Origin: an uncultured bacterium
Lineage (GTDB): Bacteria > Patescibacteriota > Minisyncoccia > Phycocordibacterales > GWA1-40-21
Assembly: GCA_963716205.1 (NCBI GenBank)
Contig: OY970290.1
Span: forward strand, 452,911-516,910
Reading direction: 5' to 3'
DNA length: 64,000 nt
Part shown: piece after piece, positions 1-64,000 of the stretch
How positions within the stretch are numbered: the stretch's first letter is position 1
Layout: each line of letters begins with the position of its first letter
The notes under the pieces: generated by a model
Databases searched by the model: none
Seen by the model: the letters and a program-made list of their open reading frames with translations, nothing else
Told to the model about the DNA's origin: nothing
Translations under genes and position numbers: made by a program

Positions 1-35
1 TCAATAATTATTTGGAGAAACAAAAAAAGAAATAA

Positions 36-1031
36 TTATAAGCTGAAATTTTTCACTGAATATAATTCTTCGTCGCTTTTTTCTTCAATATCCTTTTCGT
101 CATTCATCATTTCGGCTTCGGTATCATCAAGTTTCGGCAGAGATTCGATAGTACCGGTCTCTGCGATATGTTTATCTAAAAGTTCGTCAACTTTTCTTTT
201 TTTCTGCGAATTGACCATGTCGAGTATCGCCCGCGCGTCATCATTGGAAAAGAAATCAATGGTAATTGTCCCGCCTTTCTCGCTTTTTGCAATGTGGACT
301 CTCGTGCCGAGCGATTCTGCGAATTTTTCTTCAAGCGCGGAAAGTTCCGGATCAAAAAGAGTTTCTTTTTTCCTTGATTTCTCAACAGCGATTTTCCTGG
401 CTATCAATTCGGCATCGCGGACGGTGATTTTTTTATACACGATTTCTTTGAAAAGAGTTTCCTGCTCATCCTTCCTGTCGGAAAGCATCAAAAGTGGTCG
501 TGTATGACCTTCCATGATTTTGCCTTCGGAAATTGCAATCAGCATGTGTTCAGGCAAAGCAAGAATGCGCAAGCTGTTTGAAACATATTCCCTGCTTCTG
601 CCGATTTTTGCGGCGATTTGCGTGTGTTTGAGTCCGAAATCATCGACGAGCTTCTGGAATGCTTTTGCACGATCCACGCAATTCAAATCCTCCCTCTGCA
701 GATTTTCAATGATCGCAAGCTCGAGCTTCATCAAGTCCGACTCCTCGTGCGAGCGAATGACGACCGGTATCTGCTTGATGCTGGCGATTTTCGATGCGCG
801 CAATCTTCTTTCGCCGGAGATAAGCTCGTATTCAACGACAAGCCCGCCGTCTTCTTTAACAATTTCTTTTCGCGTCACGACAATCGGCTGAAGCACGCCG
901 TATTGGCGGATGGAATCGGCAAGATCTTTGAGCTTGGATTCATCAAATTCCTTTCTCGGCTGGAAAGGATTGGGGTTTATTTTTTCAAGTTCAACCCAAA
1001 ATATGGAATCGTTATAAAACTGTGATGTCAT
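36..1031 (-). CDS. parB: ParB/Spo0J-family chromosome partitioning protein
   Basis: 331-aa ORF. N-terminal ParB box (PNPFQPRKEFD...LADSIRQYGVLQPIVV) and HTH region (GLKHTQIAAKIGRSREYVSNSLRIL). Confidence 0.85.
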   Translation of the reverse strand: MTSQFYNDSIFWVELEKINPNPFQPRKEFDESKLKDLADSIRQYGVLQPIVVTRKEIVKEDGGLVVEYELISGERRLRASKIASIKQIPVVIRSHEESDLMKLELAIIENLQREDLNCVDRAKAFQKLVDDFGLKHTQIAAKIGRSREYVSNSLRILALPEHMLIAISEGKIMEGHTRPLLMLSDRKDEQETLFKEIVYKKITVRDAELIARKIAVEKSRKKETLFDPELSALEEKFAESLGTRVHIAKSEKGGTITIDFFSNDDARAILDMVNSQKKRKVDELLDKHIAETGTIESLPKLDDTEAEMMNDEKDIEEKSDEELYSVKNFSL

Positions 1032-1108
1032 GTGCTTGATATATTATCACATAAAATTATTTAACAAAAATTGATTTTTGTTCATAAATCGTATATTATT
1101 GGCAAATT

Positions 1109-1190
1109 GCCGGGATGGCGGAATTGGTAGACGCACACGACTCAAAATCGTGCGACGCAAGTCATGGGAGTTCGATTCTCCCTCCCGGCA
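1109..1190 (+). tRNA. tRNA-Leu (anticodon CAA)
   Basis: Cloverleaf read by eye. Acceptor GCCGGGA/TCCCGGC, anticodon stem CACGA/TCGTG with loop CTCAAAA, long variable arm, T-arm GGGAG-TTCGATT-CTCCC. Confidence 0.8.
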
Positions 1191-1202
1191 CAATTGTTTT
1201 AT

Positions 1203-2090
1203 ATGAATAAACCAAAAATTCTTATTATTCTTGGTCCGACTGCCACCGGTAAAAGCGATGTTGCAGTTCAGATTGCAAAGAAATTCAATAGCGAGATAAT
1301 TTCTGCTGATTCGCGTCAAGTCTATAAAGGAATGAATCTCGGCAGCGGCAAAATTACTGAAAGTGAAATGCGAGAGATTTCTCATCATCTGCTTGATGTC
1401 GCAAATCCAAAAACCATTTTTTCCGTATCAAAATACAAACAGCTCGCTGAAAAAGCCATTCAAAAAATAACCGCAAAAAACAAATTACCGATCATTGTCG
1501 GCGGCACCGGATTTTATATAGACAGCATTGCAAAAAATATCCAATTGCCTGAAGTAAAACCAAATAAAAAATTACGAAAAGGATTAGAGAAAAAGTCTGC
1601 GGAAGTTTTATTCAAAATGCTGAAAAAGCTCTTCCCTCCCCGCGCGAAAAATATTGATAAGCACAATAAAGTTCGTTTGATTCGCGCAATCGAAATAGCA
1701 AAAGCTCTCGGCAATATTCCAAAAATAAAAAAATTGCCCAACAAATACAATTTCATTTTTATCGGACTTGATCTGCCGGATGCGATTTTAAAAAAGCGAA
1801 TTGCCCTGCGCCTTGAAAAACGTCTGAAACTCGGCATGGTTCGAGAAGTGCAAAAACTCCGCCAGCAAGGCATTTCCTGGAAACGATTGGAATCATTCGG
1901 GCTTGAATATAGAAATGTCGCTCTTTTTCTGCAAAAGAAAATTACACGAAGGCAAATGATTAAAAATCTTCAAAAAGAAATTTGGCATTTCGTAAAGCGC
2001 CAGAGAACCTGGTTCAAAAGAAATAAAGAGATTAAATGGTTTGAACCGAGAGAGAAAAATAAAATGATCCGATTTATTAAAACCCAATAA
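1203..2090 (+). CDS. miaA: tRNA dimethylallyltransferase (MiaA)
   Basis: P-loop ILGPTATGKS and conserved SADSRQVYKGMNLGSGK. Start moved to the ATG at 1203 because the track ORF start (1164) overlaps tRNA-Leu. Confidence 0.85.
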   Translation: MNKPKILIILGPTATGKSDVAVQIAKKFNSEIISADSRQVYKGMNLGSGKITESEMREISHHLLDVANPKTIFSVSKYKQLAEKAIQKITAKNKLPIIVGGTGFYIDSIAKNIQLPEVKPNKKLRKGLEKKSAEVLFKMLKKLFPPRAKNIDKHNKVRLIRAIEIAKALGNIPKIKKLPNKYNFIFIGLDLPDAILKKRIALRLEKRLKLGMVREVQKLRQQGISWKRLESFGLEYRNVALFLQKKITRRQMIKNLQKEIWHFVKRQRTWFKRNKEIKWFEPREKNKMIRFIKTQ

Positions 2091-2574
2091 TCTTTATTTT
2101 ATTAATGGGACCTTCGCCAATATGTTTGAAGCAGTTTGCAAGATTTTTCAGCCATAATTTTTTCTTCTCAACCATATCTCTAAATGTGAAAATATATAAT
2201 TTATCAAAACCGTTGTAGGATGAAAGCACTTTTACATCACCATTGACATGACAAAGAACAGTCGCAACATCATCAACAGGAATAATAACCCTTGCACTAA
2301 TCCTTTTTTTATCGAACATATCCTGGATAATTTCTTGATTCTTTTCCAAAATATCTCGAGCAAGCTGTTTTTCTTCAAATCTTTTAGTAACTCTCCCAAG
2401 CGGACCAAATCTAACTTTCCATCTTTTTTTCTCAAAAGCTTCATTAATTTTCTTTCCCCCACCAATTAAAACAACCGTAAAGTATTGTTTTGATATTTTT
2501 TGTATATACTCAATTGCTTTTTTATTTTTGAGCAATGAACCAGAAATTTTGATGAGGGCGTTTTGTTTTGCCAT
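2077..2574 (-). CDS. hypothetical protein with amino-acid-kinase-like motifs (KISGS / LIGGG)
   Basis: 165-aa ORF. Weak resemblance to the N-terminal nucleotide-binding part of the carbamate/amino acid kinase fold. Function uncertain. Confidence 0.4.
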   Translation of the reverse strand: MAKQNALIKISGSLLKNKKAIEYIQKISKQYFTVVLIGGGKKINEAFEKKRWKVRFGPLGRVTKRFEEKQLARDILEKNQEIIQDMFDKKRISARVIIPVDDVATVLCHVNGDVKVLSSYNGFDKLYIFTFRDMVEKKKLWLKNLANCFKHIGEGPINKIKIIGF

Positions 2575-2576
2575 AT

Positions 2577-2648
2577 GCGGGAGATGGAGGAATCGGACCT
2601 CCGACAGCGGTTTTGGAGACCGCAGTTATACCACTTAACTAATCTCCC
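2577..2648 (-). tRNA. tRNA-Trp (anticodon CCA)
   Basis: The reverse complement folds as GGGAGAT..GTTA-AGTGGTA-TAAC..GCGGT-CTCCAAA-ACCGC..GGAGG-TCCGATT-CCTCC..ATCTCCC. Anticodon CCA. Confidence 0.8.
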
Positions 2649-2711
2649 ATGCCGGTTCACTATAACAAAAAAAGACGGCGCGGGCAAAGCCCGCGTCGTC
2701 TTGATTGTATT

Positions 2712-2870
2712 TTATTTTTTTGCTTCCTTATGAATCGTATTTTTCTTGCACCATTTGCACCACTTTTTGAGCTCTATCTTACGCTCAACAAGCTTTTTAT
2801 TTTTTCTCGTCCAATAATTAACACGTTTACAGTTTGTGCAGGCAAGTTTTATCAGTTGTATTTGTTTCAT
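2712..2870 (-). CDS. rpmG: 50S ribosomal protein L33
   Basis: Missed by the track (52 aa). Hand translation of the minus strand gives MKQIQLIKLACTNCKRVNYWTRKNKKLVERKIELKKWCKWCKKNTIHKEAKK, a typical L33 with CxxC...CxxC. The tRNA-Trp-rpmG arrangement is conserved in bacteria. Confidence 0.8.
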   Translation of the reverse strand: MKQIQLIKLACTNCKRVNYWTRKNKKLVERKIELKKWCKWCKKNTIHKEAKK

Positions 2871-2930
2871 ATATTTAAATTTGATTTTGCGAGTATACCG
2901 TAAAAGCGAAGAAAATGCAATCCTAAAAAA

Positions 2931-4649
2931 TTATTTCAAATCCGTGGCGCTCGTATCCGGCACGATCGGTCTGACTTTCCAGAATTTTTGGTGAAGCGTG
3001 AGTATGGTTTCCTCAAGCTCTCGGCTTTTCAATAATTTGAGAATGACAACAAGAGCAATGATGCCGATAATTCCCGAGCAAAAACCCTGCATAAAAATAC
3101 CGGCAACTTTGTTGATATTGAAAATATTGTCAAACAAATTCAAACACAGATAGGAAACAAACCCCATGATGACCGATGCGGAAAAAGACTGAAACAGCGT
3201 CTTGAGGAGTGGAGACGAAAAGCCCGAATGCTCTTTTGCAAACCAAATCCACAAAATGATGCAGTTGATGATCTGCGCCAGAGAAAAACCAAGCGCCAGC
3301 ATCAGTATTTCCGTTCCGGGAATATCATCAACACGGAAAAGATGCTCGATGAAAAATCTGAAAATATTGGTGTTCTCAAAAATTTTCCAGAAAAGAAAGG
3401 AAAGTCCAATGGATAAGACTCCGGTGATCAAGCTGGCATATAAAGATTTTTTCGTATCGCCTTTTGCATAATATCCCCGGATAAAAATAAGCACGAGCGC
3501 CTGCGCAAGAATGGAAAAAGAGAATACAGCAAGAGCAGCGGCGGTCAACTTTGTGCCGTCCCAGCCGAATTTCCCCGCGCCATAAATAACTCTGACAATC
3601 TGGGCGCGAAGGACGATGAAAACGACACTGATTGGAATTGACCAAAAAATCGTATGCCGAAGCGCAGCGGAAATATGCGAAAGAAATTGTTCCTTTTGGT
3701 TTGTCGTAATGAATTTTGAAAGCGTTGGAAATGCGGCGAGCGAATACGAAACGCCGATGATGGAAAGCGGAACGCCTTGCAGATTATTGGAAAAATTAAA
3801 AACGGAAATGGAGCCGACGGTCATCAAAGATGCCATACCGACAAGCGCGAGCGTGGTGATTTGTGTCATACCAAGTGTAATGGTGCGCGGAATCGAAATC
3901 AAAAAAATATTTTTGATCAGTGGCCAGTCAAAATGAAACGGCCACGCTTTGAAAAGCCCGCTTTTGAAAACAAACGGTAATTGAATCGCCAAATGCATGA
4001 TTGTGCCAAGAATGACGCCGTATGCAAGACCGTAAATGCCGAAAATCGGATAGAAAAATATTGCACCGAAAATAATGCCGAGATTATAGACGAGTGGACT
4101 CAAAGCATAGACAAGAAAACGTTTTCCCACCTGTGTAATGCTTGCCAAAAAATTTGAAATGCCGAGAAAGATCGGCGAGAGAAGCAAAATGCGCGCCATG
4201 TGGATCAATGTCGCTTTATCGGCAATGCCGGGAAAAATCTTTGGAGCGAGAAACGGCATCAGGAAAAATCCAACAATACTCGCGCCGACAATCAAAAGCG
4301 AAAAGAAAGAAAAAATCGTATTGATGAAATATTTTGTCTCTTCGGTGGATTTTTCCAATCGATAGGTGATGAACGGAACGAGAACTGAAATGGAAACAAT
4401 AGAGCCGACTGTGGCAAAAATAAAATCAGGAATTTCAAAAGCGGAATAATAAATATCGAGCGTATGGCCGATGCCGAACGAAGTCGCAAGAACACGGTCT
4501 CTCAAAAGAGCCAGTATCTGCGATAAAAAAGCAAAAAAAGCGAGCAGATATGCGGCTTCATGCAGTCCTTCTATTTTCTTGTAGAACATGCCGAAAAAAG
4601 TTTTGACTTTGACCATGGTATCGTAATGTGTTTCTAGTATAGCGTACAT
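2931..4649 (-). CDS. murJ: lipid II flippase MurJ (MOP superfamily, multi-TM)
   Basis: N-terminal MurJ signature LLRDRVLATSFGIGHTLDIYYSAFEIPDFIF and about 14 hydrophobic segments. The true start may be the internal Met (MFYKKIEG, near 4589). Confidence 0.75.
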   Translation of the reverse strand: MYAILETHYDTMVKVKTFFGMFYKKIEGLHEAAYLLAFFAFLSQILALLRDRVLATSFGIGHTLDIYYSAFEIPDFIFATVGSIVSISVLVPFITYRLEKSTEETKYFINTIFSFFSLLIVGASIVGFFLMPFLAPKIFPGIADKATLIHMARILLLSPIFLGISNFLASITQVGKRFLVYALSPLVYNLGIIFGAIFFYPIFGIYGLAYGVILGTIMHLAIQLPFVFKSGLFKAWPFHFDWPLIKNIFLISIPRTITLGMTQITTLALVGMASLMTVGSISVFNFSNNLQGVPLSIIGVSYSLAAFPTLSKFITTNQKEQFLSHISAALRHTIFWSIPISVVFIVLRAQIVRVIYGAGKFGWDGTKLTAAALAVFSFSILAQALVLIFIRGYYAKGDTKKSLYASLITGVLSIGLSFLFWKIFENTNIFRFFIEHLFRVDDIPGTEILMLALGFSLAQIINCIILWIWFAKEHSGFSSPLLKTLFQSFSASVIMGFVSYLCLNLFDNIFNINKVAGIFMQGFCSGIIGIIALVVILKLLKSRELEETILTLHQKFWKVRPIVPDTSATDLK

Positions 4650-4660
4650 TGCATGATACT

Positions 4661-4707
4661 CAAAAAAAATAAAAAGAAAAGGGCGCGCCTCTCAGCGTGC
4701 CCTCTCC
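4661..4707 (-). terminator. putative intrinsic terminator downstream of rnpB
   Basis: On the minus strand GAGAGGGCACGC...GCGCGCCC forms a GC-rich hairpin followed by a U-rich run (TTTTCTTTTTATTTTTTTT). Confidence 0.4.
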
Positions 4708-5061
4708 ATAAACCTTTTTACCTATAAGCCGAATTCTGTTGACCGCATTGCTGCGATCAGATAGCCATCTATCTGGGACAACGATTGCTCATTGACTCAA
4801 GCGGCGCTCTCCAACCGAAGTCGGAGCACGGCCTTGCATTCAAGTAAGGATTTTGCCGTTACACTTTTTGAGTTGCCTCAAAAATTATCCTGCCTTGCGG
4901 CAGGATAGATTTTCCCTTTCGAAAAAATCCGTCACTGTTCGCACCTCTCGCGTTGCCGCGGACGGGCGTTACCCGCTACCCTTGTCCGACCGAAGTCGGA
5001 CTGAATGTTCGGACTTTCCTCTATCCGCTAAAAACGGACAGCAACTATCCAATAAAAAGGC
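4708..5061 (-). ncRNA. rnpB: RNase P RNA (bacterial type A)
   Basis: Minus strand carries GAGGAAAGTCCGAAC (P4 5' strand with bulged U), GGGTAACGCCCG (P10-12 region) and ACAGAATTCGGCTTATAG (P4 3' strand). The P1 candidate is CCTTTTTAT paired with GTAAAAAGG. Length about 350 nt, in a GC-rich non-coding stretch. Confidence 0.8.
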
Positions 5062-5108
5062 AATATTATTATATAATAATAATATAAATATTGCAAGCAA
5101 ACGATACA

Positions 5109-5414
5109 TCAAATAGTTCCGGTGATGATATTGATGATTCCTATTGCCGAAACCATAATAAAGATGCCTATAATGCCCCAGAGCATATGCTTCTGACCCT
5201 CCAGTCTTTTTTCCGGATCTGCTGCATTTTGAATGAATATCATCACGCCCCAAATAAAATATACTATTGCAAGCGCAAAGAAAAGATAAATGAGCGGAGT
5301 AATAATATCCGCCTTTACATTAGCAAAAAGCTTGGCAAACGTTATGCCCGTATTCGTGCCGCTTGGCGCAGGTATGCCTTGAGCATACGCTTTTTGGATT
5401 ATAAAATCCGGCAT
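5109..5414 (-). CDS. VirB2/TrbC-like pilin family small membrane protein (paralog 1 of 5)
   Basis: 101 aa. Two hydrophobic helices separated by a short charged loop (DPEKRLEGQKHMLWGIIGIFIMVS). Shares the ...xWGIxGIFxMxS core with the neighbouring paralogs. Confidence 0.55.
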   Translation of the reverse strand: MPDFIIQKAYAQGIPAPSGTNTGITFAKLFANVKADIITPLIYLFFALAIVYFIWGVMIFIQNAADPEKRLEGQKHMLWGIIGIFIMVSAIGIINIITGTI

Positions 5415-5420
5415 ACGGCT

Positions 5421-5774
5421 TTATATTGTTGGGATTTGGCTGCCGATATTTTCCTGAACACCGGAAGTACCGAAGGTTGACTGTAAGATCGCGACGAGTC
5501 CCCAAACTGAAACCATGATGAAAATGCCGACAATACCCCAGATCATGTCTGTCTTTGCCGCTTTCTTTGTTTCTTCATTCGTTGCAATCGTATATCGGAA
5601 AACCTGATAGATAAAGAAGACAACTGCGAGTGCAATAAGCAAAGGGACGACTCTATTTAATATTCCTCCGACAAAAGTGAACAAACCGCCGATACCCTGG
5701 CTTGGAGCATACGACTGAGCGAGAGCTATGACCGGAAAAACCGCGACGAGCGAACTTGCTAATATTCTTTTCAT
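5421..5774 (-). CDS. VirB2/TrbC-like pilin family protein (paralog 2)
   Basis: 117 aa. Signal peptide (MKRILASSLVAVFPVIALAQS), then TM1, a charged loop (NEETKKAAKTD) and TM2 (MIWGIVGIFIMVSVWGLVAIL). This topology is typical of T4SS pilins. Confidence 0.6.
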   Translation of the reverse strand: MKRILASSLVAVFPVIALAQSYAPSQGIGGLFTFVGGILNRVVPLLIALAVVFFIYQVFRYTIATNEETKKAAKTDMIWGIVGIFIMVSVWGLVAILQSTFGTSGVQENIGSQIPTI

Positions 5775-5888
5775 ATATAAATGATTACTGTTATTAAATA
5801 ATAAACTGACGCGACCTCGATTACAATGCCACTATTATAAATCTTGTTGAAGACATAATCAAGTGGATAAGTGAAATTCTGAGTATCG

Positions 5889-6470
5889 CTACTTTGGCTG
5901 ATTAATCGTCTGATTATTGCTCAATGAGTTGCCGAGAGAACTTTTCAATATGCTGACAATCCCCATGACGGAAAGCATGACGAATAAGCCGATAATTCCC
6001 CAGAGCATAAACTGCTTGCCCGAAGCCCTTTCCGTTTCATTTTCGGTCCGGACAAATTTGAATATACCATAGAGAAAGAAAATGACGGAAAGTGCAATGA
6101 GAATATCAATGACACTCGTATAAAAGCATCCAATGACAAGATTTTCGATAAGACTTTTGAAATCTTTCACTGCAGAAGGAGTGCAGGAAAAAGAAGATGC
6201 CGCTCCGCTTCCGTTCACCGGGTTTATGGAATTGACTGAAGAAGAATTGCCTGAAATCGAGTTTGCGCCGCAATAGCTCGCATCACCGACATGGTTTATG
6301 CAGTGCGGATCGTTGCCATTGGGATAAACCGCTAAGTTTGGATAGCAATAGCACGCGTAGGCGGTATGCGTTGCCGAAAAAAAAGAAGTAAAAACACCGA
6401 GTGCAACAAATGCTGAAATAATAAAAATTGAAATTTCGGATTTATGTTTCATGATGTTATGACTGCACAT
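5889..6470 (-). CDS. VirB2/TrbC-like pilin family protein with Cys-rich N-terminal extension (paralog 3)
   Basis: 193 aa. Signal peptide, then a Cys-rich insertion of about 80 aa (CYCYP...HCINH...YCG...SCTP), then a pilin core with ASGKQFMLWGIIGLFVMLSVMGIV. Confidence 0.55.
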   Translation of the reverse strand: MCSHNIMKHKSEISIFIISAFVALGVFTSFFSATHTAYACYCYPNLAVYPNGNDPHCINHVGDASYCGANSISGNSSSVNSINPVNGSGAASSFSCTPSAVKDFKSLIENLVIGCFYTSVIDILIALSVIFFLYGIFKFVRTENETERASGKQFMLWGIIGLFVMLSVMGIVSILKSSLGNSLSNNQTINQPK

Positions 6471-6813
6471 TCGTTATGGTGCCGACGACAATCGATGCAA
6501 TGACCTGCGCCCCGAGCAGGATGGCAACGCCGATGCAAGTATAGAAGAAAATATTTTTTGCTTCCTCAAGCCCTTTTTCATTCCCCCTCGCTTGGACAAA
6601 TTTGAATCCAGAATAAATAAAAGCGCATATCGCAATGACTCCGCCGACCTGGACCACATAGCCGAGAATTGTATGCACAAGATTTGGAATATTAGTAATT
6701 CCTGGTAATGGATTTTGAATCTGCGCAAAAGAAACGGACGGCATGAAAAATGCCAAAACTGAAGCTGAAAAAATAAAAACTCTTGCTTCTATCTGATTAT
6801 ATATATATTTCAT
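6457..6813 (-). CDS. VirB2/TrbC-like pilin family protein (paralog 4)
   Basis: 118 aa. Signal peptide ending FAQ, TM1 (ILGYVVQVGGVIAICAFIYSGFKFV), a charged loop (QARGNEKGLEEAKN) and TM2. Confidence 0.6.
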   Translation of the reverse strand: MKYIYNQIEARVFIFSASVLAFFMPSVSFAQIQNPLPGITNIPNLVHTILGYVVQVGGVIAICAFIYSGFKFVQARGNEKGLEEAKNIFFYTCIGVAILLGAQVIASIVVGTITNVQS

Positions 6814-6834
6814 CGCTGTTATTTTAATTAATAA

Positions 6835-7266
6835 TTAACTGCCAAAAAATTGCAAGGCGCCGCTTCCACTTTTGGCGCCGGTCAATGCTGCAATGACCGT
6901 ATGAATGACAAGCCATGCACATAATATGATAATCAGGCCGATAAGAGTTTTTTTGAACATATCAAGTGCTTCTGCTCTTTTGCTAGAATTGTTGGGATTA
7001 AAAATCATTTTGGCTCCGGCAACGGCAAAAGTAATCGCCGCCACGGAAACCGAAATTCCCAAAAACCAATTGATGATGTTGTTGACGAGCGTGGTAAGAT
7101 CGTTAAAATTGCAGTTATTCGTGCATGGGACCAAACCGCCAGTCGGACTACTGCCCTGCCCAGATTGCGCAAAAACAAATATCGGCACTGCCACAAAAAC
7201 AAAAACTGCAAATGGAAGGATTTTCTGAAAATTTCTCGTGCCTAAAATAGATTTTTTGTCAGTCAT
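6835..7266 (-). CDS. VirB2/TrbC-like pilin family protein (paralog 5)
   Basis: 143 aa. LVNNIINWFLGISVSVAAITFAVAGAKMIF closely parallels Agrobacterium VirB2 (MVNNICTFILGPF...), followed by a loop and a second TM. Confidence 0.65.
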   Translation of the reverse strand: MTDKKSILGTRNFQKILPFAVFVFVAVPIFVFAQSGQGSSPTGGLVPCTNNCNFNDLTTLVNNIINWFLGISVSVAAITFAVAGAKMIFNPNNSSKRAEALDMFKKTLIGLIIILCAWLVIHTVIAALTGAKSGSGALQFFGS

Positions 7267-7315
7267 TAGAGTATGTTTATTTTCTCATATTTTCCAAATA
7301 TTCTCAATGACGGTT

Positions 7316-8617
7316 TTACTGGAACAAATTGGAAAGCTCAGTGTCCGCTTTTTGAACGGCGCTGTCAACATCAAGATTGCCGGAGGTAACGTCACTGACC
7401 ATGCCGGAAAATATATTGCTGGTCGCCGCCATATCCGGATCAACCCATCCTTTTGCGATAAGCGCTGAATTGTAAAATACGGTTTTTTGCGGATCGGTCG
7501 TGCCTGCGGCAATCAAATCCGTTCGTGCCGGCACTCCGCCGCTGACATTAAGAAATTCGGAAACTGCAGGTGCGCTGGTCAGATTCGAAATCAGCGCAAA
7601 TGCATCCGCAGTGTTCGAAGAACTCTTCAAAAAAGCAAAACCATATAATTCTCCGAATGTCGTCTTGTCGGTCGTATTAAGCGTTTGCGGCACCATAGCA
7701 ACATCAAAATTCAAGTTTGGATTCTTGCTGGCGATATCGGACACTTCGGAAGCAAAGCCAAAATACATAGCAAGGTTTCCGGCAAGGAAATAATCTTTTG
7801 AATCCGGAAGCGAGCTGTTCCACGAATAAACGGATTTTTTCGGATTTGAATAATCCGTAAAAAATGTCAAAGCTGAAACAGCCGGAACAATCACTGCATC
7901 GGAAGATTTTTGGTATAGCTCTGATGCAAACGAGCCCGTGGAGCTGTCCGCGGAAACAATCGGGCTTCCCGCTTGCATGATAAGCATGGAAAGAATCGCC
8001 TTGGCATTGTTGACGTTGTCATATTCTCCGAAAGCCGTGGCGCTCTGTGTGATATTTCCGTTTTGATCAATAAGAGAAAACTTGTTCGCCAAAAGAGGAA
8101 ACTGCGACCAGTCTGTTGGTGGTGTGGCGACGCTGGCGCTTGCAAACATATCTTTGTTCCAATACATAACCATCGGATCGACAAAAAATGGCAAAGCAAA
8201 AATCCCCTGCGGCTGGATATACAGCTGCGCTTCCTGAATATACGTGTCCAAAAATGTTCTCTGCGGAATCGAAGTGATGAATGTAACTTTATCCAAATAT
8301 CGATCCATCAGCTCCTGCGGGATAAGAATGACATCCGGTCCCTTGCCGGTCGCAATAGCTTCGACGAGATCATTGTCTATCGTTGAAATACTGTGCTCAG
8401 TATACACAAGCTTCAACTGAATGTTGTCATCCTGCTCATATTTCGAAATAAAAGTATCAAACGTAGACTGATCCACCGTGCCCCAGATAGCAATCGTCGG
8501 CGCGCTGTTTGCGGTATTCGTCGATCGAAATGCAGAAAAAGCCACGAGCCCCGCAATGATGAAAAAAGCGAACACGCCTATCAGGATCATTTTAAATTTG
8601 TTGTTGCTTTTTTCCAT
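7316..8617 (-). CDS. ABC transporter extracellular solute-binding protein (family 1, sugar-type), membrane-anchored
   Basis: 433 aa. N-terminal TM anchor and SBP_bac_1-like periplasmic domain features. No cognate permease or ATPase lies adjacent. Confidence 0.65.
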   Translation of the reverse strand: MEKSNNKFKMILIGVFAFFIIAGLVAFSAFRSTNTANSAPTIAIWGTVDQSTFDTFISKYEQDDNIQLKLVYTEHSISTIDNDLVEAIATGKGPDVILIPQELMDRYLDKVTFITSIPQRTFLDTYIQEAQLYIQPQGIFALPFFVDPMVMYWNKDMFASASVATPPTDWSQFPLLANKFSLIDQNGNITQSATAFGEYDNVNNAKAILSMLIMQAGSPIVSADSSTGSFASELYQKSSDAVIVPAVSALTFFTDYSNPKKSVYSWNSSLPDSKDYFLAGNLAMYFGFASEVSDIASKNPNLNFDVAMVPQTLNTTDKTTFGELYGFAFLKSSSNTADAFALISNLTSAPAVSEFLNVSGGVPARTDLIAAGTTDPQKTVFYNSALIAKGWVDPDMAATSNIFSGMVSDVTSGNLDVDSAVQKADTELSNLFQ

Positions 8618-8629
8618 AGGATGAATCTA

Positions 8630-9163
8630 TTATACTTTTTTTCTGAAAATAATCCCATAATGATGCGCACCGGCTGAAACGATTTCTCTGTCTATCATAA
8701 AACCGTGTTTTTCAAAAAGTTTTTTCGCCGCATCCTCGGAAAAAACATGATCTGGATGCGGACCGAGATTGTTGAATGATGCAGACCAGTCGATAAGAAG
8801 CACGCGGCCGTTATTTTTCAGGATTCGCTTGATTTCAATGCAGGGATTGTCTTTGTTTTCAAATTGAAAAAAAACATTTGCTGCAATAATCACATCCATT
8901 GACTGATCATGGAGTTTCGTACCGCCGACATGTTCCAAATCCGCCCAGATAATTTCAATATTTTTCAAATGGCGAAGCTTTGCCTCATTTTTCACTTTTT
9001 CAAGTAAATCTTTTTGAACATCGATCGCATAGACTTCGCCGCCCTCGCCCACAGCCTGTGCCGCGGCAAAAGAATAATGTCCGGACCCTGCACCGAAATC
9101 CGCGACATACATGCCTTTTCCAAGACTGAATTGTTCTATATTTTTTACCGGATCTGAGAACAT
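8630..9163 (-). CDS. class I SAM-dependent methyltransferase
   Basis: Motif I VADFGAGSGHYS and an acidic motif II (YAIDV). Confidence 0.7.
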   Translation of the reverse strand: MFSDPVKNIEQFSLGKGMYVADFGAGSGHYSFAAAQAVGEGGEVYAIDVQKDLLEKVKNEAKLRHLKNIEIIWADLEHVGGTKLHDQSMDVIIAANVFFQFENKDNPCIEIKRILKNNGRVLLIDWSASFNNLGPHPDHVFSEDAAKKLFEKHGFMIDREIVSAGAHHYGIIFRKKV

Positions 9164-9204
9164 AATATAATATACTGAGAATATTATACCCTACTTTCTT
9201 TTTT

Positions 9205-11673
9205 TTATATACACGTCACCGAAGCGAGCGAGTCACCTTCGCGGAGTTTCATGATGCGGACGCCTTGTGTCTGTCTGCCGAGCGATGGGATTTCTTTCAG
9301 CCCTGTGCGGATAACTTGGCTCTTCTTGGAAATCGTCGCAATTTCTTCCTGTTCATCCGTCACGACTTTGGAGGCAATAATCGGACCGGTTTTGTCCGTC
9401 ACTTTCATGGTGATGATGCCGGAGCCGCCTCTGCCTTGGACTTTGTATTCATCAATCGGAGTTTTCTTGCCATAGCCGTGCGAGCTGATGACGAGGAATT
9501 CCGGATTCTTCATGTCTTTTGAGATGACATCTGTGCCGACAATGAAATCACCTTTATCAAGCTTCATGCCTCGCACGCCTCCGGCAGACCTGCCCATGAC
9601 ACGCACGTCTTTGTCTTTAAAACGGATTGCTTGGCCACCTGATGTCGAAAGAATGACTTGATCGCCTTCATTCATGAAAAGTGCGCTTCGTAATTCATCT
9701 CCCGCATCAAGCGAGATGGCAAGAAGTCCGCTTCGCCTGACATCTTTAAAATTGTCCGCATCAACTCTTTTCGCCGTGCCTCCTTTCGTCACGAGAATTA
9801 AAGAAAGTTTCAAATTTTTCAGTGACTTAGGCATTGCAAGCACCGAGGTGATTTTTTCTTCAGCGGAAATTGCGAGATAATTTACAATTGCCTTGCCTTT
9901 GGTCGCGCGCTTGCCTTCGGGAAGCTCGTACATTTTTATTTGATATGCTTTACCTTTGTTGGTGAAAAATAAAATATCACTGTGCGCCGACGCAGAAAGG
10001 AAATGTGTGATGAAATCCTCGTCTTTGGTATCCAGATCGACAACACCGACTCCTCCGCGCTTCTGCTTTCGATATTCATCGGGATTGGTGCGCTTCACAT
10101 AGCCACCAGCGGTGAGGACGAGCATGTTCGGCTCATCAGCAATCATGTCTTCCTCGGAAAGATTTTTCACGCCACCTTTGACGACTTTTGTTCTGCGCTC
10201 GTCGCCGTATTTTTCTTTGATTTCAGCCAATTCATTTTTGATGATAGTCAAAATTCTTTTCGGTTTGGAAAGAATATCTTTCAAATCAGCGATAAGTGTT
10301 TGCACTTCAGCAAGTTCATCTTCAATTTTCTTTCTTTCAAGCCCGGCAAGCTTTTGTAAACGCATTTCCAAGATCGCATTCGCCTGAATCTCGGAAAATT
10401 TGAACGTCTTCATCAAGCCGGAGCGCGCATTGTCCACGTCTTTTGATTTCTTTATTAATTTTACTATTTCATCGATATGATCAAGCGCCTTTTTGAGACC
10501 GAGCAGTATGTGCTCTCGTGCCTCGGCCTTTTTCAAATCAAATTCTGTGCGTCTTTTGACGACAATTTTGCGATGCTCGATAAATTCATCGAGACATGAC
10601 TTCAGCGATAATGTTCGCGGCACACCGGCGACAAGAGCAACAATATTGATATGAAATTTATCCTCAAGCTGGGTGTGCTTGTATAAATAATTCAAAACGC
10701 TTTGCGGATTGGCGTTATTTTTCAGATCAATGACAATGCGGATGTCTTTTGTCGATTCATCACGCAGACCTTTGATACCTTCAATTTTCTTTTCGTGCAC
10801 GAGATTTGCAATCGCCATAATGAGCGTCGCTTTGTTCACGCGATACGGAATCGAAGTAATGATGATAGAATAATTTTCTTTCTTGTCCTCGACGATTTCC
10901 GCGGTGCCTCGCGTGACGATTCCTCCGCGACCAGTCGCATACGCGTGGTTAATGTCTACTTGGTTATATATAGTCCCTCCTGTCGGAAAATCCGGACCTT
11001 TAACGAATTGCAGCAAATCTTCCGTCGTCGCATCTTTGTTTTCAACTAAATGAAGTGTTGCATCAACAACTTCGGTAAGATTATGCGGAGGAATATCGGT
11101 CGCCATACCAACGGCAATACCAAGAGTTCCATTGAGTAAAAGATTCGGTACGCCGGATGGCAAAACGATTGGTTCTTTTTTTGTGTTGTCATAATTCGGA
11201 CGCCATTCCACCGTATCTTTGTCGATATCTTTGAGCAAGTCGCCGGCAATCTTTGACATTTTTGCCTCTGTATAACGCATCGCTGCGGCGGAATCTCCAT
11301 CAATATTCCCAAAATTTCCCTGACCGATGACGAGCGGATATCTTGTGGCAAAATCCTGCGACATTTTCACCATCGCATCGTAAATGGAAGCATCGCCGTG
11401 CGGATGATAATTGCCCATCACTTCGCCGACCACGCCGGCGGATTTGCGCGTCTTTGCTCCGGCAGTCAGATTCATCTGACCCATCGCATAGAGAATTCTG
11501 CGGTGCACCGGCTTGAGACCATCACGGACATCAGGCAACGCGCGGTCAGTAATGACCGACATTGCGTAGTCAATAAACGACTCTTTCATTTCGATCGTAA
11601 TAGACCTGTTGGTAAGCAACTTTGCCGCTACCGGTTCAATGTTTTCTGTTTTTTTATGTTTATCTTCAGCCAT
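9205..11673 (-). CDS. gyrA: DNA gyrase subunit A
   Basis: 822 aa. [28 protein letters not shown], the active-site Tyr region, and C-terminal beta-pinwheel repeats. Confidence 0.95.
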
Positions 11674-11732
11674 TCCGAATTTAAAATTTATATGTCTATT
11701 TTACCTTATTTTTGTAAAATTTACCAGACATT

Positions 11733-12059
11733 TTATTTCTTTTTTGTGCTTGTCGCTGCCGTGCTTGTACTTGCAAGCGTACTTGTCGCAGTGCTTGATG
11801 CAATTTCTGATCTGATAAAAGCGGTTGTGCTCGCAAGCTGCGCCGATGCTAAATGAAACTCGTTTGCAATATCGGAAAACATTCCGGAAAAAGAGCTGAA
11901 CAGATTCGGCTTGTATGTCGACTCGTCTTTTGCATTGTAGGTCGTATCGAACCAATACCATACTCCGACAATAATCAGCGTTAAAATAATTGCGGTAAAA
12001 ACAGCAAAATTCCGTTTCTTTTTCTCCGGCCAGTTTCGTATGTTCGTTATCCAGCTCAT
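11733..12059 (-). CDS. hypothetical small membrane protein with Ser/Thr-rich C-terminus
   Basis: 108 aa. One TM (FAVFTAIILTLIIVGVWYWF). The C-terminal tail is STATSTLASTSTAATSTKKK. Confidence 0.45.
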   Translation of the reverse strand: MSWITNIRNWPEKKKRNFAVFTAIILTLIIVGVWYWFDTTYNAKDESTYKPNLFSSFSGMFSDIANEFHLASAQLASTTAFIRSEIASSTATSTLASTSTAATSTKKK

Positions 12060-12191
12060 TTTTTCAAAATAATTATATCAGATTTTGGAAATAATGATGA
12101 GAAAAATAATTCTTGACTTATGAAATAAATGATGGTAATTTGAAGTTCGAGCAGTTCGTTGCAAAATACAAATTACTTGGGGGTGAGAATC

Positions 12192-12824
12192 ATGGAAATT
12201 AGCAAAAATGTTGCGGAAAAAATCGTTGCAATCTTCGAAGAGTACGAGAGAGAAGATATACTGATCGCTCTCGGACTGCAGGAAAGAAGTCCGAAAGAAT
12301 TGTCTGATTTGAAAACAATCGAATCGGCTACCAAACAGAATGATCTCTGGCCGATAATCAACGGATCATCCCGAGACGACATCAAAGAAATGGCGACTGA
12401 GAAGCTGATTCATTTGCTTTACGGGGAATTCAAAATCCTCGAATCGCAAGGGATGCCGTTCGCAAAAAGATTTGATCTCTACAATGATATCGCGAGCAAA
12501 ATCACGCGCGGTAAACGCCAGTTCAAAATTGATTTTGAAACAGAGATCAGAACGCGCATGGAAACAATGCTTTTGGTTGAGCTCAATGCCGCGAATACAG
12601 CGGAAAAATGCGCGCATATCCGTCATCTGGCATTTGCCATGAATTCCGAAAAGATACGGATAGAGGCTTTGGCAAAAGGCCTGATCATATCAAAAACCGT
12701 GGAAGACCTTAAAATCACCGGAAGCGGCAGAGGTGTGCGTCCGCGATCAAGAGAATTTCTGATGTGTGTGGGAAAGATGGCTGAACTTCTCCAAAAAAAA
12801 GAAGATGAAAAAGTTCCAACTTAA
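12192..12824 (+). CDS. hypothetical protein
   Basis: ORF with GGGGGTGA Shine-Dalgarno 6 nt upstream of the ATG at 12192. No recognisable motif. A strong terminator follows. Confidence 0.5.
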   Translation: MEISKNVAEKIVAIFEEYEREDILIALGLQERSPKELSDLKTIESATKQNDLWPIINGSSRDDIKEMATEKLIHLLYGEFKILESQGMPFAKRFDLYNDIASKITRGKRQFKIDFETEIRTRMETMLLVELNAANTAEKCAHIRHLAFAMNSEKIRIEALAKGLIISKTVEDLKITGSGRGVRPRSREFLMCVGKMAELLQKKEDEKVPT

Positions 12825-12840
12825 ATAATTTGTTTTGTTT

Positions 12841-12877
12841 AAAGCCCGAAACCGTGAGGTTTCGGGCTTTTTTTTTA
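12841..12877. terminator. bidirectional intrinsic terminator
   Basis: Perfect hairpin AAAGCCCGAAACC-GTGA-GGTTTCGGGCTTT followed by T9. It sits between convergent genes. Confidence 0.8.
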
Positions 12878-12896
12878 CAAATTTTATTTGAAAATT

Positions 12897-13559
12897 TTAT
12901 GCGACTGAAAGCACGATGGACTCTCCTTCCTTGCCTTCTAAATCTTTTTTCTTCAGCGTCAGTTTTTCAATCGGCTTCACATTTTCCTCGCCTGCTTCTT
13001 TCAAATATTTTTTCAGGCTCGCCGCGTCATAATGCATCGGGATGATAATCTTCGGCTCGATTTCTACCGAAAGCTTTTCCGCTTTCGCCGCATCAAGCAC
13101 ACTATCTCCGCCGACCGGTAAAAATAAAACGTCCACATCACCAAGCTCTTCTTTCACTTCGCTTGAGAGATTGATATCGGAAAGCGCGCCAAGAAAACAA
13201 ATGTTCATATTTTCAAGCGAGACGGAATAAATCGTATTTATTTTTTCGCCTCCGCCGTAAATGGATTTTGAAGCAAAACCTTTAATAAAAATTCCTTTGA
13301 TCTCATATTCTCCCGGACCAGAAATGATGAATGGTTCCTTGCCATTATATGAAAGATTTTCCGCGCCATTCATATCAGGATGGTTCAAACTTACCAAAGC
13401 AATGTCAGCAAAAAATCTCGTCGGCTTGAGCTTTGACTCTTTTGAAATCGGATTGAACGCAAGCGTCGTATCGCCAAACTGAACCTTGAAAAACTCCGCG
13501 CCTTGGTATGTGATGATCATAAGTGAAAGAATTTTAACAAAATATATTGATATAATCAA
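12897..13559 (-). CDS. metallo-beta-lactamase-fold metal-dependent hydrolase (Lactamase_B_3-like)
   Basis: 220 aa. VSLNHPDMNG His/Asp cluster and overall resemblance to the UPF0173/UlaG-like fold. The true start is probably an internal Met. Confidence 0.5.
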   Translation of the reverse strand: MIISIYFVKILSLMIITYQGAEFFKVQFGDTTLAFNPISKESKLKPTRFFADIALVSLNHPDMNGAENLSYNGKEPFIISGPGEYEIKGIFIKGFASKSIYGGGEKINTIYSVSLENMNICFLGALSDINLSSEVKEELGDVDVLFLPVGGDSVLDAAKAEKLSVEIEPKIIIPMHYDAASLKKYLKEAGEENVKPIEKLTLKKKDLEGKEGESIVLSVA

Positions 13560-13720
13560 TGTTTCTGAAGCTTTACATTCTCCGCTATATGTAGTAGTAT
13601 CTTTGCATTACAAGGTTGCGCAAAAAGCTAACCTCATCGGCGGGACTCACGCGAGCGGCTCGTGAAACTTTTTGCCAAACGGTTGCGCACCCTTTACCGG
13701 GTGCATTTTAATTTATCATT

Positions 13721-14824
13721 ATGAAAAAAAAAGAAGAAAAAGTAGAGATCGTTGAAGCAAAGGTCAAGAAAGACACTGCGATGACGAAATATTTCAACGA
13801 GACGAAAGTCCCGCCAATGCCGGGCGAAGTCGTTGAAGGAAAAGTCATCGGTGTGGAGAAATCCCGCGTCTATGTGGACTTGCAGCCGTTCGGCACCGGT
13901 CTCATTTACGGAAAAGAATATTTGACCGCGCGCGATGTCATCAAGAAATTGAATATCGGCGATCTCGTTTCCGCAAAAGTTGTCGATTACATAAATAAAG
14001 AAGGTTACATCGAGCTCTCGCTCAAAGAAGCCAGACAAGCGCTCATCTGGGATGAGGCAGAAAAAGCGATCAAAGACAAAACGATTTTTGAATTGCCGGT
14101 CACCGAAGCCAACAAAGGCGGATTGATCATCACATGGCAAGGCATTATCGGATTTTTGCCAGCCTCTCAATTAAAGAGCGAACACTATCCAAAAATCGAA
14201 GACGGCGACAAGGATAAGATAATGGATGAGTTGAAAAAGCTTGTCGGACAGAAAATTTCCGTTGCCATCATCACTGCAGCTCCAAAAGAAGGCAAGCTGA
14301 TTTTCTCCGAGAAAAATCTTGAGAAAAAAGAAAAGCAGAAAATGGCCGACAAATACAAAGTCGGCGATGTGCTTGAAGGCACAGTCACCGGTGCGGTGGA
14401 TTTCGGCGTGTTTGTGAAGCTTGAGGATGGACTGGAAGGGCTCGTGCATATTTCGGAAATAGACTGGGCGCTTGTCGAAGATCCTCGCGCACTGTATAAA
14501 ATCGGAGACAAAGTCAATGTCAAGGTCATTGATGTCAAAGACGGCAAAGTTTCCCTTTCGATCAAAGCGCTCAAACCGAATCCGTGGATTGAAGCAGAAA
14601 AGAAATATAAAAAGGGCGACACGGTGGAAGCTGTCGTCATCAAATTCAACAAATACGGCGCGCTCGCCTCGATCGAGGAAGGCGTTTCCGGACTTGTGCA
14701 TATTTCCGATTTTGGTTCAGAAGCAAAAATGAAAGAAAAGATAAGCTTGGGCAAGAGCTACAAATTCAAGATTAATGTCTTCGAATCAAAAAATCAAAAA
14801 ATGGGGTTGAGCTTTTTGGAATAA
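13721..14824 (+). CDS. rpsA: 30S ribosomal protein S1 (four S1 domains)
   Basis: Repeated S1 OB-fold motifs (GEVVEGKVIGVEKSRVYVDL; VGDVLEGTVTGAVDFGVFVKLEDGLEGLVHISEI; GDKVNVKVIDVKDGKVSLSIK). Confidence 0.85.
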   Translation: MKKKEEKVEIVEAKVKKDTAMTKYFNETKVPPMPGEVVEGKVIGVEKSRVYVDLQPFGTGLIYGKEYLTARDVIKKLNIGDLVSAKVVDYINKEGYIELSLKEARQALIWDEAEKAIKDKTIFELPVTEANKGGLIITWQGIIGFLPASQLKSEHYPKIEDGDKDKIMDELKKLVGQKISVAIITAAPKEGKLIFSEKNLEKKEKQKMADKYKVGDVLEGTVTGAVDFGVFVKLEDGLEGLVHISEIDWALVEDPRALYKIGDKVNVKVIDVKDGKVSLSIKALKPNPWIEAEKKYKKGDTVEAVVIKFNKYGALASIEEGVSGLVHISDFGSEAKMKEKISLGKSYKFKINVFESKNQKMGLSFLE

Positions 14825-15495
14825 ATTTTCAAAAGAAATTCGTAAACAAAAAACAAAAGAACGGTGCCGGAGGTGCCGTTCTTTTGAATTGTGTTTAATT
14901 CTCCGAGTTCACCTTCCCTGTCGCGATATCTTTTCCATCGGTTACAATCAATTCCAATCCTTCCGCTGCGCGCTTCATGATTTTCTTCAGAGTATCCTGC
15001 CTCCGCCGGTTTGAATTTGCCAAGGATCAGCATTTCCACTTCTTTCTCACCTTGTGGCTTTTTCATTTTTCCGCTCGCGGTCGAGGGTGTTATGCCGATT
15101 CTCATACGGATGAACGCTTCCGTTTTCACCGCTTTTATCACAGACTGCACACCGCGATGCCCGCCCGCGCTTTTGTTGAACGAGATTTTCATTTTGCCAA
15201 AAGGAATATCGAGATCATCATGCACCACAACCAGTGTTTCCGCAGCTTTTTTTGATTTCACAATTGGTCCGACGGCATTGCCGGATTTGTTCATGAACGT
15301 ATTCGGCTTCACAAGCAGTGCGGTATTTTTGCCGATCTTTGTTTTCAAAGTTTCCGCTTTTAATTTTTTATCCTCTTTCCAATCATCCTCACCTATTTTT
15401 TTTGCCAGAGCTTCCACCGCCATTCTGCCGGTGTTATGTCTTGTGCCAATATATTCTTCTCCCGGATTTCCCAAACCTACAATAATGTAATTCAT
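14794..15495 (-). CDS. pth: peptidyl-tRNA hydrolase with C-terminal extension
   Basis: N-terminal Pth signature (IIVGLGNPGEEYIGTRHNTGRMAV, VKPNTFMNKSG, HDDLDIPFG). The 233-aa ORF is about 40 aa longer than a typical Pth and overlaps the rpsA 3' end by 31 nt. Confidence 0.8.
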   Translation of the reverse strand: MNYIIVGLGNPGEEYIGTRHNTGRMAVEALAKKIGEDDWKEDKKLKAETLKTKIGKNTALLVKPNTFMNKSGNAVGPIVKSKKAAETLVVVHDDLDIPFGKMKISFNKSAGGHRGVQSVIKAVKTEAFIRMRIGITPSTASGKMKKPQGEKEVEMLILGKFKPAEAGYSEENHEARSGRIGIDCNRWKRYRDREGELGELNTIQKNGTSGTVLLFFVYEFLLKIYSKKLNPIF

Positions 15496-15572
15496 AATGT
15501 AATTATTTTATGTCAAAAAAGAAAAAAGACAAGCAACAAAAAAGCCGGTTTTTATGCCGGCTTTGAAAACAA

Positions 15573-16022
15573 TTAATTAAACCTCGCATTTGAAGTTAGT
15601 TCCGCAAAAGCTAATTCACTGCCAGATATTATTCTTGATTCTTTTTTCTGTACTGGTTTCACCATTTCTAGATAATCATCTTCTAATGTCATCTCATGAT
15701 TATCAATAACAACTTTAAGTTTATCTATTACACTAATAAAATGTGACAACGAAACGGCATCTTCGCTAGAATCCTTAGTATTGTTGTAATTGATGGCTCC
15801 AAATATGAGGCCTGCATTCATTGCGAGACGACGAAGTGTTTTAATTGCTATGTAAACAGTATGTTCAGAATCACGAACAAATTCCAAAAAGCTTTTTGTG
15901 TCAGAAAAATTCTTTGGATTGATAAGTTCAATCACACTATCTTCTCCAAAAATTTTCTTAAGCGCTTCTTCCTCTCCCAAAATCAATACATCTTGATAAG
16001 TAACGACTGGAATTTTCTTCAT
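15573..16022 (-). CDS. hypothetical protein
   Basis: 149-aa AT-rich ORF with no recognisable motif. Confidence 0.4.
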   Translation of the reverse strand: MKKIPVVTYQDVLILGEEEALKKIFGEDSVIELINPKNFSDTKSFLEFVRDSEHTVYIAIKTLRRLAMNAGLIFGAINYNNTKDSSEDAVSLSHFISVIDKLKVVIDNHEMTLEDDYLEMVKPVQKKESRIISGSELAFAELTSNARFN

Positions 16023-16184
16023 CGTGTTCTCCTGTTATTTTTTCAAATTTTCTCCTGTTGTATTAAATACCATTTATATTGATTATTGTCAAAGTCAAAA
16101 TCTCTCTTTTTCTTGTGTAAAAGCAAAATGTAGCGTATAATGCCTAAAGAATTCAAAAAAAGACCATTTTAAGCCATAAAACAG

Positions 16185-16805
16185 ATGTCCAAAGCCAAAC
16201 AATTCATCAAGGAAAGTCTGATTATCATCATTCTTTCACTCGCGATCGTCCTGCCGATACGCATATTCATCGCCCAGCCGTTTGTTGTTTCCGGCGATTC
16301 AATGCTCAATACTTTTCAAAATGGCAACTACCTGATCGTTGATGAAATCTCATATCGGTTTCATAATCCGCAACGGGGCGATGTGATCGTCTTCAAAGTC
16401 CCGCCGGCTGGGCTTGCACTCGAACACGAGGCGACCAGCTCAACGGTCTATTATATAAAAAGAATCATCGGACTTCCCGGCGAGACGGTCCAAATCAACG
16501 GTGACACAGTAGAAATTTTTAATGCAGCGAATCCGAACGGATTTATTTTGAAAGAGCCGTATGAATATTTCAATCCTTCTGTCGCATCATCGACAACACA
16601 ATTTTTTGAAAATATCAATGAAAAAGTAACGCTTGGTCCGGGACAATATTTCGTCATGGGAGATGACCGGCACAACAGCGCCGACTCCCGCCTCTGGGGC
16701 ATACTACCCTCGGCAAATATCAAAGGCAGAGTATTCCTCGAATTACTGCCTCTCAATCAGCTCTCGATTTTCCCGGGAAAATACAATACATACGCAAACC
16801 AATAA
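16185..16805 (+). CDS. lepB: signal peptidase I (S26)
   Basis: N-terminal TM and catalytic Ser box (VSGDSMLNTF). Lys box region (YYIKRIIGLPGETV) and C-terminal GDDRHNSADSRLWG. Confidence 0.9.
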   Translation: MSKAKQFIKESLIIIILSLAIVLPIRIFIAQPFVVSGDSMLNTFQNGNYLIVDEISYRFHNPQRGDVIVFKVPPAGLALEHEATSSTVYYIKRIIGLPGETVQINGDTVEIFNAANPNGFILKEPYEYFNPSVASSTTQFFENINEKVTLGPGQYFVMGDDRHNSADSRLWGILPSANIKGRVFLELLPLNQLSIFPGKYNTYANQ

Positions 16806-16809
16806 AAAT

Positions 16810-18036
16810 ATGAAAAATAAAAAAATCCACAGAACGAAAAAACATCGCACGCACAAAGGAAACGAATTCGTCACATTTCTTCCAATACAAAAAATGGCTG
16901 AAGCCGCCCTCTATTACGGTTTTCTGCCGACAAAACCATTGCAGGTAACAAAAGATGATATCATCCGCGCGGGAGCGCTCAAAGAAAGTTGGATGAAAAA
17001 TCCCGCCGGACTTTCCTGGCTTTTTTCCCAAGATTTTATCGAGGAACGGGCTTCCCTTTTCAGGCATCATGCGGAAAAAGGTTTTCATACGCTTCCCCAG
17101 CCGGTCATGCTTGTCCATGAAACGGGTATCATCAAAGAGCGCGCAAAAACAACCATCAATCTTGAAGTGATGGGAACGAAAAAAAGCATTGCTGAAGCGC
17201 TGATCATTCAGACGACGATCTCAATGCTCCGGGATAACGGCTACAAAAATTTCCTGATTGAAATCAACACCATCGGCGACAAGGAATCAACGAATAAATT
17301 CCACCGCGAGCTTGTGCATTATTACAAAAAGCATATCAATGACATGCCGGCGCATTGCAGGCAGAATTTCAAGAAAGATCCGTTCTATGTGCTTTCGTGC
17401 AATGAATGCGATCCGGGCGGAAAACTCAAAGAAAATGCTCCGACATCGGTGAGCTGCCTTTCCGATGCGAGCCGGGAACATTTCAAGGAAGTGCTTGAAT
17501 ACATCGAATCGATGGGAATTCCCTATAAAATAAATAATAATCTTGTTCCCGACAGAAAATATTGTTCGGGAACGGTTTTTGAAATCAAAGAGGTTGCAAA
17601 CGACGGCAGCATCGGCAATGCGCTTGCCGTCGGTTTCCGCCATGATGAAATTTCCCAAAAAATTGGGCATAAAAAAGACAATCCGGGAGCCGGCATAAAA
17701 ATATTTTTGAAGAAAAAATCCGCCGTGAAAAAGATTTCGAAACTTCCGAAACCCGTGGCTTTTTATATTCAGCTCGGCGATGAGGCAAAAAATAAAAGCT
17801 TGCAGGTGATCGAAATGCTCAAGAATGAAAAGATATTCGTCTATCACATGCTCGGCCGCGACAAATTCGGCAGCCAATTCGCCCTTGCCGAGAAATCCAA
17901 AGTGCCGTATGTCATCATCATGGGCAAAAAAGAATTCCTCGAAAACTCCGTCATGGTCCGTGAAAATAGCACGAGAACCCAGCAAACACTGCCGATTGAC
18001 AAACTTGCGGAACATATCAAAAAGGTGAGGGACTAG
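16810..18036 (+). CDS. histidyl-tRNA synthetase-like protein (HisS/HisZ family, divergent catalytic motifs)
   Basis: DRKYCSGTVFEI parallels HisRS RGLDYYxxTVFE. The C-terminal class II anticodon-binding domain is PKPVAFYIQLGDEAK...VPYVIIMGKKEF. Motif 3 GGRYD is replaced by GFRHD. Start set to the ATG at 16810 just after the lepB stop. Confidence 0.55.
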   Translation: MKNKKIHRTKKHRTHKGNEFVTFLPIQKMAEAALYYGFLPTKPLQVTKDDIIRAGALKESWMKNPAGLSWLFSQDFIEERASLFRHHAEKGFHTLPQPVMLVHETGIIKERAKTTINLEVMGTKKSIAEALIIQTTISMLRDNGYKNFLIEINTIGDKESTNKFHRELVHYYKKHINDMPAHCRQNFKKDPFYVLSCNECDPGGKLKENAPTSVSCLSDASREHFKEVLEYIESMGIPYKINNNLVPDRKYCSGTVFEIKEVANDGSIGNALAVGFRHDEISQKIGHKKDNPGAGIKIFLKKKSAVKKISKLPKPVAFYIQLGDEAKNKSLQVIEMLKNEKIFVYHMLGRDKFGSQFALAEKSKVPYVIIMGKKEFLENSVMVRENSTRTQQTLPIDKLAEHIKKVRD

Positions 18037-18076
18037 TGTTGCTTTTTCCTTTTGAACATGGTATCTTTTGAAATCT

Positions 18077-18334
18077 ATGGCGACAAATATTGAATTGCAG
18101 AAAAATCCAAGCGAAAACAATGCAAGCTTGCTCAGGCGCTTCACCAAAAAAGTGCAGGGTTCCGGCATCCTTCCGCGTGTTCGCTCAATCCGATATTCCG
18201 GACGAATGCTTTCTCCCTACAAAGTGAAAATGCAGAAACTTTCCAAGCTCACCAGAAAATCAGAAATCGATGAGCTCATCAAAATGGGCAAAATGACTGA
18301 GCGCACCGAAGGCCAAGGACGAGGCAGAAAATAA
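18077..18334 (+). CDS. rpsU: 30S ribosomal protein S21
   Basis: Basic 85-aa protein. LLRRFTKKVQGSGILPRVRSIRY matches the S21 pattern LRRFKR..GIL.E.R.R. Confidence 0.7.
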   Translation: MATNIELQKNPSENNASLLRRFTKKVQGSGILPRVRSIRYSGRMLSPYKVKMQKLSKLTRKSEIDELIKMGKMTERTEGQGRGRK

Positions 18335-18718
18335 ATGCAAAACACGTTTTCAATAACAAACGAAACAAAAGGTAAGCTTCCGGGCTTGCCTATTGTTTTA
18401 TACAAAAATAAAATTCTCGGTAAGAAATATGATTTAAGCTTGGTGTTTGTCGGCGAGAAAAAAATCCGGGAATTGAATAAAAAATACCGAAAGATAAACA
18501 AGCCGACCGATATTTTGAGTTTTTCTCTTTCAAAAAATTCCGGCGAAATATTCATGTGCCGGGAAATCGCAAAAATACAAGCAAAAGAATTCGAGCGGAG
18601 TTACAATAATTTCTTCCCCTTTCTTTTGATACATGGTATGGTGCATCTCTCCGGCTACGATCATGGAAATAAAATGGAAAAAGAGGAAATAAAGTACAGA
18701 AAGTATTTTAAAATTTGA
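18335..18718 (+). CDS. ybeY: endoribonuclease YbeY (rRNA maturation factor)
   Basis: DILSFSL and the metal-binding HGMVHLSGYDH motif. Confidence 0.85.
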   Translation: MQNTFSITNETKGKLPGLPIVLYKNKILGKKYDLSLVFVGEKKIRELNKKYRKINKPTDILSFSLSKNSGEIFMCREIAKIQAKEFERSYNNFFPFLLIHGMVHLSGYDHGNKMEKEEIKYRKYFKI

Positions 18719-18777
18719 CTTTACTTCCGCCTGTTGTATTTGTTATACTAGAGAGGTAAAAACCAACTATTATAATC

Positions 18778-19971
18778 ATGTCGCAAAAAATTTCAGTCGG
18801 AATAGATATTGGAACGGACCGCGTGAAAGTGGTCGTCACTGAAAATATAAAATCTGAAAATGGCACGGTGGCTCCGCGCATTATCGGATTCGGTTTTGCC
18901 GAATTAAACGGGCTTCGCCACGGATATATCACCAATATCGCCGATGCGACCGCTTCCATCAAAGCCGCGGTCAATCAAGCGGAAAAATCTGCTAAAATAA
19001 AAATCAAAAAAGCGTATGTTTCGGTCGGAGGAATAGGGCTCGGAGCGATCATTGGCAAAGGTTCGGTTATAATATCGAAGGCGGACTCGGAAATCACTGA
19101 GCTTGATGTCAAAAATGTCGTGAACACCGCCGAAAGCGAGCTCCCGGCCACCGCGCTTCTCAATAAAAAAATAATTCTGACGATTCCTCTCGCATATAAA
19201 ATAGATGAGGAAATGCTCATCGGTAGGCCGATCGGCATGCACGGGGTGAAGCTCGAATCGCGGGCGCTTTTTGTCGTCTGCCTTGAACAGCATTTGAATG
19301 ACTTGATCCGTGCCGTTGAAGAAGCCGACGTGGAAGTCCTCGATGTCATGGCATCAATCCTTGCAGCAAGCTTGGTCAATCTTTCAAAAACGCAGCGGGT
19401 GGCAGGAAGTGTGCTCGTCAATATCGGCGCAGAAACGACATCCATCGCCGTTTTTGAAAACAATATTCCGATATCGCTTGAAGTTTTTCCGCTCGGCGGC
19501 ACGGATATCACCAATGACATTGCGCTCGGTTTCCGCATTCCTATCGATGAAGCCGAGAGTTTAAAAATCGGATCCGTCACCAATTCGCAATATCCGAAGA
19601 AAAAACTCGAAGATATCACGAGCGGCAAACTTGAAAATATTTTTTCGCTCGTAGAAACTCATTTGAAAAAAATCGGCAGGAGTGGGCTTCTCCCTGCTGG
19701 GATCATTTTGACGGGCGGCGGATCGAACATCGCCGGCATCGAAGAAATCGCTCGCGCATCACTGAAACTTCCAGCAAAAATTGCCGTCATTAATCAGGAA
19801 CAAAATATGAAAAATCAAATCAAAGACAACGCATGGTCTGTCGCTTACGGCCTTGCGGTCTGGGGACTTTCAAATGGTGATGATATTTCCGACGGCTTGC
19901 ATTTCTCAAATGGCAGAAGCGGAAAAATATTCAAGGGTATGGGAGACTGGTTCAAGCAGTTTTTGCCATAA
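18778..19971 (+). CDS. ftsA: cell division protein FtsA
   Basis: Actin-like ATPase. ISVGIDIGTDRVKVVV phosphate-1 motif, with FtsZ immediately downstream. Confidence 0.85.
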   Translation: MSQKISVGIDIGTDRVKVVVTENIKSENGTVAPRIIGFGFAELNGLRHGYITNIADATASIKAAVNQAEKSAKIKIKKAYVSVGGIGLGAIIGKGSVIISKADSEITELDVKNVVNTAESELPATALLNKKIILTIPLAYKIDEEMLIGRPIGMHGVKLESRALFVVCLEQHLNDLIRAVEEADVEVLDVMASILAASLVNLSKTQRVAGSVLVNIGAETTSIAVFENNIPISLEVFPLGGTDITNDIALGFRIPIDEAESLKIGSVTNSQYPKKKLEDITSGKLENIFSLVETHLKKIGRSGLLPAGIILTGGGSNIAGIEEIARASLKLPAKIAVINQEQNMKNQIKDNAWSVAYGLAVWGLSNGDDISDGLHFSNGRSGKIFKGMGDWFKQFLP

Positions 19972-20078
19972 AAAATCACTATTGGCAATCCTTTTCTTTT
20001 TCCCTATTTTTCTGATATTATTGTGAGAAGAAACAAAGTTTGCGTTGCAATTATTAACGTTTATTAGCCATTTATACA

Positions 20079-21248
20079 ATGCCACAAATAAAACCGGAAA
20101 TAGAAACTTTTGCCAGAATAAAAGTCATTGGTATCGGAGGTTCGGGAGGAAATGCGGTCAATCATATGATCAATTCCAAAGTCAAAGGAGTTGAATTCAT
20201 CGTCTCCAACACCGACGCTCAAGACCTGCACCATTCGCTCGCTTCCAAAAAAATTCATATCGGCAAAAATCTGACCAAAGGACTCGGTACCGGAATGAAT
20301 CCGGAGCTCGGCAAAAAAGCTGCGGAAGAAACTCGCGAAGAAATCCAAGAAGCTCTGAAAGGGGCGGATATGGTTTTTGTGGCTCTCGGGGAAGGCGGTG
20401 GCACCGGCACTGGTGCGGCACCGCTTATCGCGAAAATTGCAAAGGAACTCGGCATTCTGACAATAGCCGTTGTTACCAAGCCGTTCGTCTTTGAAGGCGC
20501 GCAGAGAAATAAAATCGCGGAGCTTGGCACTGAAGAATTGAGAAAATGCGTGGACGCGATTATCGTTGTGCCGAACGATCGTCTGATGGCCATCGTCAAC
20601 AAAGAAACGACGATGAAATCCGCATTCGCACTCTGCGACGACATTTTGCGGCAAGCGGTTGAAGGAATTTCCGATTTGATTACGACACCAGGAATCATCA
20701 ATATCGATTTTGCGGACATCAAAGCGGTTCTCGAAAACGCCGGCTCGGCACTCATGGGCATCGGCCGCGCAACCGGAGAACAAAGAGCGCAGGTCGCTGC
20801 AGAACTCGCGATCAATTCCCCACTTCTGGAAGTTTCAATTCACGGTGCAAAAGGAGTTCTCTTTTCCATTGCGGCTGGCGACGACTTGACCCTTTTTGAA
20901 GTTCAGGAAGCGGCAAAAGTCATTACCGAGTCCATTGATCCGAATGCAAAAGTCATATTCGGCACCATTCATACGGACAAATTGAAAAAAGGCGAAATAC
21001 AGATCACGGTCATCGCTTCCGGCTTTTCAGAAAACCAAAACAAAAAATCACTATTTCATTCGATCTCTTCGTCAAAACAGGATGAAAACAAAAGCGGCAA
21101 AATTTTCAATTCCATTGAAACAAAAGAGGAGAAACCGATTGCAAAATCAGAGCCCGTCATCAATGAATCAAAAAAAACCATTAAAATTGATGACGAGGAT
21201 GATGAATGGGGTGTGCCATCTTTTTTGAAACGATCTAAAATTAAGTAA
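20079..21248 (+). CDS. ftsZ: cell division protein FtsZ
   Basis: IKVIGIGGSGGNAVN and the tubulin signature GGGTGTGAAP, followed by a variable C-terminal linker. Confidence 0.95.
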   Translation: MPQIKPEIETFARIKVIGIGGSGGNAVNHMINSKVKGVEFIVSNTDAQDLHHSLASKKIHIGKNLTKGLGTGMNPELGKKAAEETREEIQEALKGADMVFVALGEGGGTGTGAAPLIAKIAKELGILTIAVVTKPFVFEGAQRNKIAELGTEELRKCVDAIIVVPNDRLMAIVNKETTMKSAFALCDDILRQAVEGISDLITTPGIINIDFADIKAVLENAGSALMGIGRATGEQRAQVAAELAINSPLLEVSIHGAKGVLFSIAAGDDLTLFEVQEAAKVITESIDPNAKVIFGTIHTDKLKKGEIQITVIASGFSENQNKKSLFHSISSSKQDENKSGKIFNSIETKEEKPIAKSEPVINESKKTIKIDDEDDEWGVPSFLKRSKIK

Positions 21249-21254
21249 AAAATA

Positions 21255-22175
21255 ATGATCTACGACTTAGCGATTATTGGCGGCGGTCCCGCTGGCGTTG
21301 CTGCAGGAGTTTATGCCGCCCGCAAGAAAATCAAAACTGTTTTCATAACGGAAACTTTCGACAGTCAAAGCACTGTGTCGGAAAATATCCAAAATTGGAT
21401 CGGTACACCATCTATTCGGGGCGAAGAATTGACTTCCCTTCTTGAAAAACATCTTCGTGCCTATGCCGGTGAAATCGTCGATATAAAAATAAAAGAAAAA
21501 GCGACGGATATATCAAAAAAAGAAGGTGTTTTTTTCATACAAACAAACGCGTCGGAATATCAGGCAAAGACAGTTCTCATAACGACTGGAAGCATTCGAA
21601 AAAAACTTACTGTAAAAGGCGCGGATATTTTTGAAAATAAAGGCATCAGCTATTGCGCCACATGCGATGCACCGCTTTTTTCGGGAATGGATGTCGCGAT
21701 TATCGGAGGAGGAAATTCCGCTTTTGAATCGGCGGCTCAGCTTCTCGCGTATGCAAAAAGTGTGACCATCCTGCAAAGAAGCGAGTTTCGAGCTGATCCG
21801 GTGACTATTCAAAAAGTGCTTGCCGATACACATGTCACGGCAATCCCGCAAGTCGACCTCATTGAAATAAAAGGTGACAAATTCGTTACCGGAATTGTGT
21901 ATAAAAATAAAAAAACCGGCGAAACAAAAGAAATTCCCGTTACCGGAATTTTTGTCGAGATTGGCGCGAACCCTTCTGTTAATTTCATTAAAAATGACTT
22001 GGTCAAATTAAGCTCAGCGAACGAAATAATTGCAGATCCGAAAACTCAAAAAACATCATGTCTTGGTATCTGGGCGGCCGGCGATTGCACGGACGGACTC
22101 TACAAGCAAAACAATATTGCCGTCGGCGATGCCATCAAGGCACTGGAAAATATTTTTGAATATTTGAAAATGTAA
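21255..22175 (+). CDS. trxB: thioredoxin-disulfide reductase
   Basis: FAD motif DLAIIGGGPAGVAAG, redox-active CATCD, and NADPH motif IIGGGNSAFE. Confidence 0.9.
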   Translation: MIYDLAIIGGGPAGVAAGVYAARKKIKTVFITETFDSQSTVSENIQNWIGTPSIRGEELTSLLEKHLRAYAGEIVDIKIKEKATDISKKEGVFFIQTNASEYQAKTVLITTGSIRKKLTVKGADIFENKGISYCATCDAPLFSGMDVAIIGGGNSAFESAAQLLAYAKSVTILQRSEFRADPVTIQKVLADTHVTAIPQVDLIEIKGDKFVTGIVYKNKKTGETKEIPVTGIFVEIGANPSVNFIKNDLVKLSSANEIIADPKTQKTSCLGIWAAGDCTDGLYKQNNIAVGDAIKALENIFEYLKM

Positions 22176-22213
22176 AATAAAAAAGACCGCTCTCTGGGAA
22201 CGGTCTTTTATTC

Positions 22214-22732
22214 TTACGAAAAGGATTTGACTTTTCGTATCCTCACCGGGCGCAACAAATATTCTTGTTTCGGTCCGTACCACGCTTCGCCTTTGATTTT
22301 TTTGCCAAGCAACACGGGCGGCAACCAAAACGGATCCGCAGGCATCAGCATATTGACGGGCAGATCATCTATGAAGTAGTCCTTCCACTTGCCAAAATCT
22401 TTCGATGGAATAAGACTACCTTCATATTTACTTGCAAGAAAAACGATTACCTTACAATCAAATGGTATGCCCTCCTTCGTAATATTATGAAAAAGCATTT
22501 CTGCACACTTTTCCAAATGGACCGGGGAAATATGAACGTGCTGTTCTTCTTGTGTTTCCCGTACCGCTGCCTGAACCGCGCTTTCCCCTTTTTCAATGCT
22601 ACCGCCGCAGCTATTGAGTTTACCCTTTCCAATATTTTTTAACTTTATCGCAAGAGGAACGCGCCCATTTTTCGGAAAGAAAACGAGCACTGCATGCAGC
22701 AAAACTTTTTCTTTTTCACTTTGCGTATTCAT
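22214..22732 (-). CDS. NUDIX hydrolase
   Basis: Nudix box GGSIEKGESAVQAAVRETQEE. Confidence 0.8.
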   Translation of the reverse strand: MNTQSEKEKVLLHAVLVFFPKNGRVPLAIKLKNIGKGKLNSCGGSIEKGESAVQAAVRETQEEQHVHISPVHLEKCAEMLFHNITKEGIPFDCKVIVFLASKYEGSLIPSKDFGKWKDYFIDDLPVNMLMPADPFWLPPVLLGKKIKGEAWYGPKQEYLLRPVRIRKVKSFS

Positions 22733-22934
22733 GCTTCATCACTTCCCTTCTTTTATATATAACAATACAATCTGTCATTAGGATACACCCGTTGCATTTT
22801 TATGCAAATATATACTTTATTTTGAAAGGAAAATATGATAAGCTGTTTCAGCTTTTGATAATGTCATATATATAGGCGGTTAGCTATGTTGGCAAGTAAC
22901 ATTGAGAAGCAAGTTTTGAAAAATTTTCACATAT

Positions 22935-23007
22935 GGGCGGTTAGCTCAGTTGGTAGAGCATCTCTTTGACGTAGAGAGGGTCATAGGTTCGAATCCTGTA
23001 CCGCCCA
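22935..23007 (+). tRNA. tRNA-Val (anticodon GAC)
   Basis: GGGCGGT-TA-GCTC-AGTTGGTA-GAGC-A-TCTCT-TTGACGT-AGAGA-GGGTC-ATAGG-TTCGAAT-CCTGT-ACCGCCC-A. Confidence 0.8.
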
Positions 23008-23008
23008 C

Positions 23009-23036
23009 AAAAAAATTCCCGTGAGGGATTTTTTTA
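23009..23036. terminator. bidirectional intrinsic terminator
   Basis: AAAAAAATTCCC-GTGA-GGGATTTTTTT lies between tRNA-Val (+) and the convergent response-regulator gene (-). Confidence 0.7.
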
Positions 23037-23420
23037 TTTTGGATAATGCTTGTCGCAGATTTCTTTGACCTTTGCCGCGATCTCATCCGGACTGTTTTGG
23101 CTTTTTACCAAACATGCCTCCGCTCCGAGATCAAGGCACTTTTTCAAATCCTCTTTACTTGAGAGATTGGTCAGAGCGATAACGGGAATATTTTTCAAAT
23201 TCTGATCTCCTTTCATGAATTTTATAACTTCAAAGCCGTCTTTTTTCGGCATCATGATATCCAAAACGGCGATTTGCGGTTTTTGAGCCATTGATGTCAA
23301 ATTTGCAATGGCTTGTTCTCCGTCAGCCGCCATAGAAAAATCAAAGCCGTTGAGTTTAAAAATCTGGCTGTAAATGCTTATCATCAATGGATCATCTTCT
23401 GCCATAAAAACAGTTGCCAT
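23034..23420 (-). CDS. stand-alone response regulator receiver domain (CheY-like)
   Basis: 128 aa. Acidic pocket residues (EDD), the phospho-acceptor Asp in AVLDIMMPKKDG, and the conserved Thr/Lys (IALT...K). Confidence 0.8.
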   Translation of the reverse strand: MATVFMAEDDPLMISIYSQIFKLNGFDFSMAADGEQAIANLTSMAQKPQIAVLDIMMPKKDGFEVIKFMKGDQNLKNIPVIALTNLSSKEDLKKCLDLGAEACLVKSQNSPDEIAAKVKEICDKHYPK

Positions 23421-23469
23421 AAAATTATAGTTATTAAATTATTAATTGATTTTACTAAAGATGATTATA

Positions 23470-24195
23470 TCACTTCGCAATTGGAATTGTAAATGTAAAA
23501 ATGCTTCCCTTCCCCTGTTCACTTTTTTCAAGGGCAATGTTCCCGCCAATGGCGCTGATGAGCGTCTGGGAAATATACAATCCGAGCCCGCTGTCCTCGC
23601 AATTTTTTTCATCACGATTTTCGCCGACACGCTTGAATTTGCCGAACAAAAGTGCCTGGTCTTCTTTTGAAATGCCGATTCCGGTATCCGATACGGTAAT
23701 CTTTAGAAAATCGCCGGCAACCTCGCTTGTCAGGGTAACACCGCCTTCCGACGTAAATTTGATTGCATTTCCGATAAGATTGGTGAGGATTTGCTCAACA
23801 ATATCCTTATCTGCGAAAACATTCGGCAATATTTCATTGTCCGCTTCGTATGAAAGAGTGATATTCTTTTTTATTGCCAGGATTTTCAAATGACTGATCG
23901 TTGCACGCACCGCATCAGCAATATCAAAATTTTCCTTTTTCATATTTATGGCGCCATTTTCAAGATGTGATGGATCGAGAAAATTATTTATGATCCGAAT
24001 AAGACGGATACTGGCAACATCAATATCGGTAAGCAATTCCTTCATATCGGGATCGGAAACCTTGTCGGAATATTTGGAAAGCAAAAGCTCGGCACTCGCG
24101 CGAATAGCCGTGAGTGGAGTGCGCAACTCATGAGACGCAAAAAGAAAAAAATCTTCCTTACTTTTTATCACGGCTTTTTCATCTTTCGGATTCAT
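23470..24195 (-). CDS. sensor histidine kinase (cytoplasmic, HisKA + HATPase_c)
   Basis: H-box FASHELRTPLTAI, N-box NLIGNAIKFT, G1 DTGIGI and G2 GLGLYIS. No TM segments. Confidence 0.85.
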   Translation of the reverse strand: MNPKDEKAVIKSKEDFFLFASHELRTPLTAIRASAELLLSKYSDKVSDPDMKELLTDIDVASIRLIRIINNFLDPSHLENGAINMKKENFDIADAVRATISHLKILAIKKNITLSYEADNEILPNVFADKDIVEQILTNLIGNAIKFTSEGGVTLTSEVAGDFLKITVSDTGIGISKEDQALLFGKFKRVGENRDEKNCEDSGLGLYISQTLISAIGGNIALEKSEQGKGSIFTFTIPIAK

Positions 24196-24231
24196 GAAAT
24201 TGTATTATTGGAAGAATTATATCACAGACAG

Positions 24232-24978
24232 CTAGATTTGTATTTTTGAAAAGAGGTAACCTCCGAGACCGATAAAAATAATCGTAACGGCAGACAAAAT
24301 GGTGACATCCATACCGAGTCCGAAAGCTGACATTCCGCTGAGCACCGTTCGAAATGCATCAATGCCGTAAGCTAAAGGATCAATGCGGGTAAGCACCGCC
24401 AAAACGTTCGGCAATCCATTCAGTGGGAAAAGTGCACCGGAAAGAAAAAATAACGGCATGACAAGGAAGTTCACAATAAGCTGGAAGCCCTGCATATCGT
24501 CAAGCTGAGAAGCAATGATGGTGCCGAGTGCCGTAAAAAGAAGTGCGATGAGCAGCATCAATAATATTGCCCAAATAACGGATACTATATTTTCCACCTT
24601 AAAGCCGATAAGAATGGAAATGAGAAATACAATAATACCTTGCATCGTCGCCGTCGTCGCCCCGCCGAGCGTCCTGCCAATCATAATATTGACACGGGAA
24701 ACCGGCGCCACCAAAGTTTCTTTGAGAAATCCGAATTGCTTGTCCCAGATGATTTCAATTCCGGAAAAAACAGAAGAAAAAATAATCGCCATGCCGATAA
24801 TGCCCGGCACGAGAAATTGCACATAATTACCTTCCCCCGCTTTTTGAAAAACCGGTCCGAGACCATATCCCAGTGCAACGAGGAATAAGAGCGGCTGTGC
24901 AAGAGAGCCGATCACGCGTGATCGAGATCGTAAATATCTTTTTATTTGCCGCAGCCATAAAATATAAATTGTTCTCAT
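24232..24978 (-). CDS. ABC-2 family transporter permease
   Basis: 248 aa with six hydrophobic segments. Immediately downstream of the ABC ATPase. Confidence 0.75.
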   Translation of the reverse strand: MRTIYILWLRQIKRYLRSRSRVIGSLAQPLLFLVALGYGLGPVFQKAGEGNYVQFLVPGIIGMAIIFSSVFSGIEIIWDKQFGFLKETLVAPVSRVNIMIGRTLGGATTATMQGIIVFLISILIGFKVENIVSVIWAILLMLLIALLFTALGTIIASQLDDMQGFQLIVNFLVMPLFFLSGALFPLNGLPNVLAVLTRIDPLAYGIDAFRTVLSGMSAFGLGMDVTILSAVTIIFIGLGGYLFSKIQI

Positions 24979-24990
24979 GATATTTTTTAT

Positions 24991-25794
24991 TTATCTTCTG
25001 CCTCCAGACCATGCTTGTCTGTGCTGTCGCATTTGATCGGTGGCACTTGATTCTTCCTCGCGGATTTTTTTGCCAGTAAGCGCGAGAAACGCATCCTCCA
25101 GATTGTTTGTCTTTGTTCTCATTTTCAATTCATCGGATGTGCCAAAATCAATGATTTTTCCGTAGTCAATAATGGCAATCCTTTCTGCAATCTTGTCTGC
25201 CTCCTCCATATAATGCGTTGTAAAAAATACCGTCGTGCCTTCGGTTTTGTTCAAGTCTTTCAAATAATTCCATAAATGATTCCTTGTCTGCGGATCAAGC
25301 CCTATTGTCGGCTCATCGAGAAAAATAACTTTTGGATGGTGCAAAAGCCCGCGCGCGATTTCCAATCTTCGTTTCATGCCGCCGGAAAATGTCTTTACCA
25401 GACTGTTTTTCCTGTCCCACAGCTCGACAAATGTCATGAGTTTTTCGATGCGATCTCTGCGCACTTTTTTTTCAATGCCGTAGAGCACGCCGTGGAATTC
25501 CATATTTTCCCACGCAGTCAATTCATCATCGAGCGACGGATCCTGAAACACAATACCGAACGAATGCCGTACTGCGTCCGCATTTTTTGCGGTGTCAAAG
25601 CCGTTGAGAATGATTTCACCGCTCGTCGGATTCAAAAGTGTCGTCAATATTTTGATGGTCGTGGATTTGCCCGCGCCATTCGGTCCGAGAAATGCAAAAA
25701 TTTCTCCCTCTTTGACAGAAAAAGAAATATCATCAACCGCGGTGATGTCTCCGAATTTTTTGACTAAGTTTTTTACCTCGATAATGTCTGCCAT
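24991..25794 (-). CDS. ABC transporter ATP-binding protein
   Basis: Walker A GPNGAGKST, signature FSGGMKRRLEIA, Walker B VIFLDEPT and an H-loop. Confidence 0.9.
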   Translation of the reverse strand: MADIIEVKNLVKKFGDITAVDDISFSVKEGEIFAFLGPNGAGKSTTIKILTTLLNPTSGEIILNGFDTAKNADAVRHSFGIVFQDPSLDDELTAWENMEFHGVLYGIEKKVRRDRIEKLMTFVELWDRKNSLVKTFSGGMKRRLEIARGLLHHPKVIFLDEPTIGLDPQTRNHLWNYLKDLNKTEGTTVFFTTHYMEEADKIAERIAIIDYGKIIDFGTSDELKMRTKTNNLEDAFLALTGKKIREEESSATDQMRQHRQAWSGGRR

Positions 25795-26402
25795 TGGGCA
25801 ATTATAGCATACATTATGAATGACAGAGCGGCTATTATTTCCGCAGTTTTTCGCACGAGACCGATTCGAGGAAATGTTTTTGTGACCGTAAAGACATGTT
25901 CCTCTGCAGACATCGCTGCCATCGCGTCTTCCGCAAAAATTTGGTTGTACCCATATTCGTAGGCGAACCGCGCTGTGCTTTCCACGCCGATATTTGTTGC
26001 TATTCCGCAGAGAATAATTGTCGTTATGCCTCGTCTTCTTAATTCCAAGTCAAGTTCTGTGCCATAAAACGCGCCCCATTGGTGTTTGGTGATGACAAAA
26101 TCATTTTCCTTCGGTCCGAGCTCTGGCACAATATCCGCCCAATCAGGCGCCGGCGTTTGGCTCCATCGCGGCATATCAGTTATCGGATTCAATCCATCTT
26201 TTCCATCCGGGGATGGTGTAACTCGAACGAGAAAAATCTGCATTCCGTTTGCACGCATTTTTTCGGCAATGGTAATTGTGTTTTTCAAAACCGCATCTGA
26301 TGCATATGGTGCGACTTCGCGTCCGACGATTCCTTTTTGCAAATCAATAACCACCAAAGCCGTTTTACTTTTATCAATGATAATTTGTTTTTGTTCGTTC
26401 AT
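25773..26402 (-). CDS. isochorismatase-family cysteine hydrolase
   Basis: TALVVIDLQ start and a catalytic Cys in ILCGIATNIGVESTAR. Confidence 0.75.
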   Translation of the reverse strand: MNEQKQIIIDKSKTALVVIDLQKGIVGREVAPYASDAVLKNTITIAEKMRANGMQIFLVRVTPSPDGKDGLNPITDMPRWSQTPAPDWADIVPELGPKENDFVITKHQWGAFYGTELDLELRRRGITTIILCGIATNIGVESTARFAYEYGYNQIFAEDAMAAMSAEEHVFTVTKTFPRIGLVRKTAEIIAALSFIMYAIIAQWQTLSR

Positions 26403-26442
26403 ACTGAAATTATACCAAAATAAAAATTAAAAAACATGTGCC

Positions 26443-26531
26443 TGCGGAGAGGGCGGGATTCGAACCCGCGAGACCCTTGCGAGCCTGCCAGTTTTCGAAA
26501 CTGGTACATTCAACCACTCTGCCACCTCTCC
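26443..26531 (-). tRNA. tRNA-Ser (anticodon CGA)
   Basis: The reverse complement has acceptor GGAGAGG/CCTCTCC, anticodon stem-loop CCAGT-TTCGAAA-ACTGG, a long variable arm and T-arm GCGGG-TTCGAAT-CCCGC. Confidence 0.75.
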
Positions 26532-26606
26532 GTGTTTTTGCAACCCGAAAAACAGTAACATCTTTTTGTCTTTTTTACAAAAAATGGTATAGTACTTTTT
26601 GTGTTT

Positions 26607-26678
26607 GGCCCTATCGTCTAACGGTTAGGACACGGCCTTTTCAAGGCTGTAATCGGGGTTCGATTCCCCGTAGGGTCA
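26607..26678 (+). tRNA. tRNA-Glu (anticodon TTC)
   Basis: GGCCCTA..GTCT-AACGGTTA-GGAC..CGGCC-TTTTCAA-GGCTG..CGGGG-TTCGATT-CCCCG-TAGGGTC-A. Confidence 0.75.
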
Positions 26679-26736
26679 CAACTAGTATTTAAATACTGGT
26701 ATTAAAGTATATAAATACTATATAAGTCGTAAAATT

Positions 26737-28188
26737 ATGAAGTTAGAGAAAACAACAATCAGAAATTATAGAAGTATAGATGAGCTATCATTTGATATTA
26801 ACCAACTCAATGATCAGACCTTTACGTATGGCTTAATCGGAGTAAACGAAGCTGGAAAATCTACAATATTAAAGGGATTAGCATTAAAAGATGGTTTAAA
26901 AAACGAAAAGGGATCAGCTCTACCGTTACTTAAAGATTTCAAAGATAAGTCAAAACCAATTGAAATCGAGTATTTATACTTACTAAACAAAGATGAAATA
27001 ATTTTTTGTAGAGAGCATATAGTTACACAGGCACCAGAAGTAACAGAGGTTGGTACTATTGATTTTAGTTCCATTAAGCTTATAACTTATTTCAATATTG
27101 ATGCGCCAAGTACCGTTAAATATAGGATTGATATTAGTTCTATACCTGAAACAAACGAACAAAAGTCTTTAATTGAAGATAAATTAAAAAAGATTATTTT
27201 CGAGAAATCACATAAATCAATTTTTTGGACAGCAGAAGATCGTTATTTAATCTCACAACCAATAACATTGTCACAATTTGCAGATAATCCGGATGTAATA
27301 TCAATACCTTTGAAAAACTGTTTTGCTCTTGCTGGAATAGTTGGGATAACTGCAATTAAAGAAAAAATAGCTTCAATCTCTGAATCAACTGAGCGAGAAC
27401 AATTACAGACTGATCTAGGTGAAAAAGTAAGTGCTCACATAAATACAGCTTGGCCTAAACACCCAATTACAATAACTTTTGACATATCTGATGGTCTGAT
27501 CAATTTTCATGTCCATGACTCAAATTCAAAAGGTAAAGCAAAAACAGCTGACCAACGAAGTGATGGTTTTAGACAATTTGTATCTTTTCTTTTAACTATT
27601 GCAGCACAAAGTAAAAACGATGAGCTTTCTAATACAATTTTATTGCTTGATGAACCAGAAACACACCTGCATCCACAAGCTCAAGAAGATTTGTTAAAAC
27701 AACTTATCAAAATAACTGAAAATAAAAAAAATAATATTGTATTTTTTGCTACTCACTCTAATTACATGATTGATAAAAATGATTTGAGTAGAAATTATAA
27801 AATATTTAAAAAATCTAATAAAAAATCGGAAAAAGAAAAGACTGAAAAAGAATTGTTTGATAAAAAAGTTTCAACTTATGCCAGTGTAACTTATGAGGTA
27901 TTTGATATTGCGACTACCGATTACCATAATGAACTTTACTCAAAGGTACACGAATTATATCAAGATGCTGATTCTACTGACAAAGAACGCTCAGGTATTC
28001 TAAATTTCGATACTAATTTCTTGGAAAAAGAAAAGAAGCTTAAAAAGGACAAACCTTGGAAAAATACTCCTAACAAGGCAACTCTTCCTACTTATATTAG
28101 AAATTGTATTCATCATTCAGATAATGGGGATAAATATAAAGATGAAAATCTAAGGGAATCTATTGAGTTATTACTTTCTTATTTATAA
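26737..28188 (+). CDS. SMC/OLD-type ABC ATPase with C-terminal HEPN-like domain (PrrC/RloC-like architecture)
   Basis: ATPase motifs: IRNYRSI start, Walker A GVNEAGKST, signature-like SDGFRQFVSF, Walker B/D-loop LLLDEPETHLHP and H-loop FFATHSNYM. The C-terminal region of about 120 aa carries YIRNCIHHSD (R-x4-H, HEPN-like). The gene is AT-rich relative to its neighbours. Confidence 0.6.
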   Translation: MKLEKTTIRNYRSIDELSFDINQLNDQTFTYGLIGVNEAGKSTILKGLALKDGLKNEKGSALPLLKDFKDKSKPIEIEYLYLLNKDEIIFCREHIVTQAPEVTEVGTIDFSSIKLITYFNIDAPSTVKYRIDISSIPETNEQKSLIEDKLKKIIFEKSHKSIFWTAEDRYLISQPITLSQFADNPDVISIPLKNCFALAGIVGITAIKEKIASISESTEREQLQTDLGEKVSAHINTAWPKHPITITFDISDGLINFHVHDSNSKGKAKTADQRSDGFRQFVSFLLTIAAQSKNDELSNTILLLDEPETHLHPQAQEDLLKQLIKITENKKNNIVFFATHSNYMIDKNDLSRNYKIFKKSNKKSEKEKTEKELFDKKVSTYASVTYEVFDIATTDYHNELYSKVHELYQDADSTDKERSGILNFDTNFLEKEKKLKKDKPWKNTPNKATLPTYIRNCIHHSDNGDKYKDENLRESIELLLSYL

Positions 28189-28248
28189 ATTTGGTTATTA
28201 GATAACAACTTTACTTTAGGTTCACTGATGTAGGATTTTTCTCTAGAA

Positions 28249-29160
28249 TTACTTACCTCTTTTTTCATCTTCCTGTTGTTGTAAATAAGCATCTACGACT
28301 GCTTCTATCTCCTCTTCAGAAGGAACATCTTCATCTGTTTTATCAGTAAATTTTATACCCTCATCTTTAAACGTATTTTTTACAACTTCTAAGGCAAATT
28401 CTGCTTGCTCTTTAGTAATTGGATCGGAGGAGTGAACTGCTTTATTTCTGATACCAATTAAGTCTTTAATTAGAGAGATGTATTTTTTATCTGAAAAAAT
28501 ATTATTTTTATCCGCAAAATCTAACAGTTGTCTCATCCCCATGTACTTAGTTGTTAAATCTTTTTCTTCCAATAGCTTTTCTTTTAGATACTCTTCAAGT
28601 GTTTTTTGAGCTTCTATTACTGTTTCAGCATAAAATTTGTTATCAAATAATTTAAGTGCTCTCTCTAAATATGAATCTTTTAATTTTTCTATAGTTTCGG
28701 TTGCCTCTCTTACCGTTCTTCTTGTTAGCCTGATTGCGTTAAAGAAACTAGATATTGCTAATATTGAGCCGGCAATTCCATCAAAAATAATAACCGCATG
28801 TTCGTGTTGTTTCGCAAAGCCATAAAATGGTTCTGATCCAATAATCCAGAAAAAGATCACTAAAATTGGAAACAGCATCGCAAACGAATAAAAAAAATTT
28901 GCTAAAGGAATGATCCATCTAAATAAGAAGAAATTTTGATATTTACCAAAATTGAATCGTAAATAATCTAAAGCATAGAGATAAACAGATATGGTTAATA
29001 AAATAATAAAAAAAATCATTATTCCAAATAATGGATATATTCTATTACCAATTATCAAGCCAATTTTTGACAAATCATCTTTGAAGGTGCTGAAGGCTAA
29101 AAAAGCAGCAAGAAGTCCTACAACAAAAAATGCTTTATCTTGTATCTGTTTATCATTCAT
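28249..29160 (-). CDS. multi-TM membrane protein with C-terminal HEPN domain
   Basis: Four or five N-terminal hydrophobic helices, then a soluble C-terminal domain with the canonical HEPN motif LIGIRNKAVHSSDP (R-x4-H). AT-rich. Confidence 0.6.
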   Translation of the reverse strand: MNDKQIQDKAFFVVGLLAAFLAFSTFKDDLSKIGLIIGNRIYPLFGIMIFFIILLTISVYLYALDYLRFNFGKYQNFFLFRWIIPLANFFYSFAMLFPILVIFFWIIGSEPFYGFAKQHEHAVIIFDGIAGSILAISSFFNAIRLTRRTVREATETIEKLKDSYLERALKLFDNKFYAETVIEAQKTLEEYLKEKLLEEKDLTTKYMGMRQLLDFADKNNIFSDKKYISLIKDLIGIRNKAVHSSDPITKEQAEFALEVVKNTFKDEGIKFTDKTDEDVPSEEEIEAVVDAYLQQQEDEKRGK

Positions 29161-29223
29161 AAATTATGCTAATAAAATCTACTTATAAGATTTTATTAAA
29201 TATATCACGGACGAAAAATATAG

Positions 29224-29439
29224 CTAATTTCTTGATACTAGGTCCACTACAGATACCCCCAACACCTCCGCAATCCTTATCAGTGTCCCAATCGTTGGAT
29301 TGATCGGTCTATCTCTCCTCTCCAACTTCACAATCGTGTTATAGGAGATGCCTGATAATCGAGAAAGGTCTTCTTGGAACAGTCCTTTCTCCTTCCTATA
29401 CCTCCGTATTGCCTCACCAATGTAATTTTGATTGTCCAT
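29224..29439 (-). CDS. XRE-family HTH transcriptional regulator (Cro/cI-like)
   Basis: 71 aa. HTH_3 region IRRYRKEKGLFQEDLSRLSGISYNTIVKLERRDRPINPTIGTLIRIAEVLGVSV. Confidence 0.85.
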   Translation of the reverse strand: MDNQNYIGEAIRRYRKEKGLFQEDLSRLSGISYNTIVKLERRDRPINPTIGTLIRIAEVLGVSVVDLVSRN

Positions 29440-29541
29440 GGGATGAATTGTAGTTAGTTGATTAAAATATGGTAAGACGGTGAAACGTAACCAAATGGAT
29501 ACGTTTTGTGGATAACTTTATTAGCTTTAAGAACAAATACT

Positions 29542-29781
29542 ATGATTAGCCTTGAAAAACTGAGAGAAATTGAGCCGGCATTAAAAGATATGCCTGATAA
29601 AGAGTTGGACCATATCCGGGATCTCCTCTATGCCCACGCCAAGTTGGCCCTCGAATGCTTTTTTGAAGACAAAACTGGTGCCAAACGCGAAGTACATATT
29701 CCTGATTTTAGTTTTGATTCGAGAGAACGAGCTGCACTGAAGCGCTGTGAGGAGATTATGGCCCTGAAAAAGAAAGGCTAG
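29542..29781 (+). CDS. hypothetical small protein divergent from the XRE regulator
   Basis: ORF MISLEKLREIEPALKDMPDKELDHIRDLLY... The divergent arrangement with an HTH repressor resembles a phage-type genetic switch. Confidence 0.4.
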   Translation: MISLEKLREIEPALKDMPDKELDHIRDLLYAHAKLALECFFEDKTGAKREVHIPDFSFDSRERAALKRCEEIMALKKKG

Positions 29782-29987
29782 ATCCCTTAGCTATTTTTTC
29801 TTCCCGCATGAAATTGTTGAAATCGCGGAGATGTAATATAATAGCGTTCCAATCTCTAATAACGAGCGTCACCAAACGGGATTTCGTATGCAAAAATTGC
29901 CGGTATACCTTGTAGCTGAGCCGTATTAAAGGGGTTTCAAATCTCATTTTTTCAAAAATAAATTATTTAATTCTCTTAGTGATTAAA

Positions 29988-30013
29988 GGGTACCCTACGG
30001 GGATTTGGAACCC
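29988..30013 (-). pseudogene. tRNA 3'-end-like fragment (resembles tRNA-Glu T-arm and acceptor, inverted)
   Basis: On the minus strand, GGGTTCCAAATCCCCGTAGGGTACC compares with the tRNA-Glu 3' end GGGGTTCGATTCCCCGTAGGGTCA. It is flanked by the short inverted repeat TCTTAGT...ACTAAGA. Confidence 0.4.
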
Positions 30014-30070
30014 TTGGAGAGCACACACTATCTGGAACTCCGTCTCTGTGGAACTAAGAAAGCGGAAAAA

Positions 30071-30655
30071 CTATATCTTTTCGATTGGTACAAATCTCCA
30101 CTCTGCATTTTGATACGCTTCTGATTCAAGAAGTTTACTCAATTCATAGACACGGAACTTAAAATCTTTGTTGTTTTTGGCAGGATTCTCTACAAATCCA
30201 GCTTTATCAAAACAGATGAATTCATCATCTTTTGTTCTGCCGACGATAAAGGAATGCCCGAGTTCCGTATTAAATATTTGTCCTATATAGACTTTCCCAT
30301 ATTTGCAAGATAGTTTTGCCAATTCATATAATTCCGTTTTATTTTTCGTTGGAGAAAATTCTTTTGTTGATATTTGAGACACTTTTTCTTGAAAATTAAA
30401 ATTTGAAGTATTGTTTAATTTAGGATCAGATATAAATTCGTCATGAGAAATTAGATTTGCAAGATAAAGGACTGTCTTATGGCAATTTATTTTACGCAAA
30501 ATTTCTGCTATTTCTTCATTTGCTCGATTATCTTCCCATTCAAGCATTCCATGGATAAGCAGAGCAAGTTTTTCTGGAAGAATGATACTCTTTCCGTTTG
30601 AAATTAGATTCCAATTTCCATTCTCATCTTTTCTTATATGTTGGACAAGATTCAT
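30071..30655 (-). CDS. hypothetical protein
   Basis: 194-aa AT-rich ORF. It has a Cys...His pair (LSCKYGKVY...ELGHSFIVG) but no confident family assignment. Confidence 0.4.
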   Translation of the reverse strand: MNLVQHIRKDENGNWNLISNGKSIILPEKLALLIHGMLEWEDNRANEEIAEILRKINCHKTVLYLANLISHDEFISDPKLNNTSNFNFQEKVSQISTKEFSPTKNKTELYELAKLSCKYGKVYIGQIFNTELGHSFIVGRTKDDEFICFDKAGFVENPAKNNKDFKFRVYELSKLLESEAYQNAEWRFVPIEKI

Positions 30656-30915
30656 ATATTTTATTATATCAGAAGATTTTGATGTTTAATTCCTACTAGG
30701 GTTATCGTCTGCGATACTTTTCTACCCCTTGGCAGAAATATGTGGAGGATTAGAATTGAGATCGAGGCGAAATTCAGGCAATAAGTTCTAGATCGTCCTC
30801 TTGTTTCTCAAAATTATGTCGAAAGTTTTTGATATACAAAAAAATCTGGTTCCAATTTTCTAAAAAGAGGGTCACCAACGTTGTTGTCATGCGTAAAAAT
30901 TCGAGCGTCACAGAT

Positions 30916-31728
30916 TTATTTTATGAGCACTATTCTATTTTTGTTTTTCTTAATAAACCCGTCATTTTTCAAACTTTCCAAAACTTTTTCAACTCTTTTT
31001 GAATTCTCTTTTATCTCATTCAAAATTTCTTTTCTTGAAATTGAATTCTTTTTCAAAAGCAATCGCAAAATTTTTCCGCGTATCTGCCTATCCGAACCTT
31101 CAAATTTTGATTGCTTGGCATAATGCAAACTTCTCCTGTTTGGATTTATTACTTGAGATTTCAAGTATGTCCCATAATCCATCATTGCCGAATACCATAT
31201 CCGCGGATTTTTCCTGTCCAAATTTTTCTCGATGAGTTTCAAAATTTCTTTATCATGAATTTTCTTTTTTGTTTTATTAAAAAAGAAATGGATGAAAACC
31301 CGGCGGATATTCGTTTCAATAAAAATTACCGGTAGGTTAAAACTGTGCGTACAGATCGCTCCGGCGGTATTCGGACCGATACCAGGCAGATCGACAAGAA
31401 TGGATGGATCTCTCGGCAATTTGCCCTTAAACTCACCTGTCACTCGTTCTGCCGTACGTTTGAGATACAAGGCCCGGCGATTGTATCCGAGCCCGGACCA
31501 AACTTTTAACACTTTTACCGTGGAAACTTGCGCAAGACTTTTGAAATTAGGAAAAATTTTTACAAATTCGTTGTATTTTGCCATCACCCTCCCCACCTGC
31601 GTCTGCTGAAGCATGATTTCGGAAACGAGAATTTTATAGGAATCGTGCGTCTTACGCCACGGCAAGTCGTGTCTGCCGTGTTTTTTATAATAGTCGAGAA
31701 TTATTTTTTTAAATTCTGTTTTTTGCAC
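30916..31728 (-). CDS. HhH-GPD superfamily DNA glycosylase (EndoIII/MutY-like, lacking Fe-S cysteines)
   Basis: LPWRKTHDSYKILVSEIMLQQTQV and the helix-hairpin-helix LPGIGPNTAGAI. Glu replaces the catalytic Asp in IETNIRRV. There is no C-x6-C-x2-C-x5-C cluster. A basic C-terminal extension of about 80 aa follows. Confidence 0.65.
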   Translation of the reverse strand: MQKTEFKKIILDYYKKHGRHDLPWRKTHDSYKILVSEIMLQQTQVGRVMAKYNEFVKIFPNFKSLAQVSTVKVLKVWSGLGYNRRALYLKRTAERVTGEFKGKLPRDPSILVDLPGIGPNTAGAICTHSFNLPVIFIETNIRRVFIHFFFNKTKKKIHDKEILKLIEKNLDRKNPRIWYSAMMDYGTYLKSQVINPNRRSLHYAKQSKFEGSDRQIRGKILRLLLKKNSISRKEILNEIKENSKRVEKVLESLKNDGFIKKNKNRIVLIK

Positions 31729-31733
31729 AGAAT

Positions 31734-32177
31734 TTATTTCTCTAAACCGTAAATGTCTTTCAAAATCTCTCCGCCGTGGGTGGTCGGATCGACTTTCGGA
31801 TACACTTTGAGAATTTTACCGTCCTTGCCTATCAAATATGAAATTCTTTTGGTAAATATTCCTCCGAGCGCGCCGTATTTTTTTATTACTTCTTTTTTCG
31901 GATCGGAAAGTAAGATAAAAGGTAATTTATATTTTTCCTCGAATTTTTTATGGCTCTTCACAGTGTCATGACTCACCCCAAACACTTTCACACCAGCCCG
32001 TTCAAAATCTTTATATGCATCGCGGATGCCGCATGCTTCTGCCGTGCACCCCGGCGTATCATCCTTCGGATAAAAATAAATCAAAACGTAGCTTCCCGCA
32101 TGATATGAGAGCGAATGTTCTTTGCCATTCTGATCAAGAAGTTTGAAATCCGGTGCTTTTGTTCCAATTTCAAGCAT
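31734..32177 (-). CDS. bcp: peroxiredoxin Bcp/PrxQ (thiol peroxidase)
   Basis: APDFKLLDQNGK and the active site FYPKDDTPGCTAEACGIRD. Confidence 0.9.
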   Translation of the reverse strand: MLEIGTKAPDFKLLDQNGKEHSLSYHAGSYVLIYFYPKDDTPGCTAEACGIRDAYKDFERAGVKVFGVSHDTVKSHKKFEEKYKLPFILLSDPKKEVIKKYGALGGIFTKRISYLIGKDGKILKVYPKVDPTTHGGEILKDIYGLEK

Positions 32178-32308
32178 GGGTATATTTTATCATGGCAGAA
32201 AAAACATGCAAAAGTGCATAATGTTCATTGACAAAAGAGCCAGATTTTATAAGATGATTTCCTGCTTTTCTGTTCTTTCAAATTTTAGAAACCCTCGGAG
32301 GAAAATAC

Positions 32309-32635
32309 ATGGACGTCATCGGACGGATTGTAGTAACTGTCGGAGATACTTTGGAAGATCTGGCTCTTGATAAAAAAATGATTTTGATGGAGCTTGCCAA
32401 GGCTATCTCGACCAGCTATCCGAAAGCAACAGAGCTTGATGTCGTGATGAGCCAGAAAGATTACCGCTTGTTGAGCAACTGCGTAGAGCTTGATATTCCG
32501 ACCGCTCTGAAAGAGATCCTCGAAATGATAGTGCCGGCAACCACTTGGACTTTTGGCTGTCATATTGGAAGGAAACTGTGGAAACTTCATTTGGTGAAGC
32601 AGTTCAGTCAAAACATGGCACAAAAAGTATCCTAA
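32309..32635 (+). CDS. hypothetical protein
   Basis: 108-aa ORF with GGAGG Shine-Dalgarno 8 nt upstream. Preferred over the antisense ORF 32285..32638 because of the RBS. Confidence 0.4.
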   Translation: MDVIGRIVVTVGDTLEDLALDKKMILMELAKAISTSYPKATELDVVMSQKDYRLLSNCVELDIPTALKEILEMIVPATTWTFGCHIGRKLWKLHLVKQFSQNMAQKVS

Positions 32636-32705
32636 CAAACCGCAAAAAGGAAAGAAAAACCTTCTGCGGTTTTTCTTTTTGATAAAAATGATATAAAGTA
32701 AGCAT

Positions 32706-33881
32706 ATGAAAATATTGGGTATAGAAACATCGTGCGATGAGACGGCGGTATGTATTATTGAAACCGATGGTGATTTTTCTGACGTAAAAATAAAAATTCT
32801 GGGAAATCAGCTCTATTCTCAAGTGGCTTTGCACGCCAAATACGGCGGCGTGTTTCCCAATATGGCAAAGCGCGAGCATGCAAAAAATCTTGTTCCCCTT
32901 CTTGAAAAATGCCTTGCTGAAGCAGATTTATTGAAAGAAAAAAAACAGAAAATATCTGTGGAAAAAAATGAAAAAATAAAGGAAATTTTAAACAGAGAAG
33001 AAGGGTTGTTTGAAATGCTCGAAAAACTTACAGAAAAAATTGAACAACCAAATATAGACGCTATTGTCGTCACGAACGGTCCAGGGCTTGAGCCGGCGCT
33101 CTGGGTCGGCGTCTCGTTTGCGAAAGCCCTCGGCGAGCTGTGGAATATTCCGCTCTATCCGGTCAATCACATGGAAGGACATATTGTCGTCGCATCGGTG
33201 GATAAAATCGCGGAAAAAGAATTTGTGTTTAAAAAAATCAATTATCCGGCGATTGCGCTTTTAGTTTCCGGTGGACATACGCAGCTCGTACTTAATAAAG
33301 AATTATTGAAATATAAAATTATCGGCGATACCAAAGATGACGCCCTCGGCGAGGCATTCGACAAAGTTGCCCGTATCCTTGGACTTCCCTATCCTGGCGG
33401 ACCGGAAATCTCAAAGCTTGCAGAAAAAGAACGAAAAGAATTTCCAAATAAAGAAACGATCTATCCGCTGCCGCGGCCGATGATACATTCACATGATCTC
33501 AATTTTTCTTTTTCTGGCATCAAGACCGCGGTGCTTTATACCGTGAAAAAAATTCCGGAATTGACGAGCGAAATAAAACAGGAAATCGCCCGGGAATTTG
33601 AAGATGCAGTCATTGAAGTTATTATCCTCAAAACTCGCCAAGCCGTGCAAGAATACGGCGCACAAACTATCATTATCGGTGGTGGTGTCAGCGCCAATAA
33701 AAAAATCCGCGAAGATTTTATAAAACTTTCTGAAGAAACCGGAGTTGAACTCATGATACCGGAGGTTAGCGCTTCGACCGACAATGCCTTTATGATCGCC
33801 CTTGCCGGATATGTAAATATTGCTTCGGGCAAGAAATCTCAAATAAATTTTGTGGCAAAAGGTAATCTGTCTTTGAGTTAA
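32706..33881 (+). CDS. tsaD: tRNA N6-adenosine threonylcarbamoyltransferase TsaD (Kae1/Gcp family)
   Basis: MKILGIETSCDETAVCII. Metal-binding His pair in PVNHMEGHI, LLVSGGHTQ and GVSAN motifs. Carries an insertion of about 50 aa, Lys/Glu-rich. Confidence 0.9.
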   Translation: MKILGIETSCDETAVCIIETDGDFSDVKIKILGNQLYSQVALHAKYGGVFPNMAKREHAKNLVPLLEKCLAEADLLKEKKQKISVEKNEKIKEILNREEGLFEMLEKLTEKIEQPNIDAIVVTNGPGLEPALWVGVSFAKALGELWNIPLYPVNHMEGHIVVASVDKIAEKEFVFKKINYPAIALLVSGGHTQLVLNKELLKYKIIGDTKDDALGEAFDKVARILGLPYPGGPEISKLAEKERKEFPNKETIYPLPRPMIHSHDLNFSFSGIKTAVLYTVKKIPELTSEIKQEIAREFEDAVIEVIILKTRQAVQEYGAQTIIIGGGVSANKKIREDFIKLSEETGVELMIPEVSASTDNAFMIALAGYVNIASGKKSQINFVAKGNLSLS

Positions 33882-34031
33882 TATTGTCAACTTTGAGCTA
33901 TTGATTTTTTATTAAAAAGGATTAAAGTAATGGCTCGACCGCGTGTTTTATGGGCTCATAATCCTAAGGCACAGAGCGGTCATTATTGTGAGCAGTACCT
34001 TCAAAAAGGTTCGCCTTGCGAACCTTTTTGA

Positions 34032-34248
34032 TGCATTGCTTGCCGGCTGAAACCGACTCTGCGATGTCAAACTCCCGGCGACGAAACTCTACAATCTGTT
34101 GCCGTTGTAAATCACGAACCCGCAAACTGAAATCGGGCGCGGACTTTCCCTTGCGGAAACCGCCCCTCTATCAAACCCTCCCGCATCGCATATCGATGCC
34201 TCGCGGAGGGTTTTTCATTTCCCAAAATCCTTATTTTTGCTATGATAA
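34032..34248 (+). promoter_or_regulatory. structured 5' leader of valS with intrinsic terminator (candidate attenuator or riboswitch-like element)
   Basis: GC-rich non-coding stretch. Hairpin CCCTCCCGC-(14 nt)-GCGGAGGG followed by TTTTT at 34176..34215, immediately upstream of the valS start. Confidence 0.4.
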
Positions 34249-36435
34249 ATGACAATGAACGACAAATTTCTCAAACCCTACAATCCCCAGGAAACTGAAC
34301 CGAAAATTTATAAACTTTGGGAAACTTCTGGTTATTTCAATCCTGATAATCTTCCGGAAAATTACAAAGAAGTCTATACGATCATGATGCCCCCGCCAAA
34401 TGTAACCGGCGTACTTCACATGGGACACGCGCTGATGATTACCATCGAGGATGTGATGATCCGCTACCAGAGGATGCGCGGAAAAAAAACTCTTTGGCTT
34501 CCCGGCACAGATCACGCGGCTATCGCCACCCAATCCCGCGTGGAAAAAGACATCAAGAAAAATGAGGACAAATCGCGCTACGATCTCGGCCGCGAGGAGA
34601 TGCTCAAGCGCATTGATGCTTTTGCAAAACAAAGTCATGACACGATTATTTCCCAGCTGAAGATTTTTGGCGCTTCGTGCGACTGGTCGCGGGAAGCATT
34701 CACCCTTGATGAAAAGAGAAATCTCGCTGTTCGCACGATATTCAAAAAAATGTATGATGACGGCCTCATCTATCGCGGTAACCGCATCGTCAACTGGGAT
34801 CCAAAAGGTCAGACAACGATTTCCGATGATGAGATTGTTTATGAGGAACGCGATGCAAAATTTTATACTTTTAAATATTCAAAAGACTTTCCTATTTCGA
34901 TTTCCACCACGAGACCGGAAACAAAAGTTGGCGATACTGCCGTTGCCGTCCATCCGGATGACGCACGATATCGAAAATATATCGGAAAAGAATATGATGC
35001 GATTTTCTGTGGCGTGCCGATCCACATTAAAATCATTGCGGATAAATCCGTCGAGAAAGATTTCGGTACCGGCGCCTTAGGCGTCACGCCGGCTCACAGT
35101 AAAATTGACTGGGAAATGGGAGAGCGAAATAATTTACCTGTTGTGCAAGTCATCGACGAGAAAGCCCGCATGATGGTCGGTGATGAACGAATTATGGGCA
35201 AAAAAGTGCTGGAGGCCCGAGAAATGATTGTCGAGTGGCTCAAATCCGAAGGATTACTCGAAAAAGAAGAAAGCATCAAACAAAATATTTCCACGGCAGA
35301 AAGAACCGGCGGTATCATTGAGCCATTACCAAAACTCCAATGGTTCGTCGCGGTCAATAAACCATTTACACTTCCCCATTCGCAAATTCATGGAATACTT
35401 TCCGGCAAGCAAACAACTCTGAAAGAAATTATGAAAAATGCTGTTGAAAATGGTCAGATTGATATTCTTCCGGATTATTTTAACAAAACATATTTCCACT
35501 GGATTGATAAACTTAATGATTGGTGTATTTCTCGACAAATTTGGTATGGGCATCGTATTCCCGTTTGGTATAAAGATGAGGAAATTTACAGTGGCATAGA
35601 AGCGCCAAAAGACGACGGTTGGATTCAGGACGAGGATACGCTCGACACTTGGTTCTCCTCCGCACTCTGGACTTTTTCAACACTCGGATGGCCAGAAGAC
35701 ACTTCTGACCTGAAGCTCTATCATCCGACCAATGTGCTTGAAACGGGCTATGAAATCCTTTTTTTTTGGGTTGCACGGATGATTATGATGACCGGCTATG
35801 CGCTCGGAACGATTCCTTTCCGCACAGTATATCTGCACGGCACGGTGCGCGATGCAAAAGGCAGAAAAATGTCAAAATCTTTAAATAACGGTATTGACCC
35901 ACTTGATATTGCAGCGAAATTCGGCGCGGATGCCGGCAGAATAGCGCTTATTGTCGGCAATGCTCCCGGCACGGATTCAAAAATCTCCGAAGACAAAATC
36001 CGTGGCTACAAAAATTTCGCAAATAAAATCTGGAATATCACGAGGTTTATTTTGGAATCAACCACGGGCACTGAACATGATTTTAGTTTTAATAAATTTA
36101 CTTCCGCTGATGAAAAAATTTTAAAAGAGCGCAGTGAATTTCTTGCCGACATAACACGCGATATGGAAGAATTCAGGTTTTACATGGCATCTGAAAAAAT
36201 CTATCATTATGTCTGGCATACACTCGCTGATGTTATTTTGGAAGACAGTAAAAAAGTTTTTCAAACGGGCACGGAAAATGAAAAACTTTCACGAAAACAA
36301 TTTTTGCTGGGCACTTTGCGAGACTGCCTGAAAATTCTCCATCCTTTTATGCCATTTGTTACAGAAGAAATCTGGCAGACGACCGCACAAAGCAAAAATC
36401 TTCTGATGATCGAATCATGGCCTATTGCACAATAA
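34249..36435 (+). CDS. valS: valyl-tRNA synthetase (short form lacking C-terminal coiled coil)
   Basis: HIGH motif PPPNVTGVLHMGHAL, KMSKS motif GRKMSKSLNNG, and an editing domain region. Confidence 0.9.
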   Translation: MTMNDKFLKPYNPQETEPKIYKLWETSGYFNPDNLPENYKEVYTIMMPPPNVTGVLHMGHALMITIEDVMIRYQRMRGKKTLWLPGTDHAAIATQSRVEKDIKKNEDKSRYDLGREEMLKRIDAFAKQSHDTIISQLKIFGASCDWSREAFTLDEKRNLAVRTIFKKMYDDGLIYRGNRIVNWDPKGQTTISDDEIVYEERDAKFYTFKYSKDFPISISTTRPETKVGDTAVAVHPDDARYRKYIGKEYDAIFCGVPIHIKIIADKSVEKDFGTGALGVTPAHSKIDWEMGERNNLPVVQVIDEKARMMVGDERIMGKKVLEAREMIVEWLKSEGLLEKEESIKQNISTAERTGGIIEPLPKLQWFVAVNKPFTLPHSQIHGILSGKQTTLKEIMKNAVENGQIDILPDYFNKTYFHWIDKLNDWCISRQIWYGHRIPVWYKDEEIYSGIEAPKDDGWIQDEDTLDTWFSSALWTFSTLGWPEDTSDLKLYHPTNVLETGYEILFFWVARMIMMTGYALGTIPFRTVYLHGTVRDAKGRKMSKSLNNGIDPLDIAAKFGADAGRIALIVGNAPGTDSKISEDKIRGYKNFANKIWNITRFILESTTGTEHDFSFNKFTSADEKILKERSEFLADITRDMEEFRFYMASEKIYHYVWHTLADVILEDSKKVFQTGTENEKLSRKQFLLGTLRDCLKILHPFMPFVTEEIWQTTAQSKNLLMIESWPIAQ

Positions 36436-37216
36436 CATGCTGCATGATCTTATATCAATCACCATAGCGTTCTTCGGCGGATTCCTACCATCTATCGTCT
36501 GGCTTATTTTTTGGAATGAAGAAAAAAAGAAAGCGGAGCCGACCCAGACTCTCATGCTTGCGTTTATCGGCGGCATGGCTGCGGTTTTCCTTTCTCTTCT
36601 TTTTGAAAAAATTGCTTATAATGCTGATCCGAACGCAATTTTTTCCGGACAAATGCTGCAATCAATCCTCTCGTGGTTTAAAAGTATTGCCAGCCAAAAA
36701 AATGTCGCGCTCAATCAGCTTCTCTTGGTCACGCTTTTTGCTCCCGTCATTGAAGAGACCTTGAAATTTATTTTTGCTTATATTCTGGTGCTTCGAACGC
36801 GGGATGACGAGGAACCGATTGATCCGATTATTTTCATGATTACCACGGCACTCGGCTTCGCGGCAATAGAAAATATGCTTTTTCTGATCAGTCCGATCAC
36901 AAGCAATAATCTGCATCTTTCCATCTACACTGGCGATATGCGCTTCATCGGGGCGATGCTTTTGCACACGATTTCTTCGGCAACCATCGGACTTTTCATC
37001 GGCTTCAATTTCTTTGACAAAAAAACAGAGAAATATTTCTGGACTGTTATTGGCCTTGTCGCCGCCATCCTGATACATTCTGTGTTCAATTTCTTTATGC
37101 TCGAAAGCGGCACGAATTACCTGATTGTACTGGAAATAATCTGGGTTATTGTTATAATGATACTGTTCATCCTTGAGAAAATAAAAAGGATACGATTGGA
37201 AAAAATAGAAAAATAA
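36425..37216 (+). CDS. PrsW-family intramembrane metalloprotease
   Basis: Multi-TM with the conserved EETLK (APVIEETLKF) and FAAIEN motifs. Confidence 0.7.
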   Translation: MHNNMLHDLISITIAFFGGFLPSIVWLIFWNEEKKKAEPTQTLMLAFIGGMAAVFLSLLFEKIAYNADPNAIFSGQMLQSILSWFKSIASQKNVALNQLLLVTLFAPVIEETLKFIFAYILVLRTRDDEEPIDPIIFMITTALGFAAIENMLFLISPITSNNLHLSIYTGDMRFIGAMLLHTISSATIGLFIGFNFFDKKTEKYFWTVIGLVAAILIHSVFNFFMLESGTNYLIVLEIIWVIVIMILFILEKIKRIRLEKIEK

Positions 37217-37248
37217 ATCGCTCTTATTAATTAATCATTATAAACGCA

Positions 37249-37695
37249 ATGGCAAAAAAATCTTTTTTTGAAAAATTGACCGGCATGGTCCGGGCAAATG
37301 ACGATCAGGAGGAAAATGTGGACGTTGATACGCTGGATCAATCACTTGAGGAGTCTGATTCCGAGGAGGGTCAGCTCGCCATCGACATGTATCAGACACC
37401 GAATGAAATAATCGTGAAAACGATGGTGGCAGGAGTCAAGCCGGAAGATTTGGATATTTCCATCACGCGCGATATGGTCACTATCAAAGGTCATCGTGAA
37501 GATTCACGGGATTTTGCCGGAGATGATTTTTTCCACAAGGAACTCTACTGGGGTGCATTTTCACGAACGATTGTCCTCCCCGCCGAGATAGAAGTCGAAG
37601 AAGCCGAAGCGACAAACAAAAATGGTCTTTTGATATTGCGTCTGCCAAAAATCGATAAGCACAAGCAGGCAAAAGTGAAAGTAAAGATGGGATAA
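37249..37695 (+). CDS. Hsp20/alpha-crystallin family small heat shock protein
   Basis: Alpha-crystallin domain: AIDMYQT..., ISITRDMVTIKGHRE and a C-terminal GLLILRLPK (IXI-like). Confidence 0.85.
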   Translation: MAKKSFFEKLTGMVRANDDQEENVDVDTLDQSLEESDSEEGQLAIDMYQTPNEIIVKTMVAGVKPEDLDISITRDMVTIKGHREDSRDFAGDDFFHKELYWGAFSRTIVLPAEIEVEEAEATNKNGLLILRLPKIDKHKQAKVKVKMG

Positions 37696-37701
37696 AATTA
37701 A

Positions 37702-37724
37702 AAACCGCCACAAGGCGGTTTTTC
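37702..37724 (+). terminator. intrinsic terminator
   Basis: AAACCGCC-ACAA-GGCGGTTTTT immediately after the hsp20 stop. Confidence 0.75.
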
Positions 37725-37815
37725 TATTCTTGACATAAAAATTATCGGGTGTAATCTGAAATCAGATTAGGAATTGTCTTGAATCAAAAATTTTTGCAGA
37801 AAGAGGAGGTGTATC

Positions 37816-38169
37816 ATGGCTTGGCTGCTTGATAGACGTCTAAGCGGTTTGAATGAAATCGTCAAAGTTGATGACGATATCAAAGATAGACCAGGAGTAT
37901 CCGACCTCAATGAGTTCCTGAAGCAAAATGGCCTACTCTCACACGAAGCCGGTTTGGAACTTGGACAAGCCCTCAAAGTTTCATGTGAGGATTTGATCAA
38001 AGCCAGCGTCAGTAATAAAGGATATATCAGTGGCGATGCTAAAAATAATATCATTTATTACTTAAAAAATGTCGGTAGAATTTCTCCGCCACTTCTTCAT
38101 TTTCTGCAAGGTCAACAGGGAACTTGCGGACAATTAAACAGTTATAAGTGGAGTGGTGAAAATCAATAA
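37816..38169 (+). CDS. hypothetical protein
   Basis: 117-aa ORF with a strong AGAGGAGG Shine-Dalgarno and a terminator downstream. Confidence 0.5.
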   Translation: MAWLLDRRLSGLNEIVKVDDDIKDRPGVSDLNEFLKQNGLLSHEAGLELGQALKVSCEDLIKASVSNKGYISGDAKNNIIYYLKNVGRISPPLLHFLQGQQGTCGQLNSYKWSGENQ

Positions 38170-38180
38170 AATCTTCACAA

Positions 38181-38215
38181 TCGCCAATCCTGATCAAACA
38201 GGATTGGCGATTTTT
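38181..38215 (+). terminator. intrinsic terminator
   Basis: TCGCCAATCCTG-ATCAAA-CAGGATTGGCGA followed by TTTTT. Confidence 0.8.
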
Positions 38216-38219
38216 ATTC

Positions 38220-38295
38220 TGGTGCCAAGACCCAGGTTCGAACTGGGGACCCTTCCCTCTTCAGGGGAATGCTCTACCAACTGAGCTATCTTGGC
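38220..38295 (-). tRNA. tRNA-Phe (anticodon GAA), CCA encoded
   Basis: The reverse complement reads GCCAAGATAGCTCAGTTGGTAGAGC-ATTCCCCTGAAGAGGGAA-GGGTC-CCCAGTTCGAACCTGGG-TCTTGGCACCA. Confidence 0.85.
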
Positions 38296-38378
38296 ATATA
38301 AAAACTGAAAAATAAACAAAGGCCCGTGCTCAAAGATATTACACTATTTTTCTCTATTTTTCCAGAGGAGAAAAATTT

Positions 38379-38633
38379 TTATTTTGCGGGACTGACGACA
38401 GATTTCACGCCGCCCAAATCGCTTTGAATGCTTGAATATGCCTTGAGAAGCGTATTGACATACGGCTGGAGAAAATAAAAAGCTCCGACTGCAACACCGA
38501 TAATAACCACCCAGTAGATAAAGTTGAAAAATGCCGACCATCGATGCGCGGTTCTCAAACTCTTGAGAATTTTATTGTTCTCCTCCGCCAATTTATTTGT
38601 CCGTTCCAAAAGCTGTCTTTCGTCTGGATTCAT
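38379..38633 (-). CDS. hypothetical small membrane protein
   Basis: 84 aa with one TM (FFNFIYWVVIIGVAVGAFYFL). Confidence 0.4.
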   Translation of the reverse strand: MNPDERQLLERTNKLAEENNKILKSLRTAHRWSAFFNFIYWVVIIGVAVGAFYFLQPYVNTLLKAYSSIQSDLGGVKSVVSPAK

Positions 38634-38638
38634 AGGTA

Positions 38639-39211
38639 TTATATTTTTTGGATAAGTGCACTCAAATCCCCCGTTCCGCCGAAATTCAAAGTTCCGCCCA
38701 GAAGAAGGACAAAGTAAATATTGCTTGTGCCGAACGAAGTGGTCAGATTTTCCACTTCAATCATCGAAAGTCCGCCGCTGTAAATAGTTTTTATATAATA
38801 CGGAATCACTTGCTTGTATTGTTCTGAAACTGCATTTTTCAAATCAGTAATCGTCGCAATTTTTCCGAATAATGGAAATTCTGTGGAACCAGGCCAATAA
38901 TATACTTTCAAACCGACACCTTCTTGAACAACTTTTGGACCGAAATACACCAAACTGCCATCAGTATTATTGGTCGTCATAATCCAGCTGCTTGGATGCG
39001 GATTTACAAATGAAAAACCGAGTGATGCATTGTAATATGTCTGACCACCGGAATTTTTTACGGAATTTGAAGATGTTGCTGATGTTGAAGTTGCACTATT
39101 TGATTGGGAGGAAGATGAATTATTTTTCCCGCTAAAAAGCAAAGCGATTACTATGATGAGAATGACAGTGCCAATCACAATATATGTTGATTGAGAAAGT
39201 TTGTTTTTCAT
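38639..39211 (-). CDS. hypothetical membrane-anchored protein with Ser-rich linker
   Basis: 190 aa. N-terminal TM anchor, an S/T-rich linker, then a globular domain. Confidence 0.45.
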   Translation of the reverse strand: MKNKLSQSTYIVIGTVILIIVIALLFSGKNNSSSSQSNSATSTSATSSNSVKNSGGQTYYNASLGFSFVNPHPSSWIMTTNNTDGSLVYFGPKVVQEGVGLKVYYWPGSTEFPLFGKIATITDLKNAVSEQYKQVIPYYIKTIYSGGLSMIEVENLTTSFGTSNIYFVLLLGGTLNFGGTGDLSALIQKI

Positions 39212-39242
39212 AATGCCAATATTATACCATGATGCTACAATG

Positions 39243-39314
39243 TGCCGCCAGTAAGAATCGAACTTACATCTATCCCTTAGGACGGGACTGTTCTATCCAT
39301 TGAACTATGGCGGC
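39243..39314 (-). tRNA. tRNA-Arg (anticodon CCT)
   Basis: The reverse complement reads GCCGCCA-TA-GTTC-AATGGATA-GAAC-A-GTCCC-GTCCTAA-GGGAT-AGAT-GTAAG-TTCGATT-CTTAC-TGGCGGC-A. Confidence 0.75.
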
Positions 39315-39373
39315 AAACAAGGACAATATAGCATAAAATGCCAAAACAAAAACCGCCGGAAGGCGGTTATGTT

Positions 39374-39613
39374 TTATTTCACTCCCAAAAGTTCTTTCAG
39401 CTTGTCCTCGTCAAAGCCCATGACAAGCTCGTCGCCGACATAAATGACCGGCACTCCCATCTGACCGCTCTTTTCTATCATTTCTTTTCTTTTTGCCAAA
39501 TCAGACTGCACATCGAATGTTTCATAAGGAATATCATGCTCCTTGAAAAATTCTTTCGCCATATTGCAGTAGTGGCATGTCGGCGTCGAATATATGATTA
39601 CTTTTTTACTCAT
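39374..39613 (-). CDS. glutaredoxin/NrdH-like thiol-disulfide oxidoreductase
   Basis: 79 aa. CHYC active site after the beta1 strand VIIYSTPT, and GVPVIYVGDELVMGFD. Confidence 0.8.
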   Translation of the reverse strand: MSKKVIIYSTPTCHYCNMAKEFFKEHDIPYETFDVQSDLAKRKEMIEKSGQMGVPVIYVGDELVMGFDEDKLKELLGVK

Positions 39614-39696
39614 GTTATTTTTATTAATCTGATAACATTCCCATTATAACATAGTGCGGTTTTTTTTAGTCTTGAAAAAATAAAGTTTCCTGTGTT

Positions 39697-40086
39697 TTAT
39701 TGAGATGAGGTAACTGTAGAAGATGCTGAATTGCTACTCACATCAAACGGTGCTATATCAACAACTTTGTTCATTATTGGATCATATAAAACAGCCTTCT
39801 CTGCATCAGAATAAAGCAATACATAATCTCCCGCTTTGGAATTAGCAAAAAATGGCTGGTCTTTCAGTTTTGTTGGATCAGTAATTTTAATTACCGAGGG
39901 AGTCTCCCCTTCCGGCAGAACAATCAGTTTGCCTATCATTTGTATGATGGAATCTGCTTGTTTTTGAGCAACTTCCTGTGGATTATTATTTATCTTGGAA
40001 AGTTCAATGTAAAAAATAATTGATGTACTCGCGGTAAAAATAAGCGCAATGATAAGCACGATATTTATTATTTTTGATTTCGTCAT
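39697..40086 (-). CDS. hypothetical membrane-anchored protein
   Basis: 129 aa. N-terminal TM and a Ser-rich C-terminus. Confidence 0.4.
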   Translation of the reverse strand: MTKSKIINIVLIIALIFTASTSIIFYIELSKINNNPQEVAQKQADSIIQMIGKLIVLPEGETPSVIKITDPTKLKDQPFFANSKAGDYVLLYSDAEKAVLYDPIMNKVVDIAPFDVSSNSASSTVTSSQ

Positions 40087-40160
40087 ATTGATTTATATTT
40101 TACTATTTCATTAAGCTGACTTTCGTTCTATTGTAGCATTCCTCATTCAAAAGTAAATAT

Positions 40161-43100
40161 TTATTGCCCTTCTGATGAGGTTGCCGAGGAATCAGTCGTT
40201 GTTGCTTGAGATGAATCATCCGGAGTCGTAGTTGCTGTTGTTATTTGGATATCAGAGGTGGAACTTGCGGTGCTTGTTGCCGTTCCATCAGAAGTCGAAG
40301 TGGCTGTCGAAACAATATCAGTTGTCGTTGCTTGAGATGAATCATCCGGAGTCGTAGTTGCTGTTTCGGAATCAGGCGTCGAAGTTGCAGTGCTTGTTGC
40401 GATTTCCGTTCCTGAATTATCCGGCGCACTCGAGCTTGCTGCCTCTGCCGGAGACGTCGCTGCTGGAAGTGTGTAGTCCGAAGGATAACCAAACGTTTTT
40501 GCATTATTGACTGCAAGAGCAATCCAACTGAAGGTTGTGTCATCAATAGCGGGTTTGTTAAGCATGATCGTAAATCCTGCCGTTGATTTTTTCATAATGA
40601 CATATTGAATATTGTTGTTGAAGATATCTCCGACGGTAGCGGTATCAGCGGCGGGATTGCTCGAAGTATCAAACGTAATGTTTGCACTTACGATTGGATC
40701 TGTAAGATACGGATTGGTGAATGTCACATCAACTGATTGCTGGCCCTTGGCAATAACCGCGAAGCCAGCGGTGTCATTATTGAAGTATGGCCTACCAAAG
40801 AATATTGTGTCTGATTCAAGAGTAATGGCGTCATTCAAAGAACTTATATTATCCACTGTCAAACCTTGCGTTGTTATGCTTGGTGCAATAATTTCAATTC
40901 CGGCGGCAAGGCGATCAACCAAAAGTTCAGATGTCGTATCCGTCGCTTCAGGACCGGTTCCTTGATTTGCCAGGAATTTCGCCAGCACCTGTCTTCCTAT
41001 TGTTTCAGTATTTCCAACATCTTCGATGCCGGCAAATTCACTCAAACTTTCTCCGCTGTAATATCCTTGTTCAACAAAAACCATCACTTGGCTCTGCCCC
41101 GAATTTGGACTCCAGTTGCCGAGTGCTTTGCCAATAACCTCACCCGCTTTTGTGGCTTTCATTGCTTTTCCGGGATCATCAGAAGTCGTCAAATAATCTC
41201 CTGGTTGTATCGGATCCGAACTTGATGAAACATTGACCATAATACGACCATTAAGTGCGATTGGCATTATTTTATCTTCCCCACTCATTGCATTATATCC
41301 AGCGGAAGTAAATTGACCATAGTTGTCGGAAACAACACCGATCACATTTGATGCATATGTCGTGGTAGCTTGAACAAGTTCGGTAATTTCCTGCGGTGAA
41401 TCTGTTGAAACATTTCCTTCCGCATCAGTTCCATATTGTTCAACAGTTGTTGTGCCAAGCACCATAACATCACCATAATCCGTCGACTGTTCAACTGGAT
41501 ACATTTCAGCATAATCAGAAGTTGGCGCACCGCTACAAGTGACAAGTTGATACGCAGTTCCTGATACCGGAGCTTGTGATCCCGTAAGAGTAGCTACGCA
41601 AACACCTTTGATTCTTGCGGCTGTTGACGTACCAAGTGAAACCGCGACTCCTACTGATGTAGTACCAACGCCACCAGCAATAATTGAAACTGTCGTTGTA
41701 CCGGAACTCGAATTTTTTACGCCAATATTAATCGCTGTAACACCGGTGCCACCATTTGCAGTCGTTCCAATATTGATCGTTTGGTTATTATTACCACTTG
41801 CACCAGTACCTATGTTAATAATTTGACCTCCGGTAGATGAGCCAAGTGTAATAGCACCTGTCCCTGTAGTGGAACCGATGACGATTGTGCCATTTGTATT
41901 TGGAGTCATCGTAATTCCACCTGTGCCAGTACCACCATAAATTGTAGTATTTCCTGTTAATGACGTACTGCCAATTTGTATAGCGCCGCTTGTAACATTG
42001 CTGAACAAAAGGTTTGTGGGAGACGTACCGCCATATATGGTTACTACTCCGGTTGCCGCTACTCCGCCAAGAGTCAATGTTCCTGTACCGGTTACAGCAA
42101 AAGTTGAAGCGCCATTACCCGCATTAATATTAACTTTGGTTGCACCCGTAATGTTACCGATGGTAACAGTTCCAGCTATTGCTCCTGTTCCAATATTGAT
42201 GATATTTCCGGTTGCACCTTGAGTACCAATATTTACAGTATTGATTCCTCCGATTCCAACTCCGAGGTTCAAAGTTTCCGCACCTGTCGATGAACCGACA
42301 GTGATAGCACCTGTCTGCCCAGTTCCGCCTATTGTATATGTACCTGATGTTAAAGCCGCGCCATCAGTTATCGAACCTGTTGTTATACCAGTACCTATCG
42401 TTATGGTTGAACCAGCGGCACCTTGTAATAAATAATTTCCTGTCCCCACTGTTTCTGTTATTCCTGTTGCACCGACATTATTTCCAATAGCAATGACATT
42501 ACCGCCAGTACTACCATTGGCAATATTTACTGCCGCATTATTAGAACCGGTATTTATATTTGCTGCAAAATTTGAAGAAACATTCAAATTGACTGCTGCA
42601 CCCGTAGAAGTCAAACCTGCAACAAAAGTTCCCAAATTATTCCACGTTTTAGCTCCATTCACCGATTGAGTTGTTGTAAGGTCAACAAAGTTTTGGGAAC
42701 TTGAACCTGTTCCGCCGTTGGTAATTGGCAAAATGCCCGCGGTAGAAGGCAAGTTGGTTAAGAGTGACCAACTTGGTGTTCCCGCAGCAGTGTTCATTAA
42801 AACCATACCTGTTGTGACACCGGCAGCCAATCTCGCGGGAGCAGGTGTTGAATTTTCATAAATCATATCTCCCACAGTAGTCATAGGATTTGTAAGTTTC
42901 CCATTAAACGTCGTCCAATCAGCGCTTGCCAGACATCCGCTTACAGATCCCGATGCCTGCGGACAGTTAATCGTGAGTGATGATGAAGTTGTTGAAATAT
43001 TAAATGATGTACCGGATGTTCCGACTGCTGTTGTGAATGGTCCCGTATATCCTGCTGCCACTGATGCTGTCAGTGTTCCTGAATTTGTCACCGGTGAATT

Positions 43101-46100
43101 CGTTACAGTATATCCTGTCGGTAGAGAAAGACCGACGGAGGTGACATACGCCAGTGATGTCGAGGCCGAGGATAACAAAAATTGAGAAGTTGATGTGGAA
43201 ATTACATTTCCATTTGGGTCAACTGCCAAAAATGCATTTGAAAGTTTTGAGATGTTCAAATTTTGAGTAGTGGAAGTCCCGATGACTGAAAGTGCAGTTA
43301 CCGGAGTTGTTGTGCCGATGCCGACATTGCCATTCGGTAATATATTGAATCCGACTGTAGAGGTAGAATTAAAAGAAACAAATGGAGACGTCAGTGAGCC
43401 ATTTAACGCAGTATAAGAAATACTTGATGTAGCCAATAAGAAATCAGCTGGATTTGAAGAAAATACATTTCGCATTGCGGAAACGCTTTGAGTTCGTAAA
43501 ACGGTAACGCTATCAAGCTGAGAGATAGGAGTTTGAATCGGAACGGGTGCAGTCCAGGAAGCAAAATTATTGTATGAATCGCTGTAGTGAATAAATGACG
43601 TATTGCCGTATTCATCAAGATAAATTCTCCAATCATTGGCGCTGACCTGTACAAGTGCCGGGGCTTCATAGTTATTCGCTCCCCATCCTGCCCAGTTGCC
43701 GCTTTCCGCAGTGACAAACGGTCCTGTCGGTGAAGAAGAAGTGGCATATTCAATATATTTCGGAGCGGTTTCCTCTTTGTACCAGAGATAATATGTGCTA
43801 CCAATCTTGACCATAAATGGGTCAATCTTGTTTGCTCCAATAACATAAACTGGATTCGACCATGTGGTCATGGCGGCATTTGTCGGGTGCATTTCGTAAA
43901 CACTGAAGGTATTATCGGAACCGTCCGGAGCAATTGAAACATAGGCATGAACAGTTCCGTCCGTATCGACAAAAAGTGACGGTGCCCATGTCCAATAGAC
44001 TGTGGTTGTCGCTGCCGTCGTGGAAGGATTTGTCACATAGCTCCAATTCCTCAGATCAGATGAAGAAGCAAGACCCCACCATTGATTTGAACCAAAGCCA
44101 GAATATGATGGAAAGTTATTATAACTCATCCAATAGACATTATTGTAATAAATAATTGACGGATCTCGGAAACTTCCGGATGGTGGGATATACGGCGGAT
44201 TGGGTTCAAAATCAAAGAAATTAATACCATCAGCACTTGATTCAATCTCCATAGTTTGTGCTGAGAAATTATGCCCGACAAGGATATATACTCCTTGACC
44301 CGCAACAGCAGGATTACCGACCGATGCATCACCCAGCGTGTTCGTGTTTCCACCAAAATATGCAATAGTTGTAGTAGCTGAAGTCAATCCCGCAACAGAA
44401 AATTCAGAGTTTGGAGTACTTGTCCCGACACCAACATTGCCATTGGTAAGAACTGTAAGGAGAGGCGATGTTGTTGAATAAATATTGAGTAGTGGTTGCG
44501 TTTGAGCATATGTTGAAGTCGCTTCAATAGCCAGTTCTGCAGACGGAGTTGTCGACCCGATTCCAATATAACCATTTGAAAAAACTTTAAAATATGAACT
44601 TCCATTTATTCCGTAAATTTCAAGAGGATTTCCTAAAGATGAACTTGCTTGAATATCAACGGCATCATCAGGCGTAGTTGTTCCGATTCCAACACTTCCA
44701 TTTGAAAGAATTATCATTCTTGTATCTGAAGCCAATGTTCCTCCGGTAAAGAATTTCAGAGCGGCTTGTGAATTTGTACTCGTAGCTGTGCCAATATCTA
44801 ATGAATTATCAGAAGCATACACATAAGCATCGTCTGATGTTGCTATGGTAAATGTCTGATCAGCGTTATATCCGTTATTAATACCCAAATCTACATAATT
44901 TGAATTATCATTTCCATTGTTTGCTGTTGCAATATAATCCGCAGAAGATGTCGGAGAGTTTGAAGAATTTTCCAATACCATTTCAACAGATGCGGACGAA
45001 CTGCCTATCACAGCAAACGGAACTACATTACCGTCTCCTAAAACATTCCAGTTTGTTGTCGTGCCAATGGCAATTGATGAACTTGCGGGAAATTCATATA
45101 GAACTGAATTAGTCAAAGTTCCGCTTGATGTTGCATACGAAATATATCCGGTCGTAAAAGGTGATGTTGTGCCAAGTCCCCCACTGCTTGTTCCGCCTGA
45201 TATTCCGAGCGATGATGTCGAAACATATGCAACACCTCCGATTGCTGTTGATGATGCTACGAGAACATATCCATTCGTTCCCGTTGCAATGCTACCAAGT
45301 CCCGATCCTGAAGACCAATATGCCAAATCTCCTGATGTTCCGGAAAGAGCATTTTGTTTCCCATTAAACGTCGTCCAATCAGCGCTTGCCAGACATCCGC
45401 TTACAGATCCCGATGCCTGCGGACAGTTAATCGTGAGTGATGATGAAGTTGTTGAAATATTAAATGATGTACCGGATGTTCCGACTGCTGTTGTGAATGG
45501 TCCCGTATATCCTGCTGCCACTGATGCTGTCAGTGTTCCTGAATTTTTCACCGGTGAATTCGTTACAGTATATCCTGTCGGTAGAGAAAGACCGACGGAG
45601 GTGACATACGCCAGTGATGTCGAGGCCGAGGATAACAAAAATTGAGAAGTTGATGTGGAAATTACATTTCCATTTGGGTCAACTGCCAAAAATGCATTTG
45701 AAAGATTGGAAATGTTTAATCCTTTCGTGGTTGAAGTACCGATGACGGAGAGTGCTGTTGCTGGAGTGGTGGTGCCAATACCAACTGCATATGATGCTAA
45801 TAATTCTCCTCCATAACCAGCGTTTCCGAGTGAGTATCCTATACCAATACCATTATTAAATGTGAAATTGCCCCAGCCATCTGAAGATATTGTTCCTTGT
45901 TGTGTATTGTCAGTTCTTGTTGAACTTATCAGTGTTGTTGAAGCATTCGCTGAAAAATTAAGAAGTCCGTTAGAATAAACTTGATTACCTGGAGCTCCAA
46001 TACCAACATTTCCATTGAAGAATGCGACTGTTCCAGTTGGTGCAGTAACAGAACCAACGGAAAGTGTGGAAACATTTGAAAGCGATTTATTATTGAGATT

Positions 46101-49100
46101 CACTCCGCCAGTCGCACCGGAATACGGAACATAGAGTGATGAGCTGGCAAACGGAATGTATGCAAGCGATGTCGAGGCCGAGAGCGGAAGGTAGGTGGAG
46201 GCGGCTGTTGCCGTCGTCAGGTAATTGGTGATGGTTGAGGTTGAGACGTAGTTGGCGGCGGCCGATGTCGTTGAGAGATATCCAAGCAGCGTGTTGGCAA
46301 ATGATGAAGTTGAGACGTAGTTGGTCAGTGATGAGGTGGTGGCCGTGATGTAATTGGAAGGATTGGAGTTGAGGTAATACAAACTTGAGGATGCAAACGG
46401 AATGTATGCAAGCGATGTCGAGGCCGAGAGCGGAAGGTAGGTGGAGGCGGCTGTTGCCGTCGTCAGGTAATTGGTGATGGTTGAGGTTGAGACGTAGTTG
46501 GCGGCGGCCGATGTCGTTGAGAGATATCCAAGCAGCGTGTTGGCAAATGATGAAGTTGAGACGTAGTTGGTCAGTGATGAGGTGGTGGCCGTGATGTAAT
46601 TGGAAGGATTGGAGTTGAGGTAATACAAACTTGAGGATGCAAACGGAATGTATGCAAGCGATGTCGAGGCCGAGAGCGGAAGGTAGGTGGAGGCGGCTGT
46701 TGCCGTCGTCAGGTAATTGGTGATGGTTGAGGTTGAGACGTAGTTGGCGGCGGCCGATGTCGTTGAGAGATATCCAAGCAGCGTGTTGGCAAATGATGAA
46801 GTTGAGACGTAGTTGGTCAGTGATGAGGTGGTGGCCGTGATGTAATTGGAAGGATTGGAGTTGAGGTAATACAAACTTGAGGATGCAAACGGAATGTATG
46901 CAAGCGATGTCGAGGCCGAGAGCGGAAGGTAGGTGGAGGCGGCTGTTGCCGTCGTCAGGTAATTGGTGATGGTTGAGGTTGAGACGTAGTTGGCGGCGGC
47001 CGATGTCGTTGAGAGATATCCAAGCAGCGTGTTGGCAAATGATGAAGTTGAGACGTAGTTGGTCAGTGATGAGGTGGTGGCCGTGATGTAATTGGAAGGA
47101 TTGGAGTTGAGGTAATACAAACTTGAGGATGCAAACGGAATGTATGCAAGCGATGTCGAGGCCGAGAGCGGAAGGTAGGTGGAGGCGGCTGTTGCCGTCG
47201 TCAGGTAATTGGTGATGGTTGAGGTTGAGACGTAGTTGGCGGCGGCCGATGTCGTTGAGAGATATCCAAGCAGCGTGTTGGCAAATGATGAAGTTGAGAC
47301 GTAGTTGGTCAGTGATGAGGTGGTGGCCGTGATGTAATTGGAAGGATTGGAGTTGAGGTAATACAAACTTGAGGATGCAAACGGAATGTATGCAAGCGAT
47401 GTCGAGGCCGAGAGCGGAAGGTAGGTGGAGGCGGCTGTTGCCGTCGTCAGGTAATTGGTGATGGTTGAGGTTGAGACGTAGTTGGCGGCGGCCGATGTCG
47501 TTGAGAGATATCCAAGCAGCGTGTTGGCAAATGATGAAGTTGAGACGTAGTTGGTCAGTGATGAGGTGGTGGCCGTGATGTAATTGGAAGGATTGGAGTT
47601 GAGGTAATACAAACTTGAGGATGCAAACGGAATGTATGCAAGCGATGTCGAGGCCGAGAGCGGAAGGTAGGTGGAGGCGGCTGTTGCCGTCGTCAGGTAA
47701 TTGGTGATGGTTGAGGTTGAGACGTAGTTGGCGGCGGCCGATGTCGTTGAGAGATATCCAAGCAGCGTGTTGGCAAATGATGAAGTTGAGACGTAGTTGG
47801 TCAGTGATGAGGTGGTGGCCGTGATGTAATTGGAAGGATTGGAGTTGAGGTAATACAAACTTGAGGATGCAAACGGAATGTATGCAAGCGATGTCGAGGC
47901 CGAGAGCGGAAGGTAGGTGGAGGCGGCTGTTGCCGTCGTCAGGTAATTGGTGATGGTTGAGGTTGAGACGTAGTTGGCGGCGGCCGATGTCGTTGAGAGA
48001 TATCCAAGCAGCGTGTTGGCAAATGATGAAGTTGAGACGTAGTTGGTCAGTGATGAGGTGGTGGCCGTGATGTAATTGGAAGGATTGGAGTTGAGGTAAT
48101 ACAAACTTGAGGATGCAAACGGAATGTATGCAAGCGATGTCGAGGCCGAGAGCGGAAGGTAGGTGGAGGCGGCTGTTGCCGTCGTCAGGTAATTGGTGAT
48201 GGTTGAGGTTGAGACGTAGTTGGCGGCGGCCGATGTCGTTGAGAGATATCCAAGCAGCGTGTTGGCAAATGATGAAGTTGAGACGTAGTTGGTCAGTGAT
48301 GAGGTGGTGGCCGTGATGTAATTGGAAGGATTGGAGTTGAGGTAATACAAACTTGAGGATGCAAACGGAATGTATGCAAGCGATGTCGAGGCCGAGAGCG
48401 GAAGGTAGGTGGAGGCGGCTGTTGCCGTCGTCAGGTAATTGGTGATGGTTGAGGTTGAGACGTAGTTGGCGGCGGCCGATGTCGTTGAGAGATATCCAAG
48501 CAGCGTGTTGGCAAATGATGAAGTTGAGACGTAGTTGGTCAGTGATGAGGTGGTGGCCGTGATGTAATTGGAAGGATTGGAGTTGAGGTAATACAAACTT
48601 GAGGATGCAAACGGAATGTATGCAAGCGATGTCGAGGCCGAGAGCGGAAGGTAGGTGGAGGCGGCTGTTGCCGTCGTCAGGTAATTGGTGATGGTTGAGG
48701 TTGAGACGTAGTTGGCGGCGGCCGATGTCGTTGAGAGATATCCAAGCAGCGTGTTGGCAAATGATGAAGTTGAGACGTAGTTGGTCAGTGATGAGGTGGT
48801 GGCCGTGATGTAATTGGAAGGATTGGAGTTGAGGTAATACAAACTTGAGGATGCAAACGGAATGTATGCAAGCGATGTCGAGGCCGAGAGCGGAAGGTAG
48901 GTGGAGGCGGCTGTTGCCGTCGTCAGGTAATTGGTGATGGTTGAGGTTGAGACGTAGTTGGCGGCGGCCGATGTCGTTGAGAGATATCCAAGCAGCGTGT
49001 TGGCAAATGATGAAGTTGAGACGTAGTTGGTCAGTGATGAGGTGGTGGCCGTGATGTAATTGGAAGGATTGGAGTTGAGGTAATACAAACTTGAGGATGC

Positions 49101-50498
49101 AAACGGAATGTATGCAAGCGATGTCGAGGCCGAGAGCGGAAGGTAGGTGGAGGCGGCTGTTGCCGTCGTCAGGTAATTGGTGATGGTTGAGGTTGAGACG
49201 TAGTTGGCGGCGGCCGATGTCGTTGAGAGATATCCAAGCAGCGTGTTGGCAAATGATGAAGTTGAGACGTAGTTGGTCAGTGATGAGGTGGTGGCCGTGA
49301 TGTAATTGGAAGGATTGGAGTTGAGGTAATACAAACTTGAGGATGCAAACGGAATGTATGCAAGCGATGTCGAGGCCGAGAGCGGAAGGTAGGTGGAGGC
49401 GGCTGTTGCCGTCGTCAGGTAATTGGTGATGGTTGAGGTTGAGACGTAGTTGGCGGCGGCCGATGTCGTTGAGAGATATCCAAGCAGCGTGTTGGCAAAT
49501 GATGAAGTTGAGACGTAGTTGGTCAGTGATGAGGTGGTGGCCGTGATGTAATTGGAAGGATTGGAGTTGAGGTAATACAAACTTGAGGATGCAAACGGAA
49601 TGTATGCAAGCGATGTCGAGGCCGAGAGCGGAAGGTAGGTGGAGGCGGCTGTTGCCGTCGTCAGGTAATTGGTGATGGTTGAGGTTGAGACGTAGTTGGC
49701 GGCGGCCGATGTCGTTGAGAGATATCCAAGCAGCGTGTTGGCAAATGATGAAGTTGAGACGTAGTTGGTCAGTGATGAGGTGGTGGCCGTGATGTAATTG
49801 GAAGGATTGGAGTTGAGGTAATACAAACTTGAGGATGCAAACGGAATGTATGCAAGCGATGTCGAGGCCGAGAGCGGAAGGTAGGTATTCAAAAGATTCT
49901 GCAAATCTGTTTGATTAGAAAGTGTTCCAGTAATTGCACCCCATGCAACAGTTGCACTTGAACTTGAAGCAAACGCCCAATCATAACCTGTAGGCGACGT
50001 CGATGATGCTTCCAAAAATTGTCCGGGGGTACCAGTTGCTATCGATGCAAGTGATCCTGTGTTCGTCCAATATGAAAGTCTTCCACTCGTTCCCCCACCA
50101 ATAAGAAATTGGGATGATGATGCAACAGGAATGTATGCAAGCGAAGTGGAAGCCGAGAGTGGTAGATATATTGCCGCCGCAGAAGTTGTAGAAAGGATAC
50201 TATTGATAAAATTATCGGAAATTTTCAAACCGGAAGATGATTTTGACAATGTTGAACCATCGAGAATCAGAGAAAAAGTTGAACTGGATAAATTGAGACC
50301 TTCACCATCGGTAGTATAAGGAACAACATCGCAATTCAAATCTGTTGGCAAACAATTTGGATTTAAGGTAGCTCCTGGAGCATAAAGATCGGCAAAAGTA
50401 GTATTCGAACAAAACAAACCCGACAAGAGAAAAAAGACAAATAAATTTATTTTTATAATAAAAAGAATATTCTTTTTTTTAGCAATAGCAACTCTCAT
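40161..50498 (-). CDS. giant secreted/surface repeat protein (3445 aa) with 80-aa tandem repeats, tail-fiber-like repeats, GH43-like beta-propeller and acidic Ser/Thr-rich C-terminal tail
   Basis: Signal peptide or TM at the N-terminus. About 16 identical 80-aa repeats (LPLSASTSLAYIPFASSSLYYLNSNPSNY...). Recurrent NGNVGIGTTTP-type motifs. A central domain (DPSIIYYNNVYWMSY...GSTYYLWYKEE) is typical of five-bladed beta-propeller glycoside hydrolases and lectins. Gly/Thr-rich beta-helix-like region. C-terminal ATSTATSTPD... tail. Confidence 0.75.
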   Translation of the reverse strand: MRVAIAKKKNILFIIKINLFVFFLLSGLFCSNTTFADLYAPGATLNPNCLPTDLNCDVVPYTTDGEGLNLSSSTFSLILDGSTLSKSSSGLKISDNFINSILSTTSAAAIYLPLSASTSLAYIPVASSSQFLIGGGTSGRLSYWTNTGSLASIATGTPGQFLEASSTSPTGYDWAFASSSSATVAWGAITGTLSNQTDLQNLLNTYLPLSASTSLAYIPFASSSLYYLNSNPSNYITATTSSLTNYVSTSSFANTLLGYLSTTSAAANYVSTSTITNYLTTATAASTYLPLSASTSLAYIPFASSSLYYLNSNPSNYITATTSSLTNYVSTSSFANTLLGYLSTTSAAANYVSTSTITNYLTTATAASTYLPLSASTSLAYIPFASSSLYYLNSNPSNYITATTSSLTNYVSTSSFANTLLGYLSTTSAAANYVSTSTITNYLTTATAASTYLPLSASTSLAYIPFASSSLYYLNSNPSNYITATTSSLTNYVSTSSFANTLLGYLSTTSAAANYVSTSTITNYLTTATAASTYLPLSASTSLAYIPFASSSLYYLNSNPSNYITATTSSLTNYVSTSSFANTLLGYLSTTSAAANYVSTSTITNYLTTATAASTYLPLSASTSLAYIPFASSSLYYLNSNPSNYITATTSSLTNYVSTSSFANTLLGYLSTTSAAANYVSTSTITNYLTTATAASTYLPLSASTSLAYIPFASSSLYYLNSNPSNYITATTSSLTNYVSTSSFANTLLGYLSTTSAAANYVSTSTITNYLTTATAASTYLPLSASTSLAYIPFASSSLYYLNSNPSNYITATTSSLTNYVSTSSFANTLLGYLSTTSAAANYVSTSTITNYLTTATAASTYLPLSASTSLAYIPFASSSLYYLNSNPSNYITATTSSLTNYVSTSSFANTLLGYLSTTSAAANYVSTSTITNYLTTATAASTYLPLSASTSLAYIPFASSSLYYLNSNPSNYITATTSSLTNYVSTSSFANTLLGYLSTTSAAANYVSTSTITNYLTTATAASTYLPLSASTSLAYIPFASSSLYYLNSNPSNYITATTSSLTNYVSTSSFANTLLGYLSTTSAAANYVSTSTITNYLTTATAASTYLPLSASTSLAYIPFASSSLYYLNSNPSNYITATTSSLTNYVSTSSFANTLLGYLSTTSAAANYVSTSTITNYLTTATAASTYLPLSASTSLAYIPFASSSLYYLNSNPSNYITATTSSLTNYVSTSSFANTLLGYLSTTSAAANYVSTSTITNYLTTATAASTYLPLSASTSLAYIPFASSSLYYLNSNPSNYITATTSSLTNYVSTSSFANTLLGYLSTTSAAANYVSTSTITNYLTTATAASTYLPLSASTSLAYIPFASSSLYYLNSNPSNYITATTSSLTNYVSTSSFANTLLGYLSTTSAAANYVSTSTITNYLTTATAASTYLPLSASTSLAYIPFASSSLYVPYSGATGGVNLNNKSLSNVSTLSVGSVTAPTGTVAFFNGNVGIGAPGNQVYSNGLLNFSANASTTLISSTRTDNTQQGTISSDGWGNFTFNNGIGIGYSLGNAGYGGELLASYAVGIGTTTPATALSVIGTSTTKGLNISNLSNAFLAVDPNGNVISTSTSQFLLSSASTSLAYVTSVGLSLPTGYTVTNSPVKNSGTLTASVAAGYTGPFTTAVGTSGTSFNISTTSSSLTINCPQASGSVSGCLASADWTTFNGKQNALSGTSGDLAYWSSGSGLGSIATGTNGYVLVASSTAIGGVAYVSTSSLGISGGTSSGGLGTTSPFTTGYISYATSSGTLTNSVLYEFPASSSIAIGTTTNWNVLGDGNVVPFAVIGSSSASVEMVLENSSNSPTSSADYIATANNGNDNSNYVDLGINNGYNADQTFTIATSDDAYVYASDNSLDIGTATSTNSQAALKFFTGGTLASDTRMIILSNGSVGIGTTTPDDAVDIQASSSLGNPLEIYGINGSSYFKVFSNGYIGIGSTTPSAELAIEATSTYAQTQPLLNIYSTTSPLLTVLTNGNVGVGTSTPNSEFSVAGLTSATTTIAYFGGNTNTLGDASVGNPAVAGQGVYILVGHNFSAQTMEIESSADGINFFDFEPNPPYIPPSGSFRDPSIIYYNNVYWMSYNNFPSYSGFGSNQWWGLASSSDLRNWSYVTNPSTTAATTTVYWTWAPSLFVDTDGTVHAYVSIAPDGSDNTFSVYEMHPTNAAMTTWSNPVYVIGANKIDPFMVKIGSTYYLWYKEETAPKYIEYATSSSPTGPFVTAESGNWAGWGANNYEAPALVQVSANDWRIYLDEYGNTSFIHYSDSYNNFASWTAPVPIQTPISQLDSVTVLRTQSVSAMRNVFSSNPADFLLATSSISYTALNGSLTSPFVSFNSTSTVGFNILPNGNVGIGTTTPVTALSVIGTSTTQNLNISKLSNAFLAVDPNGNVISTSTSQFLLSSASTSLAYVTSVGLSLPTGYTVTNSPVTNSGTLTASVAAGYTGPFTTAVGTSGTSFNISTTSSSLTINCPQASGSVSGCLASADWTTFNGKLTNPMTTVGDMIYENSTPAPARLAAGVTTGMVLMNTAAGTPSWSLLTNLPSTAGILPITNGGTGSSSQNFVDLTTTQSVNGAKTWNNLGTFVAGLTSTGAAVNLNVSSNFAANINTGSNNAAVNIANGSTGGNVIAIGNNVGATGITETVGTGNYLLQGAAGSTITIGTGITTGSITDGAALTSGTYTIGGTGQTGAITVGSSTGAETLNLGVGIGGINTVNIGTQGATGNIINIGTGAIAGTVTIGNITGATKVNINAGNGASTFAVTGTGTLTLGGVAATGVVTIYGGTSPTNLLFSNVTSGAIQIGSTSLTGNTTIYGGTGTGGITMTPNTNGTIVIGSTTGTGAITLGSSTGGQIINIGTGASGNNNQTINIGTTANGGTGVTAINIGVKNSSSGTTTVSIIAGGVGTTSVGVAVSLGTSTAARIKGVCVATLTGSQAPVSGTAYQLVTCSGAPTSDYAEMYPVEQSTDYGDVMVLGTTTVEQYGTDAEGNVSTDSPQEITELVQATTTYASNVIGVVSDNYGQFTSAGYNAMSGEDKIMPIALNGRIMVNVSSSSDPIQPGDYLTTSDDPGKAMKATKAGEVIGKALGNWSPNSGQSQVMVFVEQGYYSGESLSEFAGIEDVGNTETIGRQVLAKFLANQGTGPEATDTTSELLVDRLAAGIEIIAPSITTQGLTVDNISSLNDAITLESDTIFFGRPYFNNDTAGFAVIAKGQQSVDVTFTNPYLTDPIVSANITFDTSSNPAADTATVGDIFNNNIQYVIMKKSTAGFTIMLNKPAIDDTTFSWIALAVNNAKTFGYPSDYTLPAATSPAEAASSSAPDNSGTEIATSTATSTPDSETATTTPDDSSQATTTDIVSTATSTSDGTATSTASSTSDIQITTATTTPDDSSQATTTDSSATSSEGQ
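42901..43245 (-). repeat. intragenic near-identical duplication, copy A (about 345 bp)
   Basis: Identical to 45361..45705 except for one mismatch (GTC vs TTC at 43087/45547). Flanking sequence is homologous but diverged. Confidence 0.8.
45361..45705 (-). repeat. intragenic near-identical duplication, copy B
   Basis: See copy A. The two copies encode the duplicated protein segment ...INCPQASGSVSGCLASADWTTFNGK..., flanking the beta-propeller domain. Confidence 0.8.
46120..49888 (-). repeat. tandem array of about 16 copies of a 240-bp unit with essentially perfect nucleotide identity (in-frame, 80 aa each)
   Basis: The unit beginning CAAACGGAATGTATGCAAGCGATGTCGAGGCCGAGAGCGGAAGGTAGGTGGAGG recurs at an exact 240-nt period (for example 46149, 46389, 46629...). 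By eye the copies are identical and only the first and last are diverged. Confidence 0.85.
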
Positions 50499-50660
50499 TT
50501 CTTTGAAAGAAAATGCTCCATTTGCTATCTATTATATATCTATAATGGCTATTGCACAATGAATATAACTAAAAATGAAAATAAAAATGGAGAAAGACCG
50601 ATTGCTAAAAATAATCATAATTAAAGGCTTATTTTTATCTTTATACACTTTAAGATTAGA

Positions 50661-51914
50661 TCATTTTTTAAATCCTTTAAACTCTTTTTCGACATCATGT
50701 TCTATCACCTGCAAATACGTTTCGAGCTTGTTAAGAAGTTCTGTTTCTTGATCAGTAAGTTCACGCTCATTCTTTGTTTTTTGTAAAAAATCAATACGAT
50801 CATTTATTTCTTTTCGTATATAATCAAAATCCTTGTATAAAGTGGATTCAGCCTCAAAAACCTTTTTTGATATCTTTTTCTCCAGACGGGAAAAGCGGTA
50901 CAGGAGGTACCAGATGAGGATAAGAATGAGGAGAACAATGAGGATAAATGTACTGTTGTAAGTGAAATAAGTAAGTAGGAGTGTTTCGATCCTTGCAAAA
51001 CCTTGCTCTGTCACTGTGAGGAAAAGAGGCGAAGTCAAAGGACTTTTCATTCCAAAGCTTTCTACTTCTCCATAAAGTTTGTATGTTCCGTATGTGAGCT
51101 TCTCCGGCCAGACCATCGAGAAGGTGCCTGATGGATTCACCGTGACTTTCTCAGTTGACGTCGCTCCGTTTTCATTGACCAGGAAAAGATCTGCGGTAAA
51201 TGTTGTTGTAGAAGTTGTACTTGAAGCGATAAGTGAGGAGGTCGCCAGTGCTCCATCCACCTCAAAGGTGTTACCTTCCGTTACCTGTGCCGGAAAGAGG
51301 GTGATATGCAAAGATGGGAATAGCATTTCCTCGGCTATTGTTGAAGTACTCGTAATAATGATTGAAACTCCACTCGGGATGACCGGAACGTATGTTTGTT
51401 TGACCTCAAGCAGATTGAATGATGCCGGCGTACTGCCTGTAAATACATTCGTTCCGTATCCATCATTGGCGCGGACAACTGCCGAAGAGAAAATGACTGA
51501 TGCGATGCCGGCTTTTTTAACTTGAAAAACAATGCTCAGAATTTTGCCCGCAGTGCCGGTAAAGCCGGGGGTTGGCACTCCGCCGTCAAACGATACGGTG
51601 CCGGCACTATTGGAAAAGGAAGGATCCTCAACCCAGAGAGAAAATATAGAATCCGATTTGCTGACTGACATGACTTCCAAGAGATTACTGGGAAAACTAA
51701 CAGTGACTTCGGCATCGTTAATTGCCGTTGATTGAGAATCAACGAGAACATTAAGGGTAAATATGTTTCCTGTGGTGAAATATCCTGAAGAAGGATTGAA
51801 AGACAGGGTTGCTGCATGAATCTGATCTACAATAAAAAAATTAAGCAGAATGAGAACGCCGAAAAATATATACTTGCAGATAGCCTTTTTTTTATTTACA
51901 TATTCCATGTTCAA
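50661..51914 (-). CDS. membrane-anchored cohesin-like domain protein (signal peptide, cohesin-like module, Ig-like region, TM, cytoplasmic coiled-coil tail)
   Basis: N-terminal module ATLSFNPSSG...NVLVDSQ...AEVTVSFPSNLLEVMSV...FSLWVEDPSFSNSAGTVSFDGGVPTPGFTGTAGKI... is shared by five proteins in the locus and resembles cohesin type I topology. C-terminal TM plus a Lys/Glu-rich tail. Confidence 0.55.
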   Translation of the reverse strand: MNMEYVNKKKAICKYIFFGVLILLNFFIVDQIHAATLSFNPSSGYFTTGNIFTLNVLVDSQSTAINDAEVTVSFPSNLLEVMSVSKSDSIFSLWVEDPSFSNSAGTVSFDGGVPTPGFTGTAGKILSIVFQVKKAGIASVIFSSAVVRANDGYGTNVFTGSTPASFNLLEVKQTYVPVIPSGVSIIITSTSTIAEEMLFPSLHITLFPAQVTEGNTFEVDGALATSSLIASSTTSTTTFTADLFLVNENGATSTEKVTVNPSGTFSMVWPEKLTYGTYKLYGEVESFGMKSPLTSPLFLTVTEQGFARIETLLLTYFTYNSTFILIVLLILILIWYLLYRFSRLEKKISKKVFEAESTLYKDFDYIRKEINDRIDFLQKTKNERELTDQETELLNKLETYLQVIEHDVEKEFKGFKK

Positions 51915-52525
51915 TTGATTTTTTGCTTTTTTCTTAATCTGATGGCTATTATAATAAGAACAGTGCTGATAAACAATAATATAACTATGCCGGCAATAAC
52001 TAAAAATCTATTGATTGGTTTTTTTATAACGGATATGGATGTTGGTTCAAGCCACGGATTGACGCGTGTTCCCAAGCCATCGTTGAGAAAAACAGAAGAA
52101 GTGTCCAGAAAATCAATTTTTGTTGTGCCAGATTTTTTTGCAATAAAATAAATTCTGAATACTTCCCCATTTTGGCCGAGAAAACCTCCCGGTATGCCGC
52201 CGACAAAAGTTATCTGCCCGGTATTATTATGAAAAAGTGGCGCAACCGGCCAGAGTGTGAAGATTGATGTAGCGGTGTTAATGCTTTGAACTTGAAGTGC
52301 ATTTTTATCAAATACGACTGTTCCATCAATCGTATTCATTGATGTATCCGTGGAAGAAATTTTCAAATCAACAACAAAAGTACTTCCATTATATACTTGT
52401 TGGCTACCTGAACTCAAAGTGAGTGTTGCAGCTGCCCGAGCAGAGGAAGGTATGAATAAAAATTGAGTTGCAATCAATGTGATAGCGGTAATGAAAAATA
52501 TTTTTTTGTTGAAATTGAAAATCAT
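51911..52525 (-). CDS. membrane-anchored cohesin-like domain protein (short)
   Basis: 204 aa. Signal peptide, the same cohesin-like module (AATLTLSSG...VVDLKISS...FTLWPVAPLFHNNTGQITFVGGIPGGFLGQNGEV...) and a C-terminal TM anchor. Confidence 0.55.
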   Translation of the reverse strand: MIFNFNKKIFFITAITLIATQFLFIPSSARAAATLTLSSGSQQVYNGSTFVVDLKISSTDTSMNTIDGTVVFDKNALQVQSINTATSIFTLWPVAPLFHNNTGQITFVGGIPGGFLGQNGEVFRIYFIAKKSGTTKIDFLDTSSVFLNDGLGTRVNPWLEPTSISVIKKPINRFLVIAGIVILLFISTVLIIIAIRLRKKQKIN

Positions 52526-52537
52526 ATTGAAGTTATA

Positions 52538-53620
52538 TTATTGTGCGAGAACTGGATTATATCCGGGCGTCGTATGACCCCACTGCGAAAGCATGATAGA
52601 AAAAGAAATTGAATCAACTTCCCCATCTTTGACTATAGCGCTTATGTAAGGATTTTTATACGGCGGTTTCTCATGCCAATAATACAATAAAATGGAAAAA
52701 TCAACCGTATCAACAATGTGATCGTGATTCAGATCAGCACTATCATATACGGGGGAAGAGCTTATTGGCGATAAAAAACTGCCTCCTCCGCCTCCGCCAC
52801 CGCTCACGCTTCCTCCGCCGCCATTATTACTGCCTGATGCAGCTTGGGCAGTGAATGATTGCGTTGCAACAGATCTTCCTGTTCCATAATATGCAACGAG
52901 TTTGAAATAATAATTTCCTGGATTTGGAACGGTTGCAGTCAAAATGTCATTAAAACTCTGCCCCGGTGTCAGGAATTTTGCCGCGGTGGAATCAAAAATA
53001 TTTCCCGGATCGCCACATGACTGCGTTGGATCCGTCACCACGCACCATTCATATTGATATTCCGTGCCGACTGATCCTTCGTTGGTAATATTTATATTTG
53101 CAGTAATTGCCGGCACGACAAGATTCCCCATCGACTGAATTAAAACTTGCGGCGGAGATGGTCGAAGTGCACACTGAAGCCAATCTGTTTGCACATTACA
53201 ATTATCGCAGGAAAAATTAATTCTCCCCGCATTTGTTCCAGGAGTTCCCGCGATTCCTGTAAATGTTCCGCTTGCATTGATTATTGCGCCCGAAAAATTA
53301 ATCCACCCGAGATGCGATGACCACGCATATCCGCCGAGCTGTCCAAGACAATTATTCGTCACGCCGGTACTGCTTGCCGGAGAAAGATTGATCCAGCCAT
53401 ACGGACCGCTCCATGCATAGCCAGTGAGCGCAGTGTCAGTAACCTGCACATTACATCCTTGACAGCCAAAATTTATCCAGCCTAAATTTTCTCCCCATGC
53501 ATAGGTAGTATTTGAATTAATCGTGCCATCGGTTTCAGATGCAAAAGTGAATGACGAAAAAGAAAAAATAAAAAGTATAATTATCAAAGCAAGAAAAAAT
53601 TTCGTTTTATTTTTTATCAT
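52538..53620 (-). CDS. secreted repeat protein with C-terminal dockerin domain
   Basis: Signal peptide. Repeats YAWGENLGWINFG, YAWSGPYGWINLS and YAWSSHLGWINFSG. Gly-rich linker. Two dockerin-type Ca-binding segments (DLNHDHIVDTVDFSILLYYW and AIVKDGEVDSISFSIMLSQW). Confidence 0.65.
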   Translation of the reverse strand: MIKNKTKFFLALIIILFIFSFSSFTFASETDGTINSNTTYAWGENLGWINFGCQGCNVQVTDTALTGYAWSGPYGWINLSPASSTGVTNNCLGQLGGYAWSSHLGWINFSGAIINASGTFTGIAGTPGTNAGRINFSCDNCNVQTDWLQCALRPSPPQVLIQSMGNLVVPAITANINITNEGSVGTEYQYEWCVVTDPTQSCGDPGNIFDSTAAKFLTPGQSFNDILTATVPNPGNYYFKLVAYYGTGRSVATQSFTAQAASGSNNGGGGSVSGGGGGGGSFLSPISSSPVYDSADLNHDHIVDTVDFSILLYYWHEKPPYKNPYISAIVKDGEVDSISFSIMLSQWGHTTPGYNPVLAQ

Positions 53621-53707
53621 GAAAAATATGTAAAAATTAACTCGAATAGCAACTCTCGTTCAGCAATAACTCTTGCTTATTATATATCATAAAAACAATA
53701 ATGAATA

Positions 53708-53781
53708 TGGTGCGGGTGGCGAGAATCGAACTCGCGCCCGATGCTTGGGAAGCACCAGTTCTGCCACTAAACTACGCCCGC
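53708..53781 (-). tRNA. tRNA-Gly (anticodon CCC), CCA encoded
   Basis: The reverse complement has anticodon stem-loop GGTGC-TTCCCAA-GCATC, T-arm GCGAG-TTCGATT-CTCGC and 3' ACCA. One possible acceptor-stem mismatch in my reading. Confidence 0.7.
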
Positions 53782-53783
53782 AT

Positions 53784-54161
53784 TTATTTAAATATATTCA
53801 AAAATTTCTGCCACAGGCTCGTATTCGATGCAGGCTCGACCGCGGAAGAACCGCTTGTGCCGTCGATGACCATCACTACGGATTCATCCGGTTTTGCAAC
53901 ACTGAACTTGCTCCGTATTTCCTCTTCCTGACCGCTTTCGGTGGAGAGCTTGCTTATTTGAGAATTCAATATCGTCTCCCGAGATTGGAGATCATTGTAA
54001 TTGTTGAGAACCGACGCGTAATCTTCCGCGCTCATTTGCTCGGTAGTGTACATATGATATGTCGCACGAGCTAGAAAAAACACGCCGACGAGCAGCAAAA
54101 AAATTGTCAGTCTGGAATAAATAACCTTTCTGATTTTTCTTTTTTGTTGAAAATCAAGCAT
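53784..54161 (-). CDS. FtsB/DivIC-like septum formation initiator
   Basis: TM, coiled coil and C-terminal EEEIRSKFSVAKPDESVV, which matches the FtsB motif EERAR.ELSM.RPGETFY. Confidence 0.6.
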   Translation of the reverse strand: MLDFQQKRKIRKVIYSRLTIFLLLVGVFFLARATYHMYTTEQMSAEDYASVLNNYNDLQSRETILNSQISKLSTESGQEEEIRSKFSVAKPDESVVMVIDGTSGSSAVEPASNTSLWQKFLNIFK

Positions 54162-54316
54162 GTTTCGTGTATAGTTATATTATACAAGAAAACGAATAAT
54201 AACAATGCTCCTCTTTCATAAAAAAACGAAAAAGGTACTCAATGTCGTCATCATTGCCATGACAGTCATTATGATTCTCGGAATGGTATTGCTCTACACC
54301 CCGATCGGAAGATAAG

Positions 54317-56110
54317 CTATTCCGACTTCATCATATTCAAAAACACATCCTGGGTGATATTCACCTTCCCTTCCGCTTTCATGCGCTTTTTTCCTTTTTT
54401 TTGTTTCTCTCTCAATTTCATTTTTCTGGTAATGTCGCCGCCGTAGAGATAGCCGGTAACGTCTTTTTTCATGCCGGACATTGAACGCGAAGCAATGATT
54501 CTGCCCATGGCTTTTGCCTGAATCTTGTAATTAAACATCTGATGCGGAAGAATCTTTTGCAGTTTTTCAACTGCGTCTTCCGCTTCTTGCTCCACTCTCC
54601 TGCGGGCAACGATTTTTGCAAAAGCAACTACCGGCTCATCCGCAATCAAAATATCCATTTTGACAACATCAGCTTCCCGCATCGGCATTTTTTCATATGA
54701 TATGGAAGCATACCCCGAAGTAATACTTTTTAGTTCATTGAAAAAATTCCTCATGAGTTCCCGAAGCGGCATTTCGAGTGTCAGCGAAGTTCTCTCATCG
54801 CCGAAGCTTTCTGAATCTCCGATAACCGCCTCATGATCATAGAGTTTTTGCATAATGTTGCCCAAATAGTGCGACGGAGTAATAATTCTTACTCTGACCC
54901 ACGGCTCGTATATTTTTTCTACCAGATGATCCTCGGGAAAAAGCGACGGGGAGAAAATCATTTGCCTTTTGCCATTTTTAAATACCACTTCATAATTGAT
55001 GCTTGGGGTCGTAACGATCAGATTCAATGAAAATTCACGGCGAAGGCGCTCGACGATGATTTCCAAATGAAGCATGCCGAGAAATCCGCATCGATACCCG
55101 CGGCCGATCGTCCCTGAAGTTTCTTCCTCAAAGGTAAATGACGAATCGGAAAATTTCAGTTTGCCGAGCGCAAGCTTCAGTAAATCAAAATCATCCTGAC
55201 TCTCCGGATAAATGGAGGCCCAAACGACGGGCGACGGATTTGCGTATCCGACAAGGGGGGTGCGCTTATCGGCAACATGGGAAACTGTGTCTCCGACGCT
55301 CGCAATCGCGGCTTCTTTGATGCCGGTGACAATATAACCTATCTCTCCAGCTTGCAGAGTTTCTTTCGGAACTTCACTCGGGGAAAAAATACCGACTTCC
55401 GCAGCAGTAAATGTCCTGCCGGAAACTTTAAAAATAAGTGGGGTATTTTTGCGCACTTCTCCATCAAAAACCCGGACAAAAACTGTCACGCCGCTGTGAT
55501 TGGAATATTTGAAATCAAACACAAGAGACTGAAAAGATTTTTCATCGATATTTTTATGCTCCACTTTTGGCGGCGGCACTCGCTTGATGACTTCGTTCAA
55601 AAGATGTTCCACCCCCTCGCCTGTCTTGCCGGAAACTTCAATGATTTCCTTTTCATCTATTTTCAAAAGAATTGCGATTTCTTCTTTTACTTCTTTGGTT
55701 CTCGCAAGCGGAGAATCTATTTTGCTGACAACGGGAATAATGACGAGATTTGATTCCTGCGCCATCCGAAGGGTGGTCAGCGTCTGCGCCTGCACGCCCT
55801 GCGTCGCATCGACAAGTAAAATAGAACCCTCCACAGCTTTCAGTGCCCGAGAAACTTCATACGAAAAATCAATGTGACCGGGCGTATCAATAAGATTCAT
55901 GACGTATTCCTCGCCGTCAAAAATCCATTTCATTCTGACCGGCTGCATTTTGATGGTGATTCCCCTTTCTCGCTCAAGCTCCATGGAGTCGAGTACCTGT
56001 GCCATCATTTTGCGCGCTTCTATGGTATGAGTGATCTCAAGCATGCGATCTGCAAGCGTGGATTTGCCATGATCAATATGGGCAATGATGCTGAAATTCC
56101 TGATATTCAT
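54317..56110 (-). CDS. lepA: elongation factor 4 (LepA)
   Basis: IRNFSIIAHIDHGKSTLADR G1 motif, DTPGHIDF, and the LepA-specific C-terminal domain. 597 aa. Confidence 0.95.
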   Translation of the reverse strand: MNIRNFSIIAHIDHGKSTLADRMLEITHTIEARKMMAQVLDSMELERERGITIKMQPVRMKWIFDGEEYVMNLIDTPGHIDFSYEVSRALKAVEGSILLVDATQGVQAQTLTTLRMAQESNLVIIPVVSKIDSPLARTKEVKEEIAILLKIDEKEIIEVSGKTGEGVEHLLNEVIKRVPPPKVEHKNIDEKSFQSLVFDFKYSNHSGVTVFVRVFDGEVRKNTPLIFKVSGRTFTAAEVGIFSPSEVPKETLQAGEIGYIVTGIKEAAIASVGDTVSHVADKRTPLVGYANPSPVVWASIYPESQDDFDLLKLALGKLKFSDSSFTFEEETSGTIGRGYRCGFLGMLHLEIIVERLRREFSLNLIVTTPSINYEVVFKNGKRQMIFSPSLFPEDHLVEKIYEPWVRVRIITPSHYLGNIMQKLYDHEAVIGDSESFGDERTSLTLEMPLRELMRNFFNELKSITSGYASISYEKMPMREADVVKMDILIADEPVVAFAKIVARRRVEQEAEDAVEKLQKILPHQMFNYKIQAKAMGRIIASRSMSGMKKDVTGYLYGGDITRKMKLREKQKKGKKRMKAEGKVNITQDVFLNMMKSE

Positions 56111-56156
56111 ACCGCCTCATAGTAGCAGAAAAACGGGAAAAATAAATGGCGGAAAA

Positions 56157-57086
56157 TTATTTTTTCTTCTCAATGAAATCTTTGAAGTCAGCGATATGCT
56201 TTCTGACATTTTCTATGACTTCAATTGAGCCCGGCATTTTTTTGAGTTTCTTGTCTTTTTCCAAGACATCGAGCTGCGCATTCACATAATCGTTGAAATA
56301 ATTGAATTTCGTATTCGCAACTCTGTTGATATGCAAAATCATCTGCGCCATTTCGTTTTTCGTCTTGTATCTTTTGACGGTCATTCTTCCGATAAAGAAA
56401 AACAATACGATTAAAAGAAGGCATACGATTGCAAAGACGAGAAAAATATTAAAATTGAATCCGCCAATCGTCATCAGAAATGGAGATGTTGTTGTCGCGC
56501 ACGCAGATGGTGAACTGCTCGCAATAGATTGAGCAACTGGCACTATTGCTGTCGTTGTCGCAGTCGTCGTTGCGGTCGTCTGTGCCACTGCTTTTGTAAT
56601 AATGAACTGTCCTTTTCCAAGCGAAAGCGGCAAGCTTGTTCCGGTGCCGTCGTTTGCAAGAACTGAACCTGAATCAAACGAGATATCCGCTTTTCCGGGA
56701 ACTTTCGGAATAAAAGTAATAGAAAGTATTTTTCCATTTGAACCCATAAAACCCGGATTGAGAACGATACCCTCAAAATTGACCGAGCCATCGCTATTGG
56801 AAAAAGTCGGATCAGCTGTCCAGAGCGATATGATGGATCCTACTTTGGAAATATACGAGACACTGAAATTTTTTGGAGAAAACGATACGGATCCTGACAC
56901 AGCATTCATTGATTCATCAGTGCTTGAAACATATACATCAACTGTGATCGGCGATCCCGCACTATAGGTGCCGGATGATGGAGAAAATGTAAGCGATGCG
57001 GCGAAAGCAAAAAACGGAAAAAGACCGATAATCAATCCTGCAAGAAATATTTTTCGGTATGACAATTTTATTTGTGTTTTTTCCAT
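56157..57086 (-). CDS. membrane-anchored cohesin-like domain protein
   Basis: Signal peptide, cohesin-like module (ASLTFSPSSGTYSAGSPITVDVYVSST...SLWTADPTFSNSDGSVNFEGIVLNPGFMGSNGKI...), a Thr/Ala linker, a TM and a cytoplasmic tail. Confidence 0.55.
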   Translation of the reverse strand: MEKTQIKLSYRKIFLAGLIIGLFPFFAFAASLTFSPSSGTYSAGSPITVDVYVSSTDESMNAVSGSVSFSPKNFSVSYISKVGSIISLWTADPTFSNSDGSVNFEGIVLNPGFMGSNGKILSITFIPKVPGKADISFDSGSVLANDGTGTSLPLSLGKGQFIITKAVAQTTATTTATTTAIVPVAQSIASSSPSACATTTSPFLMTIGGFNFNIFLVFAIVCLLLIVLFFFIGRMTVKRYKTKNEMAQMILHINRVANTKFNYFNDYVNAQLDVLEKDKKLKKMPGSIEVIENVRKHIADFKDFIEKKK

Positions 57087-57961
57087 ATGAATTTTCTATA
57101 CAGCAACAGAAAAATAATGACTAGGATAAGTATAAACCAAATATCCGGATTTTCATAGACTGGCAATGAATGCACCGGGCTAATTTCCTCGATTCTTTCA
57201 GTGCCGGTTTTACTGACTGCTTTGACATAAATATAGCTTTGCAAATTTTGGTCTGTCAGCACATACGGGCTTGTCACAACAATCCATTTTGAAAAATCAA
57301 ATATGCGGTATTTCGTTTCCTTCACTTCATAATGATCGATACCGCTTCCTTTATCGCTCGCTGCAAAAGCGACGAAAAATTTCCCGTCAAATACGTTTGG
57401 ATCGCTGCCGACCTCCGGTACGAATGATTCCGGCGGTTGGTTATCTTTGACCAACGGCACTTTGACTCCATTGGTATTTCCGCTTTCGGAAACAGAAAAT
57501 GAAAAATCGGAAACCGTGAGCGAAATTTCGCTGCCGGAGCCGTCATTTCTCAAAAGCTGTCCGTTTGTTACGGAAATATTTCCGGCACCCGCTGCTTGCG
57601 CGGTAAAGACGAGCGAAAGTATTTTTCCCGTCGATCCCTCGTAGCCACCAGGCGTGATTCCCGAAAAAATAACGCCGTTTGCCGTGCTTGTCGGCGCATC
57701 AATCCAAAAATTGACGAGTGAATTTCCGTCTCGAATCTCATTCAATTGTAAAAGATTGGAAGGATAAACGACTGTTCCGCCAACTGCATTGGCATTTTCT
57801 CCTTGCGTGTTCAAAAGAATATCGACTTCGAATTGATCGCCTGCATGGATATTCTCTGCCGACGAACTCGCGATAAATTCGGCACCGAATGAAAACTTCG
57901 GAACAAAAATGAAAAGGGAAATAAGAAATGGAAATAGAATTTTGTAATTATGGCATTTCAT
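57068..57961 (-). CDS. membrane-anchored cohesin-like domain protein
   Basis: Signal peptide, cohesin-like module (AEFIASSSAENIHAGDQFEVDILLNT...VNFWIDAPTSTANGVIFSGITPGGYEGSTGKI...), an Ig-like region and a C-terminal TM. Confidence 0.55.
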   Translation of the reverse strand: MKCHNYKILFPFLISLFIFVPKFSFGAEFIASSSAENIHAGDQFEVDILLNTQGENANAVGGTVVYPSNLLQLNEIRDGNSLVNFWIDAPTSTANGVIFSGITPGGYEGSTGKILSLVFTAQAAGAGNISVTNGQLLRNDGSGSEISLTVSDFSFSVSESGNTNGVKVPLVKDNQPPESFVPEVGSDPNVFDGKFFVAFAASDKGSGIDHYEVKETKYRIFDFSKWIVVTSPYVLTDQNLQSYIYVKAVSKTGTERIEEISPVHSLPVYENPDIWFILILVIIFLLLYRKFIWKKHK

Positions 57962-57962
57962 A

Positions 57963-59420
57963 TCATTGATTGTCTATTTTTATAATCGGCAAAAGTTTGT
58001 CTTCTTCGATTTTGGCTGCTGTATTTTCATGTATTTCTTCTTTAACAGGAATTTCTGTCTGACTCATGTTTATTGCTTCAAGATTTTTCAGATACTGATC
58101 CTTAATTTCTTTTTGCTTTGCTTGTAAGCTTTCTTCGCTTGCCAGTTCCTCCAGAGCCTCGATTTTTTCCACTTCCTGCTCCTCCGTTTTTTTGCGCATT
58201 TCCTCATTTTTTGCATCTTTGAAAATTCTTTTTAGGCGTGCAATGATTTTGTGCCCGAAAAGATAGTGTCCGATTAAAAGGAGGAGGAGGAGAATGATAA
58301 TCCAATTTTGTTTGAGAAAATTAATCCATGTTACCGGCGGGGCGACGGTGATCGTTTCATCTCTGACATTTCCCGCACGATCAAAAGCACGCACGGTCAC
58401 CCGCAGAGTATCAAGCGGTTTGAGAGCAAGTGCATACGGACTGTCTGATTGGACAAAAACCGGAGAACTGTTGGGAGATTTGCTGATATCGACAACGCCA
58501 ACTTCATAATGATCGATTCCGGAAAGATCATCTGTGGTAAAAAAAGAAACGAGTGCCTGCGTATTGTTTGATGCCGTCACTATTGCGACCTGTGGAGTGA
58601 ACGCTGCCGGAGGTGCAGTATCGATGCGTATGACAAAATTCGTTGTCCCTCCCCAGATGCCGTCTTTTTGTGCCTTGATATGAAAATACCAAATTCCGTC
58701 GGTCAGGTTTGGATATGAAATGACCGTATCTGTCGCATCAATGACATTATCCGGAACGGTGAACGGCTTGTCATCGAGCGTAAAACTAAAACCGCTCACC
58801 CCATCGTCTCTGTTCCATGCCAGAACAGGAGAATTATTGTTATACCAGGTATCTTGAAACGGATGGGTTTCGGAAAAAACCTGCGGACCTTCCGGCGCTT
58901 GCGGCAAAATTGTATAGGTTCCGCGCCCGACTTCAAGCTCCACTGCTGTTCCCTGCCCGTCGTTCGCCAAAATACGCGATGCATCTGAAATGGTAACATT
59001 CGCTTGTCCGGTTGTGAGCGCGCGGAATGTCATCGTCGTAATCAAACCGCTTTCGGTCGTGATGCCGTTTGGAATAACACCGGAAAGTTCCAGGGTTCCA
59101 TTGGTATTTGAATACGTCGGCGGATCAACCCAGATGCCGATAATGGAATTGCTGTCTGACGGATTGACGAGAGCAAGCTTTGTCGGATCAAAATTCACTG
59201 AAAGAGAAACTGTATTGATGCTTTGTCCTTCAGTATTTACAAAAACGGGTATTTCAATTGTTGAGCCACTGATAATCGTGGCGGTTGCAGGCGAAAGAAA
59301 AAGATCCGCTTTTTGAAGCAGTTCGCCCGCATTCACATTTACATAGGATGACTGCTGGGCAAAAGCAAAACACGGGATGAGAAATAAAAGAAAAAATATT
59401 TTTTTATATAATTTAAGCAT
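57963..59420 (-). CDS. membrane-anchored cohesin-like domain protein with Ig-like domains and cytoplasmic coiled-coil tail
   Basis: Signal peptide, cohesin-like module (...VSLSVNFDPTKLALVNPSDSNSIIGIWVDPPTYSNTNGTLELSGVIPNGITTESG...), two beta-rich domains, a TM and a Glu/Lys-rich tail. Confidence 0.55.
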   Translation of the reverse strand: MLKLYKKIFFLLFLIPCFAFAQQSSYVNVNAGELLQKADLFLSPATATIISGSTIEIPVFVNTEGQSINTVSLSVNFDPTKLALVNPSDSNSIIGIWVDPPTYSNTNGTLELSGVIPNGITTESGLITTMTFRALTTGQANVTISDASRILANDGQGTAVELEVGRGTYTILPQAPEGPQVFSETHPFQDTWYNNNSPVLAWNRDDGVSGFSFTLDDKPFTVPDNVIDATDTVISYPNLTDGIWYFHIKAQKDGIWGGTTNFVIRIDTAPPAAFTPQVAIVTASNNTQALVSFFTTDDLSGIDHYEVGVVDISKSPNSSPVFVQSDSPYALALKPLDTLRVTVRAFDRAGNVRDETITVAPPVTWINFLKQNWIIILLLLLLIGHYLFGHKIIARLKRIFKDAKNEEMRKKTEEQEVEKIEALEELASEESLQAKQKEIKDQYLKNLEAINMSQTEIPVKEEIHENTAAKIEEDKLLPIIKIDNQ

Positions 59421-59435
59421 TGGGTTTATTTTATT

Positions 59436-60902
59436 TTATCCCGTCCAATAATACGCCATGATGGAAAAATCCGTCAGGGTAATCTGTCCCGTACCGGCAA
59501 GTTCCGCTTTATCTATCGCCAAAAATGCAGCACTCAAAGGTCTATGATACCAGTATGCGGCAATGGAAAAGTCGACCAGATTCACTTTGCAGTCTCCGTT
59601 CAAATCTCCTTTGGGAGGGCATGCGCTTTGCGAAGCGAGAACCGTCTTGTCGCCGACAAGAAAACTGACAACGCTCGAAAATGGGCTGATAAGGCTCGAT
59701 GTCGCCGCTTTGGATTTTGTCGTATGCTCGGCAAGAGCAAGCGGGCTGGTATCGAAATCATACAGATAAATTCCATTTTTGTCGGATGGCGTCTGTTCAA
59801 AAAATTCCTGCGCCGAGTTCACGGAAATTGTTATATTCGCATCAGGAATACTCTGTCCAAAAATCGAAATATTGTCCCCTTGTTTCACTTCGCTTTTATC
59901 AACGGCGATCGTCGGCGCGAGAAAAATACTTCCGATATTTGTCGTGACACCGGAAGTTATAAAAATGGGAAAAGTGAACGCACTTGAATGCCTGCCGGAG
60001 CTATCCTCTCCAAAAACAGAAAAAGTATAATTTCCGGAAGCAAGATTACTAATCGAAACGCTGAAATTCGCATCGGGGTCGGCAATCGTGGTCACCGCAA
60101 GCTGACCGTCTTCAAGTATTCCGACTGTCGAAAGCGGATATGCTCTGCCGGAAAAATTCACACCGGTCGAAGAAACTGCTGGTGCCGGACTGCTTCCGCC
60201 GCCACCGCCGCCACCCCCTCCACCACCGCTTTGCGAATAAATACATGGAAGCGGTCTGTTGAAATTAATAGCATTGTGATCGGTACAAATAAGCGGAGCC
60301 GGATATGTACACGGAAGTGGTCCGCCATAGTTTGTGGCGGATGGATCCGTACATGTTGTCGGAGCCGAGCTGACAGGTGTCGCGGAAACTTCACCACTCG
60401 TGACAATGACATTGCCAAGCGCATCAAGTGCCTGCACGACAAAGTAATACGTCGTGCCGTTTGCGAGCGAGGTCACGGTTTTTGTTGTTACATTTCCAAC
60501 TGATGTAAATGTGTAGGGACCGCCCGAAACCGTTGAAACGCCGATATTGTATCCGCCGACCGTCCAGCCGAGTGAACTGTTTGCATTTGTCCATGAAACG
60601 ACGACCTGACTGTCGCCGGGAATCGTGGAAATAATCGGCGAAGAAACAATTGAATAATATTGAAAGCCGAGACTAGCTTCAAAGTTTGCCGCAGTCGAAG
60701 GACCGGTTGCTATTTGTCCGAGCGAACCCTGCAATTCATAATTTGCCGACTGCGAATATCCCCCGCCGAGATCCATAACCGGATTGAGGATCGTATAATT
60801 TCCAGAACTGAATTCTTGCGCGTGAATCATGCTGAAAAAATATAAAAAAAATGCGAAACCGAAAAAATATGCTATGTATTTTTGTATAGTTCGCATATTC
60901 AT
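59436..60902 (-). CDS. secreted FN3/Ig-like protein with C-terminal dockerin domain
   Basis: The likely start is MNMRT... at 60902, one nt after the upstream giant gene's stop. Signal peptide. FN3-like domain (VVSWTNANSS...TYYFVVQALD). Poly-Gly linker. Dockerin segments KGDLNGDCKVNLVDFSIAAYWY and GQITLTDFSIMAYYW. Confidence 0.65.
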   Translation of the reverse strand: MNMRTIQKYIAYFFGFAFFLYFFSMIHAQEFSSGNYTILNPVMDLGGGYSQSANYELQGSLGQIATGPSTAANFEASLGFQYYSIVSSPIISTIPGDSQVVVSWTNANSSLGWTVGGYNIGVSTVSGGPYTFTSVGNVTTKTVTSLANGTTYYFVVQALDALGNVIVTSGEVSATPVSSAPTTCTDPSATNYGGPLPCTYPAPLICTDHNAINFNRPLPCIYSQSGGGGGGGGGGGSSPAPAVSSTGVNFSGRAYPLSTVGILEDGQLAVTTIADPDANFSVSISNLASGNYTFSVFGEDSSGRHSSAFTFPIFITSGVTTNIGSIFLAPTIAVDKSEVKQGDNISIFGQSIPDANITISVNSAQEFFEQTPSDKNGIYLYDFDTSPLALAEHTTKSKAATSSLISPFSSVVSFLVGDKTVLASQSACPPKGDLNGDCKVNLVDFSIAAYWYHRPLSAAFLAIDKAELAGTGQITLTDFSIMAYYWTG

Positions 60903-60903
60903 T

Positions 60904-63900
60904 TTATTGACCTGTTGAACTTGCATCTGTCGATGTCGAAAGATCGCCCGAAGTATCCGTAGTATCGGTGCTTGAAGCCGAATCATCGGGAATTATCTCG
61001 GGTGTCGAGGTTGCTATGATATCCGGAGTTGAAGTTGCTGTCGATGTTGCAACTGTTTCGTCTGTTGTCGAAGCTGTGGATGTCGCAAAAGTATCGTCAG
61101 TCATTGTTGCGTCTGATGAACTTGCCGAACTTTCCGATGAGGAATCTCCGCCGGCACTTCCGACAGAAGCTGTATCTGTGATGTCACTCGTTGACGTTGC
61201 GGTTCCGCAGGCCCCTGCAGAATTTGTCCATACGCCATTGTTTATAAATACGCAATACGGCTGCCCTGTCGCATGATCATACATCGTAATACCAGAGCTT
61301 GATGGTGCAGCCTGTGTTCCAACCGTCAGCTGCTCTACAAAAATATCTGCAAGATGCGCTATACCATTCGCCAGATTGTTGATGAATGTTTCAATCGTAC
61401 CAATAAATCCCTGCTGCACCTGAATAGCTTTGACGAGGTATGGAGCGAAACGATCATAGTCGAGACCATAGCAGTCGCTTTGATTTACATCGCCGGGAAC
61501 GCAGTCATTTGGATTGGAAGGCATGACAACGACATCGGTAAGTCCTGCTGCCGCCACTTGCTGGGCAATGAAACCGACTTGTTCTGCCTGGGAAGAACTG
61601 GTGGCGATCCAATTGTAGGTCACGGGATTAAGAGCTAATACTTCATCGAGTGTTGAAGTGCCGAGGGTAGTGATATTTGTTTTCAGGCGCTCGTCGGATG
61701 CCGATGTCCATGAGGTGCCGCCGTTTGTCATATAAACACCGGCATTGCCTTGATCAAAGACATCAAACGTATTGCTCGCGGCATCACCGATATACCAATA
61801 GTCTCCGGCTGCACCGGCGGTATCGATCATTTGAATTTGTCCCGTTGAAGATGCGGCGACCGTGAGCGCATATGCCGGACTCGTCGTTCCGATTCCAGTA
61901 TTTCCGCTTGCCAATACAGTAAAAACTGCGCTTGATGATGAAGCAACTGTAAATAATGGACTTGTATTTGTGGTCGAGCTTGCTTGAACATAAAGAATTG
62001 ATGTTGGTGTAGAAGTATTCAGTCCCATCAAACCAGTCGGTGTATCTAAAAACTGATACACGCTTGTTTGAGTATTATACATTGCAAAATTTGAATTATA
62101 CATTTCAAAAGTAGCGTATCTTTGCCAGTTGGAAGAATTTCCAAAATAAATAGTTGGATTCACTCCGGTTGGTCCACCACCTATGGTAAGTCCAAACCCT
62201 GCTGGAATATTAGTTGGGTTTTCATTAATAGCGACGGCACCGCCATCAAGCCATGAAGTTCCTGAAGCAGAAATTTTATTAATATAGGCATTCGTAACTG
62301 TCGGCACCGTTCCATTCGTAGCTCCCGATGTTGTGGCAAAAACAAATGTCGTGGTTGTAGTGGAAAAATATGCCAATTCATTTCCTGCAGTCGTGGTGGA
62401 GAAATAAATATTGTAGGAAGCTGCTCCGGTAACTGCTGCTATCGTCAGAGTAATCGAGCCAGTTGTGCCCGTTGTTGTGGTAGTGACTTCAGCAGAGGGA
62501 GTCGTCGTTCCTATTCCGTCTGACGCGGAAACTTTGAACCAATATGTACCTGACGTCAAATTTCCACCCGTAGTTGATGAAGCTATCGCCGGTGTTGCGG
62601 GAGTTGCCATGCTGGTGACAAAGGTATCACCTGAAGTGAGAGTGAGAGCATTTTGTGGATTACTCGTCCCAATCCCAACATTTCCATTTGCTAACACAGT
62701 CAAATATGTCGCGCCTGTGGAAGTCGCCACGGTCAATAACGGCGCGGTATTTGAGCTTGAAGTCGCTTGAATATACACAAAACCTAATGCGGATTGTGCC
62801 GTTGTTGAACCGACAGTCAGAGTTCCTGTCGGAATAAGAACATTTCCGGTATCGGCGGCAACGACAAATCTCTGTGCGCCTCCTTTTGAATCATAGAGTT
62901 GCCATGTGTTTCCTGCATTGCCGTAATAATACCAGAGGCCATTCCCAATTCTCAAATAATTTGAAGAATTCATGCTTATTGTCGGGTTTGTTCCCGATAG
63001 CGTGATACCGTTGTTATTCGTTCCGGCAATGTTTAATATGTCTATTGGATTTGATGTCCCTATTCCCACATCTCCCCCATCAAACCAAGAATTGCTCGAT
63101 GATGCTATTTTGTCCGCATACGCATTCGTAACGGTTGGTACGCCTGAAGGTAAATTCGTAGCTCCTGATGTTGTGGCAAAAACAAATGTCGTGGTTGTAG
63201 TGGAAAAATATGCCAATTCATTTCCTGCAGTCGTGGTGGAGAAATAAATATTGTAGGAAGCTGCTCCGGTAACTGCTGCTATCGTCAGAGTAATCGAGCC
63301 AGTTGTGCCCGTTGTTGTGGCAGTGACTTCAGCAGAGGGAGTCGTAGAACCAATTCCGTCTGACGCGGAAACTTTGAACCAATATGTACCTGCAGAAAGC
63401 GTTCCGCCGATTGTTGATGAGGCGATGGTGGGAATAGCTGGAGTTGAGATTGGAACATCAAGATTTCCAGCTATAAGCGTTGAAAAATTGTTAAGTGCAT
63501 TTCCAGTAACCTGTAAAACCCCGGCCGTGTATCGTGCAAGTCCGACATCGGCATTTCCAAAGTTGGCACTAGCACCCCACCCGATACTTTGCGAAGCTCC
63601 AAAAGAAAGAGAACCTAGAACGCTTCCTGTTGTGGCACTAAGACTTACTCTTGCCGAACCATTTGTTTCAAGAGTAAGACCTTCCGAGCCGAGAGGGCTG
63701 TTGATGGTTAATATGCCAGTTGCAGAATTTACGAGAAGTAATGGTGATGTTGAAGTTCCAACGGAAAGGTTGCCCCAGACAGTGAGGAGTGAAGTTGGAG
63801 TTGAAGTTCCTATTCCAACATATCCAATATTTCCGCTTCCCAGAATTGTCATGGCATCTGTGCCACCATCTGGAAAAGTTCCAGAAGTTCCACCGACAAG

Positions 63901-64000
63901 AAATTCAATTCCTTTTGCATTACCGCCCTCTATTGAAACGGCATTGTCTGTTCCATTGTAACCGAACAATGCTCTGCCACCGCCCATTTCAAGACCCGCT
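60904..64000 (-). CDS. giant surface protein, C-terminal part (N-terminus beyond window): FN3-like repeats, Peptidase_S74 intramolecular chaperone domain, acidic Ser/Thr-rich tail
   Basis: Duplicated FN3-like modules (GTYWFKVSASDGIG.TTPSAEVT). NGNVGIGTSNP-type motifs. IMC/S74 signature SDERLKTNI...LDEVLALNPVTYNW...VGFIAQQV. C-terminal ...VATSTATSTPDII...STGQ tail shared with the 3445-aa protein. Confidence 0.7.
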   Translation of the reverse strand, partial: AGLEMGGGRALFGYNGTDNAVSIEGGNAKGIEFLVGGTSGTFPDGGTDAMTILGSGNIGYVGIGTSTPTSLLTVWGNLSVGTSTSPLLLVNSATGILTINSPLGSEGLTLETNGSARVSLSATTGSVLGSLSFGASQSIGWGASANFGNADVGLARYTAGVLQVTGNALNNFSTLIAGNLDVPISTPAIPTIASSTIGGTLSAGTYWFKVSASDGIGSTTPSAEVTATTTGTTGSITLTIAAVTGAASYNIYFSTTTAGNELAYFSTTTTTFVFATTSGATNLPSGVPTVTNAYADKIASSSNSWFDGGDVGIGTSNPIDILNIAGTNNNGITLSGTNPTISMNSSNYLRIGNGLWYYYGNAGNTWQLYDSKGGAQRFVVAADTGNVLIPTGTLTVGSTTAQSALGFVYIQATSSSNTAPLLTVATSTGATYLTVLANGNVGIGTSNPQNALTLTSGDTFVTSMATPATPAIASSTTGGNLTSGTYWFKVSASDGIGTTTPSAEVTTTTTGTTGSITLTIAAVTGAASYNIYFSTTTAGNELAYFSTTTTTFVFATTSGATNGTVPTVTNAYINKISASGTSWLDGGAVAINENPTNIPAGFGLTIGGGPTGVNPTIYFGNSSNWQRYATFEMYNSNFAMYNTQTSVYQFLDTPTGLMGLNTSTPTSILYVQASSTTNTSPLFTVASSSSAVFTVLASGNTGIGTTSPAYALTVAASSTGQIQMIDTAGAAGDYWYIGDAASNTFDVFDQGNAGVYMTNGGTSWTSASDERLKTNITTLGTSTLDEVLALNPVTYNWIATSSSQAEQVGFIAQQVAAAGLTDVVVMPSNPNDCVPGDVNQSDCYGLDYDRFAPYLVKAIQVQQGFIGTIETFINNLANGIAHLADIFVEQLTVGTQAAPSSSGITMYDHATGQPYCVFINNGVWTNSAGACGTATSTSDITDTASVGSAGGDSSSESSASSSDATMTDDTFATSTASTTDETVATSTATSTPDIIATSTPEIIPDDSASSTDTTDTSGDLSTSTDASSTGQ
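62311..62560 (-). repeat. intragenic near-identical duplication (copy 1, about 250 bp, FN3-like module)
   Basis: Near-identical to 63151..63400 (for example GTGGCAAAAACAAATGTCGTGGTTGTAGTGGAAAAATATGCCAATTCATTTCCTGCAG...), with a few mismatches. Confidence 0.75.
63151..63400 (-). repeat. intragenic near-identical duplication (copy 2)
   Basis: See copy 1. Confidence 0.75.

Follow-up and report, generated by a model that had tools for sequence, protein, structure and literature searches.

The Periscope Proteins, a group that comprises SasG, Rib, Sgo_0707/SHIRT, CdrA and CshA, are defined by tandem protein repeats of more than 50 residues with at least 80% identity (Whelan et al. 2021, PMC8201768). 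Recombination within the genes of these surface proteins has been proposed to alter the number of repeats and thereby the projection of the functional domain, and the largest variation accompanied the highest repeat identity (PMC8201768). The locus described here lies in a 64,000-nt stretch of DNA (the window) from an uncultured Patescibacteria-type bacterium, a host unlike those of the Periscope systems, and it resembles them in that a predicted surface protein carries a long tandem run that is near-identical at the DNA level. Its 82-aa unit, present in 15 full copies of 100% identical DNA, falls within the Periscope definition of repeat length and identity. The layout of the protein is different, however. 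Periscope Proteins place a ligand-binding head at the N-terminus, followed by the stalk and a C-terminal wall anchor, whereas here the array (aa 207-1456) adjoins the N-terminus, the functional modules are C-terminal to it, and the C-terminus of the protein has neither an LPXTG motif nor a terminal membrane segment. Periscope repeats are also mostly recognised globular domains (Ig-like, beta-grasp, three-helix bundles), in contrast to the uncharged, Ser/Thr/Tyr-rich short sub-repeats found here, and they vary between strains, while in our case the contrast in copy number is one between paralogous and orthologous genes.

The protein also has much in common with phage tailspikes and fibres. Like the phi29 gp12 pre-neck appendage (Peptidase_G2, PDB 3gqh and 6qz9), it combines an enzymatic module with a C-terminal auto-chaperone fold that starts at S|D-aromatic-A-E, and paralogs and orthologs of the gene carry Peptidase_S74 in place of the gp12-type domain, as in endosialidase-type fibres. 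The repeat module itself is found in a virion fibre. Unlike phage fibres, the giant gene is chromosomal, has no phage genes nearby and encodes a signal-like N-terminus, and its product exceeds typical tail fibres three- to tenfold in length. The lectin-like domain and Ser/Thr tail that come after the chaperone further distinguish it from the phi29 gp12 type.

Serine-rich repeat glycoproteins of Gram-positive cocci (Fap1, GspB, SraP) project a binding region on a very long, Ser/Thr-rich and likely glycosylated stalk, and a very long Ser/Thr-rich repetitive stalk is also what the giant protein has. Fap1, GspB and SraP, however, have short SAS[AEV]-type repeats, accessory SecA2/Y2 export and an LPXTG anchor, whereas the unit described here is 82 aa long with Tyr-aliphatic anchor positions, the combination of LPXTG and SAS[AEV] repeats is absent, and the surroundings of the gene showed no accessory Sec genes. 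A modular fibre with a repetitive stalk is likewise shared with trimeric autotransporter adhesins (YadA-like), and some homologs of the giant protein contain a YadA-head and are labelled 'autotransporter adhesin', but in place of a C-terminal beta-barrel translocator there is a gp12-type chaperone fold and then a lectin-like domain.

Patescibacteria are tiny bacteria whose cultured members live attached to other cells, and to our knowledge little has been learned about the molecules responsible for this contact. The locus provides a specific candidate, namely a chromosomally encoded giant fibre whose parts are those of phage tail fibres, with predicted sugar-cutting and lectin-like modules, on a stalk that resembles the variable-length Periscope stalks of pathogens but is made of a different, undescribed repeat. 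We lean towards the view that the array is a recently expanded shaft segment of a secreted Patescibacteria (CPR) fibre, whose length can change in a Periscope-like manner.

A perfect tandem array in a giant fibre gene

The giant fibre gene is a single open frame of 10,338 nt (3445 aa) at 40161..50498 on the minus strand. Tandem Repeats Finder and a lag scan of the sequence located the array inside it, in frame, at 46147..49886 (minus), with a period of 246 nt, 15.2 copies, 100% matches and 0 indels. The direct scan gave 0 mismatches over 3740 nt at a lag of 246, so the presence of a perfect array in this 10.3-kb gene, which the first-pass annotation had noticed by eye, is confirmed, as is its statement that internal copies show no nucleotide differences. 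The period of 240 bp (80 aa) that it gave is wrong, since a lag of 240 yields 2303 mismatches and the '80-aa' peptide that it quoted counts 82 residues. Its estimate of about 16 copies agrees with the 16 unit starts between aa 207 and aa 1437, but copy 16 stops after about 20 aa, so that the array consists of 15 full units, all one identical string, and a stub. A perfect periodicity of 3.7 kb cannot have arisen by chance. Across the array, the plus strand has stops throughout all three frames; the minus strand, besides the open frame of the gene itself, has a second one free of stops, but the latter has no start codon and was rejected as a gene and treated as a by-product of base composition.

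Repeat-bearing surface-protein genes are classic contingency loci, and phase or antigenic variation had been raised as a possibility for this one as well. The unit, however, measures 246 nt (3 x 82), so gain or loss of copies preserves the reading frame and cannot turn the gene off, which excludes on/off phase variation. Because the encoded peptide is identical in every copy, a change in copy number offers no new epitope, and antigenic variation is not supported either. A role of the array as a switch of either kind is thus extremely improbable.

Composition of the unit

The 82-aa unit has no charged residues and 41% of it is Ser or Thr. It is composed of eight Ser/Thr/Ala-rich sub-repeats of about 10 aa, each closing with Tyr plus Ile/Leu/Val, and contains a 16-nt direct repeat, CCAACTACGTCTCAAC, at unit positions 113 and 182. 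AF2 prediction on three units without an alignment returned no confident fold (pLDDT 35), and searching PDB sequences with the unit and its junctions gave chance matches only, with no solved structure resembling the unit; the description of the array as a folded or rigid shaft is accordingly tentative. The uncharged, Ser/Thr-rich composition, these two results and the glycosyltransferase gene carried on the contig of a phage that bears the module would all suit an extended, disordered and heavily O-glycosylated spacer of the mucin type, acting as a hydrophilic brush or wall-spanning linker in place of a folded shaft. We consider such a spacer possible but doubtful, because hydrophobic Tyr+Ile/Leu/Val pairs recur about every 10 residues, the Leu/Phe/Pro positions of the unit are conserved, and the module belongs to a virion structural protein. 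In addition, 20-aa motifs are kept across species despite saturated synonymous change, while disordered linkers usually drift. The motif LPLSASTSLAYIPFASSSLY has identical amino acids in the window and in locus L001 of another species despite 11 synonymous differences in 60 nt, which suggests that its peptide may be under selection. The fibre is probably trimeric, and its shaft may be rigid.

Relatives of the unit are very rare. Exhaustive HMMER comparison with 1.84 billion representative proteins found 13 matches, while an earlier word-indexed search of two units against 5.8 billion proteins had found none, though these relatives exist. All homologs of the giant protein are large Patescibacteria/Parcubacteria proteins, many of them with Peptidase_S74, Gly_rich_2, GH32N or YadA-head domains.

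Expansion of the repeat in related genes

A paralogous fibre gene, P0122, lies about 10 kb from the giant gene, on the same 681,747-bp contig as the LepA and GyrA genes of the window. Its 3' part (aa 1422-2452) occupies 60904..64000 on the minus strand, where it runs off the window (tblastn 100% over 1031 aa), and its 5' part, beyond the window, contains the identical 82-aa unit about 1.7 times, as one identical unit, a stub and a variant of 59 aa, from which precisely the 23 aa that separate the two 16-nt internal direct repeats are missing. A tract of 101 aa is also identical between P0122 and the giant protein. The L001 ortholog has arrays of its own, of 318 nt x 5.9 at 100%, 285 nt x 2.1 at 99% and 249 nt x 2.9 at 96%, which would count toward recurrent expansion. 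Within the giant gene, a dispersed duplication of 430 nt with 94.7% identity is found at 45356..45785 (copy 1, aa 1572-1715) and 42896..43325 (copy 2, aa 2392-2535), both on the minus strand; over their final 350 nt the two copies differ at one site, and this near-identical tract may count toward recombination inside the gene. A survey of 120 homologs found at most about 3 near-identical copies, but most of these sequences come from short reads and the survey is therefore uninformative on arrays.

The array is best read as newly expanded, as the first-pass annotation had suggested. The length variability that it also proposed receives indirect support from sequence comparison, with the unit present 15.2 times here against about 1.7 times in the paralog and a 318 nt x 5.9 array in the ortholog. 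The stretch between two 'LPLSASTSLAYIPFASS' copies may have been multiplied by unequal recombination or replication slippage, each gain or loss of a unit changing the length by 82 residues with the frame kept.

It could be argued that this expansion is a recent slippage accident, neutral or slightly harmful, functionless and transient, in a low-complexity segment prone to recombination. The zero differences between copies, which point to a very young expansion, the rarity of the unit and the only ~1.7 copies in P0122 would be consistent with an accident. We nevertheless find it quite unlikely, since another species has independent perfect arrays of the module, arrays that break assemblies occur in several relatives, and the frame is open across 1250 added residues. 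The codon usage of the unit, which is GC3-rich, also differs from that of the rest of the giant gene, which is unexpected for a simple local copy. A donor for this GC3-rich unit was sought among six related loci (L001-L006), where nucleotide identity reached at most 81% and all sequences were lower in GC, and the part of P0122 within the window, checked as a possible source, is not GC3-rich.

Reliability of the assembled copy number

Copy number and perfect identity of the array come from one assembly, probably of long reads, and the first-pass annotation was right to be cautious about assembly: in relatives, short-read contigs break off within the repeat region, and the identical unit also occurs in a second, neighbouring gene. 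It is conceivable that the gene is real but that the 15.2 copies, their perfect identity or both were made by the assembler or in polishing, either because unanchored reads were piled together or because copies were misdivided between the giant gene and P0122. The identical unit is present in two genes about 17 kb apart, so copies could be wrongly split between them. For the related L001 MAG, a Nanopore pipeline with metaFlye and Medaka was used, with a median read N50 of 6.1 kb, only modestly longer than the 3.7-kb array, and frameshifts break the L001 ortholog. Short-read and Logan contigs, moreover, all break in or near the giant gene. A separate assembly of run ERR11563597, which contains the same strain, also breaks at both gene ends, but it matches both flanks at >=99.95%, and the 10.3-kb frame of the giant gene is intact. 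The edges of the array are sensible as well, as partial copy 16 merges into a junction that is conserved in the paralog, the orthologs and the phage, and another species shows a perfect array with a different period. Finally, even the centre of the array has unique sequence at a distance of only about 1.9 kb, which would give many reads an anchor. Taken together, we judge an artefact of this kind to be unlikely. Genes of this type are systematically broken or truncated in short-read metagenomes, and the protein class is therefore under-counted.

Modules on either side of the array

The protein begins with a signal-like segment, aa 1-36 (MRVAIAKKKNILFIIKINLFVFFLLSGLFCSNTTFA|DL; 50391..50498, minus), recognised by its hydrophobicity after a basic n-region and regarded as a putative export or anchor signal. 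Strongly hydrophobic stretches of 19 aa are otherwise confined to one position, at aa 2937. The following N-terminal region (49881..50390, minus) was delimited by self-comparison and contains a conserved YAPGATLNPxC motif, a WGAITGTLSNQTDL motif and a degenerate copy of the unit junction (aa 102-130, 50109-50195) with 69% nucleotide identity to the unit. A motif of this region matches the phage tail protein family phrog_25379 and is also found in paralog P0001, locus L002 and the phage contig L008.

Pfam comparison of the whole protein and eight segments gave only a spurious low-complexity match to SID and a sub-threshold match to GH32N, with the protein below the thresholds for Peptidase_G2, H_lectin and GH32N, and NCBIfam gave no match to its segments. 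C-terminal to the array, a glycoside hydrolase module resembling a five-bladed propeller (GH32/GH43-like; aa ~2110-2340, 43479..44171, minus) was recognised from PHROG, Pfam and PDB profiles. It matches the PHROG tail protein family phrog_18920 (E 8.7e-25) and levanase (7.7e-6), with weak matches to Pfam GH32N (16.6 bits, cut-off 22.1) and to PDB beta-fructofuranosidase (E 3e-4), while paralog P0001 scores above the GH32N cut-off (29.2 bits). The sequence of the giant protein includes the motifs FRDPS, WAPSLF and YEAP. A Gly/Thr-rich region (aa ~2600-2960, 41619..42701, minus) is internally repetitive, with many self-matches, and aligns with the G-rich repeats of P0002.

The protein then has the fold of the phi29 gp12 C-terminal domain, an intramolecular auto-chaperone (aa ~2994-3159, 41022..41519, minus), starting at TS|DYAEMYP, which agrees with the boundary motif S|D-[FY]-A-E-[YM] of the cleavage site. 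The profile alignment to 6qz9/3gqh begins at DFAEYFE, and the D of this motif is the first residue of chain 3gqh. Pfam PF11962 has no match in the window sequence but matches 3 of the 22 aligned homologs (best E 2e-6). An H-type lectin fold, a beta-sandwich, is found next (aa ~3239-3329, 40512..40784, minus), and again Pfam H_lectin has no match in the window sequence but matches 4 of the 22 homologs at E about 0.005. The C-terminal tail (40164..40466, minus) is Ser/Thr/Asp-rich and, by self-comparison, has a short duplication of its own. Self-cleavage of the gp12-type domain, should it occur, would set free the lectin-like domain and the tail, an outcome that would fit poorly with a simple 'binding tip' picture.

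The first-pass annotation had called the product a giant surface protein, and the signal-like N-terminus, the modules resembling phage tail fibres and tailspikes and the gp12-type auto-chaperone fold support its reading as a giant protein of a secreted fibre type. With the array as an expanded shaft segment, the N-terminus would carry the export or anchor signal and the propeller, Gly-rich region, auto-chaperone and lectin-like domain would be distal modules. Since the signal is N-terminal and the functional modules are C-terminal to the array, copy number would set how far these modules project from the cell. We infer that the shaft is at the cell-proximal end of the fibre and that copy number may vary in the population and affect function.

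Phage relatives and genomic setting

Contig L008 belongs to a real phage, with genes for portal, major head protein, protease, tape measure and adaptor, as well as the glycosyltransferase mentioned above. Its virion fibre (1109 aa) shares sub-motifs and the exit junction SSTLYVPYTGATTNVNLNNQSLSNV with the giant protein, and over 212-380 nt this fibre has 88-93% nucleotide identity to the cellular genes of L001 and L002. Since the sub-repeat module is part of a genuine virion fibre, it is a structural fibre element. A more ambitious view is that Patescibacteria use self-chaperoned tail-fibre proteins of phage ancestry, with a glycosidase and a lectin-like tip, as surface organelles of attachment or attack, the reach of which would be tuned in steps of 82 residues as a so far undescribed Ser/Thr/Tyr shaft module rapidly expands and contracts in frame, and the module of which would be homogenised between paralogs by gene conversion and traded with infecting phages. 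We regard this as speculative and rather improbable in its entirety, but if true, fibre length and identity would be part of a three-way contest between tiny bacterium, host cell and phages. As the repeat is shared by a paralog with a different copy number, an ortholog with an independent array and a phage fibre, module exchange between host and phage and the evolution of fibre length can be tested with existing long-read data.

A related species (L012) has no giant gene, and its collinear contig lacks a 14.1-kb stretch (39607..53710, no strand) that contains the giant gene, three upstream genes for secreted proteins and a 129-aa gene. A prophage or integrated element was rejected as an explanation for this stretch, as there are no neighbouring phage families, no integrase and no direct repeats of >=11 nt at its edges. 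One edge abuts a tRNA-Gly gene (53708-53781), and the neighbours of the giant gene encode secreted or anchored proteins.

The tandem array

Tandem Repeats Finder detected a single array in the giant gene (window 46147..49886), with a period of 246, 15.2 copies, 100% matches and 0 indels. A direct lag test gave 0 mismatches over 3740 nt at lag 246, as against 2303 mismatches at lag 240, which sets the unit length at 246 nt (82 aa), not the 240 bp and 80 aa proposed in the first-pass annotation, whose quoted peptide itself has 82 residues. The claim that internal copies carry no nucleotide differences was borne out by the same test, and on direct comparison the 15 full units are a single identical string. 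As for the roughly 16 copies reported earlier, the unit start is indeed seen 16 times in the giant protein (aa 207 to 1437), but only 15 copies are full, the last one ending after about 20 residues. The array finding is real.

The array is in frame with one minus-strand ORF of 3445 aa (40161..50498), and the plus strand has stops throughout all three frames. A second minus-strand frame (window 49914-46093) is stop-free for 1274 codons across the array, with no ATG, GTG or TTG in it, and probably results from base composition, the coding strand being C-rich. A ribosome slipping into this frame across the array would continue without a stop.

The unit contains 0 charged residues, and Ser, Thr, Ala, Leu, Tyr or Asn make up 81% of it. 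It consists of eight sub-repeats of 8-13 residues, every one closing with Tyr and Ile/Leu/Val. It is also rare: when 1.84 billion representative proteins were searched exhaustively with HMMER, 13 matches had E <= 0.001, of which 5 had E <= 1e-10. No match was found in Pfam, NCBIfam or PDB, and three units modelled without an alignment gave no usable fold (pLDDT 35). Codon usage of the unit is a strong outlier (GC3 0.63 and C3 0.45, against 0.30 and 0.15 in the remaining giant gene), its C3 being attained by none of 715 82-codon windows of other genes. A search for a donor sequence found none, and the perfect array of the ortholog in the related genome contig L001 is not GC3-rich, unlike the unit described here.

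The main weakness is that copy number rests on assembled sequence and not on reads. The window assembly is probably long-read. In a separate ERR11563597 assembly both flanks of the giant gene were matched at 99.95% identity or more, by contigs that end 120 nt inside its 5' end and 70 nt before its 3' end. If the window shares the Nanopore origin of L001, whose MAG series was built from reads with a median N50 of 6.1 kb (metaFlye, one round of Medaka), the 3.7-kb array would be spanned by part of the reads only. Because a second gene, that of the paralog P0122, holds an identical unit, copies could also have been wrongly apportioned between the two during assembly.

Architecture of the giant protein

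The giant protein starts with a signal-like segment, basic then hydrophobic, and this segment and one window at aa 2937 are its only strongly hydrophobic stretches. A conserved YAPGATLNPxC motif, a WGAITGTLSNQTDL motif matching a phage tail protein family and the array follow in this order, succeeded by modules with repeated 'NGNVGIGTTTP' motifs and a propeller-like module that matches the phage tail protein phrog_18920 (E 8.7e-25), levanase and, weakly, GH32 enzymes. Beyond the propeller come a dispersed, near-identical repeat of a 143-aa segment found earlier in the protein, a Gly-rich repetitive region, a C-terminal module common to 50 of 120 homologs and a Ser/Thr/Asp-rich tail (window 40164-40466, minus strand), which has its own short duplication (TTTPDDSSQATTTD...), ends in ...SSEGQ and contains no LPXTG motif. 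The ends of the paralogs P0001 and P0122 and of the homolog P0003, ...S(T/S)GQ, resemble this terminus. Named homologs are labelled Parcubacteria, Paceibacterota or Patescibacteria, which identifies the source as a Patescibacteria (CPR) bacterium with a small genome.

A profile from an alignment of 22 of the homologs' C-terminal modules matches the phi29 pre-neck appendage protein gp12 (PDB 6qz9/3gqh), starting exactly at the DFAEYFE boundary, where the window sequence reads TS|DYAEMYP. The phi29 domain directs trimer assembly and afterwards cleaves itself off, an analogy by which the giant protein, too, would probably form a trimeric fibre. Since the signal-like export segment lies at the N-terminus and the enzymatic and lectin-like modules lie towards the C-terminus, the array is best seen as a proximal shaft that would set the reach of the distal modules, to which its 1250 residues, at ~1.5 A per residue, would add roughly 190 nm as an order of magnitude only.

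The array would be a further form of the known variable-length surface stalks, in an organism and a protein family that are almost uncharacterised. In Periscope Proteins a stalk of variable length is formed by repeats that exceed 50 aa and share at least 80% identity, and variation is greatest where identity is highest (Whelan et al. 2021, PMC8201768). The behaviour of the array matches this description, but the layout of the giant protein is reversed, its unit is not a recognised globular domain and it lacks a wall-anchor motif; it is not a clean member of the group, and its strain-to-strain variation is putative. Its architecture also matches that of phage tailspikes and fibres with intramolecular chaperones, although the gene is chromosomal and the product is far longer and predicted to be exported. 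The giant protein was classed neither with the serine-rich repeat glycoproteins nor with the trimeric autotransporters.

Paralogs and recombination

The best match of the unit search was P0122 (2452 aa), a fibre protein encoded on the same 681,747-bp NCBI/ENA contig, whose recorded LepA and GyrA are identical to those of the window. Its last 1031 residues are encoded by an ORF at window 63999..60907 (minus strand; entry 60904-64000) that runs off the right end, so a second fibre gene lies on the same strand about 10 kb upstream. P0122 differs from the giant protein in N-terminal type, and its C-terminus is of the Peptidase_S74 type. The part of P0122 beyond the window contains the 82-aa unit once in identical form (about 1.7 copies in all), preceded by a 59-aa version without exactly the 23 residues between the unit's two 16-nt direct repeats and followed by a stub identical to that of the giant protein, so that the two proteins have a 101-aa identical tract in total. 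The third paralog on this contig, P0001, has the N-terminal type and propeller of the giant protein and no array.

Within the giant gene, a dispersed duplication (window 45356-45785 and 42896-43325) comprises 430 nt at 94.7% identity, with 22 of 23 differences in the first 80 nt and one in the other 350 nt, a tract that looks like recent gene conversion. Recombination is active in the fibre genes, as shown by this nearly uniform 350-nt tract, by the 23-aa deletion variant of P0122 bounded by internal direct repeats and by the sharing of an identical unit between two paralogs. The state before expansion was probably similar to that of P0122 or the relative L002, with two 'LPLSASTSLAYIPFASS' motifs spaced 246 nt, and the block between them would have multiplied through unequal recombination or slippage, every step gaining or losing 82 residues with the frame kept. 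As such steps cannot break the frame, on/off phase variation is excluded; the first-pass annotation had raised phase or antigen variability as a possibility, and for the latter there is no support, since identical copies bring no antigenic novelty.

Genomic setting

Genes around the giant gene are ordinary bacterial chromosome genes (LepA, LeuRS, TsaD, PrsW, GyrA, MurJ), and the window holds a bacterial class A RNase P RNA (4709-5060, minus strand, 122 bits) and eight tRNAs. A related-species contig, L012, is collinear with the window at 70-85% nt identity and is without window 39607..53710, a 14.1-kb stretch with the giant gene, a 129-aa gene and, upstream of the giant gene, three genes whose products are secreted or membrane-anchored; P0122 is missing too at its corresponding position. 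One edge of the stretch adjoins a tRNA-Gly (53708-53781). No phage genes, integrase, att-like repeats or flanking direct repeats of 11 nt or more were found for it, which argues against a mobile element, and the stretch appears to be lineage-specific instead.

The three upstream genes (window 50661-53620, minus strand) all encode signal-like N-termini, and the 204-aa and 417-aa proteins have C-terminal membrane segments besides. By Pfam the 204-aa protein contains a cohesin domain, and the 417-aa protein is similar to it by eye only. In the 360-aa protein 'GWINF' motifs recur, and a stretch at the C-terminal end, DLNHDHIVDTVDFSILL, is dockerin-like by eye. Judging from these features, the three could be a cohesin-dockerin-type anchoring set for surface proteins. 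Two more surface-type proteins are encoded on the minus strand between the two fibre genes, one of 485 aa with a cohesin domain (57963-59420) and one of 516 aa with Big_6 and fn3 domains (59436-60986), the latter conserved beside the fibre gene in L001. Elsewhere, what looks like a small defence island lies at window 26444-29160: GC is low there (0.33-0.35), tRNA-Ser and tRNA-Glu adjoin it, and its genes encode an AbiEii-like ATPase (AAA_15/AAA_21) and a protein of the HEPN/DUF4145 type.

Relatives and phages

Two relatives, L001 and L002, emerged when species-representative genomes were scanned. L001, a 733-kb contig of a Nanopore MAG, carries an ortholog of the giant gene with arrays of 318 nt x 5.9 (100%), 285 nt x 2.1 (99%) and 249 nt x 2.9 (96%); these arrays, at 9764-12209 and 14793-15499, have the sub-motifs of the window unit with different unit boundaries. 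The ortholog is divided into three ORFs by apparent frameshifts, which fit Nanopore consensus errors, as expected. L002, from a short-read MAG, has many diverged copies and breaks off within a 216-nt array, and the metagenome contigs L003 and L004 both break off at the onset of a second copy. Between the window and L001 the LPLSASTSLAYIPFASSSLY motif differs at 11 of 60 nucleotides, but every difference is synonymous and the amino acids are the same; the peptide is therefore under purifying selection.

The module is also carried by three nearly identical IMG/VR contigs (L007, L008, L009). That L008 is a genuine phage is clear from its genes for a portal, a major head protein, a maturation protease, a tape measure and a head-tail adaptor. 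Its virion fibre (1109 aa, gene at 6474-9803) has a signal-like N-terminus and includes the WGNITGTLSNQTDL motif and LSASTSLAYIPxASSSLYYLNSNPxxYI runs, and its exit junction, SSTLYVPYTGATTNVNLNNQSLSNV, is that of the giant protein. Over 212-380 nt, parts of the fibre gene have 88-93% nt identity to the L001 and L002 cellular genes, and the GC of the phage contig is only 33%, far below that of the cellular contigs. Presence in a virion fibre at such identity argues that the module is a structural fibre element exchanged between phages and cells, and suggests that exchange between phage and host was recent. A more distant protein family, represented by P0125 and a 9110-bp contig that is catalogued once as metagenome and once as viral (L006/L010), has 'ITNGLATTNYVN' repeat runs interrupted by 'YYLNSNPSNF/YI/V'; YLNSNPxNYI thus may be a widespread fibre motif reaching beyond the giant-protein family.

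Follow-up and report, generated by a model that had tools for sequence, protein, structure and literature searches.

Patescibacteria account for a large share of bacterial diversity, and their cultivated members are attached to other cells. To our knowledge, the molecules that mediate the contact of Patescibacteria with other cells are largely unknown. Tn-seq in Southlakia implicates surface proteins that carry dockerin, FN3, and lectin-like domains (PMC10633639). The 64,000-nucleotide stretch of a patescibacterial genome analyzed here (the window) contains genes for two giant proteins, the second of which had been predicted from the sequence alone to carry the intramolecular chaperone domain of phage tail fibers and endosialidases. 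The question raised by this locus is what such a domain does in a giant protein encoded by a bacterial chromosome. The gene concerned runs off the end of the window:

60904..64000, minus strand: 3' part of the giant protein 2 gene, encoding the C-terminal 1031 amino acids (aa) of a 2452-aa protein

Giant protein 2 has its stop codon at 60904-60906, and the minus-strand frame 60904..63999 is stop-free up to the window edge, so the window holds a C-terminal fragment of 1031 aa, with the 5' part of the gene lying beyond it. The search for the N terminus outside the window that the original prediction had called for recovered the full-length protein (P0026, 2452 aa), indirectly, through a profile search with a two-Cys module described below. 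Its last 1031 aa match the fragment without a mismatch, and the fragment thus represents the C-terminal 42% of the protein. The N terminus of P0026, MLLFFVSFSYAFA/ASG, resembles a signal peptide, but its lack of a basic n-region leaves room for a miscalled gene start. The body of the protein consists of Ser/Thr-rich repeats, stalk segments of the form GNVGIGTTxP, and two beta-sandwich modules, and the S74 domain sits near the C terminus, where the translation contains all three motifs SDERLKTNI, LDEVLALNPVTYNW, and VGFIAQQV.

Exact-protein look-ups with neighboring genes retrieved only a 5.4-kb Logan contig (L001) that is 99.96% identical to the window over 56075-61445. JGI metagenomes, scanned for exact DNA matches to the window end, yielded none, a look-up of P0026 gave no result, and the sole relative found in GTDB representative genomes is 40% identical and belongs to "Ca. 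Buchananbacteria." The closest homolog of the giant protein 2 fragment shares 31% identity across just 21% of the fragment.

The chaperone domain and its predicted catalytic residues map as follows:

61348..61698, minus strand: Peptidase_S74/ICA domain (fragment aa 768-884, full-length 2189-2305), long C-terminal helix included
61528-61698, minus strand: S74 Pfam core (Pfam match)
61696..61698, minus strand: codon of Ser768 (full-length Ser2189), the predicted nucleophile and first residue of SDERLK
61681..61683, minus strand: codon of Lys773 (full-length Lys2194), predicted to serve as general base in the Ser-Lys dyad

The assignment made by the original prediction is borne out by PF13884 (Peptidase_S74), which matches fragment aa 768-824 with an E value of 1.1e-13 and a score of 51.6 bits (gathering threshold, 22), covers profile positions 1-57 of 58, and recurs identically at aa 2189-2245 of the full-length P0026. 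Ser768 and Lys773, at a spacing of +5, are invariant across 21-22 aligned S74 domains from homologs and remain 95% conserved in a larger set of 118 S74 domains, which settles in the affirmative the conservation check that had been proposed. The Arg at +3 of SDERLK (Arg2192), corresponding to the oxyanion-stabilizing Arg of SDxRxK, is also retained; the roles of the SDxRxK residues are taken from earlier work on MYRF, whose dyad (S578/K583) has the same +5 spacing (PMC3742443). Judging from the position in the family, the scissile bond is predicted to lie directly N-terminal to Ser2189 (PMC3742443).

Searches of the PDB with a profile of the S74 domain led to 8jov (1e-18), 6f45 (3e-18), MYRF (7dc3; 2.7e-11), T5 pb1 (8hqz; 6.8e-10), and GA-1 (3gud; 1.8e-5). 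The profile was required, as a single-sequence PDB search with the last 331 aa of giant protein 2 gave no match. In a monomer AF2 model, pLDDT is 86 to 95 over most of the domain, a 37-residue helix (model residues 149-185), corresponding to the one that makes the trimeric coiled coil in this family, forms its C-terminal end, and the stalk directly upstream of Ser768 falls below 50, so that a triple beta-helix could not be confirmed there. Foldseek with this model placed the MYRF ICA domain (7dc3) at the top (probability 1.00, TM 0.68 on the target), next to which came 3gw6 and 3gud. Profile searches and predicted fold therefore tie the domain to solved autocleaving domains, those of MYRF included, in agreement with the likeness to phage fiber and endosialidase chaperones first proposed. 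An insertion of ~15 aa with a Cys pair is unusual relative to homologs. The S74 domain as such is textbook, and relatives are already automatically annotated.

Giant protein 2 had been described as ending in S74, but this is not the case, because two further elements come after the domain:

61201..61389, minus strand: two-Cys module (fragment aa 871-933; Cys916 and Cys931; alignment A4)
60907..61200, minus strand: acidic Ser/Thr-rich low-complexity tail (fragment aa 934-1031, ~99 aa; from translation, composition scan, and motif statistics)

The two-Cys module, situated between the S74 domain and the tail, is conserved and undescribed. Its family comprises 2079 cluster representatives at an E value of ≤1e-3, both Cys residues are 100% conserved across 151 modules, and the region matches no Pfam-A or NCBIfam model. 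It is predicted to form a small three-stranded sheet (AF2 strands at model residues 204-229, pLDDT of ~77 to 87). The order of S74, two-Cys module, and low-complexity tail recurs in homologs, with S74 upstream of the module in 109 of 134 non-fragment module-bearing proteins. A new domain family could be founded on the module, which identifies the C-terminal fragment behind either of two chaperone types; the second of these types is suggested by giant protein 1:

40161..50498, minus strand: giant protein 1, 3445 aa, with a clear signal peptide and 15 perfect 246-nt tandem repeats
~41019-41555, minus strand: putative G2-like chaperone domain of giant protein 1, with predicted cleavage before Asp2994 (codon 41517-41519)
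40164-40463, minus strand: acidic Ser/Thr tail of giant protein 1 (translation)

Giant protein 1 is encoded 10 kb from giant protein 2 on the same chromosome, and sequence similarity identifies the two as paralogs (55% identity, E value of 2e-119, between aa 254-707 of full-length giant protein 2 and aa 1088-1620 of giant protein 1). The possibility that giant protein 1 is a divergent S74 protein was rejected, there being no SDxRxK-like motif and no Pfam match. There is a weak indication that it carries a separate autocleaving chaperone-like domain of the phi29 gp12/Peptidase_G2 type. The family profile of its C-terminal domain (A5) matches 6qz9 and 3gqh at marginal E values (0.0024 to 0.0027, in a marginal range of 0.0024 to 0.014), and the invariant D-x-A-E of A5 aligns with S/DFAEYFE of gp12, at the Asp with which 3gqh, the cleaved domain, begins. 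PF11962 is matched by 4 of 15 family members (best E value, 6.5e-4), and giant protein 1 itself stays below every Pfam threshold. The S74 and G2-like profiles represent unrelated domains (hhalign probability of 0.05%). Neither giant protein matches an NCBIfam model. Among module-bearing open reading frames (ORFs) from ~120 independently sampled metagenome loci, 89 of 119 have an S74 and/or a G2-like domain upstream: 37 combine S74 with the two-Cys module, 40 combine a G2-like domain with it, and 12 are mixed or double, leaving 30 with the module alone.

The acidic Ser/Thr tails were found by composition scan in only the two giant-protein ORFs of the window. Over the last 80 aa of the two giants, Ser and Thr make up 56% and 53% and Asp and Glu 14% and 19%, with neither Lys nor Arg, and Lys and Arg are both absent from the giant protein 2 tail as a whole. 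The sequence ATSTATSTPD is common to both giants, and the motif A[TS][ST]T[PED] occurs 5 and 4 times in the two tails, a count reached in 0 of 2000 composition-preserving shuffles. Across the family the same motif is ~10-fold enriched in the tails (0.69 versus 0.065 per 100 aa). Homology or recent gene conversion between the two tails was rejected (BLASTP E value of 20; only 21-nt matches by blastn). The resemblance that the original prediction had noted thus holds for composition and short motifs but does not extend to an alignable sequence, and it is a trait of the whole family consisting of low complexity and a short motif. The common processing that it was taken to hint at gains unexpected, weak support from the putative G2-like domain of giant protein 1; the sorting or glycosylation signal also suggested would be conjectural.

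Upstream of the S74 domain, the fragment contains a duplicated module and a recurring stalk motif:

62314..62606, minus strand: beta-sandwich module copy 2 (C-proximal), 293-nt direct repeat
63154..63446, minus strand: beta-sandwich module copy 1 (N-proximal), 293-nt direct repeat
61876..61905, minus strand: last GNxGIGTTxP stalk motif ahead of S74 (regex scan)
62005-62034, 62656-62685, 63046-63075, and 63796-63825, minus strand: further GNxGIGTTxP copies (regex scan)

The duplication had been described as two FN3-like modules, near-identical over ~250 bp. The repeat is real, its copies being 91% identical over 293 nt and 840 nt apart and constituting the sole direct repeat family, but an FN3 identity, sought as a Pfam fn3 or structural match, was not confirmed, and the module is a beta-sandwich that is conserved in several homologs (P0002-P0005, P0010, and P0019). 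The GNxGIGTTxP motif occurs upstream of S74 in nearly all homologs and is the only window segment of giant protein 2 with significant similarity to giant protein 1 (E value of 3e-7).

The surroundings of the gene are cellular. The window contains RNase P RNA, 8 tRNAs, LepA, and PrsW, and LepA and P0026 are encoded on one 681,747-bp contig. Near giant protein 2 there are no phage genes, its neighbors being cohesin and Ig-domain surface proteins, LepA, and tRNA-Gly, among them the following:

59436..60902, minus strand: downstream gene for a 488-aa secreted protein, 1 nt past the stop codon of giant protein 2, with fn3/Big_6 domains (Pfam)
57963-59420 and 51911-52525, following the gene for the 488-aa protein: cohesin-domain genes (Pfam)

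The 488-aa protein has a dockerin-like C terminus (sub-threshold Dockerin_1 match, E value of 0.0029). The giant protein 2 gene is chromosomal, as the original prediction supposed, and belongs to a Patescibacteria genome, not to a prophage.

By analogy with phage endosialidases, phage tail fibers, and MYRF, we consider giant protein 2 to be, somewhat more probably than otherwise, a Sec-exported trimeric surface fiber of a Patescibacteria (Paceibacteria-like) cell that cuts itself at Ser2189. The ICA domain with its long helix would bring three chains together, and this association would nucleate folding of the trimeric stalk upstream. Only the folded trimer would position the Ser2189-Lys2194 dyad, together with Arg2192, for a cut just before Ser2189, yielding a mature fiber of ~2170 aa and a 264-aa C-terminal fragment in which the ICA domain is followed by the two-Cys module and then the acidic Ser/Thr tail. 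This fragment may serve as a removable assembly and tether module, keeping the last-exported chain ends together at the cell surface until folding is done. It may also have a lasting function, since a disposable piece has no obvious need for an invariant two-Cys module. The internal position of S74 is compatible with cleavage because the ICA domain of MYRF is itself internal and cleaves via the same Ser-Lys dyad (PMC3742443). The terms "trimeric," "autoprocesses," and "attachment organelle" in the original prediction likewise draw on knowledge of the family, and we infer export, trimerization, cleavage, the fate of the C-terminal fragment, and a role in host-cell adhesion by the same analogy.

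The fate of the C-terminal fragment is where a rather unlikely alternative departs from this scheme. The fragment could be a permanent, cell-bound stalk or anchor that spans the wall, with autocleavage either freeing the fiber or leaving it held non-covalently, as a shed or deployed product and not an anchored adhesin. The cleaved chaperone of phage proteins (endoNF) simply dissociates, which speaks against such permanence, whereas the invariance of both Cys residues in 151 modules argues for more than a disposable linker. The C-terminal ends of 6 to 7 homologs have a hydrophobic transmembrane helix and basic residues past the Ser/Thr tail, a type I anchor topology as in MYRF (PMC3742443), but a transmembrane anchor was scored in only 6 of the 151 family members. 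These helices suggest an anchor role that giant protein 2 cannot share because it lacks one: its tail has neither a transmembrane segment nor an LPXTG motif, no hydrophobic segment occurs in fragment aa 885-1031, and giant protein 1 is similarly devoid of a C-terminal transmembrane segment, LPXTG motif, or other recognizable anchor. The S74 domain could also act in trimerization and folding only, uncleaved or poorly cleaved, such that the whole 2452-aa chain is mature and the tail forms an O-glycosylated brush or spacer, in keeping with the glycosylation or sorting idea of the original prediction. The motif that is so over-represented in both tails and in those of the family fits a modification sequon, and the insertion in the S74 domain is atypical; however, a domain that had gone inactive should have lost its catalytic Ser, Lys, and Arg, all of which are kept here under strong conservation, and the tails hold no alignable signal, making this reading improbable.

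That the gene is a phage or prophage tail-fiber gene, or a recent remnant of one, and does not encode a cellular surface protein is scarcely credible. S74 is best known from phage fibers, and S74 regions of ~30% identity occur in 132 phage records (tblastn), but the phage matches end ahead of the two-Cys module and the PHROG tail-fiber match is limited to the S74 region. The module itself has no match among 50,697 phage records (INPHARED), and its DNA motif, run as a degenerate DNA pattern, yields 0 matches in IMG/VR versus at least 120 in metagenome contigs. The phage-free flanks and the paralog 10 kb away on the same chromosome also argue against a phage origin.

A self-cutting surface fiber would, if correct, make this widespread family of giant secreted proteins, maturing via phage-type self-cleaving chaperones, a source of concrete attachment-fiber candidates, and it would offer a precise, testable processing site before Ser2189. 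An S74 domain is ordinary in itself and the surprise is moderate; what sets this one apart is its chromosomal setting and the conserved, undescribed two-Cys module and acidic Ser/Thr tail that follow it. More tentatively, and with considerable doubt, phage-type autocleaving chaperones of two unrelated kinds, S74 and phi29-gp12/G2-like, may have been taken up by Patescibacteria and used interchangeably as cassettes for the maturation of giant trimeric surface fibers, with each kind joined to an acidic Ser/Thr tail and to an invariant two-Cys module specific to the lineage, and sometimes anchored in the membrane. Were this so, the cassettes would amount to a removable platform on which fibers fold at the membrane and are then cut loose, a bacterial counterpart of MYRF processing, and both types would occur in one genome, in paralogous giants 10 kb apart.

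Among known systems, the pre-neck appendage auto-chaperone of phi29 gp12 (Peptidase_G2, PF11962; 3gqh, 3suc, and 6qz9) compares with giant protein 1 only; its cleavage-site Asp is aligned, the E values are marginal, and it is unrelated to S74. The phage CIMCD (MEROPS S74; K1F endoNF, 3gw6; T5 pb1, 8hqz; GA-1 neck appendage, 3gud) belongs to the same Pfam family as the domain of giant protein 2, with which it shares the SDxRxK Ser-Lys dyad, the GFIAQ core, the long C-terminal helix, and the predicted fold. Whereas the CIMCD forms the extreme C terminus of a virion protein and is discarded, its counterpart here is chromosomal, lies within a 2452-aa protein, and is followed by ~147 residues beyond the long helix. 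No relevant literature was found linking S74 or intramolecular chaperones with Patescibacteria/CPR, nor any paper on this subfamily. The nearest annotated relatives are proteins named "tail fiber domain-containing protein" by NCBI PGAP (P0009, P0066, and P0170), in records assigned to "Ca. Paceibacterota," Patescibacteria, or an unclassified "bacterium," and they resemble giant protein 2 in having the GNVGIGT stalk, S74, two-Cys module, and tail. MYRF, the best structural match, is a eukaryotic transcription factor of the endoplasmic reticulum (ER) membrane, whereas giant protein 2, predicted to lie outside the cell, has neither a transmembrane helix nor a DNA-binding domain. The two proteins nevertheless agree in their +5 dyad spacing and in placing the ICA domain inside the chain, ahead of further C-terminal sequence, and some bacterial homologs also follow MYRF in having a transmembrane helix on the C-terminal side of the ICA domain.

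Giant 2, the second giant protein of the window, contains a Peptidase_S74 (PF13884) domain, the intramolecular chaperone autoprocessing (ICA) domain of phage tail fibres, but, contrary to the original prediction, the protein does not end in it: a module with two conserved cysteines and an acidic tail come after the long helix of the domain. The reading frame of giant 2 has no stop codon up to the window edge, so the window carries just the C-terminal 1031 amino acids (aa) of a larger protein.

Features of the window (position, strand, description)
4709-5060, strand not given, bacterial RNase P RNA
~41019-41555, minus, G2-like domain of giant 1 (aa ~2982-3160), located by signature and family profile
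46147-49886, minus, tandem repeats of giant 1, 15.2 copies of a 246-nt unit, 100% matches, no indels
51911-52525, minus, cohesin-domain gene
57963-59420, minus, cohesin-domain gene
59436-60902, minus, gene of a secreted 488-aa protein carrying fn3/Big_6 domains, beginning 1 nt past the giant 2 stop
60904-60906, minus, stop codon of giant 2, whose 3' part is open to 63999 at the window edge (from translation)
62314-62606 and 63154-63446, minus, direct repeat of 293 nt, 91% identity, 840 nt apart

The motifs on which the S74 assignment was first based, SDERLKTNI…LDEVLALNPVTYNW…VGFIAQQV, are present in the translation, and PF13884 matches residues 768 to 824 of the window fragment (E = 1.1e-13; 51.6 bits versus a gathering threshold of 22) over profile positions 1 to 57 of 58. 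This is the sole Pfam-A match in the fragment, and an NCBIfam search of the fragment gave no match. A database search returned 25 relatives at E ≤ 1e-5 (the best with 31% identity over 21% of the query), 19 of which have a precomputed PF13884 match; the domain is of a well-known kind, and such relatives are already annotated automatically under names that include "tail fiber domain-containing protein." Alignments of 21 to 22 S74 domains show an invariant Ser and Lys in SDxRxK and an invariant Gly and Ala in GFIAQ. The Ser and Lys, each 95% conserved in a wider set of 118 domains, are the residues of the catalytic dyad in endosialidases and MYRF, which an Arg assists (S578/K583 in MYRF; PMC3742443).

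Structural comparisons point the same way. A profile of the S74 domain matches two tail fibres, one putative (8jov, 1e-18) and one long (6f45, 3e-18), as well as MYRF (7dc3, 2.7e-11), phage T5 pb1 (8hqz, 6.8e-10) and the neck appendage of phage GA-1 (3gud, 1.8e-5). The AF2 model of fragment residues 700 to 940 includes a 37-residue helix and has block-mean pLDDT values of 86 to 95 over most of S74 and 67 at an insertion; its first Foldseek match is the MyRF ICA domain (probability 1.00, target-normalised TM score 0.68), followed by endoNF (3gw6) and GA-1 (3gud). The insertion, of ~15 aa with two Cys (…PSNPNDCVPGDVNQSDCYG…; fragment aa ~838-856, window ~61430-61490), sets the domain apart from all aligned homologs. 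By every sequence-level measure, the domain belongs to the S74 family.

The N terminus, predicted to lie beyond the window, was recovered through the two-Cys module, for which the top match of a profile search was a 2452-aa database protein (P0026). The last 1031 residues of P0026 are identical to the window fragment, making 2452 aa the length of giant 2 and Ser2189/Lys2194 its dyad. The first residues of P0026, MLLFFVSFSYAFA/ASG, resemble a signal peptide's hydrophobic core and cleavage site (slash), and the start may have been called slightly too late.

For the two-Cys module (~60 aa; …GIAHLADIFVEQLTVG…SGITMYDHATGQPYCVFINNGVWTNSAGACG), AF2 predicts a small sheet of three strands (pLDDT ~77 to 87), and no Pfam-A or NCBIfam model matches it; the acidic Ser/Thr tail, of 99 aa, is the final element. 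The order of S74, two-Cys module and low-complexity tail is also seen in many homologs. Of 1.84 billion cluster representatives, a profile search recovered the module in 2079 at E ≤ 1e-3 (609 at E ≤ 1e-10), and in the best 150 of the 2079, which are up to 7453 aa long, it lies near the C terminus with 0 to 326 aa of tail beyond (median 112). All of 151 modules compared have both Cys, and S74 stands just upstream in 109 of 134 non-fragment module proteins. The named proteins come from Patescibacteria, Parcubacteria or Paceibacterota MAGs, with a few labelled Bacteroides sp. and Burkholderiales.

The module appears, from its distribution, to be cellular and not viral. Phage S74 matches in 132 INPHARED records (~30% identity) end ahead of it, and tblastn of the module against 50,697 phage records gave no match. 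A degenerate DNA pattern for GIT[LMIF]YDxxTGxPYC has 0 matches in IMG/VR and at least 120 in JGI metagenome contigs, several of them named Hain-H41/H43-01um, names that we read as 0.1-µm filter fractions of Hainich groundwater.

Upstream of S74, the predicted duplication of FN3-like modules proved correct as a duplication, but membership in the FN3 family is unproven. The 293-nt repeat encodes a ~95-aa module, which six homologs conserve, with GNVGIGT stalk motifs on either side, and "Ig/FN3-like beta-sandwich" is a fair description of it.

The tails that the two giants were said to share have composition and a short motif in common but no alignable homology. Across the whole window, only the giant 1 and giant 2 open reading frames (ORFs) end in acidic Ser/Thr-rich tails; their last 80 aa contain 53% (giant 2) and 56% (giant 1) Ser plus Thr, 19% and 14% Asp plus Glu, and no Lys or Arg. 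Composition-adjusted BLASTP of tail against tail gave E = 20 and blastn found 21-nt matches only, indicating neither alignable homology nor recent gene conversion. The motif A[TS][ST]T[PED] occurs five times in the giant 1 tail, four times in that of giant 2 and never in the protein bodies, counts matched by 0 of 2000 shuffles of either tail; across the family it is ~10-fold enriched in tails (0.69 versus 0.065 per 100 aa), with at least one copy in 69 of 147. A candidate 114-aa ORF (11733-12077, minus strand) also has a Ser/Thr/Ala-rich end (…SSTATSTLASTSTAATSTKKK), resembling the giant tails but with basic residues at its end.

Giant 1 (3445 aa; 40161-50498, minus strand) and giant 2 are paralogs by sequence: residues 254 to 707 of P0026 match residues 1088 to 1620 of giant 1 with 55% identity (E = 2e-119), over a region that includes an ~80-aa repeat, YLPLSASTSLAYIPFASSSLYYLNSNPSNYITATT…. 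Within the window, their sole significant similarity is in "GNVGIGTTxP" stalk segments (E = 3e-7), and the two to three diverged copies of the repeat in giant 2 all lie beyond it. The 246-nt units of giant 1 encode this same repeat, in a region with a GC content of 0.51 and a GC skew of +0.48; that the copies are perfectly identical points to a very recent expansion, to homogenisation still under way or to collapse in the assembly.

S74 is not the only domain found upstream of the two-Cys module. Among the 119 module ORFs in the metagenome loci listed, which were sampled independently, S74 precedes the module in 37 and a different domain takes its place in 40, with 12 having both domains or two copies and 30 the module alone. 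The signature of the alternative domain is D-x-A-E-x-Y … GD[VI]V … LG[VI][VI]S … GRVPVKV … GDY[IL]T.S…G.AMKA…G.V[IV]G.ALE, of which the giant 1 version is APTS/DYAEMYP…GDVMVL…NGRIMVNV…GDYLTTS…GKAMKATKAGEVIGKALG. Its profile matches the phage phi29 pre-neck appendage gp12 (6qz9, 3gqh, 3suc) and "chaperon domain D4" of tailspike Dpo31 (28nb) with marginal E values of 0.0024 to 0.014 (0.0024 to 0.0027 for phi29 gp12 at the cleavage-site Asp). The invariant Asp of the family aligns with residue 1 of chain 3gqh (…TWS/DFAEYFE…), which we take to be the released auto-chaperone fragment of gp12. Pfam Peptidase_G2 (PF11962) is matched by 4 of 15 family members, and giant 1 reached no Pfam threshold. 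Because of these marginal and subthreshold values, a phi29 gp12/Peptidase_G2-type auto-chaperone in giant 1 is suggestive only; if the assignment is true, both giants would depend for their maturation on autocleaving chaperones of phage type, each from a different family, giving real content to the earlier hunch of common processing. A relationship between the G2-like domain and S74 was rejected (hhalign probability, 0.05%).

The last globular domain of giant 1 (FGRPYFNNDTAGFA…FSWIALAV; window ~40470-40800) has no Pfam match and recurs after the two-Cys module in homolog P0150, from which C-terminal modules appear to be shuffled among the giant proteins of this lineage. A weak, subthreshold Glyco_hydro_32N-like match (E = 0.0027) at giant 1 residues ~2100 to 2200 (window ~43900-44200) hints that a beta-propeller domain, glycosidase or lectin-like, is embedded in the fibre.

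A prophage origin of giant 2, to which its phage-type domain might point, is essentially excluded. The predicted chromosomal location is borne out by the RNase P RNA, eight scattered tRNA genes, LepA and the PrsW protease: the window is bacterial chromosome. Its LepA has the same sequence as a database protein on a 681,747-bp contig, which also encodes P0026, and the closest named LepA sequences are those of "Patescibacteria group bacterium" (86%) and "Candidatus Paceibacterota bacterium" (81 to 82%); in GTDB representative genomes, the sole match was a protein of Ca. Buchananbacteria (40% identity). Giant 2 is followed by the 488-aa gene, a cohesin gene whose product, one of two cohesin-domain proteins, has a C-terminal transmembrane helix, two unannotated ORFs and lepA, a surface-protein cluster and not a prophage. 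The C terminus of the 488-aa protein is dockerin-like (GDLNGDCKVNLVDF…; Dockerin_1 E = 0.0029, subthreshold), and a cohesin-dockerin surface assembly may be encoded beside the giant fibre gene. A Logan contig from a separate sequencing run (ERR11563597) is 99.96% identical to window 56075-61445 and has a 1-nt indel, from strain variation or assembly error, that frameshifts the 488-aa gene past "…FSVFGED." An adhesion role for giant 2 is plausible by analogy, since dockerin, FN3 and lectin-like surface proteins are essential for epibiotic growth of the cultured patescibacterium Southlakia (PMC10633639).

In the best-supported reading, giant 2 is exported by Sec, three chains associate through their ICA domains, the stalk folds, and each chain afterwards cuts itself before Ser2189, which would free a 264-aa fragment of ICA domain, two-Cys module and tail. 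Because Sec export goes from the N terminus to the C terminus, the chaperone would emerge last from the cell, and the conserved extension may keep the three C termini joined at the membrane or wall while folding is completed. In some relatives the extension is membrane anchored outright, which would suit a rival reading, the MYRF-like release of the fibre from a permanent anchor; the tails of giant 1 and giant 2 have no transmembrane segment and no LPXTG motif. Alternatively, the ICA domain could trimerise without cleaving and the tail be glycosylated. The tails may be glycosylated, spacers or tethers of the fragment.

New here are the nonterminal position of S74, a two-Cys module that is widespread yet uncatalogued, and its pairing with a G2-like cassette in the paralog. 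With MYRF, giant 2 shares the +5 spacing from Ser to Lys and, in SDERLK, the assisting Arg. In homologs P0022, P0038, P0044, P0051, P0052, P0154 and P0157, the Ser/Thr-rich tail that follows the S74 and two-Cys modules ends in "…LGATVFGA…" and then a hydrophobic helix with basic residues, an ending counted in six or seven homologs; these bacterial proteins have the topology of MYRF, in which an autocleaving ICA domain is followed by a membrane anchor.
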